Part shown: in pieces, positions 1 to 64,000 of the stretch
How positions within the stretch are numbered: position 1 is the stretch's first letter
How the letters are laid out: the number at the start of each line of letters is the position of its first letter
NCBI RefSeq assembly: GCF_965208055.1
Contig: NZ_CBDBNY010000004.1
Coordinates: 320,045-384,044, forward strand
DNA: 64,000 bases
Source: Candidatus Palauibacter sp.
GTDB taxonomy: Bacteria; Gemmatimonadota; Gemmatimonadetes; Palauibacterales; Palauibacteraceae
Direction of reading: 5' to 3'
Notes under the pieces: generated by a model
What the model was told of the DNA's origin: nothing
What the model saw: only the letters and a program-made list of their open reading frames with translations
The model's database searches: none
Program-made: the position numbers and the translations under genes

Positions 1-1252
1 TGGCGCGAAGCAAATCGTAGTAGTCGATCCAGGCGGCGGATCGCATGGACAGGGCACTGAGCCGAGCGTTCCGGAAGGCGCTCGCCGCGTCGAGCAGCTC
101 CAGAAGCGCCATTTCATTCTCGCCGTAAGCCGCCATCGCGGCCGCCAGCAGCGCCTCGCTGTCCGCCAGCAGGCCGTCGGCCACGCTTTCGAGACGGGCG
201 CGACTGGAGGCGTACCGATCCGACGCGATCAGAAGATCGTTCTCCGCCAGCCGTCGCTGAAGATCGAGACGATACGCGGCGGCGGAACTTCGGGCGTCGG
301 CCTCCTCGCGGGCGCCTCCTCCGCGATCGAACAACGGCAGCGGGAGATCGAGGCCCAGGCTGAGCCCGTGGAATCCGTCCTCCTGGTGCCGGTATCCGAA
401 GCCGATCGTCGGAATCGGCACCCAGCCGGACCTCGCGATGGAGAGTTCGGCCTGTGCGGCGTCAAGGTCCCGAGCCGCGGCCTCCAGATCCGGCCGCCCC
501 GGCAGGGCGCCGAGCGCGTCCTCCCGAGTCACCCGCGGCGGCACGCCCTCAAGCTCCGCGGACGGTCCGACCTCCTCGCTGCCGGCCCCGGGAAAGATCA
601 GCGCGGCCAAATGCCTGCGGGCGGCACGGCCCCGGAGTTCCGCCTCGGCCACATCCTGCTCGGCCTGCACCCGCTCCAGCCGCAGGCGCCGGGCCTGGAA
701 GGCGGAAATGTCCCCCGCTTCCAGCCGGATTTCCGCATCCTCGGCCACTTCTTGGATCACCGACGCGGCGTGGCGCGCGGTGAGTTCCGCCGCCTCGGCG
801 AACCACGCCAGCGCCCAGGTCTCGCGAACCTCGAAGGCGAGCCGAATGGAGTCACCGCGAAAGCGCGCTACGCCGGCCCCGACAATGTGCCCGGCGGCGC
901 GGCGCCGGGCCGCGGTACGGCCGGGCCATTCCAGCGTCTGGGAGAGCCGCACAATCTCTTCCCAGTGCTGTTCCAGCTCGTGGTCGAGATCGTCGCGGCT
1001 GATGGAAAACGACGGGTTGAAGTAGGCACGAGACTGGCGGGCCGCTCCCGCGATCTCGGCCGCCTCGGACCGCGCGATCTTCAGCGCGAGGCTGTTCTCG
1101 GCGAACGCTTCGAGAGCCTCCGCCAGCGAGACCCGGCGTACCGCCTCCCGGCTTGGCATGTCCTGAGCGGCGGTCGCGCACGGCACGGCGAGGAGCGCGC
1201 CAAGCCCGAGGAGCATTCGTAAACCCGGAGAGGGCCGCGACACGTTCATCAT
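1..1252 (-). CDS. Outer membrane efflux protein (TolC/CzcC-like outer membrane factor). 3' end runs off the window.
   Basis: Minus-strand translation from the ATG at 1252 gives MMNVSRPSPGLRMLLGLGALLAVPCATAAQD..., a signal peptide, followed by amphipathic OMF-like sequence. The start overlaps the stop of the upstream CDF gene by ATGA. The six-frame track does not list it because it is open to the window edge. Confidence 0.55.
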   Translation of the reverse strand, partial: MMNVSRPSPGLRMLLGLGALLAVPCATAAQDMPSREAVRRVSLAEALEAFAENSLALKIARSEAAEIAGAARQSRAYFNPSFSISRDDLDHELEQHWEEIVRLSQTLEWPGRTAARRRAAGHIVGAGVARFRGDSIRLAFEVRETWALAWFAEAAELTARHAASVIQEVAEDAEIRLEAGDISAFQARRLRLERVQAEQDVAEAELRGRAARRHLAALIFPGAGSEEVGPSAELEGVPPRVTREDALGALPGRPDLEAAARDLDAAQAELSIARSGWVPIPTIGFGYRHQEDGFHGLSLGLDLPLPLFDRGGGAREEADARSSAAAYRLDLQRRLAENDLLIASDRYASSRARLESVADGLLADSEALLAAAMAAYGENEMALLELLDAASAFRNARLSALSMRSAAWIDYYDLLRA

Positions 1253-2199
1253 GGGTTTCGGGCGGTGGCCAGCAGGTGGTCGACATGATGCGACTCAATG
1301 CAGCGACCGACCCTGGTCTCAACCTGAATCGTGATGTGGTGAATGTTGAATTCGTCGTACGCGATGTCCCGGATCCGGTCCAGCAGGGGTTCGACCCGCC
1401 GATCCGATTCGTAACCGGGCTCCACCAGGAGGTGCGCCGTCAGCGCATCGTATCCGGGAGAAATGGCCCAGCAATGCACATCGTGAATCGTCGTCACGCC
1501 CTCGAGTTCCTCGATCTGGTGGCAGAGGGCGTAGACATCGATGTGTTCCGGCGTGCTCCCCAGAAGCACCTGCACGACCCCCGACAGCAGGCGCCAGGTG
1601 CTCGCCAGGATCGCAATGCCGATCAGCACGCTGAGTGCCGAGTCGGCAACGTGCTGGCCGAACGCCCACACCAGCACGCCCGCCACGACGACGGCCACGG
1701 CCCCGAGCAGGTCGGTCATCATGTGCTGCAGCACGCCGGCGACGTTGGTGTTCGTCTGAGCCGGCCCGTGCAGGATCGCGAGGGCCGAAATGTTCACGAC
1801 CAGGCCGACCGCCCCCACGATGAGCATGAGTTCGCCCTGAACCTCGGACGCCCCGGAGAAACGGCGGTATGCCTCGAAGAACACCGCGATGGAAATGCCC
1901 CAGAGCAGCAGCGCATTGACGAGGGCTGCGAGGATTTCCGTGCGCTGCAGACCGTACGTCCGTTCCGCCGAGGCCGACTGGCCCACGAAACGGGTAGCCC
2001 CCAGCGCGAGCGCGAGGGACACCGCGTCCGCGAGCATGTGTCCGGCGTGGGCGAGAAGGGCCAGGCTGCCGGCGAGATAGCCGCCGATGACGGCCGCGAG
2101 CATGTACCCGACGATCAGCACGAGCGCCGCGATGAGGCTCTGCTTGCTCGCGCTGAGCGAATCCTGAGCGTCGGAGGCTTCCGGGTAAGACTGCGGCAT
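1249..2199 (-). CDS. Cation diffusion facilitator family metal efflux protein (CzcD/ZitB-like)
   Basis: 316 aa with 6 TM helices. Typical CDF motifs are present (HMLADA...SL, C-terminal cytoplasmic domain HDVHCWAISPGYDALTAHLLV). Confidence 0.9.
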   Translation of the reverse strand: MPQSYPEASDAQDSLSASKQSLIAALVLIVGYMLAAVIGGYLAGSLALLAHAGHMLADAVSLALALGATRFVGQSASAERTYGLQRTEILAALVNALLLWGISIAVFFEAYRRFSGASEVQGELMLIVGAVGLVVNISALAILHGPAQTNTNVAGVLQHMMTDLLGAVAVVVAGVLVWAFGQHVADSALSVLIGIAILASTWRLLSGVVQVLLGSTPEHIDVYALCHQIEELEGVTTIHDVHCWAISPGYDALTAHLLVEPGYESDRRVEPLLDRIRDIAYDEFNIHHITIQVETRVGRCIESHHVDHLLATARNP

Positions 2200-2479
2200 G
2201 GCGACTACCGGATCTTGTTGGGGTTTGTGCTGGTCCCGGGTTCGTCGTCCCTCTCCGTCCTCGGCGCCCCGGGCCTACGACCTTCGCGTACTCTCCCGGG
2301 GACCGCTTCCTGCAGCGCTTCGGACTCAGCGGCGATCCTCGACCCGTGAGGTTTGAACCTACCGGGAATCGCAAAAAACGTACATGGCGAGTCTTGTCCA
2401 GCGGGGCATGAGCCTGAACGAGGAACGGGTTTCCACCGGGAGGTGAGCCTGAAGCGCGGGGCGATGAGATCATGGAGGC

Positions 2480-3100
2480 ATGATCGTGACGCTTCGCACC
2501 GAACGGATTCGGACGCTCGATGAGGTTCGCGCCTTCCTCGAGGGCGGCGAGCGGGTGGGTTTCACCCGCAACGACCGGGGCTCGGCCTACGTGTTCGTGA
2601 GACGGTCGCTGGAGAAGCTCCGCCACCACCGCCTCCGCAAGCCGGACAAGGGCCTCGTCAAGGCCTATCTGGCCAAGGTGACCGGGCTCTCGAGAGCGCA
2701 GCTTACCCGGCTCATCGCCCGGCACAGGAGAACCGGCCACATCCGCGACCGCCGCAGGAAGCCCCGTCCAACGCCTTCCAGCGCCGTTACACGCCCGGGG
2801 ACGCCGCCCTCCCGGCCGAGGTCGACGACGCCTGCGACCGGCTCTCGGGACCCGCCACCAAGGAGATCCTCCGTCGACAGGGCCGCATCAAGAAGCGCTA
2901 CCGCCAGCGGGTCGTCGCCACCCCCTACGACAAGCTCAAGTCCCTCGACGGCGCCGAAGACTTCCTCCGGCCCGGCGTCACCTTCGAGGACCTCGACCGC
3001 CTCGCCGCCCGAGGCTTCCTGCGGATACCCGCTCCGCGGGTGGCGGCGAGGAAGGCCGTCGCGCACATCGCCGAGGCGGTGAGCCGGCCCGCGAGCGCGC
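2480..3100 (+). pseudogene. IS transposase remnant (N-terminal HTH part, frameshifted around position 2760 and truncated)
   Basis: N-terminal sequence MIVTLRTERIRTLDEVRAFLEGG...YLAKVTGLSRAQLTRLIARHRRTGHI looks like a transposase helper/HTH region. Reading continues in the +1 frame (PSNAFQRRYTPGD...RQGRIKKRYRQRVVATPYDKLKSLDGAEDFLRPGVTFEDLDRLAARGF). It is far too short for an intact transposase. A second diverged copy lies at 5505-5720. Confidence 0.55.
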
Positions 3101-3109
3101 CGGGCGTAT

Positions 3110-3709
3110 TCAGTCGTGAATGTGGTCGTGGCGCCCCTGGTGGAACACGACGTGAAGCAGCGATCCCGCGACGAACGCCTGGTAGATTTCAAGCGCGGCG
3201 TGCTCATCCGGGAGTATTCCCGTGCCCGCCGCGAACCCGATCACCGTCGCCAGGAGGATCGCTCCGATTCCCGCGATGGCGACGGCGACGCCGTGCCGAG
3301 GCTCGAGCAGCCACCAGATCAGCAGCCCGACGGCGACCCGATGCAGGACGACGGCGAAGGCGAACGGAGCGCTCGCCGTGGCCGGCATCAGCGCGCCGCC
3401 CTCCAGCAGCGCGTGCAGGACCATCGAGCACACGCCCAGGAGGATGGTGAGGTTGTCCGTGTGCCGCGCCACCGAATGGGAGATCTTTTCGATGAGATAG
3501 AGGACGCCGCCTCCCAGCACGACAGCGATGAGGGGTCCGATCTCGCGATGGATCCAGACGTGCGGGAGAACCTGCACGGCGACCAGCACGGGGAGGACCA
3601 CGAGAACGACGGTGTCGATGACACGGATCGTCTTCGGGCGATTGTGCAGCCAAACGTAGAGTAGGACTCCGGCGACCGGCGCCAGCAGCGCAGCTATGAG
3701 CGGACCCAT
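3110..3709 (-). CDS. Small polytopic membrane protein, possibly a divergent ZIP-like metal permease
   Basis: 199 aa with about 6 hydrophobic helices. Has an H..LLEGG motif reminiscent of the ZIP HxxxEG signature and a His-rich C-terminus (HQGRHDHIHD). Co-oriented with the His-rich protein and the CDF gene. Confidence 0.4.
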   Translation of the reverse strand: MGPLIAALLAPVAGVLLYVWLHNRPKTIRVIDTVVLVVLPVLVAVQVLPHVWIHREIGPLIAVVLGGGVLYLIEKISHSVARHTDNLTILLGVCSMVLHALLEGGALMPATASAPFAFAVVLHRVAVGLLIWWLLEPRHGVAVAIAGIGAILLATVIGFAAGTGILPDEHAALEIYQAFVAGSLLHVVFHQGRHDHIHD

Positions 3710-3815
3710 TCAGAATCTGTCAGGGCTTTCGGTGCCGGGTTTCGCGACGGAGGCAATGTGGGAACAGCCGCCGGGCCAGGCCGGCGGCTGTTCCCGGGGC
3801 AGATTATACGGACCG

Positions 3816-4139
3816 TTACGCCGGACCGTGATCGTCGCAGTGCCCGGCGTGCGAGTGATGCAGGTGGCCGGCGACCACGTAGTCCGTGTGCCCATCGTGC
3901 TCCACGGCTTCGTGGCCGCATCCGTCGCCGTGCGTGTGATCGCTGTCGTGCCCGTCGCAGTCGTGGCCATGACCCTCGGCCGGGCCGTGGTCGTCGCAGT
4001 GGTCCCCGTGCACATGGTGGAGATGGCCATCGACCACATAGTCCGTATGGCCGTCGTGCTCCACGGCTTCGTGGCCGCAGTCGTCTCCGTGCTGATGGCT
4101 GCTGTCGTGGCTCTCGCAGCTGTGGTCGTGCTCGCCCAT
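3816..4139 (-). CDS. Histidine/aspartate-rich metal-binding protein with an internal duplication
   Basis: 107 aa, roughly 35% His+Asp+Cys. Carries two copies of CGHEAVEHDGHTDYVV(D/A)GHLHH.H..HCDDHGPA. No signal peptide. Lies between the permease and the CDF gene on the same strand. Confidence 0.6.
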   Translation of the reverse strand: MGEHDHSCESHDSSHQHGDDCGHEAVEHDGHTDYVVDGHLHHVHGDHCDDHGPAEGHGHDCDGHDSDHTHGDGCGHEAVEHDGHTDYVVAGHLHHSHAGHCDDHGPA

Positions 4140-4229
4140 CGCTTTCCTCCTTGTGGTTTCGATTTCCCCTTCAGGGTTTCGGGTTCCGGAACTTCGGTTC
4201 CTACATCGTCCTCCGCGCCATCGGCAAAG

Positions 4230-5345
4230 CTAATGCGACCGCGCGGTGGCGATGAGGTGATCGACGTGGTGGTCTTCGTTGCAATGCTTGGCAGTGGCCT
4301 CCACCTGCACCGTGACGTGCTGCAGGTTGAACTCGTTATAGGCGATCTCCCGGATCTTGCCGAGAAGACTCGTTGTGTCGTCCTCGTGCTCCGGATCCAC
4401 CAGGACATGGGCCGTGAGCGCGTCGTAACCCGGCGCGAGCGTCCACACATGGACGTCGTGGATCACCGTGACTCCGTCGATATCCTCGATCTGGTGGCAG
4501 AGCTTGTACACGTCGACGTGTTCCGGCGTCCCCTCGAGCAGCACGTGCACGACCTTGGCCAGCAGGCGCCACGTGCTGAGCAGGATCAGAATCCCGATGA
4601 GGACGCTGAGGATCGGGTCGGAGATGTACCAGTCGAAGGCCCACACGAGCACCCCGGAGACGATGACCGCCACCGAGCCCAGAATGTCGGCGATCACGTG
4701 GGCCAGGGCGCCTTCGACGTTCACACTGTGTTTCGCGGACCGGTGCAGCACCCAGGCGGCGGCGAGATTGGCGAGGAGCCCGAGCGTTCCGACGATCAGC
4801 ATCAGGCCGCCCTCGACCTCGGGTATGTCGCGAAAGCGGTGGTAGGCCTCGAAGATCACCCAGGCCGAGATCAGCCACAGTGTGAGGGCGTTGATGAGGG
4901 CCGCGAGGATCTCCAGCCGATGGTAGCCGAAGGTGCGCTCCACCGAGGCGGCGCGCGTGGCGAAATGCACGGCGAACAGCGCCAGGCCGATCGAGGCCGC
5001 ATCGGTGAGCATGTGTCCCGCGTCGGCGATGAGCGCCAAGCTTCCGGACAGGACGCCCCCGACCACCTCGACGAACATGAAGCTTGCGATGATCAGCAGG
5101 GCGACGGTCAGGTCGCGCTTGCTGGCGTTCCTCAGTTCCTCCGAATGATCGTGGGCGCCGAAAATCCCGTGGTGGTGGTGATGGTGGTCGTGATCGTGAC
5201 CGTGGTGATGGTGGCCATGCCCGTGATGATCATGCCCGTGATCGTGCGCGTGATCGTGGTCATGCCCATGATCGTGGTCGTGATCGTCGGCATGGCGGTC
5301 ATCATGATCGTGTCCGCGCCCGTCACGACCACCGCTGAGGTTCAT
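4230..5345 (-). CDS. Cation diffusion facilitator (CzcD/ZitB-like) with a very long His-rich N-terminal extension
   Basis: 371 aa. N-terminal ~60 residues are almost entirely H/D/G (HDHDDRHADDHDHDHGHDHDHAHDHGHDHHGHGHHHHGHDHDHHHHHH). The CDF core is then collinear with the 1249-2199 protein (HMLTDAAS, HDVHVWTLAPGYDALTAHVLV). Confidence 0.9.
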   Translation of the reverse strand: MNLSGGRDGRGHDHDDRHADDHDHDHGHDHDHAHDHGHDHHGHGHHHHGHDHDHHHHHHGIFGAHDHSEELRNASKRDLTVALLIIASFMFVEVVGGVLSGSLALIADAGHMLTDAASIGLALFAVHFATRAASVERTFGYHRLEILAALINALTLWLISAWVIFEAYHRFRDIPEVEGGLMLIVGTLGLLANLAAAWVLHRSAKHSVNVEGALAHVIADILGSVAVIVSGVLVWAFDWYISDPILSVLIGILILLSTWRLLAKVVHVLLEGTPEHVDVYKLCHQIEDIDGVTVIHDVHVWTLAPGYDALTAHVLVDPEHEDDTTSLLGKIREIAYNEFNLQHVTVQVEATAKHCNEDHHVDHLIATARSH

Positions 5346-5504
5346 GGGAAACCACCGCCATCCGAGATGGTTGACCTGATTAGCTGCCGGCGCAACAAGC
5401 TAGCGCCCGCCGCGAGTCTTGTCCAAGTACGGAGCCGTCGTCCGCAAGTCCACGACCACCTCCGCCCCTTCCTCAACTTCCACCCGCCGTGCCTCTTCCC
5501 CTCC

Positions 5505-5720
5505 GAGGTCGAGGGATCCCGGGGCCGCATCAAGAAGCGCTACCGTCGCGGGACGTCGCCACCCCCTACGACAGGCTCAAGTCCGTCGACGGCGCCGAAG
5601 ACTTCCTCCGGCCCGGCGTCACCTTCGAGGAACTCGACCGCCTCGCCGCCTCCACATCCGGTCTCCAGGCAGCCAAGGCCGTCCGCGAGGCCCGCCGCGT
5701 CCTCTTCCGCTCTCTCGACC
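5505..5720 (+). mobile_element. Second degraded copy of the IS transposase C-terminal fragment
   Basis: Nucleotide stretch 5520-5650 (ccgcatcaagaagcgctaccg...ccctacgaca.gctcaagtcc.tcgacggcgccgaagacttcctccggcccggcgtcaccttcgagga.ctcgaccgcctcgccgcc) is near-identical to 2880-3010. Both copies are preceded by gcgagtcttgtcca (2387 and 5421). Confidence 0.5.
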
Positions 5721-6010
5721 CCGCCACGCCGGTCGCCTGAGTCCCGGGTCCGCACACCGACTCGCGTCCCCGTTGCGCGACCCTCGCTCCGCCAAGGATT
5801 AGCCGGAAGAGAATCGAACGCCAACGGCCCCGCGGCCACGGCTCACGACTCCTCGTTCAGCCTCATCTCCGCATCGGAAAACACTCTGCCGCGGGGCGTA
5901 ACTGGCGCATGGGCGCGGCTACCTTGACTCGTTCCGCCCCCGAACGCAGCTTGAGTTAACGATCCGGACTGCCCTGTGACGGCACCCGGAAACACTCTGG
6001 CGGCATAGCC

Positions 6011-6367
6011 GTGAAGCTCATTTCTCCTCGACAGCCGCGGGATCTTCGCCGGTTCGGCGTCTTGGCCATCGTCCTCCTTCAGGCGATGGCTTTCGCCGTC
6101 CTGCCGGCGATGGATGCGGTGCTCGAAGCCGGAGCGTCGAGCACCGTCGCGCACGTCGAAGGGGAGCACAGCGAGCACTGCGACCCCGGACACAGCCACC
6201 TGCTGTGCCAGTTGTCTCGCACCGTGTCGCTGGGGTTCCCCCTCCTGATTCCGATCAATCTGCAGCTGGTACTCGAAACCGGCCCCGACACCCCGATCGC
6301 GAACGCCTGGCAACGCCGCCCGATGCCGCCCGGCGGGAGCGGTCCAAGAGCCCCTCCTCCAGCCTGA
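6011..6367 (+). CDS. Small secreted Cys/His-motif protein, DUF2946-like (typically found with TonB-dependent receptors)
   Basis: 118 aa. Has an N-terminal signal/TM (RRFGVLAIVLLQAMAFAVLPAM) followed by HVEGEHSEHCDPGHSHLLC. Sits immediately upstream of the TonB-dependent receptor on the same strand. The family assignment comes from motif recall, not a search. Confidence 0.4.
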   Translation: MKLISPRQPRDLRRFGVLAIVLLQAMAFAVLPAMDAVLEAGASSTVAHVEGEHSEHCDPGHSHLLCQLSRTVSLGFPLLIPINLQLVLETGPDTPIANAWQRRPMPPGGSGPRAPPPA

Positions 6368-6498
6368 CCCACTCCCGGGCAGATCGTCCCGGAAGCCCCC
6401 CGACCGCCCCATGGGCGGCGGATCGCAAATCTCCCGAAACACACGTTACCCGCTGATGCACTTCAGCGAGACGGCGCCGAGCTTCTCGAGCATGAGCG

Positions 6499-8757
6499 GT
6501 GACTGGCGCGTCTCGAAAAAGGCTGACCATGGTGACAAGGCGTCTGGCCGGTCTCATCACGGCCGTATTGGCAATGGCGATTGGTGCCATCGGCTTGTCC
6601 GCGCAGGTTGAGCATGCGGGCGAGATCGAGGGCGTCGTGCGCGCGGCCGACTCCGACGAGCCTCTCGCCGGCGCGGTGGTCTCCATCGCTGCGTCTGGGG
6701 GCCGGGCGGTCTCGCATGGCGACGGCACATTCCACCTTGCCGTGCCGGGCCTGCGCATCTACACGGTGCGCGTCGAACGCCTGGGCTACCGTACGGTCAC
6801 GCTGGAAGTGGATGCGTCGGCGGAAGAGATCGTGGTCGTGGAGATGGAAGCCAATCCCATCTCCCTGCCGGACCTCGTGGTCACGGGATCCGTGGTCGCG
6901 CGCGCGGCGAACGAAGTGTTGCGCCCAACCAGCGTATTCGCTGGGGAGGAGCTTCAGCGTCGCCTGGCCGGGACCCTGGCGGAGACGCTAGCCTCCGAGC
7001 CGGGACTGGCGGTGAGCAGCATGGGGCCGGGCTCGGCGCACCCGGTGATCCGGGGGCTCAGCGGAGACCGCATCCTGATGCTCGAGGACGGAGAACGGGT
7101 CGGCGACGAATTTGCGAGCGGTCCAGACCACGCCACGGCGCTCGACGCATCGTCGGCGCGCCGCGTCGAGGTCATCCGCGGACCGGGTGCGATTCTGTAC
7201 GGAAGCAACGCCCTGGGGGGCGTCATCAACGTCGTCCGCGACGACGTGCCCCCATCGGTGCCGCACCACCTGACGGGCGCGCTGACGGGTGCGTTCACTC
7301 TTCAGGGACAGAGCGTCAGCAACGCCGTGGGCGGAAGCCTGAATCTCACGCAGCGCCTGACGAGTCACATTCCCGTTCGGCTTGAACTCTCGCGTCGCAG
7401 CAGCGGCGATCTGACGACCCCGGTCGGACTCCTGCAGAACACGAACACGGATATCCGGGAGGTTTCCGGCGGAACATCGTGGGTGGACGACTGGGGCCAT
7501 GCCGGCGCGACCTTCCGCTACTACGGCAACGACTACGGCATCCCCGGCGGCTTCGTGGGAGGTCACGAGGCCGGGGTTCGCGTCGAGATGCAGCGCACGG
7601 CGGCCAGGTTGCGCGGTGTGCTCCGGCCTCCCGGGGCCTTCGAGAGCATCGAGATCGACGCGGGGCACACCTGGTACGAGCACAGGGAGATCGAACCCCC
7701 GGACATTCTGGGCACGCTCTACGAGCGCCAGACGGTGAGCGGCGAGATCCTGGCCCGCCACGGCGGCTGGGGCCCCGTTTCTTCGGGGGCGATGGGGACG
7801 CGGGCTTCCTGGGAGGACTTCGGGTTCGGAGGCGCGCTCTTCACGCCGAACTCCACGCAGACCTCGCTCGCCGTATTCGCGCTGGAGGAGGTCGATCTGA
7901 ATCCGATACGCCTGGAGGCGGGCCTCCGCTACGACTGGGTACGCGTGCGGCCCGACCGGGAGGACCCCTCATCCGACATCGGCCACATTCGCGCGAGGTC
8001 GTTCGGTGCGGCATCCGGGTCCCTGGGGGCTTTGGCAAAGCTCACGCGGAGCTTCACGGTGGGCGCTTCCGTCGCACGGGCCTTCCGCACGCCCAGCGTC
8101 AACGAACTGTTCTCGGAAGGTCCTCATCTGGCCGCCTACGCCTTCGAGGTTGGGAACCCGTCGCTCGAGACGGAGCGCGGGACCGGCATCGACCTGTTCG
8201 TCCGGATCACCGGCGACCGGCTGAACGCCGAGGTGACGTGGTTCCACAACGCCATCGCGGACTACGTTTTCCCGCTCGAAACCGGAGAGCTGAGCCGCGT
8301 GCGGCTGCCGATCTTCCAGTTCCAGGGCGAAGACGCGGTGCTCACCGGATTCGAGAGCGCGCTCGAGTGGGCGCCGATCGGGGATCTGACCGTGGAGGCG
8401 GTGGCTTCGTACGTCCAGGGCAGGATCAAGGCGACGGACGAACCGCTTCCCCTGATCCCGCCGCTGCAGGCGCGCTTCGCGGTTGGCTACGCGCCTCGCG
8501 ACTGGTTCGTCGAAGCCGAAACCCGGGTTGCGGCCCGCCAGGACCGGACGGGACCGTTCGAGACCGCAACGGATGGATATGCTGTTTTGGATCTCGCCGC
8601 CGGAGTACGGATCACGTTCATGGGGCGGCTGAACGTGATCACGCTGCGGGGGGAGAACCTTGGCAACGCCGTATACAGAAATCACTTGTCGCGCGTGAAG
8701 GAGATCATGCCCGAAGCGGGCAGGTCCATCAGCGTGGCATATCGCGTCGTCTTCTAG
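6499..8757 (+). CDS. TonB-dependent outer membrane receptor with an N-terminal carboxypeptidase-regulatory-like domain
   Basis: Signal peptide. CarbopepD_reg-like stretch (GVVRAADSDEPLAGAVVSI...YTVRVERLGYRTVTLEV). Plug domain (PGLAVSSMGPGSAHPVIRGLSGDRILMLEDGERV). Long beta-barrel with C-terminal aromatic ...AYRVVF. Alternative ATG start at 6529. Confidence 0.9.
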   Translation: MTGASRKRLTMVTRRLAGLITAVLAMAIGAIGLSAQVEHAGEIEGVVRAADSDEPLAGAVVSIAASGGRAVSHGDGTFHLAVPGLRIYTVRVERLGYRTVTLEVDASAEEIVVVEMEANPISLPDLVVTGSVVARAANEVLRPTSVFAGEELQRRLAGTLAETLASEPGLAVSSMGPGSAHPVIRGLSGDRILMLEDGERVGDEFASGPDHATALDASSARRVEVIRGPGAILYGSNALGGVINVVRDDVPPSVPHHLTGALTGAFTLQGQSVSNAVGGSLNLTQRLTSHIPVRLELSRRSSGDLTTPVGLLQNTNTDIREVSGGTSWVDDWGHAGATFRYYGNDYGIPGGFVGGHEAGVRVEMQRTAARLRGVLRPPGAFESIEIDAGHTWYEHREIEPPDILGTLYERQTVSGEILARHGGWGPVSSGAMGTRASWEDFGFGGALFTPNSTQTSLAVFALEEVDLNPIRLEAGLRYDWVRVRPDREDPSSDIGHIRARSFGAASGSLGALAKLTRSFTVGASVARAFRTPSVNELFSEGPHLAAYAFEVGNPSLETERGTGIDLFVRITGDRLNAEVTWFHNAIADYVFPLETGELSRVRLPIFQFQGEDAVLTGFESALEWAPIGDLTVEAVASYVQGRIKATDEPLPLIPPLQARFAVGYAPRDWFVEAETRVAARQDRTGPFETATDGYAVLDLAAGVRITFMGRLNVITLRGENLGNAVYRNHLSRVKEIMPEAGRSISVAYRVVF

Positions 8758-8835
8758 AGCGAGCCATCCGGAGCCGCACGCGGAAGTGCTCGGTAACGGG
8801 AGCGACCTGGACATCAAGACAAACAAGGAAAAAAA

Positions 8836-9312
8836 ATGAGACATTTTCAGCCGAAACTGCCATTCGCCCTGCTGACCGCGGGACTGCTCGTTCTTTCCGC
8901 CTGCGGCGACAGCGCCATGGAACCTGATGACGATCACGACGAGCACGCCGGAGAGGTGGAGGGCGTGACTCTCACGGTCAGCGGCCAGACCGTCGCGTCG
9001 TACGATGGGCACGATGGAGAGTGGACCGGACAGCTGGAGGTTGGGGCCGGCGAGCAAACGGCGCCCATTTCCGTGCAGTTCGTGGACGAAGAGGGGGACG
9101 CGGTGGAACTGGACGACGACTTCAATCTGCGGGTGGAGACCGCGGATGCGTCCGTAGCGGAGTTCCGGCAGGACACGCCCGGCGGGTACGGCGGAATCCT
9201 GCGCGGCGTGGCGACCGGCGAAACCGAGATTACGTTCAGTCTGGTGCACGGCGCGGTCGATACGGGACATGCGGACTTCGTAACCGAACCGCTGCCGGTG
9301 CGCGTGCGGTAA
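8836..9312 (+). CDS. His/Asp-rich lipoprotein, possible periplasmic metal-binding partner of the receptor
   Basis: Lipobox LVLSAC, then EPDDDHDEHAGEVEG and scattered H/D/E. A-rich RBS upstream (aaaaaaaatgag). Confidence 0.55.
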   Translation: MRHFQPKLPFALLTAGLLVLSACGDSAMEPDDDHDEHAGEVEGVTLTVSGQTVASYDGHDGEWTGQLEVGAGEQTAPISVQFVDEEGDAVELDDDFNLRVETADASVAEFRQDTPGGYGGILRGVATGETEITFSLVHGAVDTGHADFVTEPLPVRVR

Positions 9313-9365
9313 GCACCGGCCCGGCGACGGCCGACAGGGCTCGGCCGTTCGCAGGAGTCCCGCAA

Positions 9366-9393
9366 GCCCTCCCCGGAGCGATTCCCGGGGAGG
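9366..9393 (+). terminator. Rho-independent terminator-like hairpin
   Basis: ccctccccgg-agcgattc-ccggggaggg is a perfect 10-bp inverted repeat, followed by cttgtctcttatt. Lies directly after the lipoprotein stop codon. Confidence 0.5.
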
Positions 9394-9505
9394 GCTTGTC
9401 TCTTATTGCGCTTGACCGCCGGATCGGGTGCGGCTCAGGTTCACGACCCGTGTCCCGCTGCCCGTATGCGGCCGCGTCGACTGTCTACCGTGAACCGAGG
9501 TCTCG

Positions 9506-11521
9506 ATGAGAACAGCACGCGCCACAGCCCCCGCGCCGCCGTCCGTGTTCCGCCGTTTCCCCCTCCTGCTCGTGCTCGGCTTCGCCGTTGCAGGCTGCGC
9601 GGAAGGCGGCGGCCGCGAGGCGGACAACGCCGACTGGAAACACATTGCCGGCAACGACATGGGGCAGCGCTACTCGTCCCTCGACCAGATCGACCCGGAG
9701 AACTTCGAGAACCTCGAGGTGGCCTGGGTCTGGGAGGGATCGGACTACCCGGCCGTGAACGCGCGCGCCACGCCGATCTACGTGGACGGGATGCTGATCT
9801 CGGTGGCGGGCGAGAAGCGGCACACCTATGCCATCGACGCGGGCACCGGGGAGAAGGTCTGGGAGTACGTCGAGCCCGAGACCTTCCGCTGGGAGTACTC
9901 GATGCGGAAGAACCACGGGAAGGGCGTCGCGTACGGCGAGATCGACGGTCGCGCGGTCGTCTACATGGCGAGTCCCGCCTTCTTCCTGCACGCGCTGTGG
10001 GCCGACACGGGCGAGCACGTGGAGGGCTTCGGCGGGCCCGTCGGCGTCCCGGGCTTCCCGGAGTCGGGGGTTGTCGACCTGCTCGCGGGACTCGGGCACG
10101 AGTTCGACCCGTACCACGGCATTCCGCTCGAGACCGGCTACATCACGAGTTCGTCCCCCCCGATCGTCGTCAACGGGGTCATCGTGATCGGGAACTCCGC
10201 CGAGCAGGGCTACAACCAGTCGCGGCGCGAAAACGTGCCGGGCGACATCCTCGGCTACGACGCCCGCACGGGCGACTTCATGTGGAAGTTCAACGTCCTC
10301 CCGGGACCGGGTGAGTTCGGCCACGAGACGTGGGAGAACGACGCGTGGGAATGGACGGGCGACATCTCGTCGTGGGCGCCGCTCTCGGCGGACGAGGAGC
10401 GGGGCATCGTCTACATCCCGACCAACGGGGCCACGATGGACTTCTGGGGCGGCTTCCGGCCGGGAGACAACCTGTTCTCGACGAGCCTGATCGCGCTCGA
10501 TGTGCAGACGGGAGAACGGGTTTGGCACTATCAGCTCGTGCACCACGACATCTGGAACTACGACACGCCGCAGATCCCCGTGCTGATGGACGTGACGGTG
10601 GATGGCGAGGACGTTCCGGCGGTCGTGCAGGTCACGAAGCAGGCCTTCGCGTACACCTTCAACCGGGAGACGGGCGAGCCGGTCTGGCCGATCGAGGAGC
10701 GGCCGGTGCCGGAGGGGCTCATGCCGGGCGAGGCGCTCTCGCCGACGCAGCCGTTCCCGACCAGGCCGGCGCCGTACGACATGCAGGGGCTGACGCACGA
10801 CGACCTGATCGATTTCACGCCGGAGCTGCGGGAAGCCGCGATCGAAGCGCTCGATGACTACGTGATCGGTCCGCTGTTCACGCCGCCGCTGCACCGCGAC
10901 AACGACCTCGGCAAGGTGGCGTCGATGTGGTGTCCGGGAGATGTCGGAGGGACGAACATCGACGGGACGCCGGCGGCGGATCCGGAGACGGGGATCCTGT
11001 ACGTGACGTCGCAGAAGGGGTGCGGGTCGCGGATCATGGTGCCGGGTGAGGAGCGCGACGCGCGGGAGCCGGCGCAGACGGGGACGACGATCACGAAGTT
11101 CGCGGTCGGGGGGTTCGCGGGGGTCCGCCGGGTGCAGGGTCTTCCGCTGTTCAAGCCGCCGTACAGCCGGATCACGGCGATCGACATGAACACGGGCGAG
11201 CACCTGTGGTGGATTCCGGTGGGCGACACGCCGAACAGCGTGCTCGAGCATGACGCGCTGCAGGGCATGGATATCCCGAACACGGGCACGGGACGGCAGG
11301 CGGCGCAGATCGTCACGAGCACCCTGCTCATGTACACGGGGGAGGGCGGCGACGGGACCTCCTACCTGTTCGCCGTGAACAAGGCGACGGGCGAGCGGCT
11401 GGGGCAGGTCGAGCTTCCGGCGCAGCCGCGGTACGGGATGATGACGTACATGCACGAAGGCAGGCAGCACGTCGTGATCCAGGCTCCCAACACGCTGATG
11501 GCGCTGCGTCTCGCCGACTGA
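9506..11521 (+). CDS. PQQ-dependent dehydrogenase family lipoprotein (8-bladed quinoprotein propeller)
   Basis: Lipobox LGFAVAGC. Repeated blade motifs ...TG(E/K).VW.Y, plus the quinoprotein ADH-family motif LVHHDIWNYD. There is no vicinal Cys-Cys pair, so it is not an MxaF/XoxF-type enzyme. Confidence 0.75.
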   Translation: MRTARATAPAPPSVFRRFPLLLVLGFAVAGCAEGGGREADNADWKHIAGNDMGQRYSSLDQIDPENFENLEVAWVWEGSDYPAVNARATPIYVDGMLISVAGEKRHTYAIDAGTGEKVWEYVEPETFRWEYSMRKNHGKGVAYGEIDGRAVVYMASPAFFLHALWADTGEHVEGFGGPVGVPGFPESGVVDLLAGLGHEFDPYHGIPLETGYITSSSPPIVVNGVIVIGNSAEQGYNQSRRENVPGDILGYDARTGDFMWKFNVLPGPGEFGHETWENDAWEWTGDISSWAPLSADEERGIVYIPTNGATMDFWGGFRPGDNLFSTSLIALDVQTGERVWHYQLVHHDIWNYDTPQIPVLMDVTVDGEDVPAVVQVTKQAFAYTFNRETGEPVWPIEERPVPEGLMPGEALSPTQPFPTRPAPYDMQGLTHDDLIDFTPELREAAIEALDDYVIGPLFTPPLHRDNDLGKVASMWCPGDVGGTNIDGTPAADPETGILYVTSQKGCGSRIMVPGEERDAREPAQTGTTITKFAVGGFAGVRRVQGLPLFKPPYSRITAIDMNTGEHLWWIPVGDTPNSVLEHDALQGMDIPNTGTGRQAAQIVTSTLLMYTGEGGDGTSYLFAVNKATGERLGQVELPAQPRYGMMTYMHEGRQHVVIQAPNTLMALRLAD

Positions 11522-11579
11522 TCGCGGGCCTCCGGCGGCCCGGGTTGGCGCCGATGGCGGCGCCTCGCGACATTTTGGC

Positions 11580-13349
11580 ATGAGTTATCGCTTCTTCGCG
11601 GGAATCCGGCCGTCCGGGGTCTGGCTCGCCGCCGCCCTGCTCGTCGTGCCGGCCTCCTGGCTGTGGACCGCAGCGCCCGCCGCGGCCCAGACGATCAGCG
11701 GCACCGTGCGGGAGACCGGCGGCGGCCGACCCATCGCGGGCGGCTTCATCAGCCTGCTGAACAGCGAGGGCGAGGCCATCGAGGCCGATTTTACGGCGGC
11801 CGACGGGATCTTCTCCCTCAGGGCGCCCGGCCCGGGCCGGTACCGGATTCGGGTGGAGCGAATCGGATACGCCAACTGGGTCACGGAGCCCTACGACGTG
11901 ACGGCCGGGCAGTCGCTCACGATTACGGTGGAAGTCCCGCCGGAACCCGTCCGGCTCGGCGACCTGCGCGTCGAAGTCAGCGGATCCTGCCTGGACGATC
12001 CGAGCGAAGGGGCCGCCCTCGCCACGGTTTGGGAGGAGGCGCGCAAGGCGCTCGAAACCGCGGTGTGGGCCGAGGGCCGGGGTGAGCTCACGTTTACCCT
12101 CCGGGAGTACCAACGCACGCTCGATCCGCGCCATCTCACGACGCTGGAGGTGGAGAGCCGCACGCGGCGGCACGTTCGACTGCCCCCGTTCCGGAGCCTG
12201 CCGGCCCGCCAGCTCACGACGTCGGGCTACGCGCTCGTGGAGGCGGACTCGGCCATCTTCTACGCGCCGGACGCGACGGTGCTGCTGTCGCCGGAGTTCC
12301 GGGACACCCAGTGTTTCGGCTTGGAGCGCGCCGAAGTCGACGACGAAGCGATGCTCGGGATCACGTTCCGCCCGCGGCGAGGGCGCGACGTGATCGACAT
12401 CGAGGGCACGCTCTGGCTCGCCGAGGAGAGCGCGGAACTGCGCCGCGTGCAGATCCGGTACCGCAACGTCCCGATGCCGCGAAACGCGCAGCGTCGGCAC
12501 ATCGGCGCGGATCTCACGTTCGACCGCCTGCCGGACGGCCCCTTCTATGTCCGCGACTGGTGGGTGCGGTTCCCGATCGGGAGCCGGAGCTCGCGCTTCA
12601 GGGCAGGTCTGTCCGGCCGTCTGGATCCGGTACTCGTGGCGTACCGCCAGGCGGGCGGCACGGTGACGGACGCCTTCGCGGGCGGCGTCTCGTTCGAGGT
12701 GGGCGAGGGTGCGGTCACGGGCGTGCTTCGAGACAGCGTGAGCGGCGAGCCGCTCGCGGGCGCGGAGATCGTCGTCCGGGACTGGGACGACGCGGCGGCC
12801 TTCCTGCCCCGGCCGCAAGCCGCGGACGTCCCGTTCAGCGCGGTCACGGATGAAGCCGGAGGCTTCGAGGTGGCGGGACTGCCGGATGGCGTCTACGCGT
12901 TGGGCGTGGATCACCCGAAGCTTCAGGCCGCGGGAGTGCGGCTCAACGAGACCCGCGTGGTCATCGAGGATCGAACCAGCGACCCGCTGGAACTGTGGAC
13001 GCCGTCCGCCGACGCTCTCTTCGCGCGCGTCTGTCCCCGGTCGTCACCTTATGGGAGTACGGGCGCCGTGGTCGGGTTCGCGCGCGATGCCGACACGGGG
13101 CTACCGCTGCCGAATATCGACGTCGAGGCCGTGTGGCGGGTGCAGCGGCTTCAGGGCACGCCGCGAAACGCCGTCACGTCCGAACAGTCGGAGTACGCCG
13201 GGGGCGCGTCCGACGAGCGCGGCCGGTTCACGATCTGCGGCGTCCCGCTCGGCGAGCCGGTCCTGCTGCGGCCTCGGGGCGTCGACGAGGCCGTGGAACT
13301 CGAACTCGTCACGCGCATCGCGTGGCGCGACGTGTTCGTCCAGCCGTAA
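11580..13349 (+). CDS. Secreted protein with multiple carboxypeptidase-regulatory-like (CarbopepD_reg) domains
   Basis: Signal peptide. Three stretches of the form ISGTVRE/GVLRDSVSGEPLAGAEIVV/GAVVGFARDADTGLPLPNIDV, typical of CarbopepD_reg beta-sandwiches. Confidence 0.55.
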   Translation: MSYRFFAGIRPSGVWLAAALLVVPASWLWTAAPAAAQTISGTVRETGGGRPIAGGFISLLNSEGEAIEADFTAADGIFSLRAPGPGRYRIRVERIGYANWVTEPYDVTAGQSLTITVEVPPEPVRLGDLRVEVSGSCLDDPSEGAALATVWEEARKALETAVWAEGRGELTFTLREYQRTLDPRHLTTLEVESRTRRHVRLPPFRSLPARQLTTSGYALVEADSAIFYAPDATVLLSPEFRDTQCFGLERAEVDDEAMLGITFRPRRGRDVIDIEGTLWLAEESAELRRVQIRYRNVPMPRNAQRRHIGADLTFDRLPDGPFYVRDWWVRFPIGSRSSRFRAGLSGRLDPVLVAYRQAGGTVTDAFAGGVSFEVGEGAVTGVLRDSVSGEPLAGAEIVVRDWDDAAAFLPRPQAADVPFSAVTDEAGGFEVAGLPDGVYALGVDHPKLQAAGVRLNETRVVIEDRTSDPLELWTPSADALFARVCPRSSPYGSTGAVVGFARDADTGLPLPNIDVEAVWRVQRLQGTPRNAVTSEQSEYAGGASDERGRFTICGVPLGEPVLLRPRGVDEAVELELVTRIAWRDVFVQP

Positions 13350-13386
13350 CGATCCGCCGCTCCCCGGCCTCCCGCGTCGCCGAGCC

Positions 13387-14727
13387 TCAGTCCGTGGATG
13401 GGCGCCGCGACTTCAGGTAGTCGAGCAGCAGGTTCGACATCGCGCGCATCCCGATCGAAATCGAGGCGTCGTCCGCGCGGAAGTCCGGCGTGTGGTGGCC
13501 CCCGGAGCCCAGCTCGGGATTCACGGAACCCAGCCGGTAGAAGAAGCCGGGCACCTCGTTCGCGAAGTAGGCGAAATCCTCGCCGCCCATCGTGGGTTCG
13601 ATGACGAGGAGGTTTTCGTCGCCCACGATCTTCGCCAGCGTCGGGGCCATCTGTGCGGTCAGCGCGCGGTCGTTGATCGTCGCCGGCGTGCCCCGGTCGT
13701 AGTCGAGGACGTAGCTGCCGCCGCCGGCCCGCGTGATCCCGTCGAGAATCTCGTCCATGCGCCGTTCGACGGCGTCCCGCACGTCGGGGTTGTAGGTCCG
13801 GACCGTGCCCTCGAGCCACATTTCCTGAGGGATGATGTTGAAGCGCTCGCCGCCCCGCATGACGCCGACCGTGATCACGCTGGGCTCGAGCGGAGAGAGG
13901 TTGCGCGACCGGATGGTCTGGAAGGCGGTCACGGCCTGCGAGGCCATCACGACGGGATCGATGCTCGTGTGAGGCTGGGCTCCGTGCGCCTGCCTGCCGA
14001 CGATCCGGATCTTGAAGTGATCGACCGCCGCCAGCGCGGGGCCGGGCGTATAGCCGAGCGTCCCGACGTCCATCGAAGAGAAGGTGTGGAGTCCGAAAAT
14101 GGCGGAGGGGACGACGCCTTCCAGCGCGCCTTCCCGGACCATGAGTTCGGCGCCGCCTTCCTCGCCCGGGGGTGGTCCTTCTTCGGCTGGCTGGAAGATG
14201 AACTTGATCGTGCCGGGGATCCGGTCGCGCATCGAGGCGAGGACCGAGGCCACGCCGAGCTGCACGGCGGTATGCACGTCGTGGCCGCACGCGTGCATCA
14301 CGCCGACTTCCTGGCCGCCGTACTCGGTGCGGACCGTGGAGGCGAAGGAATACCCGGTGTTCTCGGTGACGGGGAGCGCGTCCATGTCCGCCCGAACCGC
14401 GACCACGTCGCCGGGCAGGCCGCCTTTCAGGATCCCGATGACTCCGGTGTGCGCGACCCCCTCGATGACTTCGTCGAAGCCCAGTTCACGCAGATGGGCC
14501 GCGACCATGGCCGCGGTCTCGAACTCGCGGTTGCCGAGTTCGGGGAACTGGTGGATCCGGTGGCGCATCTCGACGATCCGGTCGAGCACGCCGTCGATCG
14601 CCGCGTCCACGGCGGGATCCTGCCCCGCCAGCGGAGTCACGAGCGTTCCGGCAAGCGTTCCGGCGAGGAGCGCGAGGGAAAACGGAGTTCGGGGAGTACC
14701 CATGCTTCTTCCTGGTCGCGGATTCAC
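13387..14727 (-). CDS. M20D family amidohydrolase (N-acyl-L-amino acid amidohydrolase / hippurate hydrolase-like)
   Basis: Motifs HACGHDVH, FQPAEEG, GGEDF. Signal peptide present. Confidence 0.85.
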   Translation of the reverse strand: MNPRPGRSMGTPRTPFSLALLAGTLAGTLVTPLAGQDPAVDAAIDGVLDRIVEMRHRIHQFPELGNREFETAAMVAAHLRELGFDEVIEGVAHTGVIGILKGGLPGDVVAVRADMDALPVTENTGYSFASTVRTEYGGQEVGVMHACGHDVHTAVQLGVASVLASMRDRIPGTIKFIFQPAEEGPPPGEEGGAELMVREGALEGVVPSAIFGLHTFSSMDVGTLGYTPGPALAAVDHFKIRIVGRQAHGAQPHTSIDPVVMASQAVTAFQTIRSRNLSPLEPSVITVGVMRGGERFNIIPQEMWLEGTVRTYNPDVRDAVERRMDEILDGITRAGGGSYVLDYDRGTPATINDRALTAQMAPTLAKIVGDENLLVIEPTMGGEDFAYFANEVPGFFYRLGSVNPELGSGGHHTPDFRADDASISIGMRAMSNLLLDYLKSRRPSTD

Positions 14728-14960
14728 ACGAAAGACCGTTGCGGCGACGGTCTCGACTGGCGCACGGAAGGTGGGCCGGCGGGGCCCGCGCGGGCAACGG
14801 TGAGAGACCGGCGGCGACGGCCGGTGACCGTGGCTGGCGGCGGCGGGAGGTGGAGGCGAGACTTCGACCTGTTGCGTCCTTTCGCCGTCTCGTTCGTCTC
14901 ACGGGATGAGAAGACGAAGTAGAGGACGACAACGAGCCACGAAACCGGGAGAAGCGAACC

Positions 14961-15419
14961 ATGCGACTGCAACTCGCCCTCAACGTCAGAGATATCGACG
15001 AGGCGGTGGACTACTACGCGAAGTTCTTCGGCGCGACCCCGCACAAGCGCCGTCCCGGCTACGCCAACTTCGCGATCGACGAGCCGCCCCTGAAACTCGT
15101 CCTGTTCGAGAACCCGGACGCGTCGGAGCGCATCAACCACCTGGGTGTGGAGGTGTTCGACGATGCATCGGTGCGGAGCGCCGGGGCGAGGCTGGAGGCG
15201 GCGGACATCCTGACGGCGGTGGAGGAAGAGGCGGTGTGCTGTCACGCGGCCCAGACGAAGGTGTGGTCTCACGAGCCGCAGGGTCTCCGGTGGGAATGGT
15301 ACGTGGTCACGGACGACGCACCGGACGAGGAGGCGCTGGCCGCATCGTGCCCGCCCGACGCCGGGTGCGAAACCGATGCCGCCACCGATGCCGCCACCGA
15401 GACCTGCTGTGCCGGTTGA
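14961..15419 (+). CDS. VOC (glyoxalase/bleomycin-resistance) family protein of the ArsI/CadI type with a Cys-rich C-terminal tail
   Basis: MRLQLALNVRDIDEAVDYY...LGVEV, then a vicinal cysteine pair in EEEAVCCHAAQTKVW as in ArsI/CadI. Tail is SCPPDAGCETDAATDAATETCC. Confidence 0.65.
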   Translation: MRLQLALNVRDIDEAVDYYAKFFGATPHKRRPGYANFAIDEPPLKLVLFENPDASERINHLGVEVFDDASVRSAGARLEAADILTAVEEEAVCCHAAQTKVWSHEPQGLRWEWYVVTDDAPDEEALAASCPPDAGCETDAATDAATETCCAG

Positions 15420-16017
15420 GTCAGGCGCCGCACACGCCGTGCCCGCGTGGTCCGACTTCCAGAGTCGCCTGGGGCGCTACGTTGCCGGGCGCGTGGACCC
15501 TGCCTGGGCGGATGATGTCACGGGCGACATCCTCGTTCGCCTGCTCGAGCGCCAGGGCGACCTCGCGCGAGCGCGGGATCCGCTCGCCTGGGCCTATCGC
15601 GTCGCCACGAACGTCATCACCGATCACTACCGGCGCCGGGCCGTCGAATCGCGAACACTGACCCGGGTGGGACAGGAGGCCGGCGGACGTGAGCGGACCC
15701 CGGACTCGGAGGATCACGAAGCCGTGCGGAGGGACCTGGAAGCGTGTCTGCTTCCATTCGCCCGCGAACTACCTCCGAAGTACTCGGAGGCGTTGATGCT
15801 CACCACCTTTGGCGGACTCACGCAGGTGGAAGCCGCGCGCCGACTCGGACTCGGCACGTCGGGGATGAAGTCGCGGGTGCAGCGGGCGCGGGCGCTGCTG
15901 AAGCGGCGGCTCCTGGAGTGCTGCGACTTCGAGATGGACCGTCGCGGGGGCGTGATCGACATGCGGCCACGGCGGGCGCGCTCCACCGACGCCCCGCAAC
16001 CGGCGGCGCGTGCGTGA
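15376..16017 (+). CDS. ECF-type RNA polymerase sigma-70 factor (SigZ-like, C-terminal CC extension)
   Basis: Sigma region 2 (DDVTGDILVRLLERQGDL...AWAYRVATNVITDHYRRR) and region 4 (LMLTTFGGLTQVEAARRLGLGTSGMKSRVQRARALLKRRL). Start is uncertain (ATG 15376, ATG 15385 or GTG 15406). Overlaps the end of the VOC gene. Confidence 0.8.
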   Translation: MPPPMPPPRPAVPVESGAAHAVPAWSDFQSRLGRYVAGRVDPAWADDVTGDILVRLLERQGDLARARDPLAWAYRVATNVITDHYRRRAVESRTLTRVGQEAGGRERTPDSEDHEAVRRDLEACLLPFARELPPKYSEALMLTTFGGLTQVEAARRLGLGTSGMKSRVQRARALLKRRLLECCDFEMDRRGGVIDMRPRRARSTDAPQPAARA

Positions 16018-17282
16018 GAGTCGCGGTGGTCGGTGGCGGTATCATCGGGCTGTGTGCCGCCCACTATCTTGAACGTCGCGGAGCCGAGGTCGTCCTCCTC
16101 GAGCGAGGCGAGGTCGGCGGCGGGTGCTCGAAGGGAAACGGCGGTTGGGTCTGTCCGTCGATCTCCCGCCCGCTGCCGGCGCCGGGGCTGACGCTCACCT
16201 CGCTGCGCTGGATGCTCCGCTCCGACAGCCCGCTCTACATCAAGCCGTCGGCCATGCCCGGGCTCATGGGCTGGCTGTGGGCCTTTCGTCGTCACTGTAA
16301 TGCCGGGAGCTACGGGGCGGGGGTTGCCGCGCTCGCGGCCCTGAACGCGGCGACGGACCGGTTGTACCGCGGACTCGCGGATGACGGCGTGGAGTTCGAA
16401 CACGCCGAGAGCGGGACCATTCTCGCCTACGACGACGAGGGCGAACGCGGGCAGGCCGCGGAATTGCTCGCCCGGCTGGGCGAGGAGCGGGTCGGGCCGG
16501 TCGACATGCTCGACCGCGAGGCTCTCAGGGAGGCGGAGCCGGACCTGGGCGGGAATTTGATCGGCTTGCGGATGCGCGGGGACACGCACGTGCGCCCCGA
16601 GTCGCTCTGTGCCGGGCTTGCCGCGAGCCTGGAGGCCCGCGGCGCCGAGATCAGGACGGGAGTGCGTGTCGTCGGCTTCACGCGGGTCGGCCGTCGGGTC
16701 CGGGCCATGGTCGCCCGGAACCCCGGAACCGGGGGGGCGGACGTCGGGAGGGCGGAGGAGATCGGCGCGGATGTCGTCGTGCTCGCCGCGGGGGCCGAGA
16801 CGGCCGCCCTGGTGGCGACCCTGGGTCGGAGGCTTCCCGTGCAGGCGGGGAAGGGCTACAGCATCACCGTCAGGAACGCGCGGGTCCAGCTCTCACAGCC
16901 TTTGCACGTGACGCCGGCCAGGATCGGCTTCACGCCATTTCGAGGGGCCGTGCGCACGATCGGGACCATGGAGTTCTCCGGCATCAACCTGCGCCTCGAC
17001 CCGCGCCGCGTCGCCATCCTGGAGCGGGCCGCGCGCCGCTACCTGCCCGGCGCGCTCGATGGGTCCGAGCGCGTCGATTGGGTGGGCATGCGGCCGGTGA
17101 CGCCGGACGGCCTCCCCGCCATCGGCTGGTTGCCCGGTCTCCCCAACGTGTGCGTGGCCACGGGCCACCAGATGCTCGGCGTCACGCTGGCCCCGTCGAC
17201 CGGCCACGCGCTCGCCCAACTCGTCCTCGATGGACGCTCGGAACTCGATCTCGCGCCCTTCGATCCCGCGCGCTTCACGTGA
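16014..17282 (+). CDS. FAD-dependent oxidoreductase (DadA-like D-amino-acid dehydrogenase/oxidase family)
   Basis: N-terminal dinucleotide-binding site VAVVGGGIIGLCAAHYLERRGAEVVLLE. C-terminal GMRPVTPDGLPAIG. GTG start overlaps the sigma factor stop codon. Confidence 0.8.
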   Translation: MRVAVVGGGIIGLCAAHYLERRGAEVVLLERGEVGGGCSKGNGGWVCPSISRPLPAPGLTLTSLRWMLRSDSPLYIKPSAMPGLMGWLWAFRRHCNAGSYGAGVAALAALNAATDRLYRGLADDGVEFEHAESGTILAYDDEGERGQAAELLARLGEERVGPVDMLDREALREAEPDLGGNLIGLRMRGDTHVRPESLCAGLAASLEARGAEIRTGVRVVGFTRVGRRVRAMVARNPGTGGADVGRAEEIGADVVVLAAGAETAALVATLGRRLPVQAGKGYSITVRNARVQLSQPLHVTPARIGFTPFRGAVRTIGTMEFSGINLRLDPRRVAILERAARRYLPGALDGSERVDWVGMRPVTPDGLPAIGWLPGLPNVCVATGHQMLGVTLAPSTGHALAQLVLDGRSELDLAPFDPARFT

Positions 17283-17396
17283 TGTCGCCGGCCTCGAACC
17301 TCGCGTGACCGTGCCGATCCGCGATCCGGGTTGACCGTTCGGGTCGCGCCACGGACACTGTGGGCACCCGAATTCCCCGTACCGAAGGCCAGCCGA

Positions 17397-18074
17397 GTGA
17401 GCAAATTCGACGATCTGCGCACCCACCTGCGGGCGATCCGCACGCTCACCAGGGGAGTGACGCAGGGTCTGCCGGTCCTTGAGGCGGCGGAGGACCCCTA
17501 CGATCTCTTCAACGACTGGTTCCGGGATGCCGAGGCGTCAGGGCTGCTGCTGCCGGAGTCGATGGCGCTCGCCACGGCGACCGGCGACGGGCGGCCCTCG
17601 GTGCGGATGGTCCTCCTGAAGGGATTCGGGCCCGGCGGCTTCCGTTTCTACACCAACTACGGCAGTCGCAAGGCCACGGAACTGGACGACAATCCGCAGG
17701 CTTCGCTCTGTTTCCACTGGTCGGTGCTGGAGCGGCAGGTGCGCATTGAAGGGCGTGTCGAGCGCCTCTCCGCGGAGGACTCGGCGGCGTACTTCGCGAC
17801 GCGCGACCGGGGGAGCCGGATCGGTGCATGGGCTTCCGCGCAGAGCCGTCCGATCGCCGACCGCGCCGGGCTCGAAGCGCAGGTGGCGGAGGCGGAGGCC
17901 CGGTTCGAGGGGAGAGACGTGCCCCTGCCCGACTTCTGGGGCGGATACGTCCTCGTTCCCGACCGGATCGAGTTTTGGCAGGGCCGGGCGAACCGGCTGC
18001 ACGACCGTCTCGAATACACGCCGCGCCACACACCCCACGACGGAAGCTGGAAGATCACCCGCCTCCAACCGTAG
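17397..18074 (+). CDS. pdxH: Pyridoxamine 5'-phosphate oxidase
   Basis: PNPOx signature RMVLLKGFGPGGFRFYTNYGSRKATEL and C-terminal IEFWQGRANRLHDR. Start is approximate. Confidence 0.85.
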   Translation: MSKFDDLRTHLRAIRTLTRGVTQGLPVLEAAEDPYDLFNDWFRDAEASGLLLPESMALATATGDGRPSVRMVLLKGFGPGGFRFYTNYGSRKATELDDNPQASLCFHWSVLERQVRIEGRVERLSAEDSAAYFATRDRGSRIGAWASAQSRPIADRAGLEAQVAEAEARFEGRDVPLPDFWGGYVLVPDRIEFWQGRANRLHDRLEYTPRHTPHDGSWKITRLQP

Positions 18075-18130
18075 TGAGCGCCTCCAGCCGCGGGTCAGCG
18101 GCCTGGCGCGGGCATCGGTCCGCGGGCCGC

Positions 18131-19480
18131 TTAGCCCAGGAGACCGAGTCCGGCGAGCACGACGAGCCCCACGGCGGCCGGCACGATGAAGCGCATGACC
18201 GGACCCCACGCCGCGGTGACCCTGAAGCGCCCCGCCCCCTGGTTCGTCTCCGCCCGGTACCGTTCGAAGCCCCAGACGAAGGCCACATAGAGGGAGATCG
18301 CGAGCCCGCCGACCGTGAGGAAGATGTTCCCGGACACATAGTCGGCGAGTTCGAACAGACCGCGGCCTCCAAGCTGTATCGCGGCCCAGGGCCCGCCGCC
18401 GAGCGCGAGCGGGACTCCCGAGAGGAGGATGACGCCGAGCACGGTCCAGAGCGATCGACGGCGGCTCCAGCCCAGCGAGTCCATGGCGCTCGACGTGAGG
18501 GCTTCGAGCAGCGCGAGACATGAGGTGAGTCCCGCGATGAACACGAAGAAGAAGAAGAACGCCGCGGCCACCTCGCCCGCCGGCAGGCGGCCGAAGAGAC
18601 CCGCCATCGTGATGAAGAGCAGGCCCGCCCCCTGGTCGGGCTCCATGCCGAAGGCGAAGAGGGCGGGGAACATGACGAACCCCGCGAGGACGGCGGCGAG
18701 CGTGTCGCAGGCCACGATCGCGGCGGCGCTCCCGGGGATGTCGCTGTGGCGCGGATGCAGAAAGCTCCCGAACACGAACGCGCCCATCATCCCGACCCCG
18801 ATGGAATAGAAGGCCTGTCCGAGCGCCGCGAGCCACGTCTCCGGACCGATGGCCGAGAAGTCGGGCGCGAGATACCAGCGGACGCCCTCCCACGCCCCGT
18901 CGAACCGGAGCGAGACGATCCCGAGTCCGATGAGGAAAAAGAAGAGGACGGGCATCAGGAATCGCGCCGCGCGCTCGATCCCCCGCCGCAACCCTCGGGT
19001 GATGATGAGTCCCGCCAGCAGCATCACGGGGATCGTGTAGGCGAGCACCTCTCCCGGGCGCGCGGTGAAGGCCGCGAACGACTCCGCCGCAGCCTGTACG
19101 CTTCCGGTATCGTAACCCCCCCGGAAGGCACGGACGAAGTAGGCCGCGATCCAGCCCATGATGAGCTGGTAGTAGGACATGATGAGGAACGCGGCACCCA
19201 TGCCGAGCCAGCCGATCGCCCGGAACGGGCTTCGTCCCGCGAGCTTTCGCATCCCGGCCAGCGGCGTCGCCTGCGCGCGGCGTCCGAGGCTGATCTCGGC
19301 GGTGAACAGCGGAATCCCGATCAGCAACGCGAGCAGGACGTAGATGAGGAGAAAGGCGCCTCCCCCGTTCTCGCCGGCCAGGTACGGGAATCTCCAGATG
19401 TTCCCGAGCCCCACCGAGAACCCGGTGGTGGCGAGAATGAAGCCCAGCGGGCTACCCCATCGTTCGCGCGGCGTACTCAT
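18131..19480 (-). CDS. Neurotransmitter:sodium symporter (NSS/SNF) family transporter
   Basis: Hallmark N-terminal motif GFILATTGFSVGLGNIWRFPY. 11-12 TM helices. ATG start at 19480. The longer ORF listed in the track has an Arg-rich N-terminal extension that is an artefact. Confidence 0.85.
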   Translation of the reverse strand: MSTPRERWGSPLGFILATTGFSVGLGNIWRFPYLAGENGGGAFLLIYVLLALLIGIPLFTAEISLGRRAQATPLAGMRKLAGRSPFRAIGWLGMGAAFLIMSYYQLIMGWIAAYFVRAFRGGYDTGSVQAAAESFAAFTARPGEVLAYTIPVMLLAGLIITRGLRRGIERAARFLMPVLFFFLIGLGIVSLRFDGAWEGVRWYLAPDFSAIGPETWLAALGQAFYSIGVGMMGAFVFGSFLHPRHSDIPGSAAAIVACDTLAAVLAGFVMFPALFAFGMEPDQGAGLLFITMAGLFGRLPAGEVAAAFFFFFVFIAGLTSCLALLEALTSSAMDSLGWSRRRSLWTVLGVILLSGVPLALGGGPWAAIQLGGRGLFELADYVSGNIFLTVGGLAISLYVAFVWGFERYRAETNQGAGRFRVTAAWGPVMRFIVPAAVGLVVLAGLGLLG

Positions 19481-19536
19481 CTTCCAACAGTTGCCAGAGG
19501 TCGCAGATCCGTCCAGAGTAGGGCACCCGAGAGGAG

Positions 19537-21186
19537 GTGCCGGATGCCCGAAACGGGCCGCTCGTGAAATACGATCTGCGGGTGCTCCGCGGCGATCTTT
19601 TCGGAGGCGCCACGTCGGCGGTGGTGGCGCTCCCGGTGTCGCTCGCCTTCGGCGTCGCGTCGGGCCTCGGCGCGGTCGCCGGGCTCTACGGCGCGATCGC
19701 CGTCGGCTTCTTCGCGGCCGTCTTCGGCGGCAACCGGTTCCAAATGTCCGGTCCCACCCCTTCAATGACCGTCGCCATGGCGGTCGTAGTGACCACGCAT
19801 GCGTCGACGCTGAGCGAGGCCTTCACCGTGGTGGTGCTGGCGGGGCTGATCCAGATTGCGCTGGGTCTCTTGAAGGCCGGGCGCTTCGTCGTCTACACGC
19901 CGCACGCCGTCATCTCGGGGTTCATGTCCGGGATCGGCGTCATCGTCATGCTCATCCAGACGCTGCCGTTCCTCGGCGCCGCTCCGGCGGAGGGCGGTCC
20001 CATCGGCGCCATGCGGGCGCTGCCGGCGGTCGTGGCCAACATGAACGCGAGCGCGTTGGCCATCGGCGCGGTCACGCTCACGGCCGGCATCTGCTGGCCT
20101 CGGCGGTGGTCACGCCTGCTGCCGGGTCCGCTCGTCGCCCTCATCGTCGGAACGGCGCTTGGCCTGTTTTGGCTGACCGACGTCCCCGTCATCGGCGCCA
20201 TCCCGACCAGCCTGCCGGAGATCCAATTCGGTCTGCCGTCCTTCGGTTTTCTGGCCCAGGCCTTTCATGCGGCGCTCATCCTGGCCCTCCTCGGTTCGGT
20301 CGACAGTCTTCTCACGTCGCTCGTGGCCGACTCGCTGACCGGCACGCAGCACGACTCGAACCGCGAACTCGTCGGCCAGGGCATCGGCAACGTCGTCTCC
20401 GGCCTGTTCGGAGGGTTGCCGGGCGCGGGCGCGACGATGGGGACGGTCGTCAACATCCGCGCCGGCGGTCTCACGCGGATGTCCGGCGCCCTGCGCGCCA
20501 TCTTCCTGCTGGGGGTTCTGCTGGGCCTGGGGCCGTTTCTGGAACCCATTCCGCACGCCGTGCTGGCCGGCATCCTGATCAAGGTCGGGTGGGACATCAT
20601 CGACTGGCCCCTTCTGGTCCGCATCCACCGCCTCCGCCGCGACCAGCTCTTCGTCATGGTGCTGACGCTCGGCCTGACCGTGTTCGTCGACCTCGTGACC
20701 GCGGTCGCGATCGGTCTCATCGTCGCGGGGATGGCTCACGCACGGCAGCTGGAGGGCCTTGAACTCGACAACGTCCTTTCCGTCCCGCTGCTCGACCGCA
20801 CGTTCTTCGCCGGACTCGAGGGCGCGGACGCGATGGGCGAATACTCCGCCAGGGTGGGCCTGGTGCAGCTGCGGGGCGCCTTCACCGTCGCGTCGTCCCA
20901 CAAGCTGGTCGGCGTCATTGGGAAGGACATCAAGGACCACGAGATCGTCATCTTCGACTTCTCCGCCGCCACTTATGTGGATGACAGCGCCGCCATGCTC
21001 ATTCGGCAGCTTTTGGACGTGGGGGAGAGCGAAGACACCGAGGTCATCGTCCTGTCGGTCTCCGGAGCCGTAGACAAGACGCTGCGCGCGCTCGACATCC
21101 TGTCGGGCGTGCCCGAGGAGCATATCGTCGAGACGAGGGATGAGGCTCGCGTGGTGGCGCTGGACCTGCTCAACGCCGGAAACTGA
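19537..21186 (+). CDS. SulP family anion (sulfate/bicarbonate) transporter with a C-terminal STAS domain
   Basis: 549 aa. SulP TM core, then a STAS region (ARVGLVQLRGAFTVASSHKLVGVIG...FDFSAATYVDDSAAMLIRQL). Confidence 0.9.
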   Translation: MPDARNGPLVKYDLRVLRGDLFGGATSAVVALPVSLAFGVASGLGAVAGLYGAIAVGFFAAVFGGNRFQMSGPTPSMTVAMAVVVTTHASTLSEAFTVVVLAGLIQIALGLLKAGRFVVYTPHAVISGFMSGIGVIVMLIQTLPFLGAAPAEGGPIGAMRALPAVVANMNASALAIGAVTLTAGICWPRRWSRLLPGPLVALIVGTALGLFWLTDVPVIGAIPTSLPEIQFGLPSFGFLAQAFHAALILALLGSVDSLLTSLVADSLTGTQHDSNRELVGQGIGNVVSGLFGGLPGAGATMGTVVNIRAGGLTRMSGALRAIFLLGVLLGLGPFLEPIPHAVLAGILIKVGWDIIDWPLLVRIHRLRRDQLFVMVLTLGLTVFVDLVTAVAIGLIVAGMAHARQLEGLELDNVLSVPLLDRTFFAGLEGADAMGEYSARVGLVQLRGAFTVASSHKLVGVIGKDIKDHEIVIFDFSAATYVDDSAAMLIRQLLDVGESEDTEVIVLSVSGAVDKTLRALDILSGVPEEHIVETRDEARVVALDLLNAGN

Positions 21187-21366
21187 GACGGTGGAGAGGT
21201 CGCAACCCTCCTCGGAAGGAGGACTTTGGCATGCGCAGGGTCCCCCGTCGAGGCACGCGGTTCTCTGGCGGTCTCTGGCGCCGCGTGGTTAGCTTCCTCC
21301 CCCCGCCGGGGATCGGTGTTCCCTCACGCGGTAAGCCACGCGATCAATACCGAAGGGGGATCCACG

Positions 21367-23856
21367 GTGCCCAGGAGACCTTGTCCGCCAACGTTCAGTG
21401 CCCCTGTCGCGTTAGCTTGTGGACTGGTCCTTTCGGGTTGTTCGGAGAGGGACCTCGACTCGCTGGGTCCCGCACCTCCTCCCAGCAATGGGGAAGTCTA
21501 CATGGACGGCTTCTCCCCGGGCCTTGAGTACCAGGCCTTCGGCGGCTCCAAGGTCGATGCGCTCGACATCGATGAGACCGGCGGACGCGCCGGAACGCCG
21601 AGCCTGAAGTTCACGATTCCGCTGCCGAACGATCCCGCCGGCAGCTACGCGGGCGGCGTATTCGTCGGCAGGCCGCCCCGCGACCTCTCCGGCTTCACGG
21701 CGCTCACTTTCTGGACCCGGGCGAGGCAGGCGGCCACGCTAAACACCGTGGGCTTCGGAAACGACAACAGCGGCAACTCGAGATTCCCCGCCGAAGCGGG
21801 GGATGTGACCGTGTCGACGACATGGAGCAAGGTCATTCTTCCCATTCCGGACCCCTCGAAACTGAGTAGCGAAGGTGGCCTGTTCTTCCTCGCCGAAGGG
21901 GCGGAGAACAACCAGGGCAACGAGATCTGGTTCGACGAAGTCCAGTTCGAGGATGTGCGTACGATCGCGAATCCGCGTCCCGCCATCGCGACCGCGACGG
22001 TCGCGGGCGAACCCGGGGGCACGGCCCGGGTGATGGGGACGCAGGTCACGTACGACGTGGGCGGATTCGACCGGGTCATGAAGGCGAGTCCGGCCTACTT
22101 CAGCTTCGGTTCCTCGGATCCGGGCGTCGTCACGGTCGACGCCGATGGCCAGATGACGTTCGTCGGGTTGGGCACGGCGACGGTCACCGCCTCCCTCGGT
22201 GGCGCGCAGGCGGACGGTGCGGTCACGGTCACCGTGGCGGCGTCGCCCGACGGCGGACCTCCCGCTCCGACGCGGTCCGCCGAGAACGTGATCTCACTCT
22301 TCAGCGACGCGTACGACGACGTCACCGTGGACACCTGGTCGGCCGAATGGGACCAGGCCGATGCCGAGGACGTCCAGTTCGCGGGCGACAACGTCAAGAA
22401 GTATTCGAATCTCAACTTCGCGGGAATCGAATTCATCTCCGCGCCGATCGATGCCTCGGCGATGAGCCACTTACACTTCGATTTGTGGACCGGCGATGAA
22501 ACGGCTCCGCCGGCAGCTTTCCGGGTGAAGCTCGTAGACTTCGGCCCCAATGGCGCCTTCGGCGGGGACGACGACAGCGAGCACGAAATCGCCCTGACTG
22601 CGGAATCGGGTCTGGCCTCCCGAACGTGGGTGAGTTTCGACGTGCCGCTGACGGACTTCGCGGGCCTCGCGGCCACATCCAGCCTGGCGCAGCTCATCAT
22701 CTCGGGCGACCCGAATACGGTCTATCTTGACAACATCTACTTCTGGGGTGAGGGGATGCCACCTCCGCCGCCTCCTCCCCCACCGGCGCCGATGGAGCCA
22801 TCGGAACCGGCGCCCACGCCGGAGCAGGATGCCGGAGACGTGATCTCGCTGTTCAGCGACGCGTACGAGGATGTGGCCGTAGAGACCTGGTCGGCGGAGT
22901 GGGACCAGGCCGACGTGGAGGACGTCCAGGTTGCGGGCGACAACATGAAGAAATACACCAATCTGGTCTTTGCCGGCGTGACGTTCACGTCGGCGCCGGT
23001 CGATGCCTCGGGAATGACGCACTTCCACGTGGATGCGTGGACGCCCGACCCGACGGCGGAGCCGGCCGCGCTGCGGCTGAAGCTGGTCGACTTCGGTCCG
23101 AACGGGGTCCACGACGGCGGGGGAGACGACAGCGAGCACGAGGTCTCGCTCACGGCGGCCTCGACCCCGGCGCTCGCGACCGGGATGTGGCTGAGCTACG
23201 ACCTTGCGTTCGAGGAACTGTCAGGGCTCGCGGGCAGGACGAGCTTGGCGCAGTTCATCATCTCCGGCGACCCGAACACGTTGTTCGTCGACAACGTCTA
23301 CTTCTACGGGGAGAGCGCACCGGCGCCGACCGAGCCGCCAATAGCCGCGCCGACACCGGCTGCGGCCGCGGCCGACGTGATTTCGCTGTTCAGCGACGCG
23401 TACGAAGACGTGACGGTGGATACCTGGTCTGCGGACTGGGACCAGGGAGACGTCGCGGATGTCGAGATCGACGGGAACGCGGCGAAAATGTACTCCAACG
23501 TCGTTTTCGTCGGCGTGGAGTTCACCTCGGCGACGGTCGACGCCTCGGAAATGACCCACTTTCACATCGACCTCTGGACCGCGGACGAGACCGCCGATCC
23601 GGCGGCGTTCAGGGTGAAGCTCGTTGACTTCGGCGCAAACGGCGTGCACGACGGCGGGGGCGATGACAGCGAGCACGAATTGTCGCTGACGGCGGCCTCG
23701 GATCCGTCCCTCGCTTCCGGAGTCTGGCTCAGCTACGACGTCTCCCTGTCGGACTTCTCCGGTCTCGCGGAGACGGGCCATCTGGCGCAGCTCATCTTTT
23801 CGGGCGATCTCGGCACGTTCTGGATCGATAACGTCTACTTACGACGCGACCAGTGA
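21367..23856 (+). CDS. Surface lipoprotein with a BIG2-like domain and three ~180-aa tandem repeats (putative beta-glucan-binding modules)
   Basis: GTG start with lipobox LVLSGC. BIG2-like stretch (VTYDVGGF...SSDPGVVTVDADGQMTFVGLGTATVTA). Three repeats each contain ISLFSDAYDDV.VDTWSAEWDQADVEDVQ.AGDN.KKY.NL.FAG..F.SAPVDAS.M.H.H.D.WT.D, then FR.KLVDFGPNG....DDSEHE..LTA, then LAQLIISGDPNT...DN.YF.GE. Confidence 0.7.
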   Translation: MPRRPCPPTFSAPVALACGLVLSGCSERDLDSLGPAPPPSNGEVYMDGFSPGLEYQAFGGSKVDALDIDETGGRAGTPSLKFTIPLPNDPAGSYAGGVFVGRPPRDLSGFTALTFWTRARQAATLNTVGFGNDNSGNSRFPAEAGDVTVSTTWSKVILPIPDPSKLSSEGGLFFLAEGAENNQGNEIWFDEVQFEDVRTIANPRPAIATATVAGEPGGTARVMGTQVTYDVGGFDRVMKASPAYFSFGSSDPGVVTVDADGQMTFVGLGTATVTASLGGAQADGAVTVTVAASPDGGPPAPTRSAENVISLFSDAYDDVTVDTWSAEWDQADAEDVQFAGDNVKKYSNLNFAGIEFISAPIDASAMSHLHFDLWTGDETAPPAAFRVKLVDFGPNGAFGGDDDSEHEIALTAESGLASRTWVSFDVPLTDFAGLAATSSLAQLIISGDPNTVYLDNIYFWGEGMPPPPPPPPPAPMEPSEPAPTPEQDAGDVISLFSDAYEDVAVETWSAEWDQADVEDVQVAGDNMKKYTNLVFAGVTFTSAPVDASGMTHFHVDAWTPDPTAEPAALRLKLVDFGPNGVHDGGGDDSEHEVSLTAASTPALATGMWLSYDLAFEELSGLAGRTSLAQFIISGDPNTLFVDNVYFYGESAPAPTEPPIAAPTPAAAAADVISLFSDAYEDVTVDTWSADWDQGDVADVEIDGNAAKMYSNVVFVGVEFTSATVDASEMTHFHIDLWTADETADPAAFRVKLVDFGANGVHDGGGDDSEHELSLTAASDPSLASGVWLSYDVSLSDFSGLAETGHLAQLIFSGDLGTFWIDNVYLRRDQ
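22283..23853 (+). repeat. Three in-frame tandem coding repeats (~540-555 bp period) inside the surface lipoprotein gene
   Basis: Repeat starts near 22283 (gagaacgtgatctcactcttcagcgacgcgtacgacgac), 22838 (gacgtgatctcgctgttcagcgacgcgtacgaggat) and 23374 (gacgtgatttcgctgttcagcgacgcgtacgaagac). Pairwise aa identity is ~55-70%. Confidence 0.8.
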
Positions 23857-23909
23857 ACGGCGGGCACGCGCCGCCGCGGTTCCGACTGATCGTGAAGGTC
23901 TGTTCTCTA

Positions 23910-24707
23910 ATGGGCCCCCTGGCGGCTCTCGTCATCATCGCGGCGGCGTGCGGCGGCGAGGGTGAACCCACGGCCCCGAGTCGGGCGCAGCTGATCTGGG
24001 AGGACGAATTCGATGGGCCGGCCGGCCAGCTGCCGGATCCGTCGCGCTGGACGTTCGACATCGGCACCGACTGGGGGAACCGGCAACTGGAGTTCGACAC
24101 GGACCGTCCCGAGAACGTCTCGCTCGACGGAAACGGGAACCTGGCCATCACGGCGCGCCGCGAGGCGTTCAGCGGCAGCCAGTTCACCTCCGGCCGGATC
24201 AAGACCCAGGGGCTGTTCGAGCAGGCATACGGACGCTTCGAGGCCCGAATCGACCTCCCCTCCGGGCGGGGCATCTGGCCCGCCTTCTGGCTGTTGGGCG
24301 CCGACATCGACGCGGTCGGCTGGCCGGAGTGCGGCGAGATCGACGTCATGGAATTCCGCGGTCAGGAACCGTCCATCGTGCACGGCAGCCTGCACGGGCC
24401 GGGCTACTCGGCCGGCAACGCCGTGACGGCGCGGTACACGCTGAACAACGACCGCTTCGACACGGGTTTTCACACCTTCGCCGTCGAGTGGACTGAAGAC
24501 CGGATCGAGTGGTTCGTGGACGGAGAGCGCTACCAGTCGATCGGGCGTGACGAAGTGCCCGGGCGGTGGGCGTACGATCATCCTTTTTTCGTCATCCTCA
24601 ACGTCGCGGTGGGTGGCGGTTTCGTCGGCCCGCCGGGTGAGAGCACGGCCTTCCCGCAGACGATGCTTGTCGATTGGGTGCGAGTGTACGGTATCGACGA
24701 CTCGTGA
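23910..24707 (+). CDS. Glycoside hydrolase family 16 laminarinase (endo-beta-1,3-glucanase) lipoprotein
   Basis: Lipobox IIAAACGG. GH16 catalytic motif GEIDVME (ExDxxE). Also WEDEFDG and WPAFWLLG. Confidence 0.9.
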   Translation: MGPLAALVIIAAACGGEGEPTAPSRAQLIWEDEFDGPAGQLPDPSRWTFDIGTDWGNRQLEFDTDRPENVSLDGNGNLAITARREAFSGSQFTSGRIKTQGLFEQAYGRFEARIDLPSGRGIWPAFWLLGADIDAVGWPECGEIDVMEFRGQEPSIVHGSLHGPGYSAGNAVTARYTLNNDRFDTGFHTFAVEWTEDRIEWFVDGERYQSIGRDEVPGRWAYDHPFFVILNVAVGGGFVGPPGESTAFPQTMLVDWVRVYGIDDS

Positions 24708-26767
24708 CCCACCGCACGGCCCCTGAAGACCGGATCTCCTTCCCGCACAAGATCGCCTACGGGGTCGGCGGCTTCGTAAACAACCTGCTCGCACAGGGCA
24801 TCGGCGGCATGACCGTCGTACTCACGCTGGCCCTCGGCATGGATTTCCGGCTCGTGGGCCTGCTCGGCATGCTGCCGAGGTTCTTCGATGCGATCACCGA
24901 CCCACTCGTCGGTTTCATCTCCGACCGGTCGCGTTCCCGCTGGGGCCGGCGCCGACCGTTCCTTTTCGTCGGGGCCATCGCCTCGGGGGTCATCTTCGCG
25001 CTCCTGTGGCAGATGCCTGCGCCCACGCAGTTCCGGCTGAAGTTGGTGGACTACGGCGCGGACGGGGTGTACAGCGGCGGCGTCACCGGCGAGCCGGTCA
25101 GCATATTCGAGGCCATCGGGGAGTCGCTGCGCGACATCGTGACCGTTGAAGTCATGGACGATGTCGAGGACGAGGTCACGATCCTTCCCCCGACGCTCGT
25201 CACCGGTGCCTGGGTCGGCATCGACGTGCCGCTCTCCGACTTCGACGAACTCACCACGCGCGAGCACCTGTCCCAGATCCTGATTTCGGGCGACCTCACC
25301 GAAGTGTACGTCGACAACGTGTATCTCTACCGGACGGACGACACGACGAGGATCGCGACGTCGGGGGAGGACCGGGAGGGCTTGGCGGCGCCCGACGCGC
25401 CAGCGCGGCTGCCCGCGGTCCCGGCAGAGGATGTGATTTCGTTCTTCAGCGACGCGTATGACGACGTTGGGGTGGATTTCTGGTCCGCCGACTGGGACGA
25501 GGCCGATGTGGCGGACGCCCGGGCCGCCGGCGACGACGTCAAGCACTACACGAACCTCAGGTTCGCCGGCATCGACTTCGGCGAGCAGCCCGTGGACGCG
25601 AGCGCGATGACGCACGTACACATGGACATCTGGACCCCGGAGACCACGGGCGAGGGCCGGAGCCAGGCGTACTATTTCTGGTACTTCCTGGTCGGCTCGC
25701 TGATCTTCTTCCTCGCCTACACCATCTTCGCCACGCCCTGGGTCGCGCTGGGGTACGAACTTACGCCCGACTTCCACGAGCGCACACGGCTGATGGGCGT
25801 GCAGAACTTCGTCGGCAACGTCGCCTTCGTCATGGCGCCCTGGTTCCTCGTCGTGATGACGAATCCGGCGTGGTTCCGGAACCAGATGGCCGGAGCGAGG
25901 TTCCTGGCGCTCGCCATCTGCGTCACGGTAATCCTGCTCGGAGTGCTGCCGGCGATTTTCCTCCGCGAACGAGTGCCCGGGGCGGCTGGAGACCAGGAGC
26001 AGAGTAGCGGCCGGGAGGCCGTGGGCGAGTTCTTCGGAGGCCTCTGGCAGACGGTCAGGACCGGCCCCTTCCTTCTGCTTTGCATCGCGACTTTCCTGAT
26101 CTTCAACAGCTTCATCATGATTTCGGCGTTCCAGTTCTGGGTGTTCGTGTATTACGTGTCCGGCGGCAACGTCGCGGATGGGGCGTCGCTCGCCGGACTC
26201 GTCGGCACGCTCGGCATCGCAGGCGGATTCGCGGTGATCGCGATCGTGACCTGGCTGGGCACGAAGATCGGTAAGCGGAACGCCTTCTTCGTCTCCACCG
26301 GGATCTCGATGTTCGGCTATGCGCTGAAGTGGTTCTGCTACCACCCCGAGTATCCGATGCTCGCCCTGCTTCCGGCTCCCTTCCTGGCCTTCGGGCTGGG
26401 CGGCTTGTTCACGCTGATGGGATCCATGATCGCGGACGTGGTGGACCTCGATGAACTAAGCACGGGCGAGCGGCGCGAGGGGATGTTCGGATCGGTGTAC
26501 TGGTGGGTCGTAAAGGTGGGGCAGAGCATCGCGCTGGGCGCGGGAGGCTTCCTGCTCGCCTCGACGGGACTCGACATCGACCTCGGCGCCAACCAGGCCG
26601 CGCGGACCATCACCTTGCTACGCGTCTACGACGCTGTCGTCCCTCTCGTCGCATCCGCGATCGCGATCCTCGCGATCTACAAGTACCCGATCACTGAGAC
26701 GACGGCTCTGAAGGTGCGGGCCGAACTGGAGCAGCGGAGAGGTGGCGGCGCGGAAGCCACCGCCTAG
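24704..26767 (+). CDS. GPH-family (MelB-like) glycoside:cation symporter with a ~200-aa in-frame insertion homologous to the neighbouring surface-protein repeat
   Basis: GPH loop 2-3 motif DPLVGFISDRSRSRWGRRRPF and a MelB-like TM core. Residues ~120-325 (nt ~25030-25650) read QFRLKLVDYGADG...LSQILISGDLTEVYVDNVYLY + linker + DVISFFSDAYDDVGVDFWSADWDEADV...DASAMTHVHMDIWTPE. This is a circularly permuted copy of the repeat unit of gene 21367-23856. The insertion falls between TM3 and TM4. Confidence 0.8.
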   Translation: MTHRTAPEDRISFPHKIAYGVGGFVNNLLAQGIGGMTVVLTLALGMDFRLVGLLGMLPRFFDAITDPLVGFISDRSRSRWGRRRPFLFVGAIASGVIFALLWQMPAPTQFRLKLVDYGADGVYSGGVTGEPVSIFEAIGESLRDIVTVEVMDDVEDEVTILPPTLVTGAWVGIDVPLSDFDELTTREHLSQILISGDLTEVYVDNVYLYRTDDTTRIATSGEDREGLAAPDAPARLPAVPAEDVISFFSDAYDDVGVDFWSADWDEADVADARAAGDDVKHYTNLRFAGIDFGEQPVDASAMTHVHMDIWTPETTGEGRSQAYYFWYFLVGSLIFFLAYTIFATPWVALGYELTPDFHERTRLMGVQNFVGNVAFVMAPWFLVVMTNPAWFRNQMAGARFLALAICVTVILLGVLPAIFLRERVPGAAGDQEQSSGREAVGEFFGGLWQTVRTGPFLLLCIATFLIFNSFIMISAFQFWVFVYYVSGGNVADGASLAGLVGTLGIAGGFAVIAIVTWLGTKIGKRNAFFVSTGISMFGYALKWFCYHPEYPMLALLPAPFLAFGLGGLFTLMGSMIADVVDLDELSTGERREGMFGSVYWWVVKVGQSIALGAGGFLLASTGLDIDLGANQAARTITLLRVYDAVVPLVASAIAILAIYKYPITETTALKVRAELEQRRGGGAEATA
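25030..25650 (+). repeat. Fourth, circularly permuted copy of the glycan-binding repeat module, embedded in the transporter gene
   Basis: C-terminal half of a repeat at 25030-25330, N-terminal half at 25430-25650. Both clearly align with the repeats at 22283-23853. Confidence 0.75.
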
Positions 26768-28608
26768 CCCGTTTCTTTTCCCAGCCGTGCACTGAACTCG
26801 AAGTCCGTCCTTAGTCCGTAGCCCACGGGGAACAGCGGCTCGGCGGGCTCTCCCCGGGCGACATCGTTCGCGGGCCAGGCATGTGCGAGCCGGCCCCGAA
26901 AGTCGTGGTCGCCGAACAACACCTGGGCGACGCCGGCCCCCTCGGAGCCCGGCAGCCATGCGGCCACGAACGCGTCCGCCGCCTCCAGTTCCTCCGTGAC
27001 GACCAGCGGCCGCCCGGAGACCAGCACGGCCACGACCGGGAGATCTCGCGCTCTCAGCGAACGAATGGTGGCGAGATCCTCGGGGTGCAGCCGCGACAGC
27101 CGCAGGGTGTCGCCGTAGGGGCGGAGAAGGCCGGGCCCCGGTGCGGGGGCCTGGGCCTCGTCCACGCTCGGAGTCTCCGGAGGGCTTCCAGTCCAGTCTC
27201 GGATGTCGCCCATGCCCTCGGCGTAAGGCTTCTCCCCAATCACGACGATGGCCGCTTCAAGATGTCCGTCGTCCTCCGCCCCATCGCTCTCGCCGAACAG
27301 GTGCGCGCGCGGTGCGATCTGCCTGATGCCCTCCCACACGGATGCGCCCCCCTCGATCCGGTCGTTCCCCCGTACGCCCTGCCATTCGACTGTGAAGCCC
27401 CCACACAGCGCCCCCCGGTCATGCGCGATGCGCCCCGCGACGAGTATCCGCGCGTCACGGTCGAGCGGAAGGACATTCCCTTCATTCTTCAGCAACACCA
27501 GCGACTTTCGTACGGCCTCCCTCGCCACGTTGCGGTGGTCCGCTGACCCGAAGCTGGCGTGGTTCGACCACTTGCGGGCGGCTGGACGCGGCTGGTCGAA
27601 GAGCCCGCAGGCCTCCTTCACGGCGAGGATCCGCCCCACCGCATCATCGATGCGCGCTTCCTCGACGTTTCCGGCCTTCACCTGTCTCACGACTTCCGAG
27701 ATGAAGCGCTGCCATTGCGCCGGAACCATGAAGAGGTCGATCCCCGCGTTGACCGACCTCGCGACGGCCTCGCCAAAATCGTCCGAGATGGCGAAGATGC
27801 CGTTCCAGTCCGACACGACGAGCCCGGAGAAGCCCAGCTCGCCCTTGAGCACCTCCGTGATGAGATACCGGTGCTCATGACAGAGAGTCCCGTTCCAGCT
27901 GCTGAGCGAGACCATGACCGCGAGTGCGCCGACCTCCAGCGCCGGACCATATGGAGACACGTGCGTTCTCCGCAGCTCCGCCTCCTCCGCCAGGGTCTCC
28001 CCCTGATCCACGCCGTCCATCGTGCCGCCGTCGCCGACCCAGTGCTTCGGACAAGCGAGGACTCCGCCGGCGCCGAGACCTGCCTGCAGACCCCGTACGA
28101 TCCGGGGAGCGTATTCGGCGACCAGATCCGGTACTTCGGCGAAGCTCTCGTAGGTTCGGCCCCAGCGGCAGTCACCGGCGACGGCCAGCGTGGGCGCCAG
28201 GTTCCAGTCCAGCCCGGTCGCCAGTACCTCGCGGGCGGTCACGCGGGCGACGCGTTCCACGAGTGCCGGGTCGTGGGCCGCGCCGAGCCCGATATTGTGT
28301 GGGAAGACGGTGGCGCCGAGCACATTGTTGTGCCCGTGGATGGCGTCTACCGCGTACAGGAGGGGGATCCCGGGCTGCCCGTCCGAGCCTTCCGCGGAGG
28401 CCGCCCAGTAGGCGTCGTTCATCGCCACCCAGTCGGCCGGGCGGTTCCGGCCGGGGAACGAGCCGCCTCCGCTGAGCACCGAACCCACGCCGAAGTCCCG
28501 CACCTGTTCCGGCGTGATGTGCAGCCTCTCGGCCTGCACCATCTGCGCCGCCTTGCGGTGGAGGCTCAGCCGGGAGAGCAGGCCCGCCATCCTGGGTGAT
28601 GGCTTCAT
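26764..28608 (-). CDS. Glycoside hydrolase family 3 beta-glucosidase (BglX-like)
   Basis: GH3 motifs GFSGLVVSDW (nucleophile Asp region), KHWVGDGG, and a C-terminal alpha/beta sandwich domain. Stop overlaps the transporter stop region (convergent genes). Confidence 0.9.
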   Translation of the reverse strand: MKPSPRMAGLLSRLSLHRKAAQMVQAERLHITPEQVRDFGVGSVLSGGGSFPGRNRPADWVAMNDAYWAASAEGSDGQPGIPLLYAVDAIHGHNNVLGATVFPHNIGLGAAHDPALVERVARVTAREVLATGLDWNLAPTLAVAGDCRWGRTYESFAEVPDLVAEYAPRIVRGLQAGLGAGGVLACPKHWVGDGGTMDGVDQGETLAEEAELRRTHVSPYGPALEVGALAVMVSLSSWNGTLCHEHRYLITEVLKGELGFSGLVVSDWNGIFAISDDFGEAVARSVNAGIDLFMVPAQWQRFISEVVRQVKAGNVEEARIDDAVGRILAVKEACGLFDQPRPAARKWSNHASFGSADHRNVAREAVRKSLVLLKNEGNVLPLDRDARILVAGRIAHDRGALCGGFTVEWQGVRGNDRIEGGASVWEGIRQIAPRAHLFGESDGAEDDGHLEAAIVVIGEKPYAEGMGDIRDWTGSPPETPSVDEAQAPAPGPGLLRPYGDTLRLSRLHPEDLATIRSLRARDLPVVAVLVSGRPLVVTEELEAADAFVAAWLPGSEGAGVAQVLFGDHDFRGRLAHAWPANDVARGEPAEPLFPVGYGLRTDFEFSARLGKETG

Positions 28609-28633
28609 GTACGTCGCAGAAACCTCGCCGCCG

Positions 28634-31600
28634 TCACATCGCGATGTGGACGTACGTCCGGAGCTCCCACTCGCTCCCGCTGTCGCCGGAGCGCCCCGGC
28701 TCGCACATCGCGAAACCGTTGGCGTCGATGGTCGGGGCGGGGCAGTACCGCGGCGAGTTCATGTCCAGCGAACGCCATGTGGCGCGAACCCCGAACCGCG
28801 TGCCCGGCATATCGAACCACCCCGGCCGACCCAGCGAGTACGACAGATCGCCCATCAACTGGAACGGGAAGGTGTGGTTGAAGTCGCGGTGGTAGTCGTA
28901 CGGTCCCCAGTCGTTCACCCGGGCGAAGGTCTCCAGCTTGAGAGGTCCGCGGATCACGCGCAGATCCACGCCGTGCCGGCGGATCAGGCGCGGGCTGTCG
29001 CCATTGGGTTCGCCGGTGCCCGTATAGACGTTCGCGATGAACCCGGAGCCGCCCGAACTCTTCGAGACGAGGCGGGCCTTCAACTCCCACACGTCGCGCG
29101 CCGGCGGAGCGCCGGGGAAGGCGAAGATGGACCGTCCGTCGGCCAGGATCCCGATCCCGGCGTCCTGCGTGGTCCCGAAACTCTTGTAGGTGAACCCGAT
29201 GGTTGTCGCGAACGAAGCGTCCTCGCGAATGTCGCTGTCCCACGAATGCATCCAGGTCGCGGGCGTGGGGTCGTACGTGAGGAGGAACTCCATCGCCTTC
29301 GTTTCCCGGCTCCAGCCGCGGACGGCGAACGGGTCGTCGACGACGTTGCGCGGACGCGCGGGCGCGGGCGCGCCGGCCGGAATCGGGCCCACGACCGGCT
29401 TCTGCCAGAGGAAATTGGGTGCGATCTGCCAGTTGCCCGCATTCAGCGCCACGCCGGTGAGAACGTTGTACTGGTTCCCCATCCCGCTGTCGCGGAGCCA
29501 CCAGCCGGTGAAGGTCTGCGTTGCGGTGGGGCCACCTTCGGCAACCAGGCCCATGGCCGCACCCTGCACGTACCAGTTCCACCGGCCCTTGGTGAGGGTG
29601 AGCTTCGCCTTGGCGCCGAACGCGTCCTTCGCCTCGATCCGGTCCCCGAGCACCTCGTAGCTGCCGGGCTCGCCGCGCACGATCTGGAACTCTTCACCCT
29701 CCTTGGTGGAGCCGGACCAGATACCGCCCACCTCGAACACCGCGTCGCCGCGCGTGGCGGCCAGGTGCACGGTGGCTTTGCGCGTCGGCGGCAGCGGGAC
29801 CGCGAACGAACTTGCCACGGCCCCCTGTTCCGCGAGGTCTTCCTGGTAGACGAACGTAGTCTGGAACGGCCCCACGCTCTTCGTCAGCTTGCCGAGTACG
29901 GTGGGATTCGCGCCCCACCACAGCTCCGGCCCGAAGGCCACGGAGAGGCCGTTGAACAGCCGCTTGCCGTCGATCTCCACCCCAAGCGGCGCCATGCCAT
30001 TATAGATGTCGATATTCGGGCCATAGTTGGCTTCGCGGTACAGTCCGAAGAAATCGCCCTCGTACCCCCAGTGATAATGTCCGGTACGATAGAAGCCGTT
30101 CAGACGGAACCATGAATCGTCCCACGAGATGTTGGCCTGGTAGATCTTCAAACGCTCGAGGTCGCCGAGGACGAACTGCTCGCCGTCGGCCTCCACTCGG
30201 CGCGGACGGCCACGGTTCTCGTAGAAGATCTCGTCGACCGGATTGTTGGGGACCGCGCCGAGGACGTTGACGATGACTTCGCCCTCGATGCCCCCCGCCG
30301 GCCTCGCCTTGATACCGCCGTAAAATGATTGCATCTGATCGAAGCCGCGGAACGACGGCCGCCCGCGCGAGACGGTCGGCGCGTCCTCCGGCGTACTGAT
30401 GACCGTCCCGCCCGTGCTGAATGTCTCGAACTCGGCCCGCAGGGTGCTCACCTGGAAGCGATCGAGGATCGAGGAGGTGAACGCCGCGCGGTCACCTCGC
30501 GCCTGCAGTTCGGCCGTTTCGGGCATGATCGCGGAGAAATGCCGTGCGATCGTCTCCATCGTCGTCCCCGGACCGTAGGGGTCGAGTTCGTACGCGTCGC
30601 GGAGGGCATAGAACGCGGCGCGGGGGAACAGTTCGTAGAGGCCCTGGTTGTCGGTCGGCCCCTTGGCGACGATGCCCCACCATTCCTCGTTCATGTTGTT
30701 CCGGCCGGGCACGTAGTCGTCCGGATACGCGCTGTTGGCCCAGGAGGCGTTGATGTCCTGAACGTCGAGGTTGTCCTCCTGCCCGAACTTCCACCAGCCG
30801 TCCGTCCACTGGAAGGTCATCCCGCCGATGGAATTGCCCACGCCTCCCTTGCCCGCGGATTCCGCGTAGATCTCCTGCCACTGGTCGAGGAGATAACGGG
30901 TCTGCATGAGCTGGTCCTCGCGCATCGTGCGCGCGTTCCAGACGTCGGCCCCGAACTCGGTGAACAGCACGGCCATCCCGAGCTTCTCGTCCACCTCCTC
31001 GAAGAAGTCGTTGAAGGACCGGCCGCGGTACACGTTGGAGCCGAGCACGTCGAGGTTACCCGCCTCTTCGGCGATGAGGTCGATGTACTGCAGGTCCCCG
31101 TTCGCGTAGGCGACTGGGCGCGTGGGGTCCATCTCCTTGATGAGTTCCGTCGCGTCCCCGACCAGCGAATACAGGTAGCGGGCGCGGCCGGTGTCGCGCT
31201 CGCCCTCGGGCATGTCCTCGGTCTCCGCCGAACTCCAGAAGAGACCGTAGTTGTTCTCGTTGCCGAGCAGCCACATGAGCACACCCGGCGTGTCCTTGAA
31301 TTCTCGCACCATGTCCTCGACCTCGGCGAGGACGACCGCGCGCGACTCGGGGTCCGCGTAGTTGGTGTTCGCGTCGAACACCCCGTTCACGGTGACACCG
31401 TAGCGGCCGAGGGCGTGGTTGAGAACCGTGTAGATCCCGTAGTTCTTCCAGATGTACTCGACCCACTGCGGCGTGATCCCGACGTAGGCCCGGATCGCAT
31501 TCACGCCCATGGCCCGGGCGAGGCCCATCTCCCGGTCGAGCGCCGCCTTGATCAGGTCGTCGGACTCGGTCCAGAAGTTGTAGTTGTAGGTCGTTCCGCG

Positions 31601-31825
31601 CGGAAAGTAGTCCCAGTTAATGCCGAGGACCATGAAGTCGTCGCCGTCCACCTGCAGCCTGATCCCGCTATCGTCCGCGATCAGTTCGATCTCGGGAAGG
31701 GGCGGATCGCCGGATTGCTGCGCGGCGAGGCCGGGGGTGCCCCCAAGGCAAATGAGAACCGCGACCGAGACAACGCTGAGGCGGAACCGGCGCGGCCGGA
31801 GTTGCGTGGAAATGACGCTTGGCAT
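28634..31825 (-). CDS. Secreted ~1060-aa protein with an N-terminal clan GH-A (GH5-like) TIM-barrel hydrolase and a ~650-aa C-terminal domain of unknown function
   Basis: ATG at 31825 followed by signal peptide MPSVISTQLRPRRFRLSVVSVAVLICLGGTPGLAAQ. Putative acid/base LLGNENNYG and nucleophile AVLFTEFGADVW. C-terminal two-thirds are rich in Gly/aromatic beta-strand segments with no motif I recognise. The 1213-aa ORF in the track over-extends the N-terminus. Confidence 0.6.
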   Translation of the reverse strand: MPSVISTQLRPRRFRLSVVSVAVLICLGGTPGLAAQQSGDPPLPEIELIADDSGIRLQVDGDDFMVLGINWDYFPRGTTYNYNFWTESDDLIKAALDREMGLARAMGVNAIRAYVGITPQWVEYIWKNYGIYTVLNHALGRYGVTVNGVFDANTNYADPESRAVVLAEVEDMVREFKDTPGVLMWLLGNENNYGLFWSSAETEDMPEGERDTGRARYLYSLVGDATELIKEMDPTRPVAYANGDLQYIDLIAEEAGNLDVLGSNVYRGRSFNDFFEEVDEKLGMAVLFTEFGADVWNARTMREDQLMQTRYLLDQWQEIYAESAGKGGVGNSIGGMTFQWTDGWWKFGQEDNLDVQDINASWANSAYPDDYVPGRNNMNEEWWGIVAKGPTDNQGLYELFPRAAFYALRDAYELDPYGPGTTMETIARHFSAIMPETAELQARGDRAAFTSSILDRFQVSTLRAEFETFSTGGTVISTPEDAPTVSRGRPSFRGFDQMQSFYGGIKARPAGGIEGEVIVNVLGAVPNNPVDEIFYENRGRPRRVEADGEQFVLGDLERLKIYQANISWDDSWFRLNGFYRTGHYHWGYEGDFFGLYREANYGPNIDIYNGMAPLGVEIDGKRLFNGLSVAFGPELWWGANPTVLGKLTKSVGPFQTTFVYQEDLAEQGAVASSFAVPLPPTRKATVHLAATRGDAVFEVGGIWSGSTKEGEEFQIVRGEPGSYEVLGDRIEAKDAFGAKAKLTLTKGRWNWYVQGAAMGLVAEGGPTATQTFTGWWLRDSGMGNQYNVLTGVALNAGNWQIAPNFLWQKPVVGPIPAGAPAPARPRNVVDDPFAVRGWSRETKAMEFLLTYDPTPATWMHSWDSDIREDASFATTIGFTYKSFGTTQDAGIGILADGRSIFAFPGAPPARDVWELKARLVSKSSGGSGFIANVYTGTGEPNGDSPRLIRRHGVDLRVIRGPLKLETFARVNDWGPYDYHRDFNHTFPFQLMGDLSYSLGRPGWFDMPGTRFGVRATWRSLDMNSPRYCPAPTIDANGFAMCEPGRSGDSGSEWELRTYVHIAM

Positions 31826-31905
31826 GACCGCCTCTGCTTCCCGAGACTCGTGATGGTCCAATTCGACTTTCCAACGTAGGACGTGCAGCCGAGAAACCGC
31901 CAGAA

Positions 31906-32565
31906 TCAGCGGGGCGGGCCGATCCCCGCGGAGAGCGTCACCGCGCTGGCCGAATAGCCGTAGTCGAGCAGGACATCGGGAATCTCCCGCGTCCACTCGG
32001 TCACCGAGCGCGAGTAGCCGAGGCGCACATCGACCAGCCAACCCCTGTCGAGCAGCAACCCGAGCCCGATCGTCGCCGGCAGGCGGGCGCGCTGCTCTCG
32101 CCGCTCTCCCCGTTCTCCGTTCTCCGGGTTGACGCCGCTCGTCGCGAATTCGCTCCACATCCGACGGATCCCGCCGAACACATAGCCCTGCGTCGAGTTG
32201 CCCCCGGCACCGAGTCCGAGGAGTACGTTGACCCCGACTCCGAACCGGTCGTGGAGGTCCCACTCGCCGGGCCACACATCGTGCGGTTCGCCGTTCGGCG
32301 TGGGTTCGATCGTCCCCTCGATCTTTCCCCGGCCGGCAAGCACTCCCTCGAATTCCAGGCCCGCGAGCAGTCCCCCGAGGACCCGCGTGCGGAGCCCGAT
32401 GGAGGGGTTGATCGCGAAGGTCGGACCCGAGGCCGCCGTGGCGCTCTCGCTCGACCCGCCGCCCGCCGTCACGCGCTTGGAGTGTTCCGCGGAGAGCCAG
32501 CCGGCCTCGGGCGCCAGCCGAAGGAACATCTCGGACTGGGCGCGGACCGACGGCGCGGTCAGCAT
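31906..32565 (-). CDS. Putative small outer-membrane beta-barrel protein
   Basis: Alternating Gly/aromatic beta-strand pattern and a C-terminal aromatic-rich end. The frame is open upstream with a basic/hydrophobic signal-like stretch (RRRRRDRAIFASVIRLAGPATLAVCVSM), so the true start is probably a non-ATG codon upstream of 32565. Confidence 0.35.
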   Translation of the reverse strand: MLTAPSVRAQSEMFLRLAPEAGWLSAEHSKRVTAGGGSSESATAASGPTFAINPSIGLRTRVLGGLLAGLEFEGVLAGRGKIEGTIEPTPNGEPHDVWPGEWDLHDRFGVGVNVLLGLGAGGNSTQGYVFGGIRRMWSEFATSGVNPENGERGERREQRARLPATIGLGLLLDRGWLVDVRLGYSRSVTEWTREIPDVLLDYGYSASAVTLSAGIGPPR

Positions 32566-32606
32566 GGAGACGCAGACAGCGAGCGTGGCGGGTCCGGCGA
32601 GCCGGA

Positions 32607-33085
32607 TTACTGAGGCGAAGATTGCCCGGTCACGGCGACGACGCCGCAGTTGGTGAGGAGGCGCTGCGCGTCCGCTCTTCCGGAGTCCGAGGGTCCGAGC
32701 TGATTCTCGCCCTGCTCCTCCTCGTCGTCGAGCCCGCTGACGAAGCCGATGTCATGGTCCGCGACCCGCGAGGCGACGACGCGAATGTGGGTGTTCCCCG
32801 TGGCGGGATTGTCGAACACGCTCGCCGTGAGGACATCGTGCTCGGCGGCTCCGGTGAAGAGTTCCTGCACGGCGCCGGACGTCTGCCTGCGGCCCCGGAC
32901 GAAGCCGGCCTCGAGGTTGCCGTCCTCGATCGTGTAATCCATGAGGTTCAGTTGGGCGACCGCGCAACGATAAGCGGTCTCCAGTCCGGGCGGGGCGACG
33001 CCCTGGAAGGAGACGGGCGCGGTGGAACAGCCCGCGAGCAGCAGCACAAGGAACGGGACGACACGACGGGTGGCTCGTTTCATGG
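32607..33085 (-). CDS. Hypothetical lipoprotein (159 aa)
   Basis: MKRATRRVVPFLVLLLAGCS lipobox. Acidic segment DDEEEQGE. First gene of the minus-strand operon containing the GH-A and GH3 genes. The 291-aa ORF in the track over-extends the start. Confidence 0.5.
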
Positions 33086-33176
33086 TGCTCCAATCTTCAT
33101 GATGGCCGTCCGGCGCGCCAGCGGAATGCACGTTCGCGGGTTGCAGAAGGTCCGGAGCCGGGGCGACCATGGGAGC

Positions 33177-34148
33177 ATGGCGCCTCGAACCCACCCCCCG
33201 ACGCTCCGCGCCGCCGCCACGATTGCGGTGACGCTCGCGGGCCTGCTCGCCGCGGGCGCCTGCGGGCCGCGGGCCGAAACGGTCCCGGCCGGGAGATCTC
33301 CAAAGGTTCTGCTCATCGGTATCGACGGCGTCCGCCCGGATGTGCTCGCGGAGGTGCCGACCCCGGCGATGGACTCCCTCGCCGCGAGCGGATGGTACAC
33401 CCCGGACGCGCGCACGACGACCCCATCGGTGAGCGGCCCGGCCTGGTCTTCGATCCTCACCGGCGTGTGGCCGGAGAAACACGGTGTGCTGGATAACGGT
33501 TTCGAGGGGCGGCGATACCGGGAGTATCCGGGTTTTCTCGCGCGCATCGAGCAGGATCGTCCGACCCTCGGCACGTTCGCGGCCCTCGACTGGATGCCGC
33601 TCGCATCACTCGAAGGCGGTGGCCCGGTACTCTCCGGCGCGGTCGACACGCTGTTCGCCGTGGACGGGTACGACCTCGGGTGGGCGGAGGCGGACAGCGT
33701 CGTCGCGGCGCGCGCGGCGGAACATCTTGCGGCGGCAGATCCCGATGCAGCCTTCGTATACCTGGGCAATCCGGATGAGACGAGTCACCGGCACGGATCG
33801 ATCGGCGCCGAGTACCGCGAGGCGATTGCCCTCTCGGATCGCCACGTCGGCTGGCTGATGGAGGCGCTCCGAGCCCGGCCCACGTACGGGGAGGAAGACT
33901 GGCTCGTGCTCATCAGCACGGACCACGGCCGGCGCGAAGACGGCGGCCACGGCGGGGACTCGCCGGAAGAGATGACGATCTTCATCCTAGCCAGCGGCGT
34001 GGCGACGCAAAGCTGGCCTGCGGCGGGATCCGGCCCCACCTACATCGTCGATGTACCGGTCACGGCGCTCGATCACCTCGGCATGGAGTTCGACCCCGAC
34101 GCCGGACTCGACGGGAAACCGCTCTCCCGGGGCCCCAGCGGCCCGTAG
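33177..34148 (+). CDS. Alkaline-phosphatase-superfamily type I phosphodiesterase / nucleotide pyrophosphatase-like lipoprotein
   Basis: Lipobox LLAAGAC. Core motif LLIGIDGVRPD (metal-binding Asp plus catalytic residue region) and HG...DHGR. Confidence 0.7.
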   Translation: MAPRTHPPTLRAAATIAVTLAGLLAAGACGPRAETVPAGRSPKVLLIGIDGVRPDVLAEVPTPAMDSLAASGWYTPDARTTTPSVSGPAWSSILTGVWPEKHGVLDNGFEGRRYREYPGFLARIEQDRPTLGTFAALDWMPLASLEGGGPVLSGAVDTLFAVDGYDLGWAEADSVVAARAAEHLAAADPDAAFVYLGNPDETSHRHGSIGAEYREAIALSDRHVGWLMEALRARPTYGEEDWLVLISTDHGRREDGGHGGDSPEEMTIFILASGVATQSWPAAGSGPTYIVDVPVTALDHLGMEFDPDAGLDGKPLSRGPSGP

Positions 34149-34164
34149 CCGCGAGCTGCCGGGC

Positions 34165-35388
34165 CTACGCGTCGTCCTCCGGCTCAGCGGAAAGCAGTTC
34201 GTAGAGGACCACGCTCTCGACGCCCAGTTCGTCCCTGAACACGCCGAGTGCGCGGCCTCCCGCAACGTCGAGAATCCGTACCCGCTCCGGCACCTGGACT
34301 TCGCCGAGCCAGCGCCCGTCGTCCGCGAGAATCGAATAGTGGGTTACGCCGTTGAGTGCGGCATCGGCGGTCCAGCGCCCGAGCCAGACGCGGCCTTCCC
34401 GGTCGCCGAAGAGCTGGCTGACCAGGGGAAGAGGCTCGTCCGGTACCAGTTCGTAGTCGGCGAAGACGCGCGCCACCATCTCTTCGAACTCCGTCTCGGA
34501 CTGGATCTGCGGGTTCACCCTGCGGAGTTGGGTCCTCAGCGAGGTGGTGAACGCCCGCCAGTCCTCTTCGGCGGGGTAGGCTGGTGCCCGGCGCCACCGC
34601 ACGATCTGGTGGATCGTCCCGTTGGAGTTGCGCCACACGATCTCGGGCGTGTCGTCCCGCAGGTACACGAACCTTCCCCGCGAGACAGTCACCACCCCGC
34701 CCGGCATGAAGGGATTCCTCGGTCCATCTTCCGGCGATGACGGAACCCAGTCGTATGCCGCGACCGTGTCGAGCACACCGGCGTCCATGTCGAAGCGGAC
34801 CATGTGCCCCTGAAGCCACGGCTCCCGGAAGCCGCGCCGGTAACTCCCGCTCGTCATCAGCGCCTGCCCTTCGGCGTTCAGGCCCTCCACCCTCAGACTC
34901 CGGTTCAGGAAGCGCGTATCCACTTCGCGGACCGCTGCGCCGCCGGCGAACAGCGTAAGGCGGGCATGTCCGAGATCCTCGATGAGCAGGGTGTCGCCCC
35001 CGGCGGGCAGGAGTCCGACGATCATGTCGATTTCGCCGGGTCCGTCTCCGGGACCCGCGAGAAGTCCCCGGAAGGTCCCGTCCGATTCGAGCAGGACGAT
35101 TTCCCGGTTGAACGCGTCGGCCACGGCGGCGCTGCCGTCCGAGAGCAGCACACCCCTCCAGATGCTCTGAAAGGCGTAGTCTTCGAGTCCGGCGCCGTAC
35201 CTGTAGAGCGGCGGCGACGAGAAGGCGAAGGGGCTGGCGGGCTCCGGCGCCGTCTCGTATTCGACGATTCGGATCCCGGCACTGTCGTGGACGGACGGTC
35301 CCGATGCGGGCGGTGAATCCGCCTCGCACGCGGTCGCGGCGCCGGCCAGAATGCAGGACAGCAGCCCCGCTGTGGCGCGGCGGTTCAT
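34165..35388 (-). CDS. Hypothetical beta-propeller-like lipoprotein; paralogue of the 44931-46256 and 46370-47959 genes
   Basis: Lipobox ILAGAATAC. Repeated propeller-like segments. Shares its C-terminal end pattern with the tandem pair at 44.9-48 kb. Confidence 0.5.
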   Translation of the reverse strand: MNRRATAGLLSCILAGAATACEADSPPASGPSVHDSAGIRIVEYETAPEPASPFAFSSPPLYRYGAGLEDYAFQSIWRGVLLSDGSAAVADAFNREIVLLESDGTFRGLLAGPGDGPGEIDMIVGLLPAGGDTLLIEDLGHARLTLFAGGAAVREVDTRFLNRSLRVEGLNAEGQALMTSGSYRRGFREPWLQGHMVRFDMDAGVLDTVAAYDWVPSSPEDGPRNPFMPGGVVTVSRGRFVYLRDDTPEIVWRNSNGTIHQIVRWRRAPAYPAEEDWRAFTTSLRTQLRRVNPQIQSETEFEEMVARVFADYELVPDEPLPLVSQLFGDREGRVWLGRWTADAALNGVTHYSILADDGRWLGEVQVPERVRILDVAGGRALGVFRDELGVESVVLYELLSAEPEDDA

Positions 35389-35554
35389 GCGGCCTCCTCA
35401 AGCCAATCGAACGGTCGTCTGAGGGGTCGACACGCTGAAGTCCCCGAACGGTTGCGCGCACGCCGGCGCGGCCTTCGCCCGAACGCTGGCGGGAGATGCC
35501 GATGTCGCGCCAGTTTGGGGCAGGGAAGATTTTACACCAGGAACGGGGGATGAG

Positions 35555-36754
35555 ATGTCCGAGATGAATCGTCGTGGTTTCATCGGTCGGGGTCTGAGCC
35601 TTGGCGCCGCGGCGGCGGTCGCGGGGGCCGTTCCCGCGCGCGCTTCGGTCCGCGAGGGGCGGCCGGCGCTGGCGTCGAGCGGACGCGCGCAGACGCCGGT
35701 GATGATTACCAGCCACACGAACGACACGGGCCGACGCGCGGCCACGGCGTCGTGGCAGGTCCTGTCGGCCGGCGGCGCGGCGATGGACGCCGTCGAGCGC
35801 GGCGCGAACATCGTGGAACTCGACCCCGACGGGACCGGGGTCGGCTGGGGCGGCCTCCCGAACGCGGACGGGGTCGTGCAGCTCGACGCGTCCGTCATGG
35901 ACGGGGCCACGTACAACGCCGGTTCCGTGGCCGGCATCGAGGGGATCCGCACTCCCGCCTCGGTGGCCCGGCTCGTCATGGAGCGCACGGATCACGTCAT
36001 GCTGATCGGCGAGTACGCGCAGCGCTTCGCGGTCGGTTTCGGCTTCAAGGTTCAGGACCTGATGACGCCGAAATCCCGCGAGGTCTGGCTCCGCTGGCGC
36101 GAGCGGATGTCCGACACAGACGACTGGGGTCCCCCGGACCACCTGAGGCGCCCGGGCGGGGGATCCGGCGGTGGCGGGCTCGCCCGCGCCGGGTTCGGCG
36201 AGGATGCCGCGAGGCGCGAAGCGGAAGAATGGGCGGAACTGCTCAACCTGCCCGGCCGCGACGGCCCGGACCGGGACTACGTGCTGGCCGAGGCCCTCAT
36301 CCACCGCTACGGGACGACGAACGTGCTCGCCGTCGACGCGCAGGGGAACGTCTCCGGCATCACGACGACGAGCGGCCTGGCGTGGAAAGTTCCGGGCCGC
36401 GTGGGCGACTCGCCGATCATCGGCGCCGGCCTTTACGTCGACAACGACATCGGCGCCGCCGCCGTCACCGGGCGGGGCGAAGACGTGATCAAGTCGTGCG
36501 CCGGATACTACATCGTCTCGCGGATGGGTGCGGGCCGCACGCCGCAGCAGGCGTGTGAGGACGCCGTGGCGATGATCCGCCACAAGTACCGGAACGTGGC
36601 GCCGGACTTCATCCCGTCCGAGAAGTTCGTCGCGATCAACAAGGACGGGGACCATGGCTGCGCGTGGATGCCCTTCCGCGACACGCCGCCCCGCATGACG
36701 GTGGCGAACGCGGACGGGATCCAGACGTACGAGGGGGTGAGCGTCGCCGACTGA
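35555..36754 (+). CDS. Ntn-hydrolase asparaginase_2 family protein (glycosylasparaginase / isoaspartyl peptidase) with a Tat signal
   Basis: Tat motif RRGFIGRG. Autoproteolytic nucleophile region GTTNVLAVDAQGNVSGITTTSGLAWKVPGRVGDSPIIGAGLYVDN. Confidence 0.85.
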   Translation: MSEMNRRGFIGRGLSLGAAAAVAGAVPARASVREGRPALASSGRAQTPVMITSHTNDTGRRAATASWQVLSAGGAAMDAVERGANIVELDPDGTGVGWGGLPNADGVVQLDASVMDGATYNAGSVAGIEGIRTPASVARLVMERTDHVMLIGEYAQRFAVGFGFKVQDLMTPKSREVWLRWRERMSDTDDWGPPDHLRRPGGGSGGGGLARAGFGEDAARREAEEWAELLNLPGRDGPDRDYVLAEALIHRYGTTNVLAVDAQGNVSGITTTSGLAWKVPGRVGDSPIIGAGLYVDNDIGAAAVTGRGEDVIKSCAGYYIVSRMGAGRTPQQACEDAVAMIRHKYRNVAPDFIPSEKFVAINKDGDHGCAWMPFRDTPPRMTVANADGIQTYEGVSVAD

Positions 36755-36794
36755 CGAGGCGCCCGACCCGGACCCCGAGTCCGACGCGTCCGAG

Positions 36795-37241
36795 GTGACC
36801 GTGGTCGTCAGGGAAGCGGGACTCGAGGATGTGGACCGCCTCGCGCCGCTGTTCGACGGGTACCGCCAGTTCTACCGCCAGCCGGCGGACCTGGAGGGTG
36901 CCCGCCGGTTCCTGGCGGAGCGTCTGGCGGCGGGTGAGTCGCGCGTGTTCGTGGCCGAGACGGCGGACGGCTGGCCGCTGGGGTTCGTGCAACTCTTCCC
37001 GTCCTTCTCGTCCGTGTCGATGAAGCGGCTCTGGATCCTCAACGACCTCTTCGTCGCGCCGGACGCGCGCCGGTCCGGGGTCGCGCGCGCCCTCATGGAC
37101 CGGGCGCGGGCCCTCGCCGTCGAGACCGGGGCCAAGGGCCTCATCCTCGAGACGGAGTCCCACAACGCCCCCGCGAAGAGGCTGTACGAAGAGCTGGGCT
37201 GGGCGCTCGACGGCACCGACCACTACGAGTTGCCGGTGTGA
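36795..37241 (+). CDS. GNAT family N-acetyltransferase
   Basis: Acetyl-CoA binding motif LFVAPDARRSGVARALMDRARALA. Confidence 0.8.
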   Translation: MTVVVREAGLEDVDRLAPLFDGYRQFYRQPADLEGARRFLAERLAAGESRVFVAETADGWPLGFVQLFPSFSSVSMKRLWILNDLFVAPDARRSGVARALMDRARALAVETGAKGLILETESHNAPAKRLYEELGWALDGTDHYELPV

Positions 37242-37723
37242 GCCCCCGGGTGAACACGTCGGTGCGCGCGGCGGCCTCGGCAGTGCTGCTGCCACTGCTG
37301 GCCTCCTTCGCATGCGCTGCCGGATCGGCGGCGGGACCCGCGGATGGGGATGGAGAGTCCGGACATGAGTTGCGACTGTCGCTCTCGACCGGCGACGAGT
37401 CGCCGAGGGCCGCCACGCCCATCGTCCTCGAACTGGCCGGTGTCAACGAAGGCCAGGCCGCACTCATCCTCGATTTCCCGGACGGCCAGCGCTACGACTT
37501 CGAGGTGATCTCGGAGGATGGGGCCGTCGTCTGGCGCTGGGCGGAGGGCAGGTTCTTCGCCCAGGTACTGGGGCGCGAAACGCTCGAACCCGGCGCCTCG
37601 CTGAACTGGACCGCGACAATCGAGGCCGGGCTGCCGGCCGGTGTCTACCGCGTCCTCGCCACACTCACCACGGTGGAGCCTCACACCATCGAGGCCACCC
37701 TCACCGTCCTTCCCCGGAGATAG
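37238..37723 (+). CDS. Small lipoprotein, possibly a BsuPI-like proteinase-inhibitor fold
   Basis: Lipobox LASFACA. ~110-aa beta-rich domain. Overlaps the GNAT stop by 4 nt and precedes the M28 peptidase. Family assignment is weak. Confidence 0.35.
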   Translation: MSPRVNTSVRAAASAVLLPLLASFACAAGSAAGPADGDGESGHELRLSLSTGDESPRAATPIVLELAGVNEGQAALILDFPDGQRYDFEVISEDGAVVWRWAEGRFFAQVLGRETLEPGASLNWTATIEAGLPAGVYRVLATLTTVEPHTIEATLTVLPRR

Positions 37724-37729
37724 CGACCA

Positions 37730-39526
37730 TTGAACGACAACACGACGTCGGCAGGGCTCGCCACGGGCCCCGACGCCCTCGAGACCGACCTCCTGCGGGC
37801 CGTTTCCTTCGACGCGGGGTGGTCCCTGCTCGAGCGCTTCTCGACCCTGGTACGAGAGTCGGGGAGCGAGGAGGAGCACATCGCCGCGGAGTACATCGCC
37901 GCCGAACTGAGTCGGCTGGGCGTGCCCTTCGAGATGCACGAGCCCGATCTCTACCTCTCGCTTCCCCGCGAATCCTCGGTGGAGTGGAGCGGCGGGTCGA
38001 TACGGGCCAAGCCGCCGTCCTTCGCGGTACCGACGCAGGGTGGCGGGCTCGAAGGGGAACTCGTCTTCGTCCCGGCCGCGGCCGCGACGGGGCAGCGAGA
38101 CCTGTTCGCGAAACGGCTCGGCGACGACCTGCCCGACGTGGCCGGCAAGATCGTGCTCAGCGAGGGATTCGCGATGCCGGGCATGGTCTCCGCTTTCGAG
38201 GCGGCGGGAGCGGTGGGACAGGTCTTCATCAACCCCGGGCAGAAGATCCACTGGGGGATCTGCACGTCGATATGGGGCACGCCGACGACCCGGAACCTCG
38301 CCACGAAGCCCGGGACGCCCGTGGTCGCGGTCAACAACCCCGATGGAGAGCGGCTGAAGGAGGCCGTGGGCGAAACCGTCCGGCTGGAGGTCCGTCTGGA
38401 GGAGGGCTGGTATCCGTGCAAGCTGCCCGTGGCGCACATCGCCGGCGCGTCGGACGAGTTCATGCTCGTGCACGGGCACTACGACTCGTGGGACATCGGG
38501 ATCGGCGACAACGCGGTGGGGGACGCGACGCTGCTCGAACTGGCGCGCATCTTTCACGCCGAGGCGGGGCGGTTGAAGCGCTCGCTGCGTATCGCGTGGT
38601 GGCCGGCGCACTCGACCGGGCGCTACGGCGGCTCGACCTGGTATGCCGACACGCACGCGCTGGAACTGCGTAAGCGCTGCGTGGGCGCGATCAACATCGA
38701 CTCGCCGGGCTGCTGGCACGCGACGGAGTACGACGACGTGATGTGGATGGCCGAGGCGGGGCCGCTGTGTGCCCGCGCGATCGCCGACGTCACGGGGAAG
38801 ACGGCGAAGCGGCTGCGGCCGCTGCGGGCCGGTGACTATTCCTTCAATCAGATCGGTCTCACCTCGTTCTACATGCTGCTCTCGAACATCCCGGCGGAGG
38901 AGCGCGCGGCGCTCGGCTTCTATCCCACCGGCGGGTGCGGGGGCAATATCGCGTGGCACACCGAAGACGATGTCATGGCCGTCGCCGAGCGGGAGAACCT
39001 CGAGCGCGACCTGGGCGTTTACGTCGCCTCGATCGCGCGCGTGCTCAACGCGCGGATCCTCCCGTACGACTTCCGCGAGACCGTCTCGGAGCTGACGGGG
39101 TTCGTCGAGGACTACGTGGAGGCGGCCGGGGATCTGCTGGACCTCGGCGCGGTCCGGGCAGAACTCGCAGCGCTGGGCGCCGCGCTGGACGACCTGTACG
39201 CCGCCATCGGCGAGGGACGACCGGGTGGGGCGGCGGCCGGGGCCGTGAACGAGTTGTTCCTCGAGTTGTCCCGCATCCTGGTGCCGATCGGCTACGCGGA
39301 GGGAGGGCCGTTCGACCACGATCCGGCCCTGCCGCGGATACCGATCCCGCGGCTGGCGAGGGTGGCCGAATTGTCGAGCCTCGCGGCATCCGGCTCCGAC
39401 GCGCTGCCCTTCCTCGTGAACGAAGTGCGTCGGGAGGCGAACCACGTGGCGAACGGCTTCCACGAGGCGGCCCGGGCGGTGCGGCGCGTGCTCGCCCGGT
39501 TGACGGCTTCGGCGCCGGCGGGCTGA
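37730..39526 (+). CDS. M28 family zinc peptidase with a PA domain
   Basis: M28 metal-ligand regions HGHYDSW, GIGDNAVGDATLLELARI and WWPAHSTGRYGGSTWY. Confidence 0.8.
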   Translation: MNDNTTSAGLATGPDALETDLLRAVSFDAGWSLLERFSTLVRESGSEEEHIAAEYIAAELSRLGVPFEMHEPDLYLSLPRESSVEWSGGSIRAKPPSFAVPTQGGGLEGELVFVPAAAATGQRDLFAKRLGDDLPDVAGKIVLSEGFAMPGMVSAFEAAGAVGQVFINPGQKIHWGICTSIWGTPTTRNLATKPGTPVVAVNNPDGERLKEAVGETVRLEVRLEEGWYPCKLPVAHIAGASDEFMLVHGHYDSWDIGIGDNAVGDATLLELARIFHAEAGRLKRSLRIAWWPAHSTGRYGGSTWYADTHALELRKRCVGAINIDSPGCWHATEYDDVMWMAEAGPLCARAIADVTGKTAKRLRPLRAGDYSFNQIGLTSFYMLLSNIPAEERAALGFYPTGGCGGNIAWHTEDDVMAVAERENLERDLGVYVASIARVLNARILPYDFRETVSELTGFVEDYVEAAGDLLDLGAVRAELAALGAALDDLYAAIGEGRPGGAAAGAVNELFLELSRILVPIGYAEGGPFDHDPALPRIPIPRLARVAELSSLAASGSDALPFLVNEVRREANHVANGFHEAARAVRRVLARLTASAPAG

Positions 39527-40245
39527 CGCGGGTGCGAGGCACGAGGGGAGGATCGGCGCGCGCGGCTGCGGCGGCGGCACTGGCGCTGGTGGCGGCACCG
39601 GCGCTGGCGGGCCTGTCCGTGGCGGCGTCGGCGGCGGCGCAGACGACGGACACGGTATTCGTCCGGCTGGATGCCGATGGCGCCGCCCACGTTCGGCAGG
39701 GCCTCCCGCCGGATAGCGGCGCGGTGCGGGCATTCGCGATTCGGATCGAGCACCAGACCCTGTCGCTGACGGAGGCGGCGCCGGACGGCGGGCCTCCGCC
39801 CGACGTCGATGCCGCGCTGACCCCGGTCGACGGCGCGTACCGCATCGACGTGGTCTCCGACGCGCCGGTCGTCGTGTCCTACACCGTGCGGAATCCGGTG
39901 CGCGGACGGCTGGACCGGATCCCCCTCTTCGTCGCCGGCCGCGAGGCCGAGGAGACCGTCGTACAGGAGGTCACGGCGCCGTGGCTGATTCGGCTGGAGG
40001 GAGATCCGGACGTACTCGATGCGCTGGACCTGTCGACCAGCCTGCCGCGCTTCGTCCGCACCGGCGATGACGTCGTGACGGCCACCCTGTCGAGCGTGCC
40101 GGGGCTGTTGCGGCTGTCCCGCGGGGGCGCGCTCTCGTTCGCGCGCATCGCCGACTTCGCGGTCCTCGCCCTGCTGCTGACCGGCGCGATCTGGACGTGG
40201 CGCAACGCGCGAGTCCGCCGCCACGGCGCTGGAGCCGCCCGGTGA
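39527..40245 (+). CDS. Hypothetical secreted protein with a C-terminal membrane anchor
   Basis: N-terminal Ala-rich signal and a C-terminal TM (FAVLALLLTGAIWTW). The start is uncertain because the frame is open upstream through the M28 gene. Confidence 0.35.
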
Positions 40246-40457
40246 CGATCATCCTGATCGCGGCGGGCTTCTTCGCCCTCGGCCTCACCGTGATCCTTCT
40301 CTTCCGGAGGACCATCCGCGCCGACGACGAGTTGGACCGCCGCTGGGCGGAGGTCGTCGCACAGCGCTCCCGACGCGGCGACTCGCCCTCCGCGCCCTCC
40401 GCGCTCGGCGAGACCGCGGAACCCGAGGGGCCCGAACCACCCGGCGCGCCGACATGA
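40197..40457 (+). CDS. Small single-TM protein translationally coupled to the SSS transporter
   Basis: TM segment VTIILIAAGFFALGLTVILLF. Its stop overlaps the transporter ATG (ATGA at 40454). Small subunits like this (DUF3311/DUF4212 style) are known companions of SSS permeases. Confidence 0.4.
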   Translation: MAQRASPPPRRWSRPVTIILIAAGFFALGLTVILLFRRTIRADDELDRRWAEVVAQRSRRGDSPSAPSALGETAEPEGPEPPGAPT

Positions 40458-41902
40458 GCGACGTCTTTTTCGTCGTCCTCGGCGTCTACGTGGCCATCAT
40501 CATGGGCATCGCGATCTGGAGCTACTTCCAGACCGAGACCGAAGTCGACTTCCTCGCCGCCGGCCGCTCGATCGGCCCCATCGTCGGCGGCGCCGTCCTC
40601 GCCGCCACGCAGATCTCCGCCGGCACCTTCGTGGGCACCGCCGGCCGCCACTACCTGGCCGGCGTCTCCTGGGTCTTCCCCTGGCTCGGCCTCTGGACGG
40701 GGTGGCTCGTGTGCGCCTTCTTCGTCGCCCCGAAACTGCGGCGGCTCGGCGCGCTCACCGTCCCCGACTACATCTCCGCCCGCTACGGCAGCCCGAAGGC
40801 CGGAGCGCTCGCCGGCGTCCTCATCGTCGTGGCCTACACGATCTACCTCGTGGCGCAGTTCCAGGCGGGCGGCGAGATCGCGGAAGTGGTGTTCGGCATC
40901 CGCCCGCTCACCGCGATGCTCATCATCGTGGCATCGACCGCGCTCTACACGCTCCTCGGCGGGGTCCGGTCCAGTTCCTACATCGATTTCCTGCAGACGC
41001 TGATCATGGTCTCGGCGCTCATCGTGGCCGTCCCCGTCCTCCTCAACCAGGTCGGCGGCGGCAGCCCCGTCGCGGCGGTCGAGCGGTCGCTCGACTTCCT
41101 GGACACGCTCGATGACCGTCTCGTGGGCTGGTACTACTCACCGCGGGAACTCCTCGCGTTCGCGATCGCGTTCGGACTCTCGATCGCGGCGGCGCCATAC
41201 GAACTCACCCGCTTCTACTCGATGCGGGATGAGCGCACGGTGCGGAAGGCCATCTTCGTGGCGATCGGCTTCCAGGTCGTGATCGCGACCAGCATCATGT
41301 CGATCGGCATGCTCATGCGGGTACTGTTCCCGAACCTCCCCTCCCAGGACCAGGCGACGGCGACGATGGCGCTCCACGTGCTGCCTCCCGTCGTCGGCGC
41401 GCTGCTGCTGGTCGCCATGCTGTCGGCGATCATGTCGACCGTGAACTCGATCCTCCTCGTGACCGGCGCGGGTGTCGCGCACGATCTGTACGGGAAGTTC
41501 ATCCGGCCCGACGCGAGCCAGAAGCACCTCGTGAACGCGAACCGGGTGGCGATCGTCGTCCTCGCGATCATCCCCCTCTTCTTCGCGCTGCAGAAGCTGG
41601 GGGATGTCCAGGGCATCGTTCTGGAACAGGCGAAGTTCATCGCCTCCTTCTTCTTCGTCCCCATCGTCATCGGTCTCAACTGGCGGCGGGGGACGGCGAA
41701 GGGCGCGGTCGCCTCGATGATCGGGGGCTTCCTGGCCTGCCTGGTGTGGACGCTCTGGTTCCAGGAACACTACTTCGATCTGTACGGGATCGACTCCGTC
41801 GAACTGGGTGTCGGTGCGAGCCTGATCCTGTTCATCATGGTTTCGCTGATGACGAAACCGAATCCCGGCCAGACGCTGGAGCCGTTTTTCGGAAACAAGT
41901 GA
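40454..41902 (+). CDS. Sodium:solute symporter (SSS) family transporter
   Basis: 482 aa with 13 TM helices. SSS motifs FLAAGRS and GG..S.IDFLQT. Confidence 0.9.
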   Translation: MSDVFFVVLGVYVAIIMGIAIWSYFQTETEVDFLAAGRSIGPIVGGAVLAATQISAGTFVGTAGRHYLAGVSWVFPWLGLWTGWLVCAFFVAPKLRRLGALTVPDYISARYGSPKAGALAGVLIVVAYTIYLVAQFQAGGEIAEVVFGIRPLTAMLIIVASTALYTLLGGVRSSSYIDFLQTLIMVSALIVAVPVLLNQVGGGSPVAAVERSLDFLDTLDDRLVGWYYSPRELLAFAIAFGLSIAAAPYELTRFYSMRDERTVRKAIFVAIGFQVVIATSIMSIGMLMRVLFPNLPSQDQATATMALHVLPPVVGALLLVAMLSAIMSTVNSILLVTGAGVAHDLYGKFIRPDASQKHLVNANRVAIVVLAIIPLFFALQKLGDVQGIVLEQAKFIASFFFVPIVIGLNWRRGTAKGAVASMIGGFLACLVWTLWFQEHYFDLYGIDSVELGVGASLILFIMVSLMTKPNPGQTLEPFFGNK

Positions 41903-41919
41903 CGTTAGGGGGGCTTCGA

Positions 41920-42699
41920 ATGTCGGACGTACTGATGCGCCTGGTGGAGGAACTGAACGCGGGCACGGTCCGGGTGGTGGATCTCACGATCCCTCTCGGT
42001 CCCGATACCGTCGTCATCGATCTGCCTCCGATGTTCGCGCCATCGAAGGGCGTGACGATCGAGCGGATCTCGATGTATGACGACGACGGGCCGGCCTGGT
42101 ACTGGAACAACCTCACGCTCGGCGAACACACGGGGACGCACTTCGACGCCCCGATCCACTGGGTGACGGGGAAGGATGTGCCCGATGGGACGACGGACAC
42201 GATCCCGCCGCGGAAGTTCGTCGGCCCGGCGTGCGTCATCGACGTGGAGGCGGCGGTCGACGCGGACCCCGACTTCCTCCTCGCTCCGGCGGGGCTCGAG
42301 GCGTGGGAGGCGGAGCATGGACGCGTGCCCGAGGGCGCCTGGGTTTTTCTGCGCACCGGGTGGAGCCGGAGGGAAGGGAAGGAGGCGTTTCTCAACGTGT
42401 CGGAAGATGGCCCGCACTCGCCGGGCTTTCACCAGGAGACCTCGGCCCTGCTGGCCCATGACCGCGGGGTGCTCGGCGTCGGAGTGGAGACGGTCGGCAC
42501 CGACGCGGGCCAGGCGGGAGGGTTCGATCCGCCGTTCCCGAACCACGGGATCATGCACGGGGCGGGGAAGTTCGGCCTCGCGAGCCTGTGCAACCTCGAC
42601 CGGTTGCCCCCGACGGGCGCCGTGGCGGTCGCCGCCCCGCTCAAGATCGTGGACGGGAGCGGGAGCCCGCTGCGCGTGATCGCGCTGGTCCCGGCGTAG
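41920..42699 (+). CDS. Cyclase family protein (kynurenine formamidase/arylformamidase-like)
   Basis: Metal-binding motif HTGTHFDAPIHW (HxGTHxDxPxH). Confidence 0.8.
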   Translation: MSDVLMRLVEELNAGTVRVVDLTIPLGPDTVVIDLPPMFAPSKGVTIERISMYDDDGPAWYWNNLTLGEHTGTHFDAPIHWVTGKDVPDGTTDTIPPRKFVGPACVIDVEAAVDADPDFLLAPAGLEAWEAEHGRVPEGAWVFLRTGWSRREGKEAFLNVSEDGPHSPGFHQETSALLAHDRGVLGVGVETVGTDAGQAGGFDPPFPNHGIMHGAGKFGLASLCNLDRLPPTGAVAVAAPLKIVDGSGSPLRVIALVPA

Positions 42700-42721
42700 A
42701 GGGCGGGGAAGGGGGCGCGGG

Positions 42722-43534
42722 ATGGAGCGCAGGGAGCGGCGGGGATCCGCCTACCGGAAGGTCTTGAGGGCGCTGGACGAGGCCATCTTCTGCCTGGAGC
42801 GGGAGCCCTTGGGGGATCCGGATGACCATGGCGCGGAGCAGCAGGGAATCTTCCGCCTCGGAGAAGCGGGCGGAATCGCCTTCGCCAGCCGGTTCGCGGG
42901 AACCGGCCCCGGGGCCCTCTTCGACGAGATCTCCGATGCGGCCGAGACGGAGGATCTGGATCGGATCCGCCAGATACGGAGCCTGGTGGAATCGAGGCTG
43001 CGGTCGGGCGACGGCGCGACCGCCGGAGCCTCGGGAGGGGATGCGCTCGACTGGGATGCCGGCTACCTGCAGCTCCTCGCGGTCCTGAACGAGTCGCGGC
43101 GAGCCCGGGACGACGGAGACGCGCATCGATACTGGATCATGGCGGGTTTCCTCGCCGGCTTCCTTCGGCGGGACGCGAGACCGGGGGAATACGAGCCCGA
43201 ATCCCTGCGCGACGAGGTCATCGCCGCCTGCAACGAGGGATGGGGCGAGACCCTGTGGACGGAATGGGAGGCGATTCGGGACGAGTGGCTGGCCGGCGAT
43301 TCGCCGGGAGCCCCGGAGGACCCGGACCTTCTCCTCAGGTGGCTCGGTCTGCGACTGGCCGCCGCGGAATCCGTGAGCGGTTCGCTCGTTCCGAGCCAGG
43401 TCGGCGGAACGGACGACCATCGAAGCGGGGGGCAGTCGGACGATGGGGCGCGCTTCCTGTGCTGCGAACGCTCGACTCGCCGCGCGCAGAACTTCGGCGC
43501 CAGAATCGCGCGCCGCGACGAATATGGGGGATAA
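42722..43534 (+). CDS. Uncharacterised protein, paralogue A of a tandem pair
   Basis: 270 aa with no recognisable domain. Shares N-terminal (RKVL.ALD.A.F..ER.P...D.D) and C-terminal (S.RRAQNFG.R.A.RD) motifs with the next gene. Confidence 0.5.
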   Translation: MERRERRGSAYRKVLRALDEAIFCLEREPLGDPDDHGAEQQGIFRLGEAGGIAFASRFAGTGPGALFDEISDAAETEDLDRIRQIRSLVESRLRSGDGATAGASGGDALDWDAGYLQLLAVLNESRRARDDGDAHRYWIMAGFLAGFLRRDARPGEYEPESLRDEVIAACNEGWGETLWTEWEAIRDEWLAGDSPGAPEDPDLLLRWLGLRLAAAESVSGSLVPSQVGGTDDHRSGGQSDDGARFLCCERSTRRAQNFGARIARRDEYGG

Positions 43535-44423
43535 TCGCTCCGAGTGGGAGCAGTCCATTCGCCGGAAAGTGCTGAAGGCGCTGGATGACGCCCTCTTCCA
43601 GTTCGAGCGGGTTCCCACGGGGGGTCGCGATGAAGACGATGCCGGACGGTCGGCAACGTTCCATCTCGGGATGGCCGGTGGGTTTGCTTTCCTGGGCCGT
43701 CTGCCGGGGATTGAGTCGGATGCCCTGTTCGACGACATCTCCGATGCCGCCGAGGAGGGGGATTTCGGTCGTGTCGGCCGGATCCGGCGGCGTGTCCAGG
43801 CCAACTTGAGCTCCGATCGGCCCTGCGATAAGAGTGACCCGGGCGAGGGATCTCTCGACTTGGCAACCGGTTTCCTTCAGATGATCCCCGCCCTGGGCGA
43901 GGCGCGCCGGGCGTGGAGGGAGGGGGACAGATCCCGCCACTCGCTGATGCTGGGCTTTCTCGTCGGCCTCCTCCACTCGCATCCGATGCCGTACAGGCTC
44001 GGCACGCTGTCCGACGCGGTGATCGCCATCCATGCCCGCGACGCCACGTGCGCTCGCAAGTGGGTGGAGGCCGAGTCGATTGAGGCGCGTGAGTACCGGG
44101 GACGCCCGGCGAACACCGACCCGCGGGCCCTTCTCATGAGGTGGCTGGGCGACCGCTTGGCCGCCGGCCATCGGTTCAGCGAACCGTTGTGGTGTCACTC
44201 CGTCGATGAGACGGAGGACGAGCGTCGGGAGCGGGAAGCCGGGGAGAGGGCGTACTTCAAGAGACAGGAGACCTCCAGCCGGCGCGCGCAGAACTTCGGA
44301 AAGAGGCTTGCCGCCAGGGACACGGAGGGCATCTGGATCCCGGTCAGCTACTCGATAAACCGGGCTCTGGTGCTCGGACCTCACGAGGAGGAGCGCCGGG
44401 CTGACGGCGAGCACGAGACCTGA
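43524..44423 (+). CDS. Uncharacterised protein, paralogue B of the tandem pair
   Basis: 299 aa. Start overlaps the end of paralogue A by 11 nt. Shares the motifs described for paralogue A. Confidence 0.5.
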   Translation: MGDNRSEWEQSIRRKVLKALDDALFQFERVPTGGRDEDDAGRSATFHLGMAGGFAFLGRLPGIESDALFDDISDAAEEGDFGRVGRIRRRVQANLSSDRPCDKSDPGEGSLDLATGFLQMIPALGEARRAWREGDRSRHSLMLGFLVGLLHSHPMPYRLGTLSDAVIAIHARDATCARKWVEAESIEAREYRGRPANTDPRALLMRWLGDRLAAGHRFSEPLWCHSVDETEDERREREAGERAYFKRQETSSRRAQNFGKRLAARDTEGIWIPVSYSINRALVLGPHEEERRADGEHET

Positions 44424-44510
44424 CGGCCAGACAGGCAGTGGCCGGGCGGGGGTGGCCTCGAGCCGGAGTCGGACCAAGGTTCAGAGGCGGAGTCCGGGTG
44501 GGGGTCGATC

Positions 44511-44879
44511 ATGTACTCCAGGCAAGAGGAGCGTCCAGTGAGGGATGACGGAAACGCAGGCAAGACCGTGAAGGTGGCGTCGATTCTGCTCGCGCTGCTC
44601 TTCCTCCTCAACGGAGGGATGAAGGTCTTCGGGATGATGGTCGACGAGTTTGCGCTGTGGGGCTATCCGGCGTGGTTCCAGTACCTGATCGGCGTCGTGG
44701 AGGTGCTGGCGGGGGTCGGTTTCCTGAGGCGTCCGACGCGGTTTCTCGCGTCGGCCGTGGTCATCGTGATCATGGCGGGCGCCATCTTCACCCTCGTGAG
44801 GGCGGGTGCGGCGGCGCAGGCCGCGGTTCCGGCCGTGGCGCTGATCCTGGCCCTGTTCGTGGGCAAGAACTCGCGCTAA
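44511..44879 (+). CDS. DoxX family membrane protein
   Basis: 122 aa with four TM helices and a DoxX-like sequence pattern (LLALLFLLNGGMKVFG...FQYLIGVVEVLAGVGFL). Confidence 0.75.
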   Translation: MYSRQEERPVRDDGNAGKTVKVASILLALLFLLNGGMKVFGMMVDEFALWGYPAWFQYLIGVVEVLAGVGFLRRPTRFLASAVVIVIMAGAIFTLVRAGAAAQAAVPAVALILALFVGKNSR

Positions 44880-44930
44880 AGGCCGGGCTCCGGCGCCGGG
44901 CCCGGGCGTTCCCGCGGGAACGCCGGCCGG

Positions 44931-46256
44931 TCAGCCGCCTTCGGCGGTCTCCAGCATCTGGTCGCCGACGAGCCGCACCACGCGGACGCGCTGAATGTCG
45001 AGTTCGTCCCGATCGATGTAGGCCAGCAGGCCGTCCGGCCCGAACGCGGCCGGGATCCGGAGTCCGTCGGCGGCGATGGTGCCGAAGTACTGCCCGTCCG
45101 GCGTGAGAATGTCCGTGGGCCCGGGCTCTCCCATCAGAGCCGAGCGCTGAACCCAGATGCGGTCGCTCCAGTCCACGGCCAGTATCGAGATGACCGGCAC
45201 TTCCTCGGGGAAGGTCATGCTTTCGACCCGGTCTTCCCGCATGCGGCGCATCGCCTCCGGGTCGGGACCGCTGGGGCGTCCGCCGCCCGCTCCCGCCGAC
45301 ACCGTGGCCGAGATGATCATGGCGGTTGCGCCTCCGCCCCCTCCGCCTCCGCTCCCGCCCTCGGCCAGGGCGGCGAGCCGGCGTTCGCGCTCCCCATCCC
45401 GGATCTCGTCGGTCACGGCGACCGGCGCGATGGGCCGCTCGAGCGTGCCCGTCACCTGACCCGAGGCATCGAGGATCTTGATCCGATAGCCGACCGAATC
45501 GGCCAGAACTACGCGGCCGTCTCCGAGGACACCGAAACTCAGGGGAAGGGGGAAGGCCTCCATCCCGGACATAATGATCCGCATGTCTCCGGTCTGAGTG
45601 TCGGTGTCCTCGACGGGTGGCCCCGCCCAGGCCGAATGGAATTCGTCCTGCGTCCCGTCGAGCCGGAACTGCCCGATGGGTCGGCCTTCCGGCTCCTCCT
45701 CTTCCTCCCCTCCTCCCATGAACGCGCCGAATGATCGGCTGATCATCCCTGCGGAGAGGAGGCTGTGGTCCGGCATGGGGTACATCCGCGGGCCGGGCAT
45801 CCCGGTTTGGAAAGTGAAGCTGGCCTCCTGGAGGGATTCACCCTCGCGGCTGAAGACCTTTATCCCCCGATTCATGTCGTTGACGGCGATGCGGCCATCG
45901 CCGAGCACCGCCAAGCCTACCGCCTGGTTGAGTTCCCCGGGTCCCTCTCCCTTGTTGGAGATGGTACGCACGAACTGGCCGGCCCGATCGACGACGACGA
46001 CGTGGCCGGCGTCATTATCGAGGATGAAGAGCGAGCCATCGTCACCGAAGGCAACGCCCCTCACGCTGCCGAACATCTCCCACGCGGCCCCGTCGAGCAC
46101 GCCAACGGTGTAGACCTCCTCCACGCCGGGCTGGAGGGGGATGTCGGGGCTGTCGAGCCCCGCGGTGGCGGGATTTCCGTCCCCGCCGCAACCAGCGGCC
46201 GCAAGCGGGGAGGCAATAAGGACGACGTGACGCGTGTGGATGCGGATGCTGCGCAT
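44931..46256 (-). CDS. Beta-propeller (NHL/TolB-like) repeat lipoprotein, tandem paralogue 1
   Basis: ATG at 46256 gives MRSIRIHTRHVVLIASPLAAAGCGG (lipobox). Repeated blade segments (GSLFILDNDAGHVVVVDRAGQFVRTI, GRVVLADSVGYRIKILDASGQV). Gly-rich linker. Shared C-terminal end. Confidence 0.6.
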   Translation of the reverse strand: MRSIRIHTRHVVLIASPLAAAGCGGDGNPATAGLDSPDIPLQPGVEEVYTVGVLDGAAWEMFGSVRGVAFGDDGSLFILDNDAGHVVVVDRAGQFVRTISNKGEGPGELNQAVGLAVLGDGRIAVNDMNRGIKVFSREGESLQEASFTFQTGMPGPRMYPMPDHSLLSAGMISRSFGAFMGGGEEEEEPEGRPIGQFRLDGTQDEFHSAWAGPPVEDTDTQTGDMRIIMSGMEAFPLPLSFGVLGDGRVVLADSVGYRIKILDASGQVTGTLERPIAPVAVTDEIRDGERERRLAALAEGGSGGGGGGGATAMIISATVSAGAGGGRPSGPDPEAMRRMREDRVESMTFPEEVPVISILAVDWSDRIWVQRSALMGEPGPTDILTPDGQYFGTIAADGLRIPAAFGPDGLLAYIDRDELDIQRVRVVRLVGDQMLETAEGG

Positions 46257-46369
46257 GCGGCTTCCTTCCATGTGACAGGGGCGGCGCCGGTGACGGCGAC
46301 GCATCCGGGCGTAGGCCGGATACCGGGTGCGACAGTGGAGGCCACGGCAACCGTTGCCCGCGGCCGGAA

Positions 46370-47959
46370 TCATGGGGCATCCTCCAGCAGTTCATCCGCT
46401 GCGAGCCGCACCACGCGGATGCGCTGAATGTCGAGTTCGTCCCGATCGATGTAGGCCAGCAGGCCGTCCGGCCCGAACGCGGCCGGGATCCGCGGGCCCT
46501 CGGGCGCGATCGTCCCGAGGTAGCGTCCATCCGCGGTGAGAATGTCGGTGGGGCCTGGTTCGCCGGGAAGCGCCGTGCGCTGGACCCAGATCCGGTCGCT
46601 CCGGTCCACCGCGATGCTCGCGATGACCGGAATCACGTCGAGAAAGTTCATTTGGCGGATGCGATCTTCCGCCCGGCGAATGGCCTCTCGCATCGCGTTC
46701 CGCCTGACCTCCGGGCTGACGTCGCCGGGGTGCCCGCCGGCCTGTTGCACGGACACCGTCCCGCCACCGGTTCGAAGCGCCTCGATGCGGCGCTGGCGCT
46801 CCGTCTCCCGTATCGCACCGGTCACCGGGGCCGGAGTCAGGCGCCGTTCAAGGATGTCCGATACGCGACCCGACGAATCCAGGACCTTCAGGCGATAACC
46901 AATCGAATCGGCCAGGACCGTGCGGCCGTCGCGAAGCACGCCAAGGCTCAACGGAAGACCGAAGGCTTGCACGGGACTCGTCACGATCCTGGTATCCTGT
47001 GACCCGGCGCCGCTCTCAAGCGCCATCGGAGAAGGGTAATCCCAGGCGGCATGGAAGACCTCACGAGTCCCGTCGAGCCGAAACCGCGTGATCGGCCGAC
47101 CCTCGTCCGCTCCAATCATGGTGGAAACCGAGCCCCCGATAAGTTCGGGCGAGAGGAGGCTGTGGTCCGGCAGGGCGTAGATCGGCGATCCGGGCATGCC
47201 CTCGGCGACGCTGAACGGGACGGCATCCAGGAACTCACCGTCACGGCTGAAGAGCTGCAGCCCCGGCTTCGCGAGATCGTTGACGCCGATCCTGCCGTCG
47301 CCGAAGACGACAAGCGCAATCGGCTGGCCAAGCTCGCCGGGCCCGTCGCCGCGGCGCGAGATCGTGCGGACGAACTCGCCGGCGGAATCGATGACTACGA
47401 TGTGACCGGCGAGGTCATCGAGGATGAACAGCGTGCCGTCGGCGTCGAATGCGACATCCGACACGTAGCCGAACATCTCCCACGCAGCGCCTTCGACCAC
47501 GCCGACCGTGAAGACTGCTTCGACAGCGGAGGAGATGGGCCTGTCATCATCGGCGACCTGGGCAGCGACGGGGCTACCGCTCCGGGCCGCGACGGCGAGC
47601 GACGGGGCTACCGCTCCGGGCCGCGACGGCGAGCGACAGGGCGACCAGAGCCTCCCGACTGATGTGGTCGTGAGCACGCATGGTACCACCTCACCATGAA
47701 GGGTCCGCCCCGACGTCCGAAAGGATCTCCCGGCACCGGTCGGACGCTGCTGGGACAGGTGCGCGTACCCGGAGGGTTGTCCGCGACCCGCTATGTCGGG
47801 GGTCGCCGCGTGCTTGCGAGGCGGAGTCCCGGGATGAGCGCCGGGGTACTTCGCCGCGGAAATCCGCTCGGCGAGGCGCATCGACCCGAGGCCGGTCCAG
47901 TGCGGCCACTGCCCGGAGGCCGCGACCCCCAACAGGTAGAAGACCGCCCACATGGACAT
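46370..47959 (-). CDS. Beta-propeller repeat protein, tandem paralogue 2 (N-terminal boundary uncertain)
   Basis: Collinear with paralogue 1 (GTLFILDDLAGHIVVIDSAGEFVRTI...). The N-terminal ~100 codons of the listed ORF are low-complexity and probably not all translated. Confidence 0.5.
   Translation of the reverse strand: MSMWAVFYLLGVAASGQWPHWTGLGSMRLAERISAAKYPGAHPGTPPRKHAATPDIAGRGQPSGYAHLSQQRPTGAGRSFRTSGRTLHGEVVPCVLTTTSVGRLWSPCRSPSRPGAVAPSLAVAARSGSPVAAQVADDDRPISSAVEAVFTVGVVEGAAWEMFGYVSDVAFDADGTLFILDDLAGHIVVIDSAGEFVRTISRRGDGPGELGQPIALVVFGDGRIGVNDLAKPGLQLFSRDGEFLDAVPFSVAEGMPGSPIYALPDHSLLSPELIGGSVSTMIGADEGRPITRFRLDGTREVFHAAWDYPSPMALESGAGSQDTRIVTSPVQAFGLPLSLGVLRDGRTVLADSIGYRLKVLDSSGRVSDILERRLTPAPVTGAIRETERQRRIEALRTGGGTVSVQQAGGHPGDVSPEVRRNAMREAIRRAEDRIRQMNFLDVIPVIASIAVDRSDRIWVQRTALPGEPGPTDILTADGRYLGTIAPEGPRIPAAFGPDGLLAYIDRDELDIQRIRVVRLAADELLEDAP
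47562..47640. repeat. Tandem direct repeat (~34 bp x 2)
   Basis: ggggctaccgctccgggccgcgacggcgagcga occurs twice in tandem, within the 5' low-complexity part of gene 46370-47959. Confidence 0.7.
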
Positions 47960-48037
47960 CTCGCACAGATAGTTGGGATGGCGGGAATAGCGGAACAGGC
48001 CGGAGGTCGTGAACAGGCGTTCGACCTCCTCGCCGGC

Positions 48038-51000
48038 TCAGGTCGCGGTCAGCCGCCGCACCAGCGCCTGCAGCCATTCGCTCACCTCCCGGACCTCCTC
48101 CCGGAGTTCCTCGTGCCGCTCGTAGGCGTCGGCGCCCGGCGCCTGGTCGGCCCGCCCGGTCATGCCGGCGAGATAGTTGAGCTGGCTCAGGAGCATGGGG
48201 CGCGGATAGCTGCCCTCCGCGTCGTTTACGCGCGCGTCGAGTTCGGCGAGTTCCTCGGCCACATCGTCGAGCGTCTCGTTGCGGCCGCCGCCGGCGTCCG
48301 CGCGCGCCTCCGCGATTTGCTCGCGCAGATCGTCGATGCCGTCCGCGACCTCACGGGCCTCCGCCTGCGTCTCCCGCACGGCGAGGTTGAACCGGTACTG
48401 TTCCTCGAGGTCGGCGACGGTGACTCCCTCCGCCGCCACCCGCGGGTCGATCCGCAGTTCGAGCCCCGCCTCGGCCGTCACGCCGCCCGCCGAGAGGCGA
48501 ACCGTGTAGTCGCCCGGCGGCACGATCGGCCCGCCGCGCCCCTGGCCCTGCGAGCGCAGATCCCAGCGCAGCCGGTGCATGCCCGGCGCTGACGAGACCC
48601 CACGCGAGGGCCCGCCGCGCGGCGCCATGCGCTGCATCGCCGGTCCTCCCGCCCGGGCCGCCCCGCCGCCTCCGCCGCCGGCGTAGGAGCGGATCACCTC
48701 GCCGTCCGCGTCGAGAATCTCGATCTCCACCGTTTCGTCGGGTCCCAGGTCCGGCGAGATCCAGTAGTTGATGTCCGCGCCCGCTCCGCGATAGTTCGGC
48801 CGCGCCGTATTCGAGGCCCATTCGAAGCCCGAGTTCCGTCCGGGGCGCGTGCGGTACTGCGGCCGTCCCTCGAACAGGTGCGCCCCGCCTCCCGCCGCGA
48901 CCGATCCGTCGGCGCCGATCTCGTGCAACGGCGTGAGATCGTCCAGCACCCAGAATCCCCGGCCCATGGTCGAGAGCGCCAGGTCCTGCCGGTACACCTC
49001 GATGTCCGTCACGGGCGTCAACGGGAGGTCGAGCTGGAACGGCTGCCATGTCGCCCCGTCGTCGAAGGAGATGAAGAGCCCGAACTCCGTCCCCGCGTAC
49101 AGCAGGCCCGCGCGGTCCGGATCCTCGCGCACGACCCGCACGGGCACATCCGCGGGAATCCCGTTCGTCCCATCGGTGAGCGGCGTCCACGTCTCCCCCG
49201 CGTCGTCCGTCCGGTAGACGTAGGGGCTGAAGTCGCCGAGCAGGAAGCGGTACCCGGCCACGTACACCTTGTCCGGATCGTGCCGGGAGATGTCGATCGA
49301 GTTGATGCGGCCCTCGGGCGGCATGTCCGCCGGCGTCACGTTTTCCCACGACTCCCCGCCATCCGGCGTCACGTACACCGGGCCGTCGTTCGCCCCCGTC
49401 CAGATGACGTCGGGGTCGTGCGGCGAGGCCTCGATCACGTAGAGCGTGGAATAGTGCTCCTCTCCGGTCGCGTCGCGCGTGATCGGCCCGCCCGACACCA
49501 TCTGCCGCTCCGGGCGAAACGCGGTCAGGTCCGGCGAGATCCGCTCCCACGTGCGCCCCCCATCGCGGGTGCGGTGCACGTACTGCGAGCCGTGATAGAC
49601 GAGGTTCGGGTCGTGCGGCGACACCTCGATGGGCACGACCCGCTGGAAGCGGTAGGGGAGGTTGGCGGGGTTCGTGCCGTACATGTTCACCGCGCCGACG
49701 TAGTACTGCTGCTCCTGGCCGGTGCGCTGGTTGTAGACCCCGAAACGCCCCTTGCAGTTCGCGTACACGATGTCCGGGTCGCCCGGCTTCGGCACCGCGG
49801 GACCCGTCTCGCACCCGCCCGGCGAGCGCCAGTACGCGTCGGGACCGCCCGGCGCCGAGAGCGAAGGCTGCCGACTCGGCACCGCGACCGTATACGCGTC
49901 ATCCTGCTGCCCCGCGTAGAGCCAGTAGGGGAAGCGGTCGTCCACATCGACCTGGTACAGTTCCGCGGTGGGCTGGTTGTTGACCGGCGACCACGTCTGC
50001 CCCCCATCCAGCGTCACGACCCCGCCGCCGTCGCTGCCGTGGACCATGATCCGCGGGTCGTCCGGGTTGATCCACAGGTCGTGGTCGTCCCCGTGCACGT
50101 TCGGGATCGTCCGGAAGGTCTCTCCCCCGTCCGTCGACTTCCATGTGGACAGGTTGAGGACATAGACGACGTTCCCGTCCGTCGGATCCGCGGTGATGTT
50201 CGTGAAGTAGAAAGGCCGGTGCATGAGCTGGTTCCGCGGGTCGTCGTTGATCAACTCCCACGTCTCCCCGGCGTCGTCCGAGCGGTACAGGCCTTCGATC
50301 GGTTCGGGCGCCTCCACGAGCGCGTAGACGCGGTCGGGCATGTCCGCCGAGACGGAGAAGTCGACCTTGCCGATGAGGCCGTCCGGGAGCCCCGCCGTGA
50401 TTCGTCGCCAGGTCTCGCCCCCGTCCGTCGTCTTCCAGATGCCGTCCTCGTCGCTCGCCCCGGAGATGATCGACCACGGATGACGCTGCGCCCGCCACAT
50501 CCCGGCATAGATGACGTCCGGGTCCGCCGGATGAAACTCGAGATCGACCGCGCCGACGGAGTCCGAGGTGAAGAGGATGCGCTCCCAGTCGAGACCGCCG
50601 TTCGACGAGCGATAGACGCCCCGCGTCTCATTGTTGATGAACGGGTTTCCCATCGCGGCCGCATAGACGAGATCCGGGTTGTCCGGGTGGGCCTTCACGG
50701 ATGCGATCTGGCCCGCATCCTCCAGTCCGACGTGTTCCCAGGTCTCGCCGGCGTCCGTCGACTTATGGATGCCCTTGCCGATGATGATATTCGAGCGGAT
50801 GCCGTCCGAGCCCGTCCCGACATAGAGGATATTCGGGTCCGAGTCGGCCACTTCGATATGGCCGATGGAGGGAGACCGAAAATACCCGTCGGAGATATTC
50901 TCCCACGTCATCCCGTAGTTCGTCGTTTTCCACACGCCGCCGCCGGTCGCCCCCTGGTAGAAGGTGTGGGGATGGGAGCGGTGGCCCTCGACCGCCGTGA

Positions 51001-51217
51001 CGCGGCCGCCGCGCGAGGGGCCGACGAAGCGGAAGGAGAGGCCGCCGAAGAGACTCGGGTCGACCGTCTCCGCGGCCGGGGGCGGGTTTCGGAGGCCGGC
51101 CGGACGTTGACCCACGATCGCGCCGTCCTGTGCGGCGAGGGGCCACGCGAGGGCGCCGACGGCGACCAGAGGCATGAGGACCGTTCGTGTTCCGGAAATC
51201 GGGGCGGGGAATCGCAT
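48038..51217 (-). CDS. Sortilin/VPS10-like BNR (Asp-box) repeat protein with a C-terminal extension
   Basis: Signal peptide. Many Asp-box motifs (S.DGG.TW: STDAGETW, TTDGGETW, SDDAGETW, STDGGETF, TRDGGRTW, TDDAGETW...). C-terminal ~250 aa are Gly-rich low complexity followed by a coiled-coil-like acidic tail. Confidence 0.8.
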   Translation of the reverse strand: MRFPAPISGTRTVLMPLVAVGALAWPLAAQDGAIVGQRPAGLRNPPPAAETVDPSLFGGLSFRFVGPSRGGRVTAVEGHRSHPHTFYQGATGGGVWKTTNYGMTWENISDGYFRSPSIGHIEVADSDPNILYVGTGSDGIRSNIIIGKGIHKSTDAGETWEHVGLEDAGQIASVKAHPDNPDLVYAAAMGNPFINNETRGVYRSSNGGLDWERILFTSDSVGAVDLEFHPADPDVIYAGMWRAQRHPWSIISGASDEDGIWKTTDGGETWRRITAGLPDGLIGKVDFSVSADMPDRVYALVEAPEPIEGLYRSDDAGETWELINDDPRNQLMHRPFYFTNITADPTDGNVVYVLNLSTWKSTDGGETFRTIPNVHGDDHDLWINPDDPRIMVHGSDGGGVVTLDGGQTWSPVNNQPTAELYQVDVDDRFPYWLYAGQQDDAYTVAVPSRQPSLSAPGGPDAYWRSPGGCETGPAVPKPGDPDIVYANCKGRFGVYNQRTGQEQQYYVGAVNMYGTNPANLPYRFQRVVPIEVSPHDPNLVYHGSQYVHRTRDGGRTWERISPDLTAFRPERQMVSGGPITRDATGEEHYSTLYVIEASPHDPDVIWTGANDGPVYVTPDGGESWENVTPADMPPEGRINSIDISRHDPDKVYVAGYRFLLGDFSPYVYRTDDAGETWTPLTDGTNGIPADVPVRVVREDPDRAGLLYAGTEFGLFISFDDGATWQPFQLDLPLTPVTDIEVYRQDLALSTMGRGFWVLDDLTPLHEIGADGSVAAGGGAHLFEGRPQYRTRPGRNSGFEWASNTARPNYRGAGADINYWISPDLGPDETVEIEILDADGEVIRSYAGGGGGGAARAGGPAMQRMAPRGGPSRGVSSAPGMHRLRWDLRSQGQGRGGPIVPPGDYTVRLSAGGVTAEAGLELRIDPRVAAEGVTVADLEEQYRFNLAVRETQAEAREVADGIDDLREQIAEARADAGGGRNETLDDVAEELAELDARVNDAEGSYPRPMLLSQLNYLAGMTGRADQAPGADAYERHEELREEVREVSEWLQALVRRLTAT

Positions 51218-51230
51218 GTCTACTCCTGGG

Positions 51231-52904
51231 TTATCGCGTCTTGACGAGCGCTTGGCCGGCGAGCGCGTCCGTGAAGCGGCCCTCGTCGATCGCGAGCGTG
51301 CCGTTGACGAGGCAGTACTCGACCCCCTCGGCGAGACCGTGCGGGTCGTCGTACCCGGCGGTGTCGCGGAACCGCGCGAGGTCCACGACGATCACGTCGG
51401 CGACCCCGCCCGCCTCGAGCACCCCGCGGCCCTCGATCCCGTACACGCGGGCCGGGAGCGCCGTCATGGCGTGAATCGCCTGTTCGAGCGTGGTGACGCC
51501 TTCCTCCATCACGTACTTGCGGATCCGGCGCGGGAAGGCGCCGAAGCCGCGCGGGTGCGGGTGTCCTTCGCCCGGCGCCCAGAGCGAACCGTCGGACGAA
51601 GTCATCATCCAGGGCTGCGCCATGAAGCGCTCGATGTCCTCGTCGTTCATGTTGAAGGAGGTAAGGCCGGTGCCGCCGCCTCCCTCACGCGCCTCCACGA
51701 GCAGGGAGAGCGCGGTTTCGATCGCGTCCATCCCGCGCTCCTCCGCGACATCGGCCAGCGTCCGGCCCCCGTGCGGACCGCCCTGGAGCATGAGCCGGTC
51801 GGCGCCGCCCCGGCGGTCGAGGTTCTCCCACATGTCCGCCACGAGCCGCGCGCGTTCGCCCGCGTTCTCCATGCGCGCGTAGAGGGCGCCATCGTCGCCG
51901 GCGAGCGCCCAGCGCGGGACCAGGGCCCCGACGATGCTCGTGCCGGAGGCCTCGTAGGGATACTGGTCCGCGTAGACCGCGAGACCTTCCGCCCGGGCGG
52001 CCTCGATGTGGCGGACGACCTCGGCGGACTCGCCCCAGACGCGGGGACCGAGCGCCTTGATGTGCGTGACCACGCCGGTGATGCCGGAGCCCCGCGAGAT
52101 CTCGATGACCTCGTCCACGGCGCCGAGCAGGCCGATCGAATAGTCCGACTCGTCGCGGATGTGACTCTGGTACACGCCGCCGAACCCGGCGGCCACCTTC
52201 GCGAGTTCGACGACCTCGCCGGTGGGGGCGTACGACCCCGGAGAGTAGTAGAGGCCGGAGGAAAGCCCGAAGGCGCCCCCGCTCATGCCGTCGCGAACGA
52301 TGGTCCGCATGCGGTCGAGTTCCTCGGGCGTGGCTTCGCGCGCCTGCATCCCGAGTACCGCGCGGCGCACGCTGCCGTGCCCGACGAGTTGCCCCACGTT
52401 CACTCCGACGCCGGGGTCCCGGATCCGCGCCCGCTGGTCGGCGAGGTCGATCGTGCCGCCGCCATCGGGGTTCGCGAAGATCGTCGTGATCCCCTGTGCG
52501 AGGAGCGGGTGCGCCGTCCGCAGTTCACCGCGCAACAGCGCCGGCATGGCGTGGGAATGCGTGTCGATGAAGCCGGGGAAGATGTGCAGGCCGTTCGCGT
52601 CGATGACCCGGTCGGCGGTCGCCGCGCCCAGGTCGCCCAGGGCGGCGATCCGCCCGCCGTCGATCGCGAGGTCTCCGGTGCGGGCCGCGCTCCCGGAGCC
52701 GTCGACGAGCGTGCCGCCCCGGATGATCAGGTCGTAGCTCTGCGCGTCGGCGGGTCCGGCGGTCCACCAGCCGCCGGTGAGGAGCGCCGCGGCAGCGATG
52801 AGGGTCCGGGCGGCCCGTAGCGCCGGCACGGAATTTCGCCGCAAGCTGCCGGGCGTCCGCGGGGCGTGGCGGGGCGCAGTCGGGAAAAGCATGTTGTAGG
52901 TCAT
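51231..52904 (-). CDS. D-aminoacylase (N-acyl-D-amino-acid deacylase), amidohydrolase superfamily
   Basis: Motifs PGFIDTHSH, YQSHIRDE and C-terminal GVADVIVVDL. ATG at 52904 with a signal-like N-terminus. Confidence 0.85.
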   Translation of the reverse strand: MTYNMLFPTAPRHAPRTPGSLRRNSVPALRAARTLIAAAALLTGGWWTAGPADAQSYDLIIRGGTLVDGSGSAARTGDLAIDGGRIAALGDLGAATADRVIDANGLHIFPGFIDTHSHAMPALLRGELRTAHPLLAQGITTIFANPDGGGTIDLADQRARIRDPGVGVNVGQLVGHGSVRRAVLGMQAREATPEELDRMRTIVRDGMSGGAFGLSSGLYYSPGSYAPTGEVVELAKVAAGFGGVYQSHIRDESDYSIGLLGAVDEVIEISRGSGITGVVTHIKALGPRVWGESAEVVRHIEAARAEGLAVYADQYPYEASGTSIVGALVPRWALAGDDGALYARMENAGERARLVADMWENLDRRGGADRLMLQGGPHGGRTLADVAEERGMDAIETALSLLVEAREGGGGTGLTSFNMNDEDIERFMAQPWMMTSSDGSLWAPGEGHPHPRGFGAFPRRIRKYVMEEGVTTLEQAIHAMTALPARVYGIEGRGVLEAGGVADVIVVDLARFRDTAGYDDPHGLAEGVEYCLVNGTLAIDEGRFTDALAGQALVKTR

Positions 52905-53007
52905 AGGGTCGAATCTGTCGGCCCGGATGGGAACCGCACAAGCAACGCGCACACAGGCAAGCTCACGCAGACAAGGCTCCCACACGAACGCTCATCGGAG
53001 GCACTCA

Positions 53008-54404
53008 TGCGCCGGAATCGTGTTCCGCTGTCGTCCCTCACGCTCGCCGGAATCGCGGCCGGCCTCGCCGTCGCGGCCGGAACCGCCCTCGCCACGCCGA
53101 CATCGCTCGAGGCCCAGGCCTTCGAGGACGCGCGCGGGAACATGTCCATCGCCCTCGCCGGCGACGCGATCATCTCCCGGAAGATGTCACCGTACCGAGA
53201 GCCCGAGTTCCTCGCCCTGCGGGACATCATCCAGAGCGCGACCACCGCGTTCGTGAACCTCGAGATCCTCTTCCACGACTACGAGGACGACGTGATCCCG
53301 GCGGCGGCGAGCGGCGGCACGTACATGCGGGCGGAGCCCGAAATCGCGCATGAACTCGCCTGGTTCGGCTTCGACATGGTGAGCCTGGCGAACAACCACA
53401 CGATGGACTTCGGGGCGGGCGGGGCGCGGCGCACGGTGGCGGCGGCAGAGGCGGCGGGACTCGCGGTCGCCGGATTCGGCGAGAACCTCGCGCGGGCGCG
53501 GGCCCCGGCCTACGTGGACACGCCCGGCGGCCGGGTCGCGCTGATCTCGATCGCCTCGACCTTCGCCGATGCGATGCGGGCCGGCCACCAGCGGCCGGAT
53601 GTACGGGGTCGCCCGGGGCTGAGCCCGATCCGCTACGAACGGCAGGTGACGGTGACCGCCGAGCAACTGGCGGGTCTCCGGAGCGCCCTCGCCGTCGCGG
53701 GGCGGGGCGGCGGCTCCGGCCCTCGGGTGAGCTTCGGGGGCAGCACGTTCATGGAGGGATCGAAGCCCGGCGTGAAGACGGTGCCGCACGCCGGAGATCT
53801 GGCGGAGATCATCGAAGTCGTGAAGGAGGCGCAACGCCAGGCCGAGTGGGTCATCGTCACGAGCCACTCGCATGAAGGCGCGGATCGCCGCGAGGTGCCG
53901 GCGGACTTCCTCGTCGACGTCGCCCGGGCGGTCGTCGACGCGGGCGCGGACATGTTCGTGGGCCACGGCCCCCACATCCTGCGCGCGATCGAGATGTACC
54001 AGGGCAAGCCGATCTTCTACTCGCTGGCGAACTTCGCCATGCAGAACGAGACGATCGAGTTCCAGCCGCAGGACAACTACGAGGCCCAGGGACTCGGGTA
54101 CGACGACCTTCCGGGCAAGTTCCAGGATGTGCGGATCGAGCGGGCCGGGGCTTCCTCCTTCCCGGCCGGGAAGGGCTTCTGGGAGAGCGTCGTCCCCGTC
54201 GTCGAGTACGAGGGCGGGATGCTGAGGGAGATCCGGCTCCACCCCATCACCATGGGCTGGCAGCTGCCGCGGCCGGTGCGCGGGCGCCCGATGATGGCGG
54301 ACGATGCGCACGGGCAGGAGATCCTCGATGGCCTGGCGAAACTCTCCGCCGAGTTCGGAACGACGATGACGATCGAGGACGGCGTCGGCGTCATCCGGCC
54401 CTGA
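53008..54404 (+). CDS. CapA/PgsA family metallophosphatase-like protein (poly-gamma-glutamate capsule biosynthesis-type)
   Basis: Motifs GD.I..R, FVNLE, ANNHTMDFG, VTSHSHEG and VGHGPH typical of CapA. Signal peptide present. Confidence 0.8.
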
Positions 54405-54419
54405 CCGGCTCCGTCGGCG

Positions 54420-55154
54420 TCAGACGGGGGCGGGCGAGATCTTCTTGCGGGGCGGGGGATAGGCGCGCGCGGACGGCTTGACGCCGGTGGCGGCGAACGA
54501 TTCCGCCGCCTTGAGCGCAGCGAGCACCGGGTTGATGACGGGCACGCCGAGGCGCTCGCCGAGCTTCCGCGCCACGTCGAGAAACCCCATCGTCATGCAG
54601 CCGAGGACGAGCGTGTCCGCGCCGGCGCGCAGCGCCGCGTGAGCCTCCGTCTCGAGCGTCTCGAGCACCTGCCCCGCGCGCTGTCTGAGTTCGAGCACCG
54701 GGACGTCCACCGCCCTGATGTCCGCCACGAGGCCTTCGAGGCCGTAGCCCCGCACCTGGCGGCGGATCGCCGGTATGACCTCCTCGACGACCGTGATGAT
54801 CGCGAAGCGCTGCCCCATCTGCGCGGCGGCGAGCGCTCCGGCCTGGCCCGGGCCGATGACGGGGAAGTCCACGAGTTCCCGCGCCGGGGCGAGGCCGGGA
54901 TCGCCGAAGCAACCGATGATCATCGCGTCGAACCCTTCCGCCTCCAGGCGGGGCGCGGCGTCGAGGATGCCGGGAACCGAGAGATACTCCTCGGCGGACG
55001 ATTCGACCGAGGCGGGACCGTCGTCCGTCTCGCGAACGACGGCCTCCGTCCCATGAAAGGCATGCTCGTTGAGGAAGGCTTGGCGCCGGACGAGTTCCTC
55101 CGGCCCGAGGGGGCCGCGGGACATCGGTCCGGGAAGGAAGTAGACGATGCGCAT
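54420..55154 (-). CDS. Asp/Glu/hydantoin racemase family protein
   Basis: 244 aa. Two catalytic-Cys regions (MIIGCFGDPG and LVLGCMTMG). Confidence 0.8.
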   Translation of the reverse strand: MRIVYFLPGPMSRGPLGPEELVRRQAFLNEHAFHGTEAVVRETDDGPASVESSAEEYLSVPGILDAAPRLEAEGFDAMIIGCFGDPGLAPARELVDFPVIGPGQAGALAAAQMGQRFAIITVVEEVIPAIRRQVRGYGLEGLVADIRAVDVPVLELRQRAGQVLETLETEAHAALRAGADTLVLGCMTMGFLDVARKLGERLGVPVINPVLAALKAAESFAATGVKPSARAYPPPRKKISPAPV

Positions 55155-55299
55155 GGTTTCGTGATTCCCTTCGAGCTTTTCATCAGTTCGAGGATTGCGG
55201 TTCCCGTATCCCGGATATCGAACCGGCCATACGTTACGGAGTTGGCGGCCGCCACTCCCGCGCGCCCAAGGCCAACATAGCCTGACGGCTGAGAATTCG

Positions 55300-56583
55300 A
55301 TGATCAAGTCGCTTCGTCTCGTCAACTTCAAGAATTTCGCGGACGAAACCCTTCGCATGGGGCCGTTCACGGTCGTCGCGGGTGCAAACGCTAGCGGCAA
55401 GAGCAACATTCGAGACGCCTTCCGCATCCTTCATGGGATCGGCCGCGGCTACGGCCTCGCCGAAATCCTCGGGGGCAGGTACGGTCCCGGAGGGGAACTT
55501 CAGTGGAACCCGATCCGCGGCGCGCCAGGTGAGATCGCCCGCCTCGGCTCAGCTTCCTTCACGTTGCAAGTCGAAATGAACCTTACCGGCCAGGCGCGAG
55601 CGTGGCCGCCGCTGATGAAGTACGGCATCAAGATTGCCGTAGAGCAGGGAGCCTCACGGGAGTTCCGCGTCGTTTCCGAGAACCTGACCGTGAGGAACAA
55701 ACCCATCTATACGAGTCACCCGCCGGCACCTGATCCTGTTGCGAAACAAGATGACGAGACAAACTTCCTGCTGCGTATGGCCAAGACCGGCGATCAGAGG
55801 AAATACGGGCACCGCGTGATGGTGAGACCGGATCAGCCCGCGCTCACACAGATTCGAGAACACAAGAAGGTAGTGCGGCCGCACAAGGATTATGCGCAGC
55901 AGGTCATCGAGACGTTGGCGAACATGCGGTTCCTCGACCTCCTCCCCGACAGAATGCGTCGGCCGGCATTCCCTGGGCAGAGCACTTTAGGGGACAGAGG
56001 GGAGAACCTGCCCACGGTGCTCAAGGAGATCTGTGAGGACCCTTCTCGCCGCAGTGCCCTGGTGTCATGGATCCGAGAACTGACCCCAATGGATGTAGAG
56101 GATCTCAAATTCGTCAGCGACCCGACGACGGGATTGATCCAACTCGTATTCCGTGAGACGGATGGAAGCGATATCTCAGCCTATTCCGCTTCTGACGGGA
56201 CGCTCCGGTTCCTCGCTGTACTGGCGGCTCTTCTGGCGAAGAATCCTGTGGGTCTGCATGTATTCGAAGAGATCGATAACGGCATTCACCCGTCGCGCCT
56301 GCGGTTGCTACTCGATCTGATCGAAAGTCAGACCAAGAAGGGGCGGACGCAGGTTGTAACCACAACTCACTCCCCAGGCCTCCTCTCGATGGTTGGCGAC
56401 GAGACCTTCGACAGCACGGGTGTGGTCGTCCGGCGACCGCATGCGAACGATAGTGTCATTGCCTCGGTGGCAAACCTTCCCGACGCCAAGAACCTGAGAG
56501 GATCCACGGGCCTCGGCAGCCTGCTCGAGTCGAACTGGCTGGAGGATGCCGTGATCTTTACGCTCCCGGACGACGGCACTTGA
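55300..56583 (+). CDS. ABC-type (AAA_21/AAA_15-like) ATPase of the OLD/RecF-like conflict-system type
   Basis: N-terminal MIKSLRLVNFKNF...FTVVAGANASGKSNIRDAF (Walker A). Signature-like SASDGTLRFLAVL. Walker B/D-loop LHVFEEIDNGIHP. H-loop VVTTTHSP. Local GC is ~46-55% against ~68-70% in the flanks. Confidence 0.8.
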   Translation: MIKSLRLVNFKNFADETLRMGPFTVVAGANASGKSNIRDAFRILHGIGRGYGLAEILGGRYGPGGELQWNPIRGAPGEIARLGSASFTLQVEMNLTGQARAWPPLMKYGIKIAVEQGASREFRVVSENLTVRNKPIYTSHPPAPDPVAKQDDETNFLLRMAKTGDQRKYGHRVMVRPDQPALTQIREHKKVVRPHKDYAQQVIETLANMRFLDLLPDRMRRPAFPGQSTLGDRGENLPTVLKEICEDPSRRSALVSWIRELTPMDVEDLKFVSDPTTGLIQLVFRETDGSDISAYSASDGTLRFLAVLAALLAKNPVGLHVFEEIDNGIHPSRLRLLLDLIESQTKKGRTQVVTTTHSPGLLSMVGDETFDSTGVVVRRPHANDSVIASVANLPDAKNLRGSTGLGSLLESNWLEDAVIFTLPDDGT

Positions 56584-56593
56584 GGATCCTGAA

Positions 56594-57175
56594 TTGAACG
56601 TGCTCATCATCCCGGAGGACTTTCGCAACGATCAGTACATCCTGCGGCCGCTCTTCCAACGGCTCTTTCGGCGTCTCGGAAAGCCAACTGCGAGGATCCG
56701 AGTCTGTCAGAATCCACGATTGGGAGGAATCGATCAGGCTCTGAGAGTCGAGCGCCTTGCCGCGATCGTCGAGCAGTATCGCGGGATGACCGACCTATTC
56801 ATTCTCTGCGTTGATCGCGATGGGCAGGTTGGCCGACGGAGTCGACTCGACAGCATCGAACGGCAGTTGGCCGGTCCGCCCGTATTCCTGGCCGAGAATG
56901 CTTGGGAGGAGTTGGAGACTTGGCTTCTGGCCGGCGTGCAGCTTCCAGCCGGTTGGCATTGGTCGCACGTCCGAGCCGAAGTACACGTCAAGGAGGCGTA
57001 CTTCGAAAGGCTCGCACGGCGCCGGGGTCTGGAGGACCATCCGGGAGGAGGACGCAAGCCGCTCGGGGAGGAAGCGGCGCGGAGCGTGGAACGTATTCGG
57101 ACAAAGTGCCAGGAGGACTTCGACGCGTTGGCCCGACGGATTGAGGACTGGCTGGCTCTACCAATAGGGACGTGA
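56594..57175 (+). CDS. DUF4276-like small protein with a TOPRIM-like acidic motif; partner of the ATPase
   Basis: 193 aa. N-terminal IIPEDFRND (conserved Glu). LFILCVDRDGQ (DxD). 10 bp downstream of the ATPase gene and inside the same low-GC segment. Confidence 0.55.
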   Translation: MNVLIIPEDFRNDQYILRPLFQRLFRRLGKPTARIRVCQNPRLGGIDQALRVERLAAIVEQYRGMTDLFILCVDRDGQVGRRSRLDSIERQLAGPPVFLAENAWEELETWLLAGVQLPAGWHWSHVRAEVHVKEAYFERLARRRGLEDHPGGGRKPLGEEAARSVERIRTKCQEDFDALARRIEDWLALPIGT

Positions 57176-58452
57176 CTGACATCCATCTTGGAGACCGCGA
57201 CCTCGCCCTACTGCAAGGGGGGGCGGGGGAGGGCACGCAGCTGGCCATGTCGATCCTCGCGCGCATGGCCGATGTGGTCGGGGCGCGGGAACTGCTCGAC
57301 ATCACGGCGGCGCACATCGATTCGTCGCTCTACCAGGGGCCGGCGACCCTCGAGTTCGCGGAGCGCCTGGCGGACGGCGGCGCACGGGTGCGGGTGCCGA
57401 CGACGCTCAACGTCTCCGGGGTCGACGAACACGGCTGGCGCGAGTGGGACGTGTCCGAATCCTGGGCCGAACCGGCGCGCCGCCAGATGGAGGCGTACGA
57501 GGCGATGGGCTGCGAGCCCACCTGGACGTGCGCGCCGTACCAGACACAGCCGCGTCCGGGGGTCGGGGAGCAGGTCGCGTGGGGCGAGTCGAGCGCGATC
57601 GTGTTCGCGAATTCGGTGCTGGGCGTGCGCACCGAGCGCTACCCGGACCTGCTGGACATCTGTTGCGCGGTCACGGGCCGGGCCCCGGCTGCGGGGCTGC
57701 ACCTCACGGAGAATCGAGCGGGGCAGGTGCTCGTCGATCTCTCGGGCGTCCCGGGGCGGCTCGCCGAGGAGCCCGCGCTGTATCCGGTGCTGGGACACTG
57801 GATCGGGTTGCGCGTGGAGGGGCGGATCCCGGTGCTCGACGGACTTCGGGCCCGGCCGGGAGAGGACGACCTGAAGGCGCTGGGCGCCGCCATGGCGTCT
57901 TCGGGCGCCGTGGGCCTGTTCCACTGGGTCGGCCTCACGCCGGAAGCGGCGGACCTGGACGCGGCGTTTCAGGGCGGGGGACCGGCGACTCGGCTGCGTC
58001 CGGGGCCCGCGGCGCTGCGAGCGGCGCGGGATGAACTCGGCTCGGGGCTGTCCGACGCGGACGGGCTCGACCTCGTCGTGCTGGGGAGCCCGCACTTTTC
58101 CCTCTCGGAGTTCGCGACCCTCGCGCGGCTCGTCGATGGTCGACGACGCCACGCCGGAGTGCGGCTGTTGATCACGACCGGGCGAGCCGTCCGTGAACTG
58201 GCGGCGAAAGCGGGCTACCTCGACGCGATCGAAGCGTTCGGCGGGGAGCTGACTGTCGACACGTGCATCCTCACGACGCCGATGCTGCCGGACGGGATCC
58301 GGCGGCTCATGACCAACTCGGCCAAGTACGCCTGGTACACGCCGAGCCTGCTCGATCGCGCCGTCGCCTTCGGGAGCCTGGCGGACTGCGTGGATTCCGC
58401 CGTCGCCGGGCGCGTCACGCGGGACGACGGCGCATGGACCGCCGAACCGTGA
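57172..58452 (+). CDS. Aconitase X catalytic (large) subunit, DUF521 family (cis-3-hydroxy-L-proline dehydratase / mevalonate-5-P dehydratase type)
   Basis: AcnX-type N-terminus LTD..L.D..LALLQGGAGEG.QLAMSIL. Conserved Cys/Ser-rich core. GTG start. Confidence 0.75.
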   Translation: MTDIHLGDRDLALLQGGAGEGTQLAMSILARMADVVGARELLDITAAHIDSSLYQGPATLEFAERLADGGARVRVPTTLNVSGVDEHGWREWDVSESWAEPARRQMEAYEAMGCEPTWTCAPYQTQPRPGVGEQVAWGESSAIVFANSVLGVRTERYPDLLDICCAVTGRAPAAGLHLTENRAGQVLVDLSGVPGRLAEEPALYPVLGHWIGLRVEGRIPVLDGLRARPGEDDLKALGAAMASSGAVGLFHWVGLTPEAADLDAAFQGGGPATRLRPGPAALRAARDELGSGLSDADGLDLVVLGSPHFSLSEFATLARLVDGRRRHAGVRLLITTGRAVRELAAKAGYLDAIEAFGGELTVDTCILTTPMLPDGIRRLMTNSAKYAWYTPSLLDRAVAFGSLADCVDSAVAGRVTRDDGAWTAEP

Positions 58453-58910
58453 GCGATCGACGGGCCGCATCGGGCTCCGGTCCGCTGACCGGCCGAGCGC
58501 TCGTCCCGGGCGCCGCGGAAGGCGCCGTGCTCTACTCCTCCGAGCCGCTCAGCTTCTGGGGGGGCTACGACGCCGAGACCGGGGAGATCATCGACCGGCG
58601 CCATCCGCTGGCCGGCCGAACCGGCGCCGGCCGCATCCTGGCCATTCCCGCGACCCGCGGGTCCAGTACCACGACCGCCGTGCTCCTCGAGGCCATCCGG
58701 CGCGGCACGGCCCCGGCGGCGTTTCTGACCCGCGGCCCCGACACCTTCCTCGCGCTCGCCGCCATAGTCGCCGCCCAGCTCTACGGCCGCGCCCCACCGG
58801 TCATCGCCCTATCCCCCGAGGACTACGAAACCCTGCGTCGGATCCCCCGCGCCCGCGTCGATGCCACGGGCGCGGTCAGACTCCTCCAAACTGCGGATCA
58901 GCGGCGGTAG
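58449..58910 (+). CDS. Aconitase X swivel (small) subunit, DUF126 family
   Basis: GTG start overlapping the large-subunit stop (GTGA). Motif LSFWGGYD...G.I typical of AcnX small subunits. Confidence 0.7.
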   Translation: MSDRRAASGSGPLTGRALVPGAAEGAVLYSSEPLSFWGGYDAETGEIIDRRHPLAGRTGAGRILAIPATRGSSTTTAVLLEAIRRGTAPAAFLTRGPDTFLALAAIVAAQLYGRAPPVIALSPEDYETLRRIPRARVDATGAVRLLQTADQRR

Positions 58911-60370
58911 TCGAGCGGCGGCGGGCGGTCGCCCAGCAGCGCCTCGTACGCGAAGTCCGTCCCGCGACGCTCCGTCAGTTCCTCCCACGCGGCCGCGATC
59001 ACATCCGGCGACTGGAAGAGTTCGATTGTCGTCAGCGCCAGCGTCTTGGCCGCGACCATCATCCCCTTCGTGCCGATGTCCGTGCCGCCGGCCGCGACCG
59101 CCTGCCAGCTGTGCGCGGAGGTGCCCGGCACCCAGGTCGCCGTCGACAGGCCAGTCGTCGGCACGACCCAGCTGATGTCGCCCACGTCCGTCGAGCCGCC
59201 GCCCACGCCCTCGACCCCGAACTCCTCGATCTCCTCCTCGGAGCCCAGCGGCCGGGAGGAGCCGCCCTCGAACGTGGCTTGGATCTGCCGGGCGAAGGCG
59301 CGTTCCGCCTCGGTGTACTCGACGCCGCCGACCTTGCGCAGGTTCGCGTCCATCACCTGCCCCAGGGCGACGTTGGGCACGAGGTCGTACAGCCCGTGGA
59401 TGACCTCGTACTCCATCTCCGTCCCGGTCCCGAGCGCCGCGCCCTCGGCCGCGCGCGCCACGCGCTCGAACAACTCGAGCACGGTGGGGGCGTTCGGGTG
59501 CCGCACGTAGTAGTAGACCTCGGCGAAGTCCGGCACGACGTTGGGCGCGAACCCACCGTGCGTGATCACGTAGTGGATGCGCGTCTCCTGCGGCACGTGC
59601 TCGCGCAGGAGGTTCACCATGTGGTTCATCGCCTCCACCCCGTCGAGCGCGCTCCGGCCCCGCTCCGGCGCCCCGGCGGCGTGCGCGGAGTAGCCGCTGA
59701 AGCGGAACTTCGCCGACTTGTTGGCCAGCGAGCGTCCCGCCCGGGCGCTGTTCTGCGAACCTGGGTGCCAGTGCAGCGCCACGTCCACATCATCGAACAG
59801 GCCGTCGCGCACCATGTACACCTTGCCCGCGCCGCCTTCCTCGGCCGGCGTGCCGTAGAGCCGGATCGTCCCTGCGTGGCCGGACTCGTCGAGCCATTCC
59901 TTGACCGCGATGGCCGCCGCCACCGATCCCGCGCCGAACAGGTGGTGGCCGCACGCGTGACCCGCGCCCCCCTCGATGATGGGCGCGCGTTCGGGCACCG
60001 CGTCCTGCGAGATCCCCGGCAACGCATCGTACTCCGCCAGAATCCCGATGATCGGTCCTCCCGAGCCGTAGCTCGCGACGAAGGCGGTGGGCATGCCCGC
60101 GACCCCGGATTCAACGGAGAACCCGGCCGCGTCGAGTTCGGCCTTCAGCAGCTCCGAACTCTGCTCCTCCTGGTAGCCGACCTCGGCCCACTCCCAGATC
60201 TGCCGCGCGACGCCTGCGTAGTGGTCCCGGCGCGCCTCGATCCCCGCGATCTGCGCGTCCTGAGCCGCCGCCACGAGGGGCAGCGGAAATACGGCCACGA
60301 AGGCGCCGGCGAGGAGCCGACGACGGCGGACGTTCCTGTTCACGACGGAACACTTGGCTGACATGGACAT
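58898..60370 (-). CDS. M20 family peptidase (AbgB / aminobenzoyl-glutamate hydrolase subunit B-like)
   Basis: Signal peptide. Metal-binding sites HACGHHLFG and YGTPAEEGGAGK. Confidence 0.8.
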   Translation of the reverse strand: MSMSAKCSVVNRNVRRRRLLAGAFVAVFPLPLVAAAQDAQIAGIEARRDHYAGVARQIWEWAEVGYQEEQSSELLKAELDAAGFSVESGVAGMPTAFVASYGSGGPIIGILAEYDALPGISQDAVPERAPIIEGGAGHACGHHLFGAGSVAAAIAVKEWLDESGHAGTIRLYGTPAEEGGAGKVYMVRDGLFDDVDVALHWHPGSQNSARAGRSLANKSAKFRFSGYSAHAAGAPERGRSALDGVEAMNHMVNLLREHVPQETRIHYVITHGGFAPNVVPDFAEVYYYVRHPNAPTVLELFERVARAAEGAALGTGTEMEYEVIHGLYDLVPNVALGQVMDANLRKVGGVEYTEAERAFARQIQATFEGGSSRPLGSEEEIEEFGVEGVGGGSTDVGDISWVVPTTGLSTATWVPGTSAHSWQAVAAGGTDIGTKGMMVAAKTLALTTIELFQSPDVIAAAWEELTERRGTDFAYEALLGDRPPPLDYRR

Positions 60371-60485
60371 GCTTCTGGAACTCCTCGAAGGGGGACGGAT
60401 AGAACGGTCTGGAGAAGCTGGCCCGCAGAAGCGCGTCTGGCTAGCCTTTGTCGCCGTTTCCTGTATCGATCACGGGGGGTTGGGG

Positions 60486-61358
60486 GTGGAGATAACGAAG
60501 TTTCCGGGGATCCTGTGCGTGCTGGCCGCGGCCCTCACGGCCGTTCCGGCGGAGTCCCTGCAGGAAGCACAGGAAGAAACGGACCCGAGTTGGGAGTACA
60601 ACGCCGAGTTGAGCCTGCTTTTTACCTCGGGTAACTCGACCGTTCGCACCTTCGGGATCGGCGGGGGAGCCCGGCGTGAGTGGGCGGGCGGTGAGCTGTC
60701 CCTGCGCGCGGGCGGCCTTCGGACCGAGTCCGGCACGACCCGCCGCATCGCCGTCGGCACGGCGGACAACTTCGCGGTGAGGAGCGAGTCCGATCCCGAG
60801 CCGACGGCCGAGAACTACTTCGCGCGGGGCGAATTCGAGCGTTCGTTCTCGGACCGCGTCCACCTCACGACGGGCGCCGGCTGGGAGCGGAACACCTTCG
60901 CGGGGTACGAGAGCAAGCTCTCCCTGGTCGGCGGCATCGGAAACGTGTGGATCGACAACGAGAGGACCCGGCTCAAGAGCGACTACGGGTTGACCCTCAC
61001 CGCCCAGAACGACGTCATCGAGGATCCCGACAAGAGCTCGACCTTCGGCGGAGTCCGCGTCTCCACCAGCTTTCGGCGCCAATTGACGGAGACGGCCAAC
61101 CTCGAGAGCACGCTGACGCTGGACGAGAACCTCACGGATGCCGCGGACCTCCGCGCCGATCTTGCCAACTCCCTGGCGGTCGACATCAACAGCTCCCTGG
61201 CCGTGAAGACGGGCCTCCGCCTCGTGTGGGACAACGCGCCGGCCCTGACGCGGGCGCCGCTGGAAGATGGCGCAGGGGTCTCGACCGGCGAAATGGTCCT
61301 CGTTCCGCGCCACAAGCTGGACTCCACGCTGACGATCGCGCTCGTCGCCAACTTCTGA
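60486..61358 (+). CDS. DUF481-like outer-membrane beta-barrel protein
   Basis: GTG start giving signal peptide ...ILCVLAAALTAVPAESLQ. Alternating beta-strand pattern. C-terminal ...LTIALVANF. Confidence 0.55.
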   Translation: MEITKFPGILCVLAAALTAVPAESLQEAQEETDPSWEYNAELSLLFTSGNSTVRTFGIGGGARREWAGGELSLRAGGLRTESGTTRRIAVGTADNFAVRSESDPEPTAENYFARGEFERSFSDRVHLTTGAGWERNTFAGYESKLSLVGGIGNVWIDNERTRLKSDYGLTLTAQNDVIEDPDKSSTFGGVRVSTSFRRQLTETANLESTLTLDENLTDAADLRADLANSLAVDINSSLAVKTGLRLVWDNAPALTRAPLEDGAGVSTGEMVLVPRHKLDSTLTIALVANF

Positions 61359-61397
61359 CCCGCGAGCCGCCCGTCCCGCGCCCGGGACCGGGGCGCT

Positions 61398-62501
61398 CTA
61401 GTCCGGGACGGGAAGCTCCGCGAGCCCCTCGGTGACTTGCTGGCCGGCGGTCATGCCTCCGACGATGAAGGTTCGGTCGCCCGCCAGTGCGATGCCGCGG
61501 TGGTCCATCGTGGACGTGCCCGGCGCCTCGGCCGCGATCCAGCTCTCGGTCGCGACATCGAAGGCGAACGCACCCGCCCAGGGCTCGGCCGGCCGTCCGT
61601 CGTACCCGATCCCGTTGTAGTTGTAGGGATTAGCCGACCCGCCGGCGAAGAGGATGCGGGACCCGATGCCGGCGGCTGCGGCGCGGTAGAGTCCCGGTCC
61701 GGGATGGTCGGGGAGGCGCTCCCAGGCGATACGGGCGGGCTCGAGCGGGTCGATTCGCCCCAGCCACGATGAAGCTTCGAGGACGAAAGTTCGGGGATCC
61801 GCCTGCACACGCGCGCCATCGATGTACACGATCGCGTCTCCCGCGATGCCGCCCGCGTGTCCGAAGACGGGCGGACCCGGGATCGGCGTCGCCTGCTCCC
61901 AGGCGTTCCGCTCCGGATCGTAGATCTGGACGGCGGCCACGTTGTCCGAGTCGTGCCAGCCCGAGACGAGGAAGATCAGCGAGTCGCGCCACACGCCCGA
62001 GACGGCGTCGTCCACGGGTACGGGCATGGGAGCGGCTCGCCCCCACCGTCCCGTCTCCGGGTCGAGGATGTCGACCTGGGGGACGGACTGTTCCGCGCCG
62101 TCTTCCGCGACGGTGTAGCCGCCGAAGAGGAAGATCCTGCCGTCGAACGCCTGGGCGGTCGCGGCGAGGCGGCCGGGTCCGGGCGGAGGCTCGATAGCCT
62201 GCCACGCCGGGCTCCCGATGTCCCACCGGAAGGAGGCCGTCGTCACGCCCGACCAGAGCTTCGTCGAGTCGATCCCGAGGAAGGAGAAGACGGACCAGCC
62301 CGTGGATGTCTCGAGCGCCGCCACGGCGTTGTTGGCCACGGGCATCGGGAGCGGCGGCGGGGCATCCGGGCCGGAGTCCCCGCTGTTCCCGGGCGTCCCG
62401 CACCCGGTTCCCGCGAGCGCCGCCCCCAGGCTTAAGGCGCGAAGCCCGGCACGCACCGGGGTCGGCGCCCCGTGCAGCAGGACCGACCTCACGGCCTGCA
62501 T
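61398..62501 (-). CDS. Kelch-repeat beta-propeller lipoprotein
   Basis: Lipobox LAGTGCG. Repeated Kelch-like motifs (GRIFLFGG, SLIFLVSGW, SRILFAGG, DRTFIVGG). Confidence 0.7.
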   Translation of the reverse strand: MQAVRSVLLHGAPTPVRAGLRALSLGAALAGTGCGTPGNSGDSGPDAPPPLPMPVANNAVAALETSTGWSVFSFLGIDSTKLWSGVTTASFRWDIGSPAWQAIEPPPGPGRLAATAQAFDGRIFLFGGYTVAEDGAEQSVPQVDILDPETGRWGRAAPMPVPVDDAVSGVWRDSLIFLVSGWHDSDNVAAVQIYDPERNAWEQATPIPGPPVFGHAGGIAGDAIVYIDGARVQADPRTFVLEASSWLGRIDPLEPARIAWERLPDHPGPGLYRAAAAGIGSRILFAGGSANPYNYNGIGYDGRPAEPWAGAFAFDVATESWIAAEAPGTSTMDHRGIALAGDRTFIVGGMTAGQQVTEGLAELPVPD

Positions 62502-62513
62502 GTCATCCGCACG

Positions 62514-63254
62514 TCAGAAGAACCCGAGCTGGTCCGGGGGCGTGTCGCCGGCAGCGGGGCGCTCTCGCCAGCCCGCTGCCTCCCGGATCGGGGCGCTCCG
62601 CGGCTTCGCGCAGGCCGCATCGTCCGCGGCCACGCCGTTGACCCGGCGGCTGACCGCGAACACCTCCAGCGTCTCCGCGTCGAACGGCTGCAGCGGCTCC
62701 ATGGTGCGCTCCGAGATGTCGAGATCGAGCCACATCTGCGCGCCCTCGCCCTCGAGGATGACCGGCATGCGGCCGTGCAGCGGTTCGAGCAACTCGTTCG
62801 CGTCCGTCGTGACGATCGTGCAGGAGGGGACCGGGCCGTTCGGCCCCCGCCACACGTCGCACAGGCCCGCGAGCGCCATCGGCCCCCGATCCCGCCGCCG
62901 GATGAAGTAGGGCTGCTTCAGACCGCTCTCCTTTCGCCACTCGTAGAAGCCGTCGGCGAGGATCGCGCAGCGCCGGTCGATGACGAGGTCGCGAAACGCC
63001 CGGCGGGTCTCCAACGACTCGGAGCGGGCGTTGATCATGAGCGGGAGCGAAGCGGGGTCCTCCGCCCAGTGCGGGATCAGCCCCCAGCGCAGCGAGACGA
63101 GTTCGCGCCCCGCCTCGCCTCGCCGCAGCGCGATGACTTCGTCGGTGGGCGCCACGTTGAACCGCGCCCCCCGGTCGCCGAGTCGCGACGGGTCGGCCTC
63201 GAAGAGTTCGGCCAGGTCCGGCACCGGGGTCTGAAGGCTGAATCGTCCGCACAT
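62514..63254 (-). CDS. SOS-response-associated peptidase (SRAP / YedK, abasic-site processing protein)
   Basis: Invariant N-terminal MCGRFSL (Cys2 nucleophile). Motifs FNVAPTD, WGLIPHW, MINARSE and DGFYEW. Confidence 0.85.
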   Translation of the reverse strand: MCGRFSLQTPVPDLAELFEADPSRLGDRGARFNVAPTDEVIALRRGEAGRELVSLRWGLIPHWAEDPASLPLMINARSESLETRRAFRDLVIDRRCAILADGFYEWRKESGLKQPYFIRRRDRGPMALAGLCDVWRGPNGPVPSCTIVTTDANELLEPLHGRMPVILEGEGAQMWLDLDISERTMEPLQPFDAETLEVFAVSRRVNGVAADDAACAKPRSAPIREAAGWRERPAAGDTPPDQLGFF

Positions 63255-63392
63255 GCCGCCAAGGTAACGTGCGGCACGGCCGGCGGCCCCGTTGCGGGTC
63301 CCGGCGCGCGCGCCGACAATCCTCCGGCCCGGTGACCGAGCCGGGCCTTGTTCCCCGAACCGCAAACCAGCCACTCGAAGGGCATAGATCAG

Positions 63393-64000
63393 ATGAAGAT
63401 CGCACTCGTTCAGCAGTCTGCCGGACCCGATCGCACCCGGAACCTCGAGCGGGCGCTCGACGCGATGGGGCGCGCCGCGTCGGAGGGCGCCGATCTCGTC
63501 GCGTTCCCCGAACTCGCGATCGACCGCTTCTTTCCGCAGCGGCCGGACGACCCCGGCGCCGCGGAGATCGCGGAGCCGATCCCCGGTCCCACCTGCGACC
63601 GAATCGCCGCCCGCGCCGGCGAACTCGGACTCGTGACCGTGTTCAACCAGTACGAACTCGGGCCCGACGGGCGATGCTACGACAGCACGCCCGTCTTCGA
63701 CGCGGACGGCTCGCCGCTCGGCGTGACGCGCATGATGCACATCACCGAGTACGCGTGCTTCCACGAACAGCACTACTACGCGAAGGGCGACACGGACGCG
63801 CTCGTCTACGACACCGCCGTGGGACGCGTGGGCGTCGCGATCTGCTACGACCGCCACTATCCGGAGTACATGCGGCGGCTGGGAGAACAGGGGGCGCAAC
63901 TCGTCGTCATCCCGCAGGCCGGGGCGGTCGGAGAGTGGCCCGAAGGGCTATTCGAGGCCGAGTTGCGCGTGGCGGCCTTCCAGAACGGCTACTTCGCCGC
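63393..64000 (+). CDS. Carbon-nitrogen hydrolase (nitrilase/amidase superfamily), truncated at the 3' window edge
   Basis: Start MKIALVQQS. Catalytic Glu region LVAFPE. Catalytic Cys region VGVAICYD. Confidence 0.8.
   Translation, partial: MKIALVQQSAGPDRTRNLERALDAMGRAASEGADLVAFPELAIDRFFPQRPDDPGAAEIAEPIPGPTCDRIAARAGELGLVTVFNQYELGPDGRCYDSTPVFDADGSPLGVTRMMHITEYACFHEQHYYAKGDTDALVYDTAVGRVGVAICYDRHYPEYMRRLGEQGAQLVVIPQAGAVGEWPEGLFEAELRVAAFQNGYFA

Follow-up and report, generated by a model that had tools for sequence, protein, structure and literature searches.

A candidate new family of beta-glucan-binding modules in a laminarinase gene cassette, with a circularly permuted copy inside a sugar symporter

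The window, by which we mean the whole stretch of 64,000 nucleotides of DNA from the marine Gemmatimonadota bacterium Candidatus Palauibacter sp. that was analysed, contains three tightly packed forward-strand genes for a lipoprotein with three tandem repeats, a GH16 glucanase and a sugar symporter, and beside them two reverse-strand genes for a GH3 beta-glucosidase and a secreted protein with a TIM barrel (Table 1). The stop codon of the repeat-protein gene and the start of the GH16 gene overlap in a GTGA sequence, and the same is true for the GH16 stop and the symporter start, which indicates that these three genes are coupled. As read from the sequence, AAGGGGGA is located directly 5' of the GTG start of the repeat-protein gene.

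Table 1. Coordinates of the genes, domains and module copies at the locus, with the supporting evidence.
Feature	Position	Strand	Evidence and remarks
Repeat lipoprotein ORF, 829 aa	21367-23856	+	GTG start 21367; stop codon 23854-23856
Lipoprotein signal peptide, lipobox LSGC	21367-21441	+	Cys25 codon 21439-21441; read from sequence
N-terminal beta-rich domain, ~155 aa, unassigned to a family	21490-21957	+	No Pfam match in the window protein
Ig-like (Big-like/Big_2-like) spacer domain	21958-22245	+	PF22359 E 5e-5; PF02368 E 0.01
Repeat 1 of the ~160-aa module	22279-22749	+	Family HMM positions 1-159, 250.6 bits, E 4e-76; ISLFSDAY from 22291, DDSEHE from 22570
Repeat 2 of the ~160-aa module	22831-23313	+	Family HMM positions 1-160, 249.5 bits, E 9e-76; ISLFSDAY from 22843, DDSEHE from 23125
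Repeat 3 of the ~160-aa module, C-terminal end of the protein	23368-23850	+	Family HMM positions 1-160, 247.0 bits, E 6e-75; ISLFSDAY from 23380, DDSEHE from 23662
GH16 endo-beta-1,3-glucanase, laminarinase type	23853-24707	+	PF00722 E 5e-27; lipobox IAAAC
GPH-family (MFS_2) sugar:cation symporter, 687 aa	24704-26767	+	PF13347 E 1e-60; TIGR00792 E 4e-46
TM3-TM4 loop insertion of the symporter, ~210 aa	25010-25663	+	One circularly permuted module copy
C-half of the module in the insertion	25019-25336	+	Family HMM positions 77-160, E 3e-20
N-half of the module in the insertion	25424-25654	+	Family HMM positions 1-77, E 1e-30; preceded by a ~30-aa linker
GH3 beta-glucosidase	26764-28608	-	Pfam GH3 N-terminal domain E 4e-71, C-terminal domain E 2e-27
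Secreted protein, 1063 aa, N-terminal GH-A TIM barrel	28634-31825	-	GH2_C E 9e-11; GH158 structure 9oro E 0.008

The N-terminus of the repeat protein reads ...ALACGLVLSGC followed by SERD, which fits the lipobox pattern [LVI][ASTVI][GAS]C of bacterial lipoproteins. The lipobox that an earlier note on this DNA had described (VLSGC) is therefore indeed present. A conserved acidic motif, C-S-E-R-D-L-D-S-L-G-P-A-P, begins at the lipobox Cys, and homologues in several phyla have the motif C-x-R-[DE]-[LI]-[DE]-x-L-x-P-A after this residue in common; a lipobox-like motif was detected with a strict regular expression in 76 of 120 homologues. The NCBI model P0002, which is 100% identical to the repeat protein, begins 45 aa later and thus lacks the lipobox, and the locus of the 84%-identical P0001 was used in its place. 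In the homologues P0024 and P0041, the region equivalent to the N-terminal domain gives weak matches to CBM_4_9 (E 0.0018 and 0.018, respectively), and judging from the sequence this domain is possibly another CBM4/9-like beta-sandwich. The following domain, which had been called BIG2-like in the earlier note, can be assigned only weakly to this type, as the PF22359 match has a score of 23.9 bits, under the 27-bit cut-off, and the Big_2 match has the high E-value given in Table 1.

All three repeats are end-to-end matches to the family HMM with scores of 247-251 bits, and they share 63-67% identity at the amino acid level and 70-74% at the nucleotide level. The repeat periods are 552 and 537 nt, within or close to the range of 540-555 bp proposed earlier, and the HMM-defined starts are 4-7 nt away from those first suggested. 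The previously stated repeat length of about 180 aa is correct for the period with its linkers, but the folded unit itself comprises about 160 aa and the period also takes in Pro/Ala-rich linkers of 18-27 aa. Since the period is above the 500-nt limit of Tandem Repeats Finder, this program was silent on the repeats, and protein HMMs were used instead. The aromatic and acidic motifs that had been presumed to be conserved are so in a set of 20 diverse family sequences: W20 and W24 (W..W) are each kept in at least 90% of them, D98, D99, E101, H102 and E103 (DDSEHE) are each kept in at least 85%, and D151-N152 (YxDNxYF) are invariant. The DDSEHE patch remains a putative metal site, as proposed in the earlier note.

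We found no significant match of single repeats to Pfam, including its CBM, PKD and cadherin models, to NCBIfam or to the PDB sequences, and a profile built from 20 diverse repeats retrieved nothing but two spurious kinase matches from the PDB sequences at E≤10. Membership of the PKD or cadherin families was rejected on these grounds. The CBM11 model PF03425 did not match the window repeats at E≤10, nor at E≤1 any single repeat in the diverse set of 20, and a total score of 33 bits was reached only by some homologues with several repeats; the repeats of some homologues also weakly exceed the Pfam thresholds for CBM_11, CBM30, SGBP_B_XBD and ChiC. Pfam, NCBIfam, the PDB and the literature searched yielded no characterised member of the family. 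This agrees with the earlier note, in which the repeats were not recognised as any named CBM family.

The AF2 model of a single repeat is a nine-strand beta-sandwich (pLDDT 93, pTM 0.88), and the repeat is thus an unbroken stretch of sequence that folds as a unit of its own, as CAZy describes for CBMs. In a Foldseek search of the PDB, the best match was CBM11 with a bound beta-1,3-1,4 tetrasaccharide (E 1.6e-6, TM 0.61), followed by CBM8, CBM30, CBM29, CBM6, CBM22 and CBM16. The structure prediction and fold search that the earlier note had called for have therefore yielded a beta-sandwich with glucan-binding CBMs as its nearest neighbours, and neither of the results that it had named as speaking against a new family, a match to a known CBM, PKD or cadherin family or the lack of a beta-sandwich, was obtained. 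The nearest solved folds have TM values of about 0.6 at about 15% identity and an rmsd of 4.4-5 A, and at such distances the fold alone does not fix the function or the ligand.

The downstream genes were indeed found to be those for a GH16 enzyme and a sugar symporter, as previously noted. The GH16 protein matches in the PDB the beta-1,3-glucanase 2hyk (E 1.8e-77) and the laminarinases 3azx and 3iln, as well as 3atg and 4crq, and the catalytic motif EIDVME can be read in its sequence. With the profile match and characterised endo-beta-1,3-glucanases as its nearest relatives, this enzyme can be classified as a GH16 laminarinase. The GH3 enzyme has no obvious signal peptide and is, therefore, presumably cytoplasmic. 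The TIM barrel of the 1063-aa protein is GH2_C-like and weakly GH158-like, while its C-terminal domain of about 590 aa has no match in Pfam or the PDB and is 56-61% identical between phyla.

These five genes, for the repeat protein, the GH16 laminarinase, the GPH symporter, the GH3 enzyme and the GH158-like protein, form a conserved cassette without SusC/D that occurs in Gemmatimonadota, Zixibacteria, Ignavibacteriota and Saprospiraceae. Synteny of the repeat protein with genes for GH16, MFS, GH3, GH17, GH30, ROK and GH158-like proteins was observed in Gemmatimonadota, Saprospiraceae, Melioribacteraceae and Zixibacteria; GH30 is encoded in two of the syntenic loci, and for the 1063-aa protein the synteny extends over four phyla. 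SusC and SusD are absent from the cassette here and from that of five related loci. A single TonB-dependent receptor was found in the window (6499-8757); it is encoded 12.6 kb upstream with unrelated genes in between, and no SusD was detected among the long ORFs scanned in the window, in line with the initial observation that a SusC/SusD pair is missing.

The module family is large, comprising 3,140 clusters at 50% identity. A zixibacterial GH16 enzyme of 949 aa (L004:14276-17122) carries two copies C-terminal to its catalytic domain, and GH16 was found in 6 of 41 diverse family representatives; no other GH family is among the 25 Pfam families listed as occurring most often. Through these fusions the module is attached to carbohydrate-active catalytic modules, which is another property by which CAZy describes CBMs. 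Sixteen further representatives among the 41 have a T9SS sorting domain, indicating that they are extracellular, and Big_2, PKD, fn3 and BACON domains also co-occur with the module. Dockerin-like N-termini are found in some zixibacterial homologues (PF00404 in P0053 and P0085, and a visible dockerin-like sequence in P0010). The lipobox, together with the T9SS and dockerin tags of relatives, suggests that the repeat lipoprotein is exposed at the cell surface; we know of no characterised export of lipoproteins to the surface in Gemmatimonadota.

A further copy of the module, which does not feature in the earlier note, is located inside the neighbouring symporter. The PF13347 match of this protein is split into two stretches by an insert, and its TIGR00792 score of 157.7 bits is under the 231-bit cut-off. 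The AF2 model (pLDDT 81, pTM 0.79) resembles MFSD2A and MelB (TMt 0.74-0.85), and the profile match together with the 12-helix MFS fold identifies the protein as a GPH/MFS_2 member. The insert is one module copy in circularly permuted order. In the AF2 model, all nine module strands are predicted between helices 84-101 and 321-353, and an extra low-confidence segment of 30 aa interrupts the module domain. By standard topology, the MFS loop after motif-A/TM3 is periplasmic. No solved GPH/MFS structure spans the insert, as reflected in TMq values of 0.5-0.58 versus TMt values of 0.74-0.85.

The permuted insert with the same breakpoint was present in all 120 closest symporter homologues, every one of which with a taxon name belongs to the Gemmatimonadota, and it was absent from symporter orthologues in other phyla. 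The inserts keep Y12, Y42, D58, W70, D87, D98, D99, W117 and N152 in 96-100% of cases, D151 in 93% and W20 in 82%, but W24 in only 61%. This last value and the 30-aa interruption suggest that the ligand site of the insert may differ from that of the repeats. An assembly chimera or recent recombination artefact was considered and rejected, because the insert is only about 54% identical to the local repeats and the same breakpoint recurs across 120 clusters, the most distant of which have 61% identity.

Altogether, we consider it reasonably likely that the repeats are non-catalytic, putative carbohydrate-binding modules of a lipid-anchored glycan-capture protein that belongs to a SusC/SusD-free laminarin (beta-1,3-glucan) operon. 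The idea of a candidate new beta-glucan-binding module family, as put forward in the earlier note, is thus supported computationally by the CBM-like fold, the GH16 fusions, the synteny in four phyla and the laminarinase type of the GH16 enzyme, where new means unnamed in Pfam, NCBIfam and the PDB and distinct from the structure 8qx6 discussed below. We infer sugar binding from the fusion to GH16, from the adjacent laminarinase-type GH16 enzyme and from the synteny, seen in four phyla, with genes for GH16, GH17, GH30, GH3 and MFS proteins; specificity for beta-1,3-glucan and the function of the insert in the transporter are likewise putative.

The modules might instead bind a different carbohydrate, such as mixed-linkage beta-1,3-1,4-glucan, the beta-1,6-branches of a glucan or another algal glycan. 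Mixed-linkage glucan is the ligand of CBM11, the nearest module by fold, and CBM30, CBM29 and CBM8 bind beta-1,4-glucans; moreover, GH30, which is often a beta-1,6-glucanase family, is encoded in the two loci mentioned above. However, the GH16 enzymes, fused and adjacent alike, belong to the laminarinase type, and the GH17 and GH158-like proteins of the loci also indicate beta-1,3 linkages, so that we regard another ligand as unlikely.

It is quite improbable that the repeats are structural or adhesive spacers without a specific sugar site, serving as Ig/PKD-like projections or in adhesion between cells or between cells and particles. Such a role would be compatible with tandem beta-sandwiches on Pro-rich linkers, with the accompanying Big_2, PKD, fn3 and BACON domains and with the Gemmatimonadales homologue P0023, which is flanked by peptidases rather than glycosidases. 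Yet the conserved positions are concentrated in aromatic and acidic residues and not in the core alone, the nearest folds are CBMs and not Ig or PKD domains, the fusion to GH16 is recurrent, and a spacer would have no obvious use within a sugar transporter. Lastly, a cohesin-like assembly function, in which the modules would link the lipoprotein, the GH16 enzyme and the transporter loop in a trans-envelope complex instead of binding sugar, could account for a module shared by an outer lipoprotein, enzymes and an inner-membrane transporter loop and for the dockerin-like N-termini, but seems very improbable, as no cohesin is among the top 50 fold matches, the 2-10 module copies have no obvious partner, and a lipoprotein with Ser at position +2 and T9SS-tagged relatives are unlikely to reach an inner-membrane loop.

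Under the preferred reading, that of glycan capture for laminarin utilisation, the lipoprotein would probably reside in the outer membrane at the cell surface and hold laminarin multivalently by its three modules, and perhaps by its N-terminal domain as well. The co-translated GH16 lipoprotein would cleave the laminarin chains, and the resulting oligosaccharides would pass into the periplasm, a candidate for this step being the 1063-aa GH158-like protein that is conserved in the cassette. The GPH symporter would then import the oligosaccharides, which the periplasmic TM3-TM4 module may capture and concentrate at the mouth of the transporter, and the cytoplasmic GH3 enzyme would release glucose. 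As a more tentative extension, which we put forward as possible rather than probable, the Gemmatimonadota symporter may have acquired a periplasmic glycan-capture domain of its own when the TM3-TM4 loop received a copy of exactly one period, from mid-repeat to mid-repeat, of a tandem CBM array, giving rise to a functional circular permutant. Laminarin uptake independent of SusC/D would in that case be common to several phyla of the FCB group, with the outer-membrane step maybe being performed by the GH158-like protein.

Among the fluxes of the marine carbon cycle, that of laminarin is one of the largest and, to our knowledge, its uptake by bacteria is understood almost solely through the SusC/D paradigm of the Bacteroidota. 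The present locus reveals a SusC/D-free cassette that recurs across phyla and has at its centre a family of putative binding modules that is large (>3,000 clusters) and wholly without annotation, and naming and characterising this module would improve CAZyme annotation in abundant sediment- and sponge-associated phyla. If the more tentative reading above is correct, the repeats constitute a new CBM family, and the symporter is, as far as the searched literature goes, the first carrier of the MFS in which a CBM is embedded: full texts contained no precedent for a CBM or a periplasmic beta-sandwich built into an MFS transporter. Tethering a substrate-capture domain to a secondary transporter would be a new design principle, and the permuted module would be a natural, datable case of circular permutation from a tandem array.

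Several known systems can be compared with the present one. CBM11 of Clostridium thermocellum Lic26A-Cel5E (PDB 1v0a, 6r3m), a beta-glucan binder related to the beta-jelly-roll families CBM30, CBM8, CBM29 and CBM22, is likewise a beta-sandwich and gives TM values of 0.61-0.63. However, it is only 14-15% identical to the present module with an rmsd of 4.5-5 A, and the module has its own signature, consisting of the W..W loop, VDFGxDG...DDSEHE and YxDNxYF.

Another related system involves the CBMxx family, which was later numbered CBM102. In Christiangramia forsetii, the lipoprotein Cf-SGBP has been shown by experiment to consist of Ig-like domains and a tandem array of four CBMxx modules that bind laminarin (Zuhlke et al., bioRxiv 10.1101/2023.09.07.556657), and the founder structure of the family is Cf-SGBP-CBMxx_IV (PDB 8qx6; bioRxiv 10.1101/2023.09.07.556657). 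Both proteins are lipoproteins in which one or more N-terminal Ig-like domains precede tandem beta-sandwich modules of about 160 aa, the C. forsetii protein is, like the present one, encoded beside a GH16 laminarinase (GH16_3) within a locus for laminarin, which in the present case is putative, CBMxx members are also fused to GH16_3, and for both families the unclassified N-terminal module of a GH50 agarase (4BQ2/4BQ3) is a distant relative by fold. Nevertheless, there is no detectable sequence relation: the module profile misses 8qx6 at E≤10 although the entry is present in the PDB set, and 8qx6 is outside the 50 best fold matches, so that the closest structure to the module is not this founder; this comparison is an indirect one, based on absence from the lists of profile and fold matches. 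The N-terminal strand reads DFALPINF in C. forsetii and VISLFSDAY in the present module, and the C. forsetii protein, from the Bacteroidota, has a SusC/D pair as its partner, whereas the present cassette is SusC/D-free.

The analogy with SusE/F-like proteins, drawn earlier with the proviso that SusC/D is missing, holds in these terms. SusE, SusF and proteins of the SGBP-B type (BfSGBP-B, PDB 7KV7; Tamura et al., PMC7974029) are also multi-domain beta-sandwich proteins with a lipid anchor and no catalytic function, have the endo-glycanase of their locus encoded next to them and are thought to hold polysaccharide at the cell surface. Unlike these proteins, the present lipoprotein has no SusC/SusD partner and occurs in another phylum, and there is no sequence similarity to them beyond the weak scores that a single homologue reaches with PF18329 SGBP_B_XBD. 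Transporters with built-in extracytoplasmic domains include the ABC importers GlnPQ and OpuA with their fused SBDs, and PepT1/2 and SV2 of the MFS. Like the symporter described here, these have an extracytoplasmic soluble domain covalently joined to the transporter at the substrate entrance, but the present carrier is a bacterial secondary symporter of the GPH/MFS_2 family with a CBM-like permutant in loop 3-4.

The surface lipoprotein described in the earlier note lies within an open reading frame on the + strand (21226-23856), and its start codon is likely GTG 21367, 7 nt 3' of AAGGGGGA. From this codon the product comprises 829 aa, and the lipobox that had been claimed was indeed read in its N-terminus as a lipoprotein signal with Cys25 (VPRRPCPPTFSAPVALACGLVLSGC followed by SERD). 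The 100%-identical NCBI model P0002 (784 aa) begins at an internal Met and is thereby devoid of the signal peptide and lipobox (window 21367-21501), which are present in the sister-genome homologues P0001, P0004 and P0025. The motif C-x-R-[DE]-[LI]-[DE]-x-L-x-P-A-x-[FP]-P, which starts at the lipobox Cys (window 21439-21480), is common to the N-termini of the homologues P0001-P0045 from several phyla. This motif is acidic, as are the surface-export signals of Bacteroidota lipoproteins, and by analogy it might be a sorting signal. The BIG2-like domain proposed upstream of the repeats was recovered as a Big-like Ig match (E 5e-5), but this match is weak and below the cut-off; the ~155-aa domain 5' of the repeats had no match in Pfam. 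The positions, period and motifs that the note gave for the three repeats were correct. Over its full length, each unit matched a family HMM that represents 20 diverse sequences of the family (247-251 bits, E 4e-76 to 6e-75), and the motifs ISLFSDAY (nt 22291, 22843, 23380) and DDSEHE (nt 22570, 23125, 23662) both occur three times. The units share 63-67% identity in protein and 70-74% in DNA, and are separated by Pro/Ala-rich linkers.

The note had recognised no named CBM family in these repeats, and the sequence searches likewise gave none. A single repeat had no Pfam match at E≤10, none of 20 diverse repeats had a meaningful Pfam match at E≤1, the whole lipoprotein had no match in NCBIfam, and neither one repeat nor the 20-sequence profile matched PDB sequences, the profile giving just two spurious kinase hits. 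AlphaFold2, run on the 20-sequence alignment, yielded a confident model of nine beta-strands (pLDDT 93, pTM 0.88), which Foldseek matched in the PDB almost exclusively to carbohydrate-binding modules (CBMs). The top match was CBM11 with a beta-1,3-1,4 tetrasaccharide (6r3m, 1v0a; E 1.6e-6, TM 0.61-0.63, identity 14-15%), followed by CBM8, CBM30, CBM29, CBM6 (including one from a marine laminarinase), CBM22, CBM16, CBM28 and CBM27; the unclassified N-terminal module of the GH50 agarase 4BQ2/4BQ3 was also matched. In addition, multi-repeat homologues occasionally crossed the Pfam thresholds for CBM_11, CBM30, SGBP_B_XBD or ChiC. Because of these fold matches and threshold crossings, the predicted module can be placed within the beta-jelly-roll superfamily of these CBMs, outside its named families. 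This sets it apart from families with a Pfam model or a structure; it is possible that it matches a numbered CBM family that has neither. Ligand or metal contacts may lie among the conserved aromatics Y12, W20, W24, W70 and W117 and the clustered acidic residues D87, D98, D99, E101, E103 and D151.

More than 2,171 homologues of the whole lipoprotein were found at E≤1e-5 among 8,000 scored candidates, the best being a hypothetical protein of Candidatus Palauibacter sp. (Gemmatimonadota) with 100% identity. The named relatives belong to Gemmatimonadota, Zixibacteria, Saprospiraceae and other Bacteroidota, Melioribacteraceae and Cloacimonetes. In the 120 best homologues, the copy number is 3-6 per protein. 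When the profile was searched exhaustively against 1.84 billion representatives, 3,140 clusters passed E≤1e-3, of which 989 passed E≤1e-30; a single protein had at most 10 copies. Among 41 representatives picked for their large content of non-repeat sequence, 16 have a T9SS C-terminal sorting domain and are therefore secreted or surface proteins, while a GH16 catalytic domain is present in 6; no other glycoside hydrolase family appears in the list of the 25 Pfam families found most often in this sample. A 949-aa enzyme encoded in a zixibacterial locus joins GH16 (aa 85-279) and a Big_2-like domain to two copies of the module at its C-terminus. By its predicted fold the module is autonomous, and by the GH16 fusions it is attached to CAZymes; these are two of the three features by which CAZy defines a CBM, the third being measured binding. 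Dockerin-like repeats (e.g. DISDLVYLVDFMFTGGPPP) take the place of the lipobox at the N-termini of the homologues P0010, P0021 and P0044 from Zixibacteria and of P0053 and P0085, the last two with PF00404 as precomputed Pfam annotation, which hints at a cellulosome-like attachment of the same module family.

The closest functional analogue of the lipoprotein is the surface glycan-binding protein (SGBP) of C. forsetii, which has four laminarin-binding CBMxx modules (bioRxiv 10.1101/2023.09.07.556657). Primer-derived peptides were used to pin the CBMxx crystal structure to PDB 8qx6. This entry was not matched by the present family's profile among PDB sequences at E≤10, nor was it among the 50 best fold matches of the repeat model. 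Therefore, at the resolution of these searches, the repeat family is analogous to CBMxx but separate from it. By its sequence, the lipoprotein is a new family of an already well-known type of protein. Each computational test that was run backed the note's reading of the repeats as a candidate new family of putative beta-glucan-binding modules, carried by an SGBP-like lipoprotein with no SusC/SusD pair beside it.

The unusual element of the locus is not the lipoprotein, but a permuted copy of its module in the symporter. The Pfam match of the symporter is split in two, with aa ~106-327 of the ORF unmatched, and the repeat HMM fills this gap in two pieces, first positions 77-161 (E 1e-18) and then positions 1-77 (E 4.5e-35). 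Judged by sequence, the insert is one circularly permuted module copy of exactly one repeat period, running from mid-unit to the same point in the next and including an inter-repeat-like linker of ~30 aa; in the module model, the breakpoint falls in the loop that joins beta4 to beta5. Put back in native order, the insert aligned end to end with the lipoprotein repeats (~50% identity, E ~1e-60). Both halves were found in the same order and with the same breakpoint in 120 of the 120 closest transporter homologues (61-100% identity, 632-759 aa), whose taxon-named members are all Gemmatimonadota. Y12, K40, Y42, D58, M62, W70, L85-V86-D87, G89, D98-D99, E101, E103, W117 and N152 are kept in 96-100% of the inserts, and conservation is lower for D151 (93%), W20 (82%) and W24 (61%). 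The transporters of the syntenic loci in the other three phyla, 47-59% identical outside the insert, lack it and have nothing between LWQxP and TM4; therefore, this is a clean ~211-aa insertion that left the transporter sequence intact. The nine strands recur in the AlphaFold2 model of the whole transporter (pLDDT 81, pTM 0.79), in permuted order and flanked by helices 84-101 and 321-353. In Foldseek, MFSD2A and MelB span the membrane part (TMt 0.74-0.85) and no structure spans the insert (TMq 0.50-0.58). An extra segment of ~30 aa (transporter aa 123-153, window 25070-25162), flanked by the VDYGADG loop and the DDVEDE strand of the insert, is absent from the lipoprotein repeats and conserved across the transporter family (consensus GxLExxGxxLxGIVTVE); it was modelled as a short helix with low confidence. 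The insert comes after TM3 and the conserved D-R-x-x-x-W-G-R-R-R-P motif, and as the loop at this position is periplasmic by standard MFS topology, it would face the periplasm. In the literature, we found no earlier case of an MFS transporter with a CBM built into it.

Coordinates of the cassette, its repeat units and related features (window positions unless a locus is named)
Feature	Position	Strand	Remark
Repeat lipoprotein gene	21367-23856	+	start of three-gene GTGA chain
Repeat 1	22279-22749	+	full-length family HMM match
Repeat 2	22831-23313	+	full-length family HMM match
Repeat 3	23368-23850	+	full-length family HMM match
GH16	23853-24707	+	own lipobox; GTGA overlap with repeat gene at 23853-23856
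GPH symporter	24704-26767	+	GTGA overlap with GH16 gene at 24704-24707
Permuted insert in GPH/MFS_2 symporter	25010-25663	+	~210 aa, TM3-TM4 loop, repeat HMM
1063-aa protein gene	28634-31825	-	secreted
~1050-aa counterparts of 1063-aa protein	L001:17854-21039, L002:6852-9986, L003:6370-9528, L006:12946-16125
219-aa ORF	31906-32565	-	no Pfam match
L001 counterparts of 219-aa ORF region	21254-21913, 21955-22386		the latter 143 aa; no Pfam match
TonB-dependent receptor	6499-8757	+	CarboxypepD_reg, Plug, barrel
1147-aa protein	L002:13861-17304		no Pfam match
Second repeat protein	L004:7432-9729		765 aa, three copies

As the earlier note had proposed, a GH16 laminarinase and a sugar symporter directly follow the lipoprotein gene, and the GTGA start/stop overlaps imply that these three genes are translationally coupled in one operon. 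The nearest relatives of the GH16 protein are characterised endo-beta-1,3-glucanases/laminarinases (2hyk, E 1.8e-77; 3atg, 3azx, 3iln, 4crq). The next gene, on the opposite strand, encodes a GH3 without signal peptide, and is followed by that of the 1063-aa protein. The N-terminal TIM barrel of the latter matches GH2_C (E 9e-11) and, weakly, the beta-1,3-glucanase family GH158 (E 0.008). Its C-terminal ~590-aa domain has no match in Pfam or the PDB and shows 56-61% identity across Gemmatimonadota, Saprospiraceae and Melioribacteraceae. Synteny of the 1063-aa protein with the repeat protein holds in every case (window, L001, L002, L003, L006), and it is put forward as a candidate for the step that is missing at the outer membrane or in the periplasm. 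The 219-aa ORF adjoins the gene of this protein on the 5' side, in a position kept in the sister genome L001.

The absence of a SusC/SusD pair likewise held: none was found in the cassette loci of Gemmatimonadota, Saprospiraceae, Melioribacteraceae and Zixibacteria. Among the window's long ORFs, only one TonB-dependent receptor was found; it is 12.6 kb upstream of the cassette and has no SusD partner, and the unrelated genes in between encode a PQQ dehydrogenase, a peptidase, an ECF sigma factor and transporters. We infer that a SusC/D-independent laminarin pathway is the best-supported model. The lipoprotein modules would capture glucan multivalently, the GH16 lipoprotein would cleave it by endo action, and the products would enter the periplasm, where the symporter-tethered module may capture oligosaccharides for cation-coupled import and hydrolysis by the cytoplasmic GH3. 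Extracellular GH16_3 and predicted laminarin use have been noted previously in marine Gemmatimonadota (PMC11316326); in the parts of that article consulted, no description of these repeat or cassette proteins was found.

The same cassette is present in two other Gemmatimonadota genomes, and one Gemmatimonadales homologue of the repeat protein lies outside any glycosidase cluster. Variants in Saprospiraceae, Melioribacteraceae and Zixibacteria contain in addition GH17, GH30, ROK regulators or a Y_Y_Y regulator. The Saprospiraceae locus L002 encodes the additional 1147-aa protein between GH16 and GH30, and in the zixibacterial locus L004 the second repeat protein is encoded upstream of a six-copy one.

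What the first reader, a model, noticed from the sequence alone, without database searches (positions are those of the whole stretch)
24704..26767. GPH sugar symporter carrying an in-frame, circularly permuted copy of the neighbouring glycan-binding repeat in a periplasmic loop
The transporter ORF is ~690 aa, whereas GPH/MelB-type symporters are ~450-500 aa. The extra ~200 aa (nt ~25030-25650) sit between TM3 and TM4. Unlike the transporter core, they align convincingly with the tandem repeat unit of the surface lipoprotein two genes upstream. The order is C-terminal half of a repeat (FR.KLVD.G..G...LSQILISGD...YVDNVYLY), a linker, then the N-terminal half of the next repeat (DVISFFSDAYDDVGVDFWSADWDEADV...DASAMTHVHMDIWTPE). 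In MelB topology the 3-4 loop is periplasmic. This would put a carbohydrate-binding-like module on the periplasmic face of an inner-membrane symporter, a fusion I have not seen described. It could act as a substrate-capture funnel for laminarin oligosaccharides released by the adjacent GH16. Alternatively it could be a recombination or assembly artefact between repeat copies.
Basis: seen in the sequence. Interest (0 to 1): 0.8.

Follow-up and report, generated by a model that had tools for sequence, protein, structure and literature searches.

The report
Sugar symporter with built-in periplasmic glycan-binding-like domain
An inner-membrane sugar symporter of marine Gemmatimonadota really does carry, in a periplasmic loop, a rearranged copy of the carbohydrate-binding-like repeat from a neighbouring lipoprotein gene. 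The insert is old, conserved and under selection. An unrelated domain sits at the same loop of the same transporter in other phyla, which points to an undescribed way of coupling glycan capture to uptake.

Summary

**The insert.** The ORF 24704-26767 encodes a 687-aa GPH/MelB-type symporter. Its Pfam MFS_2 match is split by a 212-aa insert (aa 106-317, nt 25019-25654) between TM3 and TM4. The insert matches the repeat of the upstream lipoprotein in circularly permuted order (BLASTP E 5e-41; HMM E 9e-57).

**Not an artefact.**
- DNA identity to the repeats is only 69-77%.
- All 120 best database homologues and 35 loci from a species-representative genome set, all Gemmatimonadota (named ones Palauibacter or 'Longimicrobiales'), carry the insert at the same junction.
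- Insert dN/dS is 0.14-0.46.

**Origin.** Insertless orthologues (57-65% identical) join P105 to G318 through one residue. They often already sit next to repeat-protein genes, so the donor was probably the locus itself.

**Fold.** The repeat folds (pLDDT 96) as a beta-sandwich closest to CBM8, CBM11, CBM30 and the laminarin-binding CBM X584. It belongs to no existing family by sequence.

**New here.** Orthologous transporters in Marinimicrobia, Cloacimonadota and Planctomycetota carry an unrelated 160-414-aa insert at the same loop, also in beta-glucan loci.

**Function.** The most likely role is a tethered periplasmic oligosaccharide-capture module. This is inferred, not shown. I found no description of this architecture in the literature library.

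The parts
21367..23856 (+). Probable lipoprotein and likely donor gene type, resembling a surface glycan-binding protein: signal peptide with lipobox LSGC, an N-terminal region with no family match, a Big-like Ig domain, and three tandem repeats of a carbohydrate-binding-module-like domain.
   Evidence: Translation; Pfam Big-like only; the repeat HMM gives three full hits of ~234 bits each.
22276..22764 (+). Repeat 1 of the carbohydrate-binding-module-like domain.
   Evidence: Its N-half is the closest match to the transporter insert (59% aa, 77% nt).
22828..23316 (+). Repeat 2 of the carbohydrate-binding-module-like domain. This is the unit whose structure was modelled.
23365..23853 (+). [quoted passage not shown]
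23853..24707 (+). GH16 beta-glucanase, a probable lipoprotein. Its stop codon overlaps the transporter start codon (GTGA).
   Evidence: Pfam Glyco_hydro_16 E 5e-27; NCBIfam beta-glucanase families, all below their cut-offs; junction sequence.
24704..26767 (+). Whole GPH/MelB-type symporter ORF with the insert (687 aa plus stop).
24704..25018 (+). Transporter core, TM1-TM3 (aa 1-105). It includes the TM2 motif D62-x3-D66-P and the cytoplasmic motif RWGRRRP.
   Evidence: MFS_2 first stretch, profile 1-93; helices 13-36, 48-75 and 84-101 in the model; alignment to MFSD2A.
25019..25333 (+). Insert part 1 (aa 106-210): the C-terminal half of the repeat (FRLKLVDYG...SGDLTEVYVDNVYLY).
   Evidence: BLASTP; HMM profile positions 70-156; strands 110-116, 154-160, 171-176, 189-196 and 200-209.
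25064..25156 (+). Extra segment inside insert part 1 (aa 121-151) that the free repeats lack. It is predicted with low confidence and is less conserved than the rest of the insert.
   Evidence: 25-aa gap on the repeat side in BLASTP; pLDDT below 50 for aa 124-153; mean conservation 0.60 against 0.78 for the flanking halves.
25334..25426 (+). Linker (aa 211-241) that joins the original C-terminus of the domain to its original N-terminus. It corresponds to the Pro-rich spacer between repeats.
   Evidence: conservation 0.60; pLDDT 68-90.
25427..25654 (+). Insert part 2 (aa 242-317): the N-terminal half of the repeat (DVISFFSDAYDDV...MTHVHMDIWTPE).
   Evidence: BLASTP 59% identity to repeat 1; HMM profile positions 2-76; strands 244-248, 268-274, 277-283, 287-291 and 304-310.
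25655..26764 (+). Transporter core, TM4-TM12 and the C-terminal helix (aa 318-687).
   Evidence: MFS_2 profile 94-427; helices from 321 onward; insertless orthologues resume exactly at G318.
26764..28608 (-). GH3 beta-glucosidase-type enzyme with no signal peptide, so probably cytoplasmic. It converges on the transporter and the two stop codons overlap.
   Evidence: Pfam GH3 N- and C-terminal domains; N-terminus; the same neighbour occurs in L001 and L081.
28634..31825 (-). Signal-peptide protein with a weak GH2_C-like TIM-barrel match, conserved in the locus. Its true start is about 150 codons inside the listed ORF.
   Evidence: Pfam; signal peptide and 51% identity to the 427-aa protein next to the Marinimicrobia transporter; 77% identity to the L001 neighbour.

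Best explanation
SHOWN. This is a genuine, vertically inherited domain insertion. In an ancestor of one marine Gemmatimonadota clade (the named members are Ca. Palauibacter or 'Longimicrobiales'), a segment one repeat long was copied into the short periplasmic TM3-TM4 loop of the locus's GPH-type symporter. The segment was taken out of register from a tandem-repeat gene for a carbohydrate-binding-module-like lipoprotein. Because it ran from the C-half of one repeat, through the spacer, into the N-half of the next, the inserted domain is a circular permutant (permutation by duplication). Its new termini lie where two consecutive beta-strands of the sandwich were joined by a loop, so they can connect to TM3 and TM4. 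The former inter-repeat spacer now joins the old termini.

INFERRED. The donor was most likely the repeat gene about 2 kb upstream in the same operon-like cluster. The transporter imports beta-glucan oligosaccharides that the extracytoplasmic GH16 produces, and the signal-peptide-less GH3 cleaves them in the cytoplasm. The periplasmic beta-sandwich keeps a sugar-binding cleft. It acts as a tethered capture module that raises the local oligosaccharide concentration at the outward-facing vestibule next to TM4. This would be functionally analogous to substrate-binding domains fused to ABC importers.
For: Anatomy:
- Split MFS_2 match.
- Permuted match to the repeat, E 5e-41 and 9e-57.
- The same strands occur in permuted order in two independent AlphaFold2 models.
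- Acidic insert with no hydrophobic segment; positive-inside rule.

Real and old:
- 69-77% DNA identity to the repeats, which are themselves 71% identical to each other.
- All 120 best homologues carry the insert at aa ~101-320.
- 35 of 80 genome loci carry it at the identical junction 'WQMP|APTQFR...TGE|G[RW]S'. Insertless orthologues read 'WQLPxG[RK]S'.
- The insert-bearing cores form one clade, nested among insertless Gemmatimonadota (NJ tree).

Selection:
- Insert dN/dS is 0.14-0.46; core dN/dS is 0.07-0.27.
- Nearly all residues conserved across the repeat family are kept in 118 inserts.

Donor in the locus:
- Repeat-domain genes lie within 10 kb in 34 of 35 insert-bearing loci and in 20 of 44 insertless loci, typically ~2.1 kb away.

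Glycan link:
- Repeat homologues occur in proteins named GH16 and in T9SS proteins of Bacteroidota, and in a Marinimicrobia GH17/GH30/GH3 locus.
- The upstream lipoprotein has the same build as the Cf-SGBP laminarin-binding protein (bioRxiv 10.1101/2023.09.07.556657).

Adaptive value of a domain at this site:
- An unrelated insert family occupies the same loop of the orthologous transporter in other phyla. It is single or tandem, sits in beta-glucan loci, and in one locus resembles a domain of a neighbouring gene.
Against: - No binding or transport data exist for any member of the repeat family or for this transporter.
- The repeat matches no CBM family by sequence. Pfam, NCBIfam and PDB searches were negative, apart from sporadic weak CBM_11 hits in a few relatives.
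- The most relaxed stretch in the inserts is the 'VDTW..W' loop. The Trp that is invariant in free repeats is W in only 81 of 118 inserts, P in 18 and R in 9. If that loop lines the binding site, binding may be altered or lost in part of the clade.
- I could not obtain model coordinates, so the orientation of any cleft relative to the transporter vestibule is unknown.
- The compartment of the lipoprotein and the GH16 (cell surface or periplasm) is unknown.
- No outer-membrane importer lies in the locus. The nearest TonB-dependent receptor is ~13 kb away.
- The tree is a simple NJ tree without support values.
Confidence: 0.55

Rival explanations
1. Docking module. The periplasmic sandwich binds protein rather than sugar. 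It holds the GH16 and/or the repeat lipoprotein, or a second transporter copy, against the symporter, so that hydrolysis and uptake are physically coupled across the envelope.
For: - The insert is a homologue of the partner's own repeat, and the three genes are always adjacent.
- The loop carrying the family's invariant Trp is relaxed in the inserts, as expected if sugar binding mattered less.
- Insert-specific fixed residues exist, such as Q109, R111, R286 and G293.
- Some genomes carry two insert-bearing paralogues (L002/L009 and L005/L031).
Against: - No evidence that these domains self-associate.
- Most family-conserved polar and aromatic residues (H304, H306, D308, W310, K113, D116, W170) are kept. 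That fits a retained ligand site better than a new interface.
- The second insert family has a different sequence but the same position and the same locus type. That argues for a role tied to the shared substrate rather than to one specific partner.
Confidence: 0.15
2. Sensor or gate. Sugar binding to the periplasmic domain controls the transporter allosterically, or plugs it, rather than feeding it substrate.
For: - The domain is wired directly into TM3 and TM4. TM4 belongs to the helix bundle that forms the sugar and cation site in MelB-type carriers (established knowledge of MelB).
- Fused domains on bacterial transporters are commonly regulatory (PMC10710835).
Against: - The regulatory fusions described for MFS proteins are cytoplasmic and mostly C-terminal.
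- Nothing in the sequence points to gating.
- The type-2 inserts occur singly or in tandem. That suits avidity or capture better than a precise allosteric switch.
Confidence: 0.12
3. Tolerated passenger. The insert folds but has no ligand or partner function and persists because removing it cleanly is difficult.
For: - The insert evolves faster than the core (dN/dS about twice as high; conservation 0.75 against 0.84).
- The extra segment and the linker are poorly conserved.
Against: - dN/dS is well below 1 in all 12 pairs.
- Family-invariant surface-type residues are retained across the 36-member insert clade.
- No secondary loss appears within the insert-bearing clade.
- A different domain has arisen at the same loop.
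Confidence: 0.07
4. Assembly chimera, recent recombination artefact or pseudogene.
For: Repeat-containing regions are prone to misassembly, and the insert is related to a gene 2 kb away.
Against: - DNA identity to any repeat is at most 77%.
- The ORF is intact.
- An identical protein is on record on 5 contigs, the longest 4.03 Mb.
- The same architecture occurs in 35 loci of a species-representative genome set, several on records titled 'chromosome: 1'.
- Purifying selection acts on the insert.
Confidence: 0.01

Closest known systems
MelB / GPH family symporters (TC 2.A.2; Pfam MFS_2), including the eukaryotic relative MFSD2A
   Same: - 12-helix MFS core.
- Pfam MFS_2 at 206 bits.
- Foldseek TM-score 0.73-0.87 (normalised by target) to MelB and MFSD2A.
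- The core without the insert hits MelB and MFSD2A sequences at E 1e-13 to 1e-20, with the TM2 D-x3-D-P motif kept.
- Cytoplasmic RxGRR-type motif in loop 2-3.
   Different: - All solved relatives are ~450-475 aa in the matched chains and have no extracytoplasmic domain.
- Here a 212-aa beta-sandwich replaces a one-residue TM3-TM4 loop.
- The NCBIfam 'gph' score falls below its cut-off (157.8 against 231.35).
Type-B beta-sandwich carbohydrate-binding modules: CBM8 (7t7z), CBM11 (1v0a), CBM30 (2c24), CBM29 and CBM22
   Different: - Sequence identity is 6-14%.
- The window's repeats and the insert hit no CBM model and no PDB sequence.
- The transporter copy is circularly permuted and is embedded in a membrane protein.
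Laminarin-binding CBM 'X584' (CBMxx) and the Cf-SGBP lipoprotein of Christiangramia forsetii (PDB 8qx6; bioRxiv 10.1101/2023.09.07.556657)
   Same: - The upstream gene has the same build: a lipoprotein with Ig-like module(s) followed by tandem beta-sandwich repeats, in a beta-glucan locus with a GH16.
   Different: - 15% identity, and no sequence-level match to the PDB entry at E up to 10, so it is not a member by sequence.
- The paper sections I read mention no copy of the module inside a transporter.
Extracellular Ig-like domains of mammalian PepT1/PepT2 (SLC15), inserted between TM9 and TM10
   Same: An MFS transporter with a beta-sandwich domain inserted into an extracytoplasmic loop (PMC4597091).
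   Different: A eukaryotic peptide transporter, a different loop and a different fold class (immunoglobulin-like), with no link to glycans. It did not arise from a neighbouring gene's repeat and is not permuted.
ABC importers with fused substrate-binding domains (for example GlnPQ, OpuA) and SBP-dependent secondary transporters (TRAP, TTT)
   Same: The proposed working principle: a binding module tethered to the translocator captures substrate and hands it over. Tandem copies occur, as in the type-2 inserts. This comparison rests on my own knowledge.
   Different: The binding modules there are periplasmic-binding-protein folds, and the translocators are ABC or TRAP type. No homology and no evidence here that the module is required for transport.
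C-terminal domain fusions of bacterial MFS transporters (LacS-IIA, CBS, UspA, cNMP-binding)
   Same: An extra soluble domain added to an MFS or GPH carrier (PMC10710835).
   Different: Those fusions are cytoplasmic, terminal and regulatory. This one is periplasmic, internal and CBM-like.
Natural circular permutation by duplication, for example the permuted GH16 lichenase of Fibrobacter succinogenes or the swaposins
   Same: A permuted jelly-roll or beta-sandwich that keeps its fold. It arises from a tandem duplicate read out of register. This comparison rests on my own knowledge.
   Different: Here the permutant was produced by copying a window of an existing tandem array into a different gene, and the permutation site became the attachment point to two membrane helices.

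Membership tests
GPH / Pfam MFS_2 (PF13347) | Match to the family profile above the curated threshold | tested here: met
   MFS_2 E 1.1e-60, 205.9 bits against a cut-off of 27, in two stretches split at profile position 93/94.
GPH / NCBIfam TIGR00792 'gph' | Score at or above the NCBIfam cut-off (231.35 bits) | tested here: not met
   157.8 bits, E 3.5e-46, in two stretches. The shortfall fits the split by the insert and the divergence of the core. It is a subfamily-domain model.
GPH / MelB-type symporters | 12-helix MFS fold superposable on MelB | tested here: met
   AlphaFold2 model at pLDDT 81 with 3 + 9 long helices. Foldseek to MelB 7l16 and 8t60 and to MFSD2A 8d2t: probability 1.00, TM-score (by target) 0.73-0.87.
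GPH / MelB-type symporters | Acidic cation-site motif D-x3-D-P in TM2 | tested here: met
   FFD62AITD66PLVG aligns with RAWDAVTDPTVG of MFSD2A. D62 and D66 are invariant in 55 homologues.
GPH / MelB-type symporters | Cation-coupled glycoside transport | not testable with these tools
   Requires uptake assays. The substrate is inferred only from the GH16, GH3, GH17 and GH30 neighbours.
CBM11 (PF03425) | Match to the family profile above threshold | tested here: not met
   No hit for the window's repeats or the insert even at E up to 10. Only 1 of 56 family members hits at E 6e-5. A separate distant relative, P0341, reaches 35.3 bits.
CBM11 and other type-B CBMs | Beta-jelly-roll sandwich fold | tested here: met
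CBM11 and other type-B CBMs | Binding of a glycan chain in a cleft on the concave sheet | not testable with these tools
   No coordinates or binding assay were available. Conserved H-x-H-x-D-x-W and K/D residues on the two strands flanking the permutation site are compatible with such a cleft but do not prove it.
Laminarin-binding CBM X584 / CBMxx (8qx6) | Sequence similarity to the founding members | tested here: not met
Laminarin-binding CBM X584 / CBMxx (8qx6) | Tandem repeats after Ig-like module(s) in a lipoprotein of a beta-glucan locus | tested here: met
   Met for the upstream gene 21367-23856: lipobox, Big-like domain, three repeats, GH16 next door. Compare Cf-SGBP.
Circular permutant of the locus repeat | Collinear match of C-half, spacer, then N-half to the tandem array, significant for both halves | tested here: met
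   One BLASTP HSP spans a repeat boundary, E 5e-41. HMM domains follow the order 70-96, 93-156, 2-76.
Circular permutant of the locus repeat | The same fold is retained after permutation | tested here: met
   Prediction only. Strands 110-116/154-160/171-176/189-196/200-209 and then 244-248/268-274/277-283/287-291/304-310 of the full model correspond to strands 82-88...152-160 and then 5-9...65-71 of the repeat model. The two halves of the insert have pLDDT 73-94.
Transporters that depend on a tethered binding domain | Transport requires, or is enhanced by, the binding module | not testable with these tools
   A functional analogy only. It needs a comparison of deletion and wild-type uptake.

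The most novel reading that the evidence does not exclude
Inner-membrane GPH symporters of beta-glucan utilisation loci have recruited extracytoplasmic glycan-binding-like beta-sandwich modules into the same TM3-TM4 loop at least twice independently. One event was a permuted copy of the locus's repeat, in marine Gemmatimonadota. The other was an unrelated single or tandem domain, in Marinimicrobia, Cloacimonadota and Planctomycetota, also related to a domain in a neighbouring gene. Together these would define a previously unrecognised class of 'binding-module-assisted' secondary transporters. They would be the MFS counterpart of ABC importers with fused binding domains, and they would matter for how marine bacteria scavenge laminarin-derived oligosaccharides at low concentration.
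Probability: 0.35. Interest if true: 0.85.

Novelty: new variant of a known kind. Interest (0 to 1): 0.72.

Why it matters
Laminarin and related beta-glucans are a large flux in the marine carbon cycle. How oligosaccharides get from outer hydrolysis to the cytoplasm is known mainly for Bacteroidota SusC/D systems.

A secondary (MFS) transporter with its own periplasmic carbohydrate-binding-like module would be a new solution to capture and hand-over at the inner membrane. It occurs in poorly studied phyla: Gemmatimonadota, Marinimicrobia, Cloacimonadota and Planctomycetota.

It is also a clean natural example of protein evolution. A window of a tandem repeat array was copied out of register into a neighbouring gene. 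That produced a circular permutant whose new termini fit a membrane-protein loop.

The case is directly testable by domain binding assays, insert-deletion uptake assays and a cryo-EM structure. It also exposes an annotation gap. These proteins are labelled only 'MFS transporter', and neither insert domain has a Pfam or CAZy family.

Tried and rejected
**Searches that found nothing**
- Sequence searches for the repeat in Pfam, NCBIfam and PDB, as single sequence and as a 56-sequence profile, found nothing usable.
- A PDB profile search and a Pfam scan of the type-2 insert gave only weak hints: CBM_11 E 0.033, CIA30, Agarase_CBM.
- hhalign of the type-2 inserts against the repeat family gave probability 0.3%. 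BLAST clustering kept the two families apart. I therefore rejected the idea that the two insert types are diverged versions of one event.
- The type-2 HMM finds nothing in the window.

- Foldseek against AFDB50, intended to find annotated relatives with the same two-domain build, was not available.
- Model coordinates are not returned, so the position of the cleft relative to the transporter could not be measured.

**Literature**
- Ten full-text searches found no description of an MFS or GPH carrier with a periplasmic CBM-like insert.
- The Palauibacterales genome paper does not mention laminarin, GH16 or MFS.

**Ideas rejected**
- Misassembly or recent recombination.
- A hidden TM helix in the insert.
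- The 690-aa ORF at 12850-14922 as a second such gene. It is an Arg-rich ORF with no Pfam match that overlaps the opposite-strand M20 peptidase ORF 13387-14727, so it is probably spurious.
- A TonB-dependent importer as part of the locus. The only one in the window is ~13 kb away.

Full report
**What is in the window.**
The region holds a compact beta-glucan cluster.
- 21367-23856 (+): a probable lipoprotein (lipobox LSGC) with an N-terminal region that matches no family, a Big-like Ig domain and three ~160-aa tandem repeats.
- 23853-24707 (+): a GH16 beta-glucanase.
- 24704-26767 (+): the transporter. Its GTG start overlaps the GH16 stop codon as GTGA.
- 26764-28608 (-): a convergent GH3 with no signal peptide.
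- 28634-31825 (-): a signal-peptide protein with a weak GH2_C-like TIM-barrel match.

The window protein is identical to a database entry named 'MFS transporter [Candidatus Palauibacter sp.]', seen on a 4.03-Mb contig. Ca. Palauibacter belongs to Gemmatimonadota, order Ca. Palauibacterales.

**Checking the observation.**
The ORF is uninterrupted and encodes 687 aa. Pfam MFS_2 matches at 206 bits but in two pieces, profile 1-93 and profile 94-427, and the second piece covers aa 318-665.

The intervening residues align to the lipoprotein across a repeat boundary. One BLASTP HSP covers aa 101-317 against lipoprotein residues 420-612 (E 5e-41, 40% identity). The N-half of a repeat alone is 59% identical. 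An HMM built from 56 free repeats hits the transporter in the order profile 70-96, 93-156 and then 2-76 (E 9e-57). It finds no other copy in the 64 kb. The circular permutation is therefore real and far beyond chance.

Hydropathy finds no membrane segment between aa 105 and 324. The insert is strongly acidic (45 D/E against 12 K/R), whereas the 2-3 loop has 7 K/R including RWGRRRP. With the invariant N-in topology of MFS proteins, the insert lies in the periplasm.

**Not an artefact.**
- The insert is only 69-77% identical in DNA to any repeat. That is the same level as the repeats among themselves, 71%.
- All 120 best hits in the 5.8-billion-protein collection are 553-759 aa long. Every one carries the insert; the full-length ones have it at aa ~101-320. 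Insert identity runs from 100% down to 42%.
- In the species-representative genome set, 34 of the 79 loci returned (L002-L034 and L043) have the insert. Several lie on records titled 'chromosome: 1'. Locus L001, found through P0119, makes 35.
- All 35 show the junction 'LLWQMP|APTQFRLKLVD ... WTPExTGE|G[RW]SQxYYFW'.
- The 44 insertless orthologues (57-65% identical in the C-terminal core) read 'LLWQLPxG[RK]SExFYFW'. This fixes the insert at aa 106-317, replacing a single residue.
- dN/dS for 12 pairs is 0.14-0.46 in the insert and 0.07-0.27 in the core.

**Origin.**
A neighbour-joining tree of the cores, with inserts removed, puts all 36 insert-bearing sequences in one clade. That clade is nested among insertless Gemmatimonadota (L055, L041, L056, L036, L060, L075).

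Genes with the repeat domain lie within 10 kb of the transporter in 34 of 35 insert-bearing loci. The exception has only 1.4 kb of flank. They also lie within 10 kb in 20 of 44 insertless loci, usually ~2.1-2.3 kb away. The arrangement repeat-protein, GH16, transporter therefore predates the insertion.

The simplest history is a single event. A stretch one repeat long was copied out of register from the tandem array in the same cluster into the 3-4 loop. The former Pro-rich inter-repeat spacer survives as the 31-aa linker (aa 211-241). A ~30-aa segment (aa 121-151) is absent from free repeats and is poorly predicted and less conserved.

**What the domain is.**
The repeat has no Pfam, NCBIfam or PDB sequence relative. 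With an alignment of 56 units, AlphaFold2 gives a confident beta-sandwich (pLDDT 96.3, pTM 0.90).

- CBM29 and CBM22
- an agarase module

Identities are 15% or lower. The X584 module was described as four tandem copies after Ig-like modules in the lipoprotein Cf-SGBP of a laminarin locus (bioRxiv 10.1101/2023.09.07.556657). The upstream gene here has the same build.

The repeat family is large: 2090 representatives at E up to 1e-3, mostly long multi-repeat proteins. It occurs in Gemmatimonadota, in Bacteroidota T9SS proteins and in proteins named GH16. It also occurs in a Marinimicrobia GH3/GH30/GH17 locus. 'Glycan-binding' is thus a well-founded inference, but the domain belongs to no existing family.

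**The insert keeps the fold and most conserved residues.**
The full-length model (pLDDT 81, pTM 0.78) shows the same strands as the repeat model, in permuted order. Across 118 transporters, nearly all family-conserved positions are retained: V244, I245, S246, Y252, K280, Y282, M302, T303, D308, W310, K113, L114, V115, D116, G118, D153, E155, W170, F180, D204 and N205.

The clearest relaxation is the 'VDTW..W' loop. The Trp that is invariant in free repeats is W in 81 transporters, P in 18 and R in 9.

The two strands that now connect to TM3 and TM4 carry conserved residues. FRLKLVD has R111 and D116 invariant among the inserts and K113 nearly so. MTHxHxDxW has H304 invariant, with H306, D308 and W310 nearly so. 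My inference is that these strands form part of the functional face and sit just above the vestibule. I could not test this because model coordinates are not returned.

**The core.**
With the insert removed, the core matches MFSD2A and MelB sequences (E 1e-13 to 1e-20), and the TM2 motif D62-x3-D66-P is conserved. Foldseek gives TM-scores of 0.73-0.87 (normalised by target) to MelB and MFSD2A. None of the solved relatives has an extracytoplasmic domain.

**A second, independent insertion (new here).**
Locus L053 holds an orthologous transporter with a different ~180-aa insert at the same loop. Searching with it returned 120 proteins. The 116 for which both core halves could be located all carry an insert at that site. 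It is 160-212 aa in 100 of them and 351-414 aa in 16, the longer ones being two tandem copies. The source names that exist are Marinimicrobia, Cloacimonadota (Syntrophosphaera) and Planctomycetota.

These inserts form one family with no detectable similarity to the Gemmatimonadota insert or its repeat: no BLAST link and hhalign probability 0.3%. Only faint CBM_11, CIA30 and Agarase_CBM hints appear. Their cores form a separate, distant clade.

Their loci are again beta-glucan loci. L081 has GH3, a homologue of the window's TIM-barrel protein (51% identity), the transporter, GH30, GH17, and a T9SS protein with three copies of the window's repeat family. In L083 the divergent neighbour gene carries a domain homologous to the insert (E 2e-28).

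The same loop of the same transporter family therefore acquired a locus-related beta-rich domain at least twice. This argues that a periplasmic module at this position is advantageous.

**Mechanism.**
- Shown: the architecture, the permutation, the single origin within one clade, purifying selection, the CBM-like fold of the parent repeat, the beta-glucan context and the recurrence.
- Inferred: the GH16 makes oligosaccharides outside the cytoplasm, the symporter imports them, and the GH3, which lacks a signal peptide, cleaves them inside. The tethered sandwich binds these oligosaccharides and concentrates them at the entrance, analogous to binding domains fused to ABC importers. I put about 0.45-0.55 on this function.
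- Rivals: a docking module for the GH16 or the lipoprotein, a sensor or gate, and a tolerated passenger.

**Comparison with what is known, and novelty.**
Known extra domains on bacterial MFS carriers are mostly C-terminal and cytoplasmic (PMC10710835). The nearest structural precedent is the Ig-like extracellular domain between TM9 and TM10 of mammalian PepT1/2 (PMC4597091). Ten full-text searches found no report of an MFS or GPH carrier with a periplasmic CBM-like insert. The library is incomplete, so this is absence of evidence only.

I rate it a new variant of known kinds: a GPH symporter plus a CBM-like module, joined in an undescribed way and by an unusually clear evolutionary route.

Noticed in passing
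L053 2519-4483; proteins P0390-P0509; loci L081, L082, L083: An orthologous GPH transporter family carries an unrelated insert at the same TM3-TM4 loop. It is 160-212 aa as a single copy or 351-414 aa as a tandem pair. Source names are Marinimicrobia, Cloacimonadota and Planctomycetota. It sits in GH3/GH30/GH17 loci and has only faint CBM_11-like hints.
   Followed up: partly
L083 7781-9742 (-): The divergent neighbour of a transporter with a double type-2 insert ends in a domain homologous to that insert (aa 484-659, E 2e-28). In that lineage too, the transporter's insert resembles a domain encoded next door.
   Followed up: partly
L081 18953-21382 (inside gene 18332-21685): A Marinimicrobia T9SS-tail protein in the laminarin-type locus contains three copies of the same repeat family as the window's lipoprotein (26-29% identity, E down to 3e-12). 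This ties the uncharacterised repeat family to beta-glucan loci across phyla.
   Followed up: partly
window 28634-31825 (-): A signal-peptide protein with only a weak GH2_C TIM-barrel match is conserved in the locus. It is 77% identical to its L001 counterpart, and its aa 160-583 are 51% identical to a 427-aa protein with no precomputed Pfam hit beside the Marinimicrobia transporter. It is a candidate unclassified glycosidase. The listed ORF (to 32275) over-extends the start by ~150 codons.
   Followed up: partly
window 25064-25156 (aa 121-151 of the transporter): A ~30-aa segment inside the insert has no counterpart in the free repeats. It is predicted as a low-confidence amphipathic helix and is moderately conserved (0.60). 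Its role is unknown.
   Followed up: no
window 25478-25495 (aa 259-264, FWSADW): The double-Trp loop is the least conserved part of the insert relative to the repeat family. The Trp that is invariant in free repeats is replaced by Pro or Arg in 27 of 118 transporters. Ligand specificity may therefore differ between subclades.
   Followed up: partly
window 21500-22200 (lipoprotein aa ~75-290): The N-terminal ~200 aa of the lipoprotein, before the Big-like domain, match no family. The sequence looks like another beta-rich module (…GNEIWFDEVQFED).
   Followed up: no
L002 / L009 and L005 / L031: Two MAGs each carry two insert-bearing paralogues of the transporter on different contigs, so the fused gene has itself been duplicated in some genomes.
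   Followed up: no
window 12850-14922 (+): A 690-aa ORF of the same length class as the transporter is Arg-rich, has no Pfam match and overlaps the opposite-strand M20 peptidase ORF at 13387-14727. It is probably a spurious ORF of the kind common in high-GC DNA.
   Followed up: yes
window 24704-24707 and 26764-26767: The GH16 stop and the transporter start overlap (GTGA), which suggests translational coupling. The transporter and the convergent GH3 share overlapping stop codons.
   Followed up: yes
L080 10016-12773: A Woeseiaceae (Gammaproteobacteria) locus has two insertless GPH genes in tandem. The second is only ~24-34% identical to the query.
   Followed up: no

What the first reader, a model, noticed from the sequence alone, without database searches (positions are those of the whole stretch)
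55300..57175. Low-GC two-gene insertion: ABC/AAA_21 ATPase plus DUF4276/TOPRIM-like protein, a candidate split-OLD-type antiphage module
The two genes sit between a racemase gene and the aconitase-X genes and have visibly lower GC than the flanks (about 46% in the first 50 nt of the ATPase gene and ~55% over both genes, against ~68-70% in the flanking genes). That pattern suggests horizontal acquisition. Gene 1 has a full ABC-ATPase motif set: Walker A GANASGKSN, signature SASDGT, Walker B VFEEID and H-loop TTHSP. It lacks transporter TM domains and has a long inserted middle region, as in the OLD, PARIS AriA and AbiLi ATPases. Gene 2 is a 193-aa protein with a conserved N-terminal Glu (IIPEDFRND) and a DxD (CVDRDGQ), the minimal TOPRIM catalytic signature, and resembles DUF4276. 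An ATPase plus a separate TOPRIM-like nuclease is the architecture of split OLD-family defence systems (AbiL, PARIS). A DUF4276 pairing is, to my knowledge, not functionally characterised.
Basis: partly seen in the sequence, partly recalled or inferred. Interest (0 to 1): 0.8.

Follow-up and report, generated by a model that had tools for sequence, protein, structure and literature searches.

The report
Inserted ATPase–TOPRIM candidate phage-defence pair
A two-gene cassette (an OLD/SMC-type ABC ATPase plus a small, unannotated TOPRIM-like nuclease) has been inserted between two housekeeping genes of a marine Gemmatimonadota symbiont; it is a new effector variant of an already catalogued class of candidate anti-phage modules, not a new kind of system.

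Summary
Two co-directional ORFs (55300-56583 and 56594-57175) form the lowest-GC 1.9 kb of the window, though at 60.1%, not ~55%. Close relatives with 90-97% identical flanks have racemase and AcnX directly adjacent, so the pair is a genuine ~2.05-kb insertion.

Gene 1 is an ABC ATPase with all motifs invariant. It matches PADLOC PDC-M07A over its full length (2.5e-68). Its fold is an SMC/Rad50 head, close to PtuA, AriA, GajA and OLD.

Gene 2 has no Pfam or PADLOC hit itself. However, 22 of 53 family members hit DUF4276 and 5 hit RloB. Its model is a four-strand α/β core plus a helical domain, with Glu8 after β1, D74xD76 after β3 and E106/E108 after β4. That is the OLD TOPRIM metal-site layout.

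In 80 of 80 genomes from ten or more phyla or classes the ATPase sits immediately upstream. In 25 of 80 the pair lies between HmaB and HmaC, the slot used by HEC-01.

Such ATPase–TOPRIM dyads are already described (HEC-01, MAD3-MAD4, AbiL, PARIS). Defence is inferred here, not shown. Verdict: new variant of a known kind, moderate interest.

The parts
55162..55299 (+). Left junction and cassette-borne 5' leader (138 nt) between the racemase start region and the ATPase ATG.
   Evidence: Homology to the empty site L087 ends at 55161. The leader is conserved only among Palauibacter copies (L002, L007), not across phyla. No sigma-70-like promoter was found.
55300..56583 (+). OLD/SMC-type ABC ATPase, 427 aa (PDC-M07A / HEC-01A-like); the proposed sensor and regulator.
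55381..55404 (+). Walker A / P-loop, G28-A-N-A-S-G-K-S35.
   Evidence: G28, N30, A31, S32, G33, K34 and S35 are invariant in 36 homologues.
55525..55704 (+). Hypervariable segment of the ATPase (residues ~76-135, β-rich Insert 1); candidate trigger-sensing surface.
   Evidence: Column entropy is 1.6-2.7 bits here against a mean of 1.04 for the whole protein. Strands 86-138 in the model. The role is inferred by analogy with Payne et al. and PARIS.
56191..56202 (+). ABC signature motif, S298-D-G-T301 (within SASDGT).
   Evidence: Invariant.
56263..56277 (+). Walker B, catalytic Glu and D-loop, F322-E-E-I-D326.
   Evidence: F322, E323 and E324 are invariant; I325 and D326 are at least 90% conserved.
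56362..56370 (+). H-loop, T355-T-H357.
   Evidence: T355 and H357 are invariant.
56582..56586 (+). GAGGA Shine-Dalgarno for the small gene, overlapping the ATPase stop codon (TGA 56581-56583).
   Evidence: Read directly from the sequence. It lies 7 nt before the TTG start at 56594.
56594..57175 (+). Small TOPRIM-like protein, 193 aa (divergent DUF4276/HEC-01B relative): four-strand α/β core (residues 1-102) plus a helical domain (107-188); the proposed nuclease effector.
56615..56632 (+). Glu8-Asp9 ... Asp13: the TOPRIM glutamate directly after β1 and a second acidic residue at +5.
   Evidence: E8 and D13 are invariant and D9 is at least 90% conserved in 53 members. Positions relative to β1. 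They resemble BpOLD E400/E404 (PMC6755086); this correspondence is inferred.
56813..56821 (+). D74-R75-D76, the DxD motif directly after β3.
   Evidence: At least 90% conserved. β3 spans residues 68-73.
56909..56917 (+). E106-L-E108 at the junction of β4 and the helical domain; candidate metal-B ligands.
   Evidence: E108 is invariant and E106 is at least 90% conserved. The position resembles BpOLD T506/E508; this is inferred.
57172..57175 (+). GTGA overlap: the stop codon of the small gene overlaps the new GTG start codon of AcnX. This is the right edge of the insertion.
   Evidence: The empty site L087 has an ATG start and a 53-nt spacer. L003 has the same GTGA overlap. No terminator-like site lies between the genes.
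57172..57216 (+). First 15 codons of AcnX. They have the same length as in the empty-site allele but are too diverged for blastn, so the junction zone was remodelled.
   Evidence: MTDIHLGDRDLALLQ in the window against MKSVRLDERDVALLA in L087.

Best explanation
The region is a horizontally acquired, self-contained two-gene cassette. It belongs to the class in which an OLD-type ABC ATPase is paired with a separate TOPRIM nuclease, the class that includes HEC-01, PDC-M07, MAD3-MAD4, AbiL and PARIS.

Shown:
- It is an insertion.
- The two genes are strictly linked.
- The ATPase is an intact SMC/OLD-type ABC head.
- The partner is a DUF4276-related α/β protein with conserved acidic residues at TOPRIM positions.
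- The cassette recurrently sits inside Hma/BR methylation-based defence loci.

Inferred mechanism:
1. The ATPase dimerises or oligomerises through ATP sandwiched between Walker A and the signature motif, and holds or gates the small nuclease.
2. Its hypervariable Insert 1 (residues ~76-135) recognises a phage-derived trigger, plausibly an anti-restriction protein, given the embedding in methylation-based systems.
3. ATP-dependent rearrangement releases or activates the TOPRIM protein.
4. The nuclease cleaves nucleic acid by two-metal catalysis. Metal A would be bound by E8, D74 and D76. Metal B would be bound by D13, E106 and E108. A basic residue of the helical domain, such as K133, would complete the site.
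5. The target could be tRNA, as for AriB, or DNA, as for OLD and GajA. Either would arrest the infected cell.

In this Palauibacter genome the cassette is a stand-alone copy that replaced the racemase/AcnX divergent intergenic region. It is probably co-transcribed with, and translationally coupled to, AcnX.
For: Insertion: empty sites with 90-97% identical flanks; GC and GC3 dip, which recurs in 76 of 78 host genomes.

Linkage: an ATPase homologue lies immediately upstream in 80 of 80 genomes, and again on plasmid pBOCT1.

ATPase: Pfam and PADLOC matches; invariant motifs; fold; variability confined to residues 76-135.

Defence association: 25 of 80 copies lie between HmaB and HmaC (HmaB 2.7e-118 and HmaC 5e-75 in L006), the slot where HEC-01 sits. 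Guilt-by-embedding was validated for 7 of 9 candidates (10.1101/2024.01.29.577857). One HEC-01 was reported protective (PMC12881386). OLD-ABC/TOPRIM dyads in BREX/BR loci are read as PARIS-like backup effectors (PMC12839542).
Against: - No experiment exists for this family. The HEC-01 representative tested by Payne et al. gave no protection.
- The window protein itself has no significant Pfam or PADLOC hit (best HEC-01B E=0.026).
- Family hits to DUF4276 are mostly below the gathering score (15-23 bits against 30.2).
- Profile-profile support is weak (E=0.036), and a local HMM test against one DUF4276 subfamily did not separate targets from decoys.
- Structure searches rank generic Rossmann-like folds above TOPRIM.
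- In the window, and in 55 of 80 genomes, the neighbours are housekeeping genes, not defence genes.
- The cassette is absent from 50,697 phage records and nearly absent from plasmids.
- The residue-level correspondence with the BpOLD metal sites was not verified by superposition.
Confidence: 0.72

Rival explanations
1. The pair is an accessory sub-module of Hma/BR (DUF499-centred, BREX-related) systems and works only together with the helicase, methylase and DUF499 ATPase. On this view the stand-alone copy in the window is a non-functional or re-purposed remnant.
For: 25 of 80 copies lie in a fixed order, HmaB - (HTH) - ATPase - small - HmaC. MAD3 and MAD4 are counted as parts of the eight-gene MADS system (PMC11464382).
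Against: 55 of 80 copies are solo, with no recurrent neighbour. The solo window copy keeps every catalytic motif. It has been retained at one locus across Palauibacter species that differ by 10-15% in flanking proteins. Payne et al. note that embedded systems are typically also found outside Hma.
Confidence: 0.12
2. The pair is not an immune module. It would be either a housekeeping or genome-maintenance ATPase-nuclease pair of the SMC/Rad50/RecF type, or a selfish addiction (toxin-antitoxin-like) cassette that persists through post-segregational killing.
Against: Very close relatives differ in presence or absence of the pair. The distribution is patchy across ten or more phyla or classes at ~60-70% identity. 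GC is lower than the host in 76 of 78 genomes. Copies are embedded in defence loci. No coiled-coil arm or Mre11/SbcD-type partner is present. The pair evolves faster than its flanks (ATPase 83-91% and small protein 71-78%, against 84-97% for most flanking proteins). An addiction role is not exclusive of abortive-infection defence.
Confidence: 0.1
3. The small protein is not a nuclease. It would be a Rossmann-like nucleic-acid-end or nucleotide-binding adaptor (MID-like), and the effector activity would lie elsewhere.
Against: The invariant or near-invariant residues are an acidic cluster (E8, D9, D13, D74, D76, E106, E108) at the C-terminal ends of β1, β3 and β4. That is typical of a metal-dependent active site and of TOPRIM in particular. 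At sequence level the only recurrent family hits are DUF4276 and RloB. The OLD match is among the longest alignments (147 residues) and includes the helical domain.
Confidence: 0.06

Closest known systems
HEC-01 (Hma-embedded candidate 1; Payne et al. 2024 preprint; PADLOC)
   Same: Both are two-gene cassettes: an ABC ATPase followed by a small separate TOPRIM-like protein, often DUF4276. Both occupy the same slot between HmaB and HmaC; in L006 a HEC-01 pair and this pair sit in one Hma locus. The ATPase hits HEC-01A at 1e-39, and family members hit HEC-01B models.
   Different: The ATPase matches PDC-M07A much better (2.5e-68). The window's small protein reaches only E=0.026 on one HEC-01B model. 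BLASTP against the neighbouring HEC-01B protein finds no similarity.
PDC-M07 (PADLOC phage-defence candidate; cassette FAM_00005>>FAM_01367)
   Same: The ATPase matches four PDC-M07A models over their full length. PDC-M07 is also a two-gene cassette built on the same broad ATPase family as HEC-01.
   Different: No PDC-M07B model matches the window protein or any of 53 family members. The partner gene therefore belongs to a different family, and PADLOC v2.0.0 models do not recognise it.
MAD3-MAD4 of the MADS system
   Same: An AAA_15/21 ABC ATPase plus a DUF4276 TOPRIM protein inside a methylation-based defence locus (PMC11464382, PMC12065111). PADLOC mad3 scores 2.9e-23, and mad4 is hit by 1 of 53 members.
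   Different: NCBIfam MAD3 scores 100 bits against a cutoff of 420. The window's small protein does not hit mad4. The window copy has no methylase or other MADS genes nearby.
PARIS (AriA/AriB; class 4 OLD)
   Different: AriB is a 35-kDa DUF4435 TOPRIM. The 193-aa protein here shows no DUF4435 or AriB hit. PARIS is often carried by phages and satellites, whereas this cassette is absent from the phage collection.
OLD-family nucleases, classes 1 and 2 (P2 Old, BpOLD, GajA)
   Different: In OLD and GajA the ATPase and TOPRIM are fused in one polypeptide; here they are separate genes. No UvrD/GajB helicase partner is present.
AbiL (AbiLi/AbiLii)
   Same: A two-gene abortive-infection system with an AAA_15/21 ATPase and a TOPRIM-type partner (PMC11464382). 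AbiLi model 4.2e-25.
   Different: The small protein has no AbiLii hit. The AbiLi match is much weaker than the PDC-M07A match.

Membership tests
ABC ATPase, AAA_15/AAA_21 (OLD/SMC-like) clade | Walker A, ABC signature, Walker B with catalytic Glu, and H-loop, in an SMC/Rad50-type head fold without transmembrane domains. | tested here: met
TOPRIM superfamily | A four-strand α/β core with a conserved Glu at the end of β1 and DxD at the end of β3. | tested here: met
   The model has β1 2-7, β2 34-37, β3 68-73 and β4 97-102, with E8 and D74xD76 at the expected positions. Their conservation is shown. Strand order within the sheet was not checked.
TOPRIM superfamily | A significant fold or sequence match to established TOPRIM domains. 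| tested here: inconclusive
DUF4276 (PF14103) | A score above Pfam's gathering threshold (30.2 bits). | tested here: not met
   The window protein has no hit at E<=0.1. 22 of 53 family members hit at E<=1, with a best value of 2e-07; the members inspected individually score 15-23 bits. It is best described as a sister family of DUF4276.
HEC-01 | HEC-01A ATPase adjacent to a HEC-01B TOPRIM protein. | tested here: inconclusive
   HEC-01A 9.8e-40. HEC-01B only 0.026 for the window protein; up to 1.6e-06 for other family members.
PDC-M07 | Both core genes, PDC-M07A and PDC-M07B. | tested here: not met
   PDC-M07A 2.5e-68 over the full length. No hit on any PDC-M07B model for the window protein or for 53 relatives.
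MADS (MAD3/MAD4) | MAD3 equivalog score, a MAD4 partner and the remaining mad genes including the methylase. | tested here: not met
   NCBIfam MAD3 scores 100 bits against a cutoff of 420. No mad4 hit for the window protein. No methylase within ±10 kb.
PARIS | AriA plus AriB (DUF4435 TOPRIM, about 35 kDa). | tested here: not met
   AriA model 1.1e-30, but it is outscored by PDC-M07A. No AriB or DUF4435 hit. The partner is only 193 aa.
OLD family, classes 1-3 | ATPase and TOPRIM fused in one polypeptide (class 2 with a UvrD-like helicase, class 3 with a reverse transcriptase). | tested here: not met
   The two are separate ORFs with a 10-nt gap. No helicase or reverse-transcriptase neighbour.
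Anti-phage defence system (functional class) | Demonstrated protection against phage. | not testable with these tools
   Only contextual evidence is available: Hma embedding in 25 of 80 genomes and mixed published results for HEC-01.

The most novel reading that the evidence does not exclude
The cassette may be a holobiont-wide shared immune module. A single clade, about 60-70% identical at protein level, appears to be exchanged among ten or more bacterial phyla or classes, judging from MAG names that include many sponge and coral symbiont bins. Its TOPRIM effector family is invisible to Pfam and to current defence finders. In Palauibacter it has also been wired in front of a metabolic operon through a stop-start overlap with AcnX, so expression of the defence cassette and of AcnX may have become coupled. 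If the effector also has a target or activation mode different from AriB and OLD, it would define a new named system.
Probability: 0.2. Interest if true: 0.55.

Novelty: new variant of a known kind. Interest (0 to 1): 0.4.

Why it matters
**Annotation gap.** The effector family is large: 2,388 clusters at 90% identity, about 650 at 50% identity, and at least 517 reference species. It has no Pfam annotation and no matching model in PADLOC v2.0.0 (DefenseFinder was not available here), so these cassettes are probably under-counted in defence surveys, particularly in uncultured marine and symbiont lineages.

**A natural comparison.** The window supplies a stand-alone copy with a matching empty-site allele. 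That pairing is useful for defining the minimal transferable unit (essentially two ORFs) and for designing a clean functional test.

**Mechanism.** Understanding is not advanced beyond analogy with PARIS and OLD.

**Limits.** The kind of system is already well catalogued, so the finding extends a known class and does not open a new one.

Tried and rejected
1. Direct Pfam and NCBIfam annotation of the small protein gave nothing.
2. BLASTP of the small protein against the neighbouring bona fide DUF4276 protein of L006 found no similarity.
3. hhalign of the family profile (A2) against a DUF4276 alignment (A3) gave a sensible register but only E=0.036. Both alignments have low diversity.
4. A local hmmsearch of the family HMM against 120 L006-type DUF4276 proteins plus about 1,000 decoys, and the reverse search, gave 5-8 bits with decoys interleaved. 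It was not discriminating. Some of the 'decoys' may themselves be TOPRIM partners of second ATPases.
5. A PDB sequence-profile search and Foldseek against PDB gave no significant hits. The afdb50 library was unavailable.
6. The deep representative search lists only the best 150 hits, all at or below 1e-31, so it could not show the distant tail.
7. Searches for target-site duplications, terminal inverted repeats, promoters and terminators at the cassette borders found none.
8. The attempt to decide between gain and loss in the closest empty-site relatives failed, because the empty-site spacers (53-176 nt) are not alignable.
9. Carriage on mobile elements was tested: 0 phage records, 2 plasmids and 1 IMG/VR contig. 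A phage or satellite origin like that of PARIS is not supported.
10. A defence-island context was considered and rejected for the window. Neighbours within ±10 kb are metabolic genes.
Full report
**1. The observation**

The first is a 427-aa protein at 55300-56583. The second is a 193-aa protein at 56594-57175. Its TTG start lies 7 nt downstream of a GAGGA that overlaps the stop codon of the first gene, and homologues begin with the same MNVL N-terminus. Gene calls on a 99%-identical metagenome contig (L001) agree. They annotate the neighbours as Asp_Glu_race on the left (divergent) and AcnX plus AcnX_swivel on the right.

The pair has 60.1% GC against 68.4% for the window and 69.5-73.5% for the adjacent genes. 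It is the lowest of all 1,876-nt windows, about 3.6 sd below the mean. GC3 is 72% and 68%, against 86-92% in six neighbours. The '~55% over both genes' overstates the dip.

**2. It is a true insertion**

A metagenome scan with the racemase protein returned seven loci in which racemase and AcnX are directly adjacent and divergent, with no ATPase or small gene. These are L087, L088, L089, L090, L091, L093 and L097, with racemase 65-95% identical to the window.

- L087 is closer to the window in its flanks (90-97% protein identity) than any pair-bearing relative.
- Nucleotide homology between the window and L087 stops at 55161 and resumes at 57217. About 2,055 nt therefore replace 91 nt.
- The empty site has a 53-nt spacer and an ATG start for AcnX. 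In the window the TGA of the small gene overlaps a GTG start for AcnX (GTGA). The first 15 AcnX codons keep their length but have diverged.
- L003 shows the same overlap. L002 and L007 have spacers of 35-59 nt.
- No terminator-like or promoter-like sites, target-site duplications or terminal inverted repeats were found.

Four other Palauibacter-type contigs or genomes (L002, L003/L008, L004, L007) carry the pair at the same site. In these the pair is less conserved than most flanking proteins: ATPase 83-91% and small protein 71-78%, against 84-97% for most flanks.

By parsimony the empty state is ancestral. Whether L087 and L088 lost the cassette or never had it could not be resolved, because the spacers are not alignable.

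**3. Gene 1**

- Pfam: AAA_21 (8.6e-30), AAA_15 and SMC_N.
- PADLOC: four PDC-M07A models over the full length (best 2.5e-68), then HEC-01A (1e-39), AriA (1e-30), AbiLi (4e-25) and mad3 (3e-23).
- NCBIfam MAD3 scores 100 bits against a cutoff of 420, so the protein is not MAD3.
- Walker A, signature, Walker B with catalytic Glu, and H-loop are invariant in 36 homologues.
- Sequence variability is concentrated in residues ~76-135, the β-rich Insert 1. The rest is strongly conserved.

**4. Gene 2**

The window protein has no Pfam or NCBIfam hit and only a marginal PADLOC hit (HEC-01B, E=0.026). It nevertheless belongs to a large family. There are 2,388 clusters at E<=1e-3 in the 90%-clustered database, none with a Pfam annotation, and 657 clusters at 50% identity.

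Sequence links to known families:
- When 53 diverse members were scanned individually, 22 hit DUF4276 (best 2e-07), 5 hit RloB and 1 hit Toprim_4. Every other family was hit by a single member.
- The individual scores inspected are below the gathering threshold.
- Against PADLOC the members touch only HEC-01B models (up to 9 of 53, best 1.6e-06), mad4 (1) and PDC-M31B (1). They never touch PDC-M07B.
- DUF4276 and RloB have been assigned to the Toprim superfamily, with Mad4 as a DUF4276 homologue (PMC12065111).

Structure (pLDDT 80.4, pTM 0.79):
- The order is β1 (2-7), α, β2 (34-37), α, β3 (68-73), α, β4 (97-102), followed by a helical domain (107-188).
- Glu8 follows β1 directly and D74-R-D76 follows β3 directly.
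- E8, D13, E108 and C172 are invariant. D9, D74, R75, D76, E106, K133 and R127 are at least 90% conserved.

Comparison with BpOLD. The published machinery is E400, D455 and D457 for metal A; E404, T506 and E508 at the start of the helical domain for metal B; and K562 in the helical domain (PMC6755086). The family has the same layout. The correspondence is inferred, because no residue-level superposition was available.

I conclude that the protein is a divergent sister of DUF4276 with a TOPRIM-type active site, with about 85% confidence.

**5. Linkage and context**

At least 517 species-representative genomes encode a relative. The best 80 (60-77% identical) come from these groups:
- Gemmatimonadota
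- Alphaproteobacteria and Gammaproteobacteria
- Acidobacteriota
- Latescibacterota
- Chloroflexota
- Spirochaetia
- Binatia
- Nitrospira
- Mycobacteriaceae
- Rhodothermaceae

Many MAG names look like sponge or coral symbiont bins. This is a lead from the names only and was not verified with metadata.

- In 80 of 80 loci an ATPase homologue (42-83% identical) lies immediately upstream on the same strand.
- In 25 of 80 the pair sits between HmaB (DUF1156 methylase) and HmaC (DUF499 ATPase). L006 was confirmed as an Hma locus (HmaB 2.7e-118, HmaC 5e-75). It also carries a genuine HEC-01A/B pair two genes upstream, and related Hma loci have a Helicase_C+NOV_C helicase upstream.
- In the other 55 loci no neighbour recurs beyond lineage-specific metabolic synteny.
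- The pair is AT-richer than its flanks in 76 of 78 genomes (mean -6.4 points), and its GC tracks host GC (r=0.61), which indicates partial amelioration.
- The upstream leader is not conserved across phyla.
- The cassette is absent from 50,697 phage records. It is present on 2 of 72,556 plasmids; on Brasilonema pBOCT1 it is annotated as 'ATPase' plus 'hypothetical protein' near an integrase. It is present on one IMG/VR contig.

**6. Comparison with what is known**

- Payne et al. (bioRxiv 10.1101/2024.01.29.577857) described Hma-embedded candidates. HEC-01 is an ABC ATPase with a separate TOPRIM protein and is the commonest family embedded in Hma. It gave no protection in their assays. The fused HEC-04 did protect, and it needed both the Walker A and the nuclease residues.
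- Their supplement shows that PDC-M07 (FAM_00005>>FAM_01367) uses the same broad ATPase family as HEC-01 (FAM_00005>>FAM_00291) with a different partner.
- A later study reports that one HEC-01 protects E. coli against at least one of T7, T5 and T4 (PMC12881386).
- The PARIS paper adds AbiL and MADS3-4 to the ABC-ATPase/TOPRIM systems (PMC11464382).
- Rakesh and Krishnan re-name Hma as type-1 DUF499-centred BREX-related systems. They catalogue TOPRIM-linked OLD-ABC dyads in at least 1,242 taxa and read them as PARIS-like backup suicide effectors (PMC12839542).

The architecture and its presumed role are therefore known. What is new is that this effector family escapes Pfam and PADLOC models and pairs with a PDC-M07A-like ATPase.

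**7. Mechanism**

Shown: the insertion, the obligate gene pair, the intact ABC ATPase, the conserved acidic cluster on a TOPRIM-like scaffold, and the embedding in methylation-based defence loci.

Inferred by analogy with PARIS, OLD and HEC-04: the ATPase oligomer senses a phage factor through the variable Insert 1. It then uses ATP binding or hydrolysis to release or activate the small two-metal nuclease. The nuclease cleaves tRNA or DNA and aborts infection. In Hma-embedded copies a role as backup against anti-restriction proteins is plausible. The window's stand-alone copy has all motifs intact and has been retained across species, which argues for autonomous function.

**8. Verdict**

This is a new variant of a known kind of candidate defence module. 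Interest is 0.4.

Noticed in passing
window 58811-58896; L001 12218-18038: The sibling contig L001 is 99.1-99.4% identical to window 46663-61437. It carries a 5.8-kb insertion between AcnX-small and the M20 peptidase that encodes a 1,821-aa ankyrin-repeat protein with host-like GC (70%). The window lacks it. Giant ankyrin-repeat proteins are typical of sponge symbionts.
   Followed up: partly
L002 6520-7737; L003 12485-13180: The same neighbourhood is rich in indels among Palauibacter relatives. L002 has an extra AAA_14/DUF4143 ATPase gene between PGA_cap and racemase. L003 has an extra mechanosensitive-channel gene after AcnX-small. The region may be a local hotspot for accessory genes.
   Followed up: no
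window 57172-57216: After the insertion, AcnX uses a GTG start that overlaps the stop codon of the small gene, and its first 15 codons are unusually diverged from the empty-site allele. The original divergent promoter region (53 nt in L087) is gone, so AcnX transcription probably depends on read-through from the cassette.
   Followed up: partly
L006 3425-13898 (also L022, L042, L050, L066, L083): Several Hma/BR loci carry two different ATPase+TOPRIM-like pairs in tandem: a HEC-01 type before HmaB and this type after it, with a small HTH gene in between. Stacking of paralogous sensor-effector dyads inside one methylation-based system is notable.
   Followed up: partly
L007-L086 (record titles): The closest 80 homologues come from ten or more phyla or classes. 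Many MAG names suggest sponge or coral holobiont bins (SB0668_bin, RHO1_bin, COS1_bin, APA_bin, Plut_, Langseth_MAG). This points to transfer between phyla within one habitat. Habitat metadata were not checked, and the ranking is biased toward the query.
   Followed up: no
(window compared with L002, L003, L007 and with L009-L086): Within Palauibacter the small protein diverges faster (71-78%) than the ATPase (83-91%). Across phyla the small protein stays at about 60-69%, while the ATPases fall into two groups, about 57-63% and about 42-55%. This may reflect partner swapping or two ATPase clades. The loci were selected by similarity of the small protein, so the comparison is biased.
   Followed up: no
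P0054: One homologue is a 334-aa protein that carries AAA_15/AAA_21 domains and also covers 96% of the small protein. It is either a real ATPase-TOPRIM fusion (OLD-like) or a gene-call or frameshift artefact.
   Followed up: no
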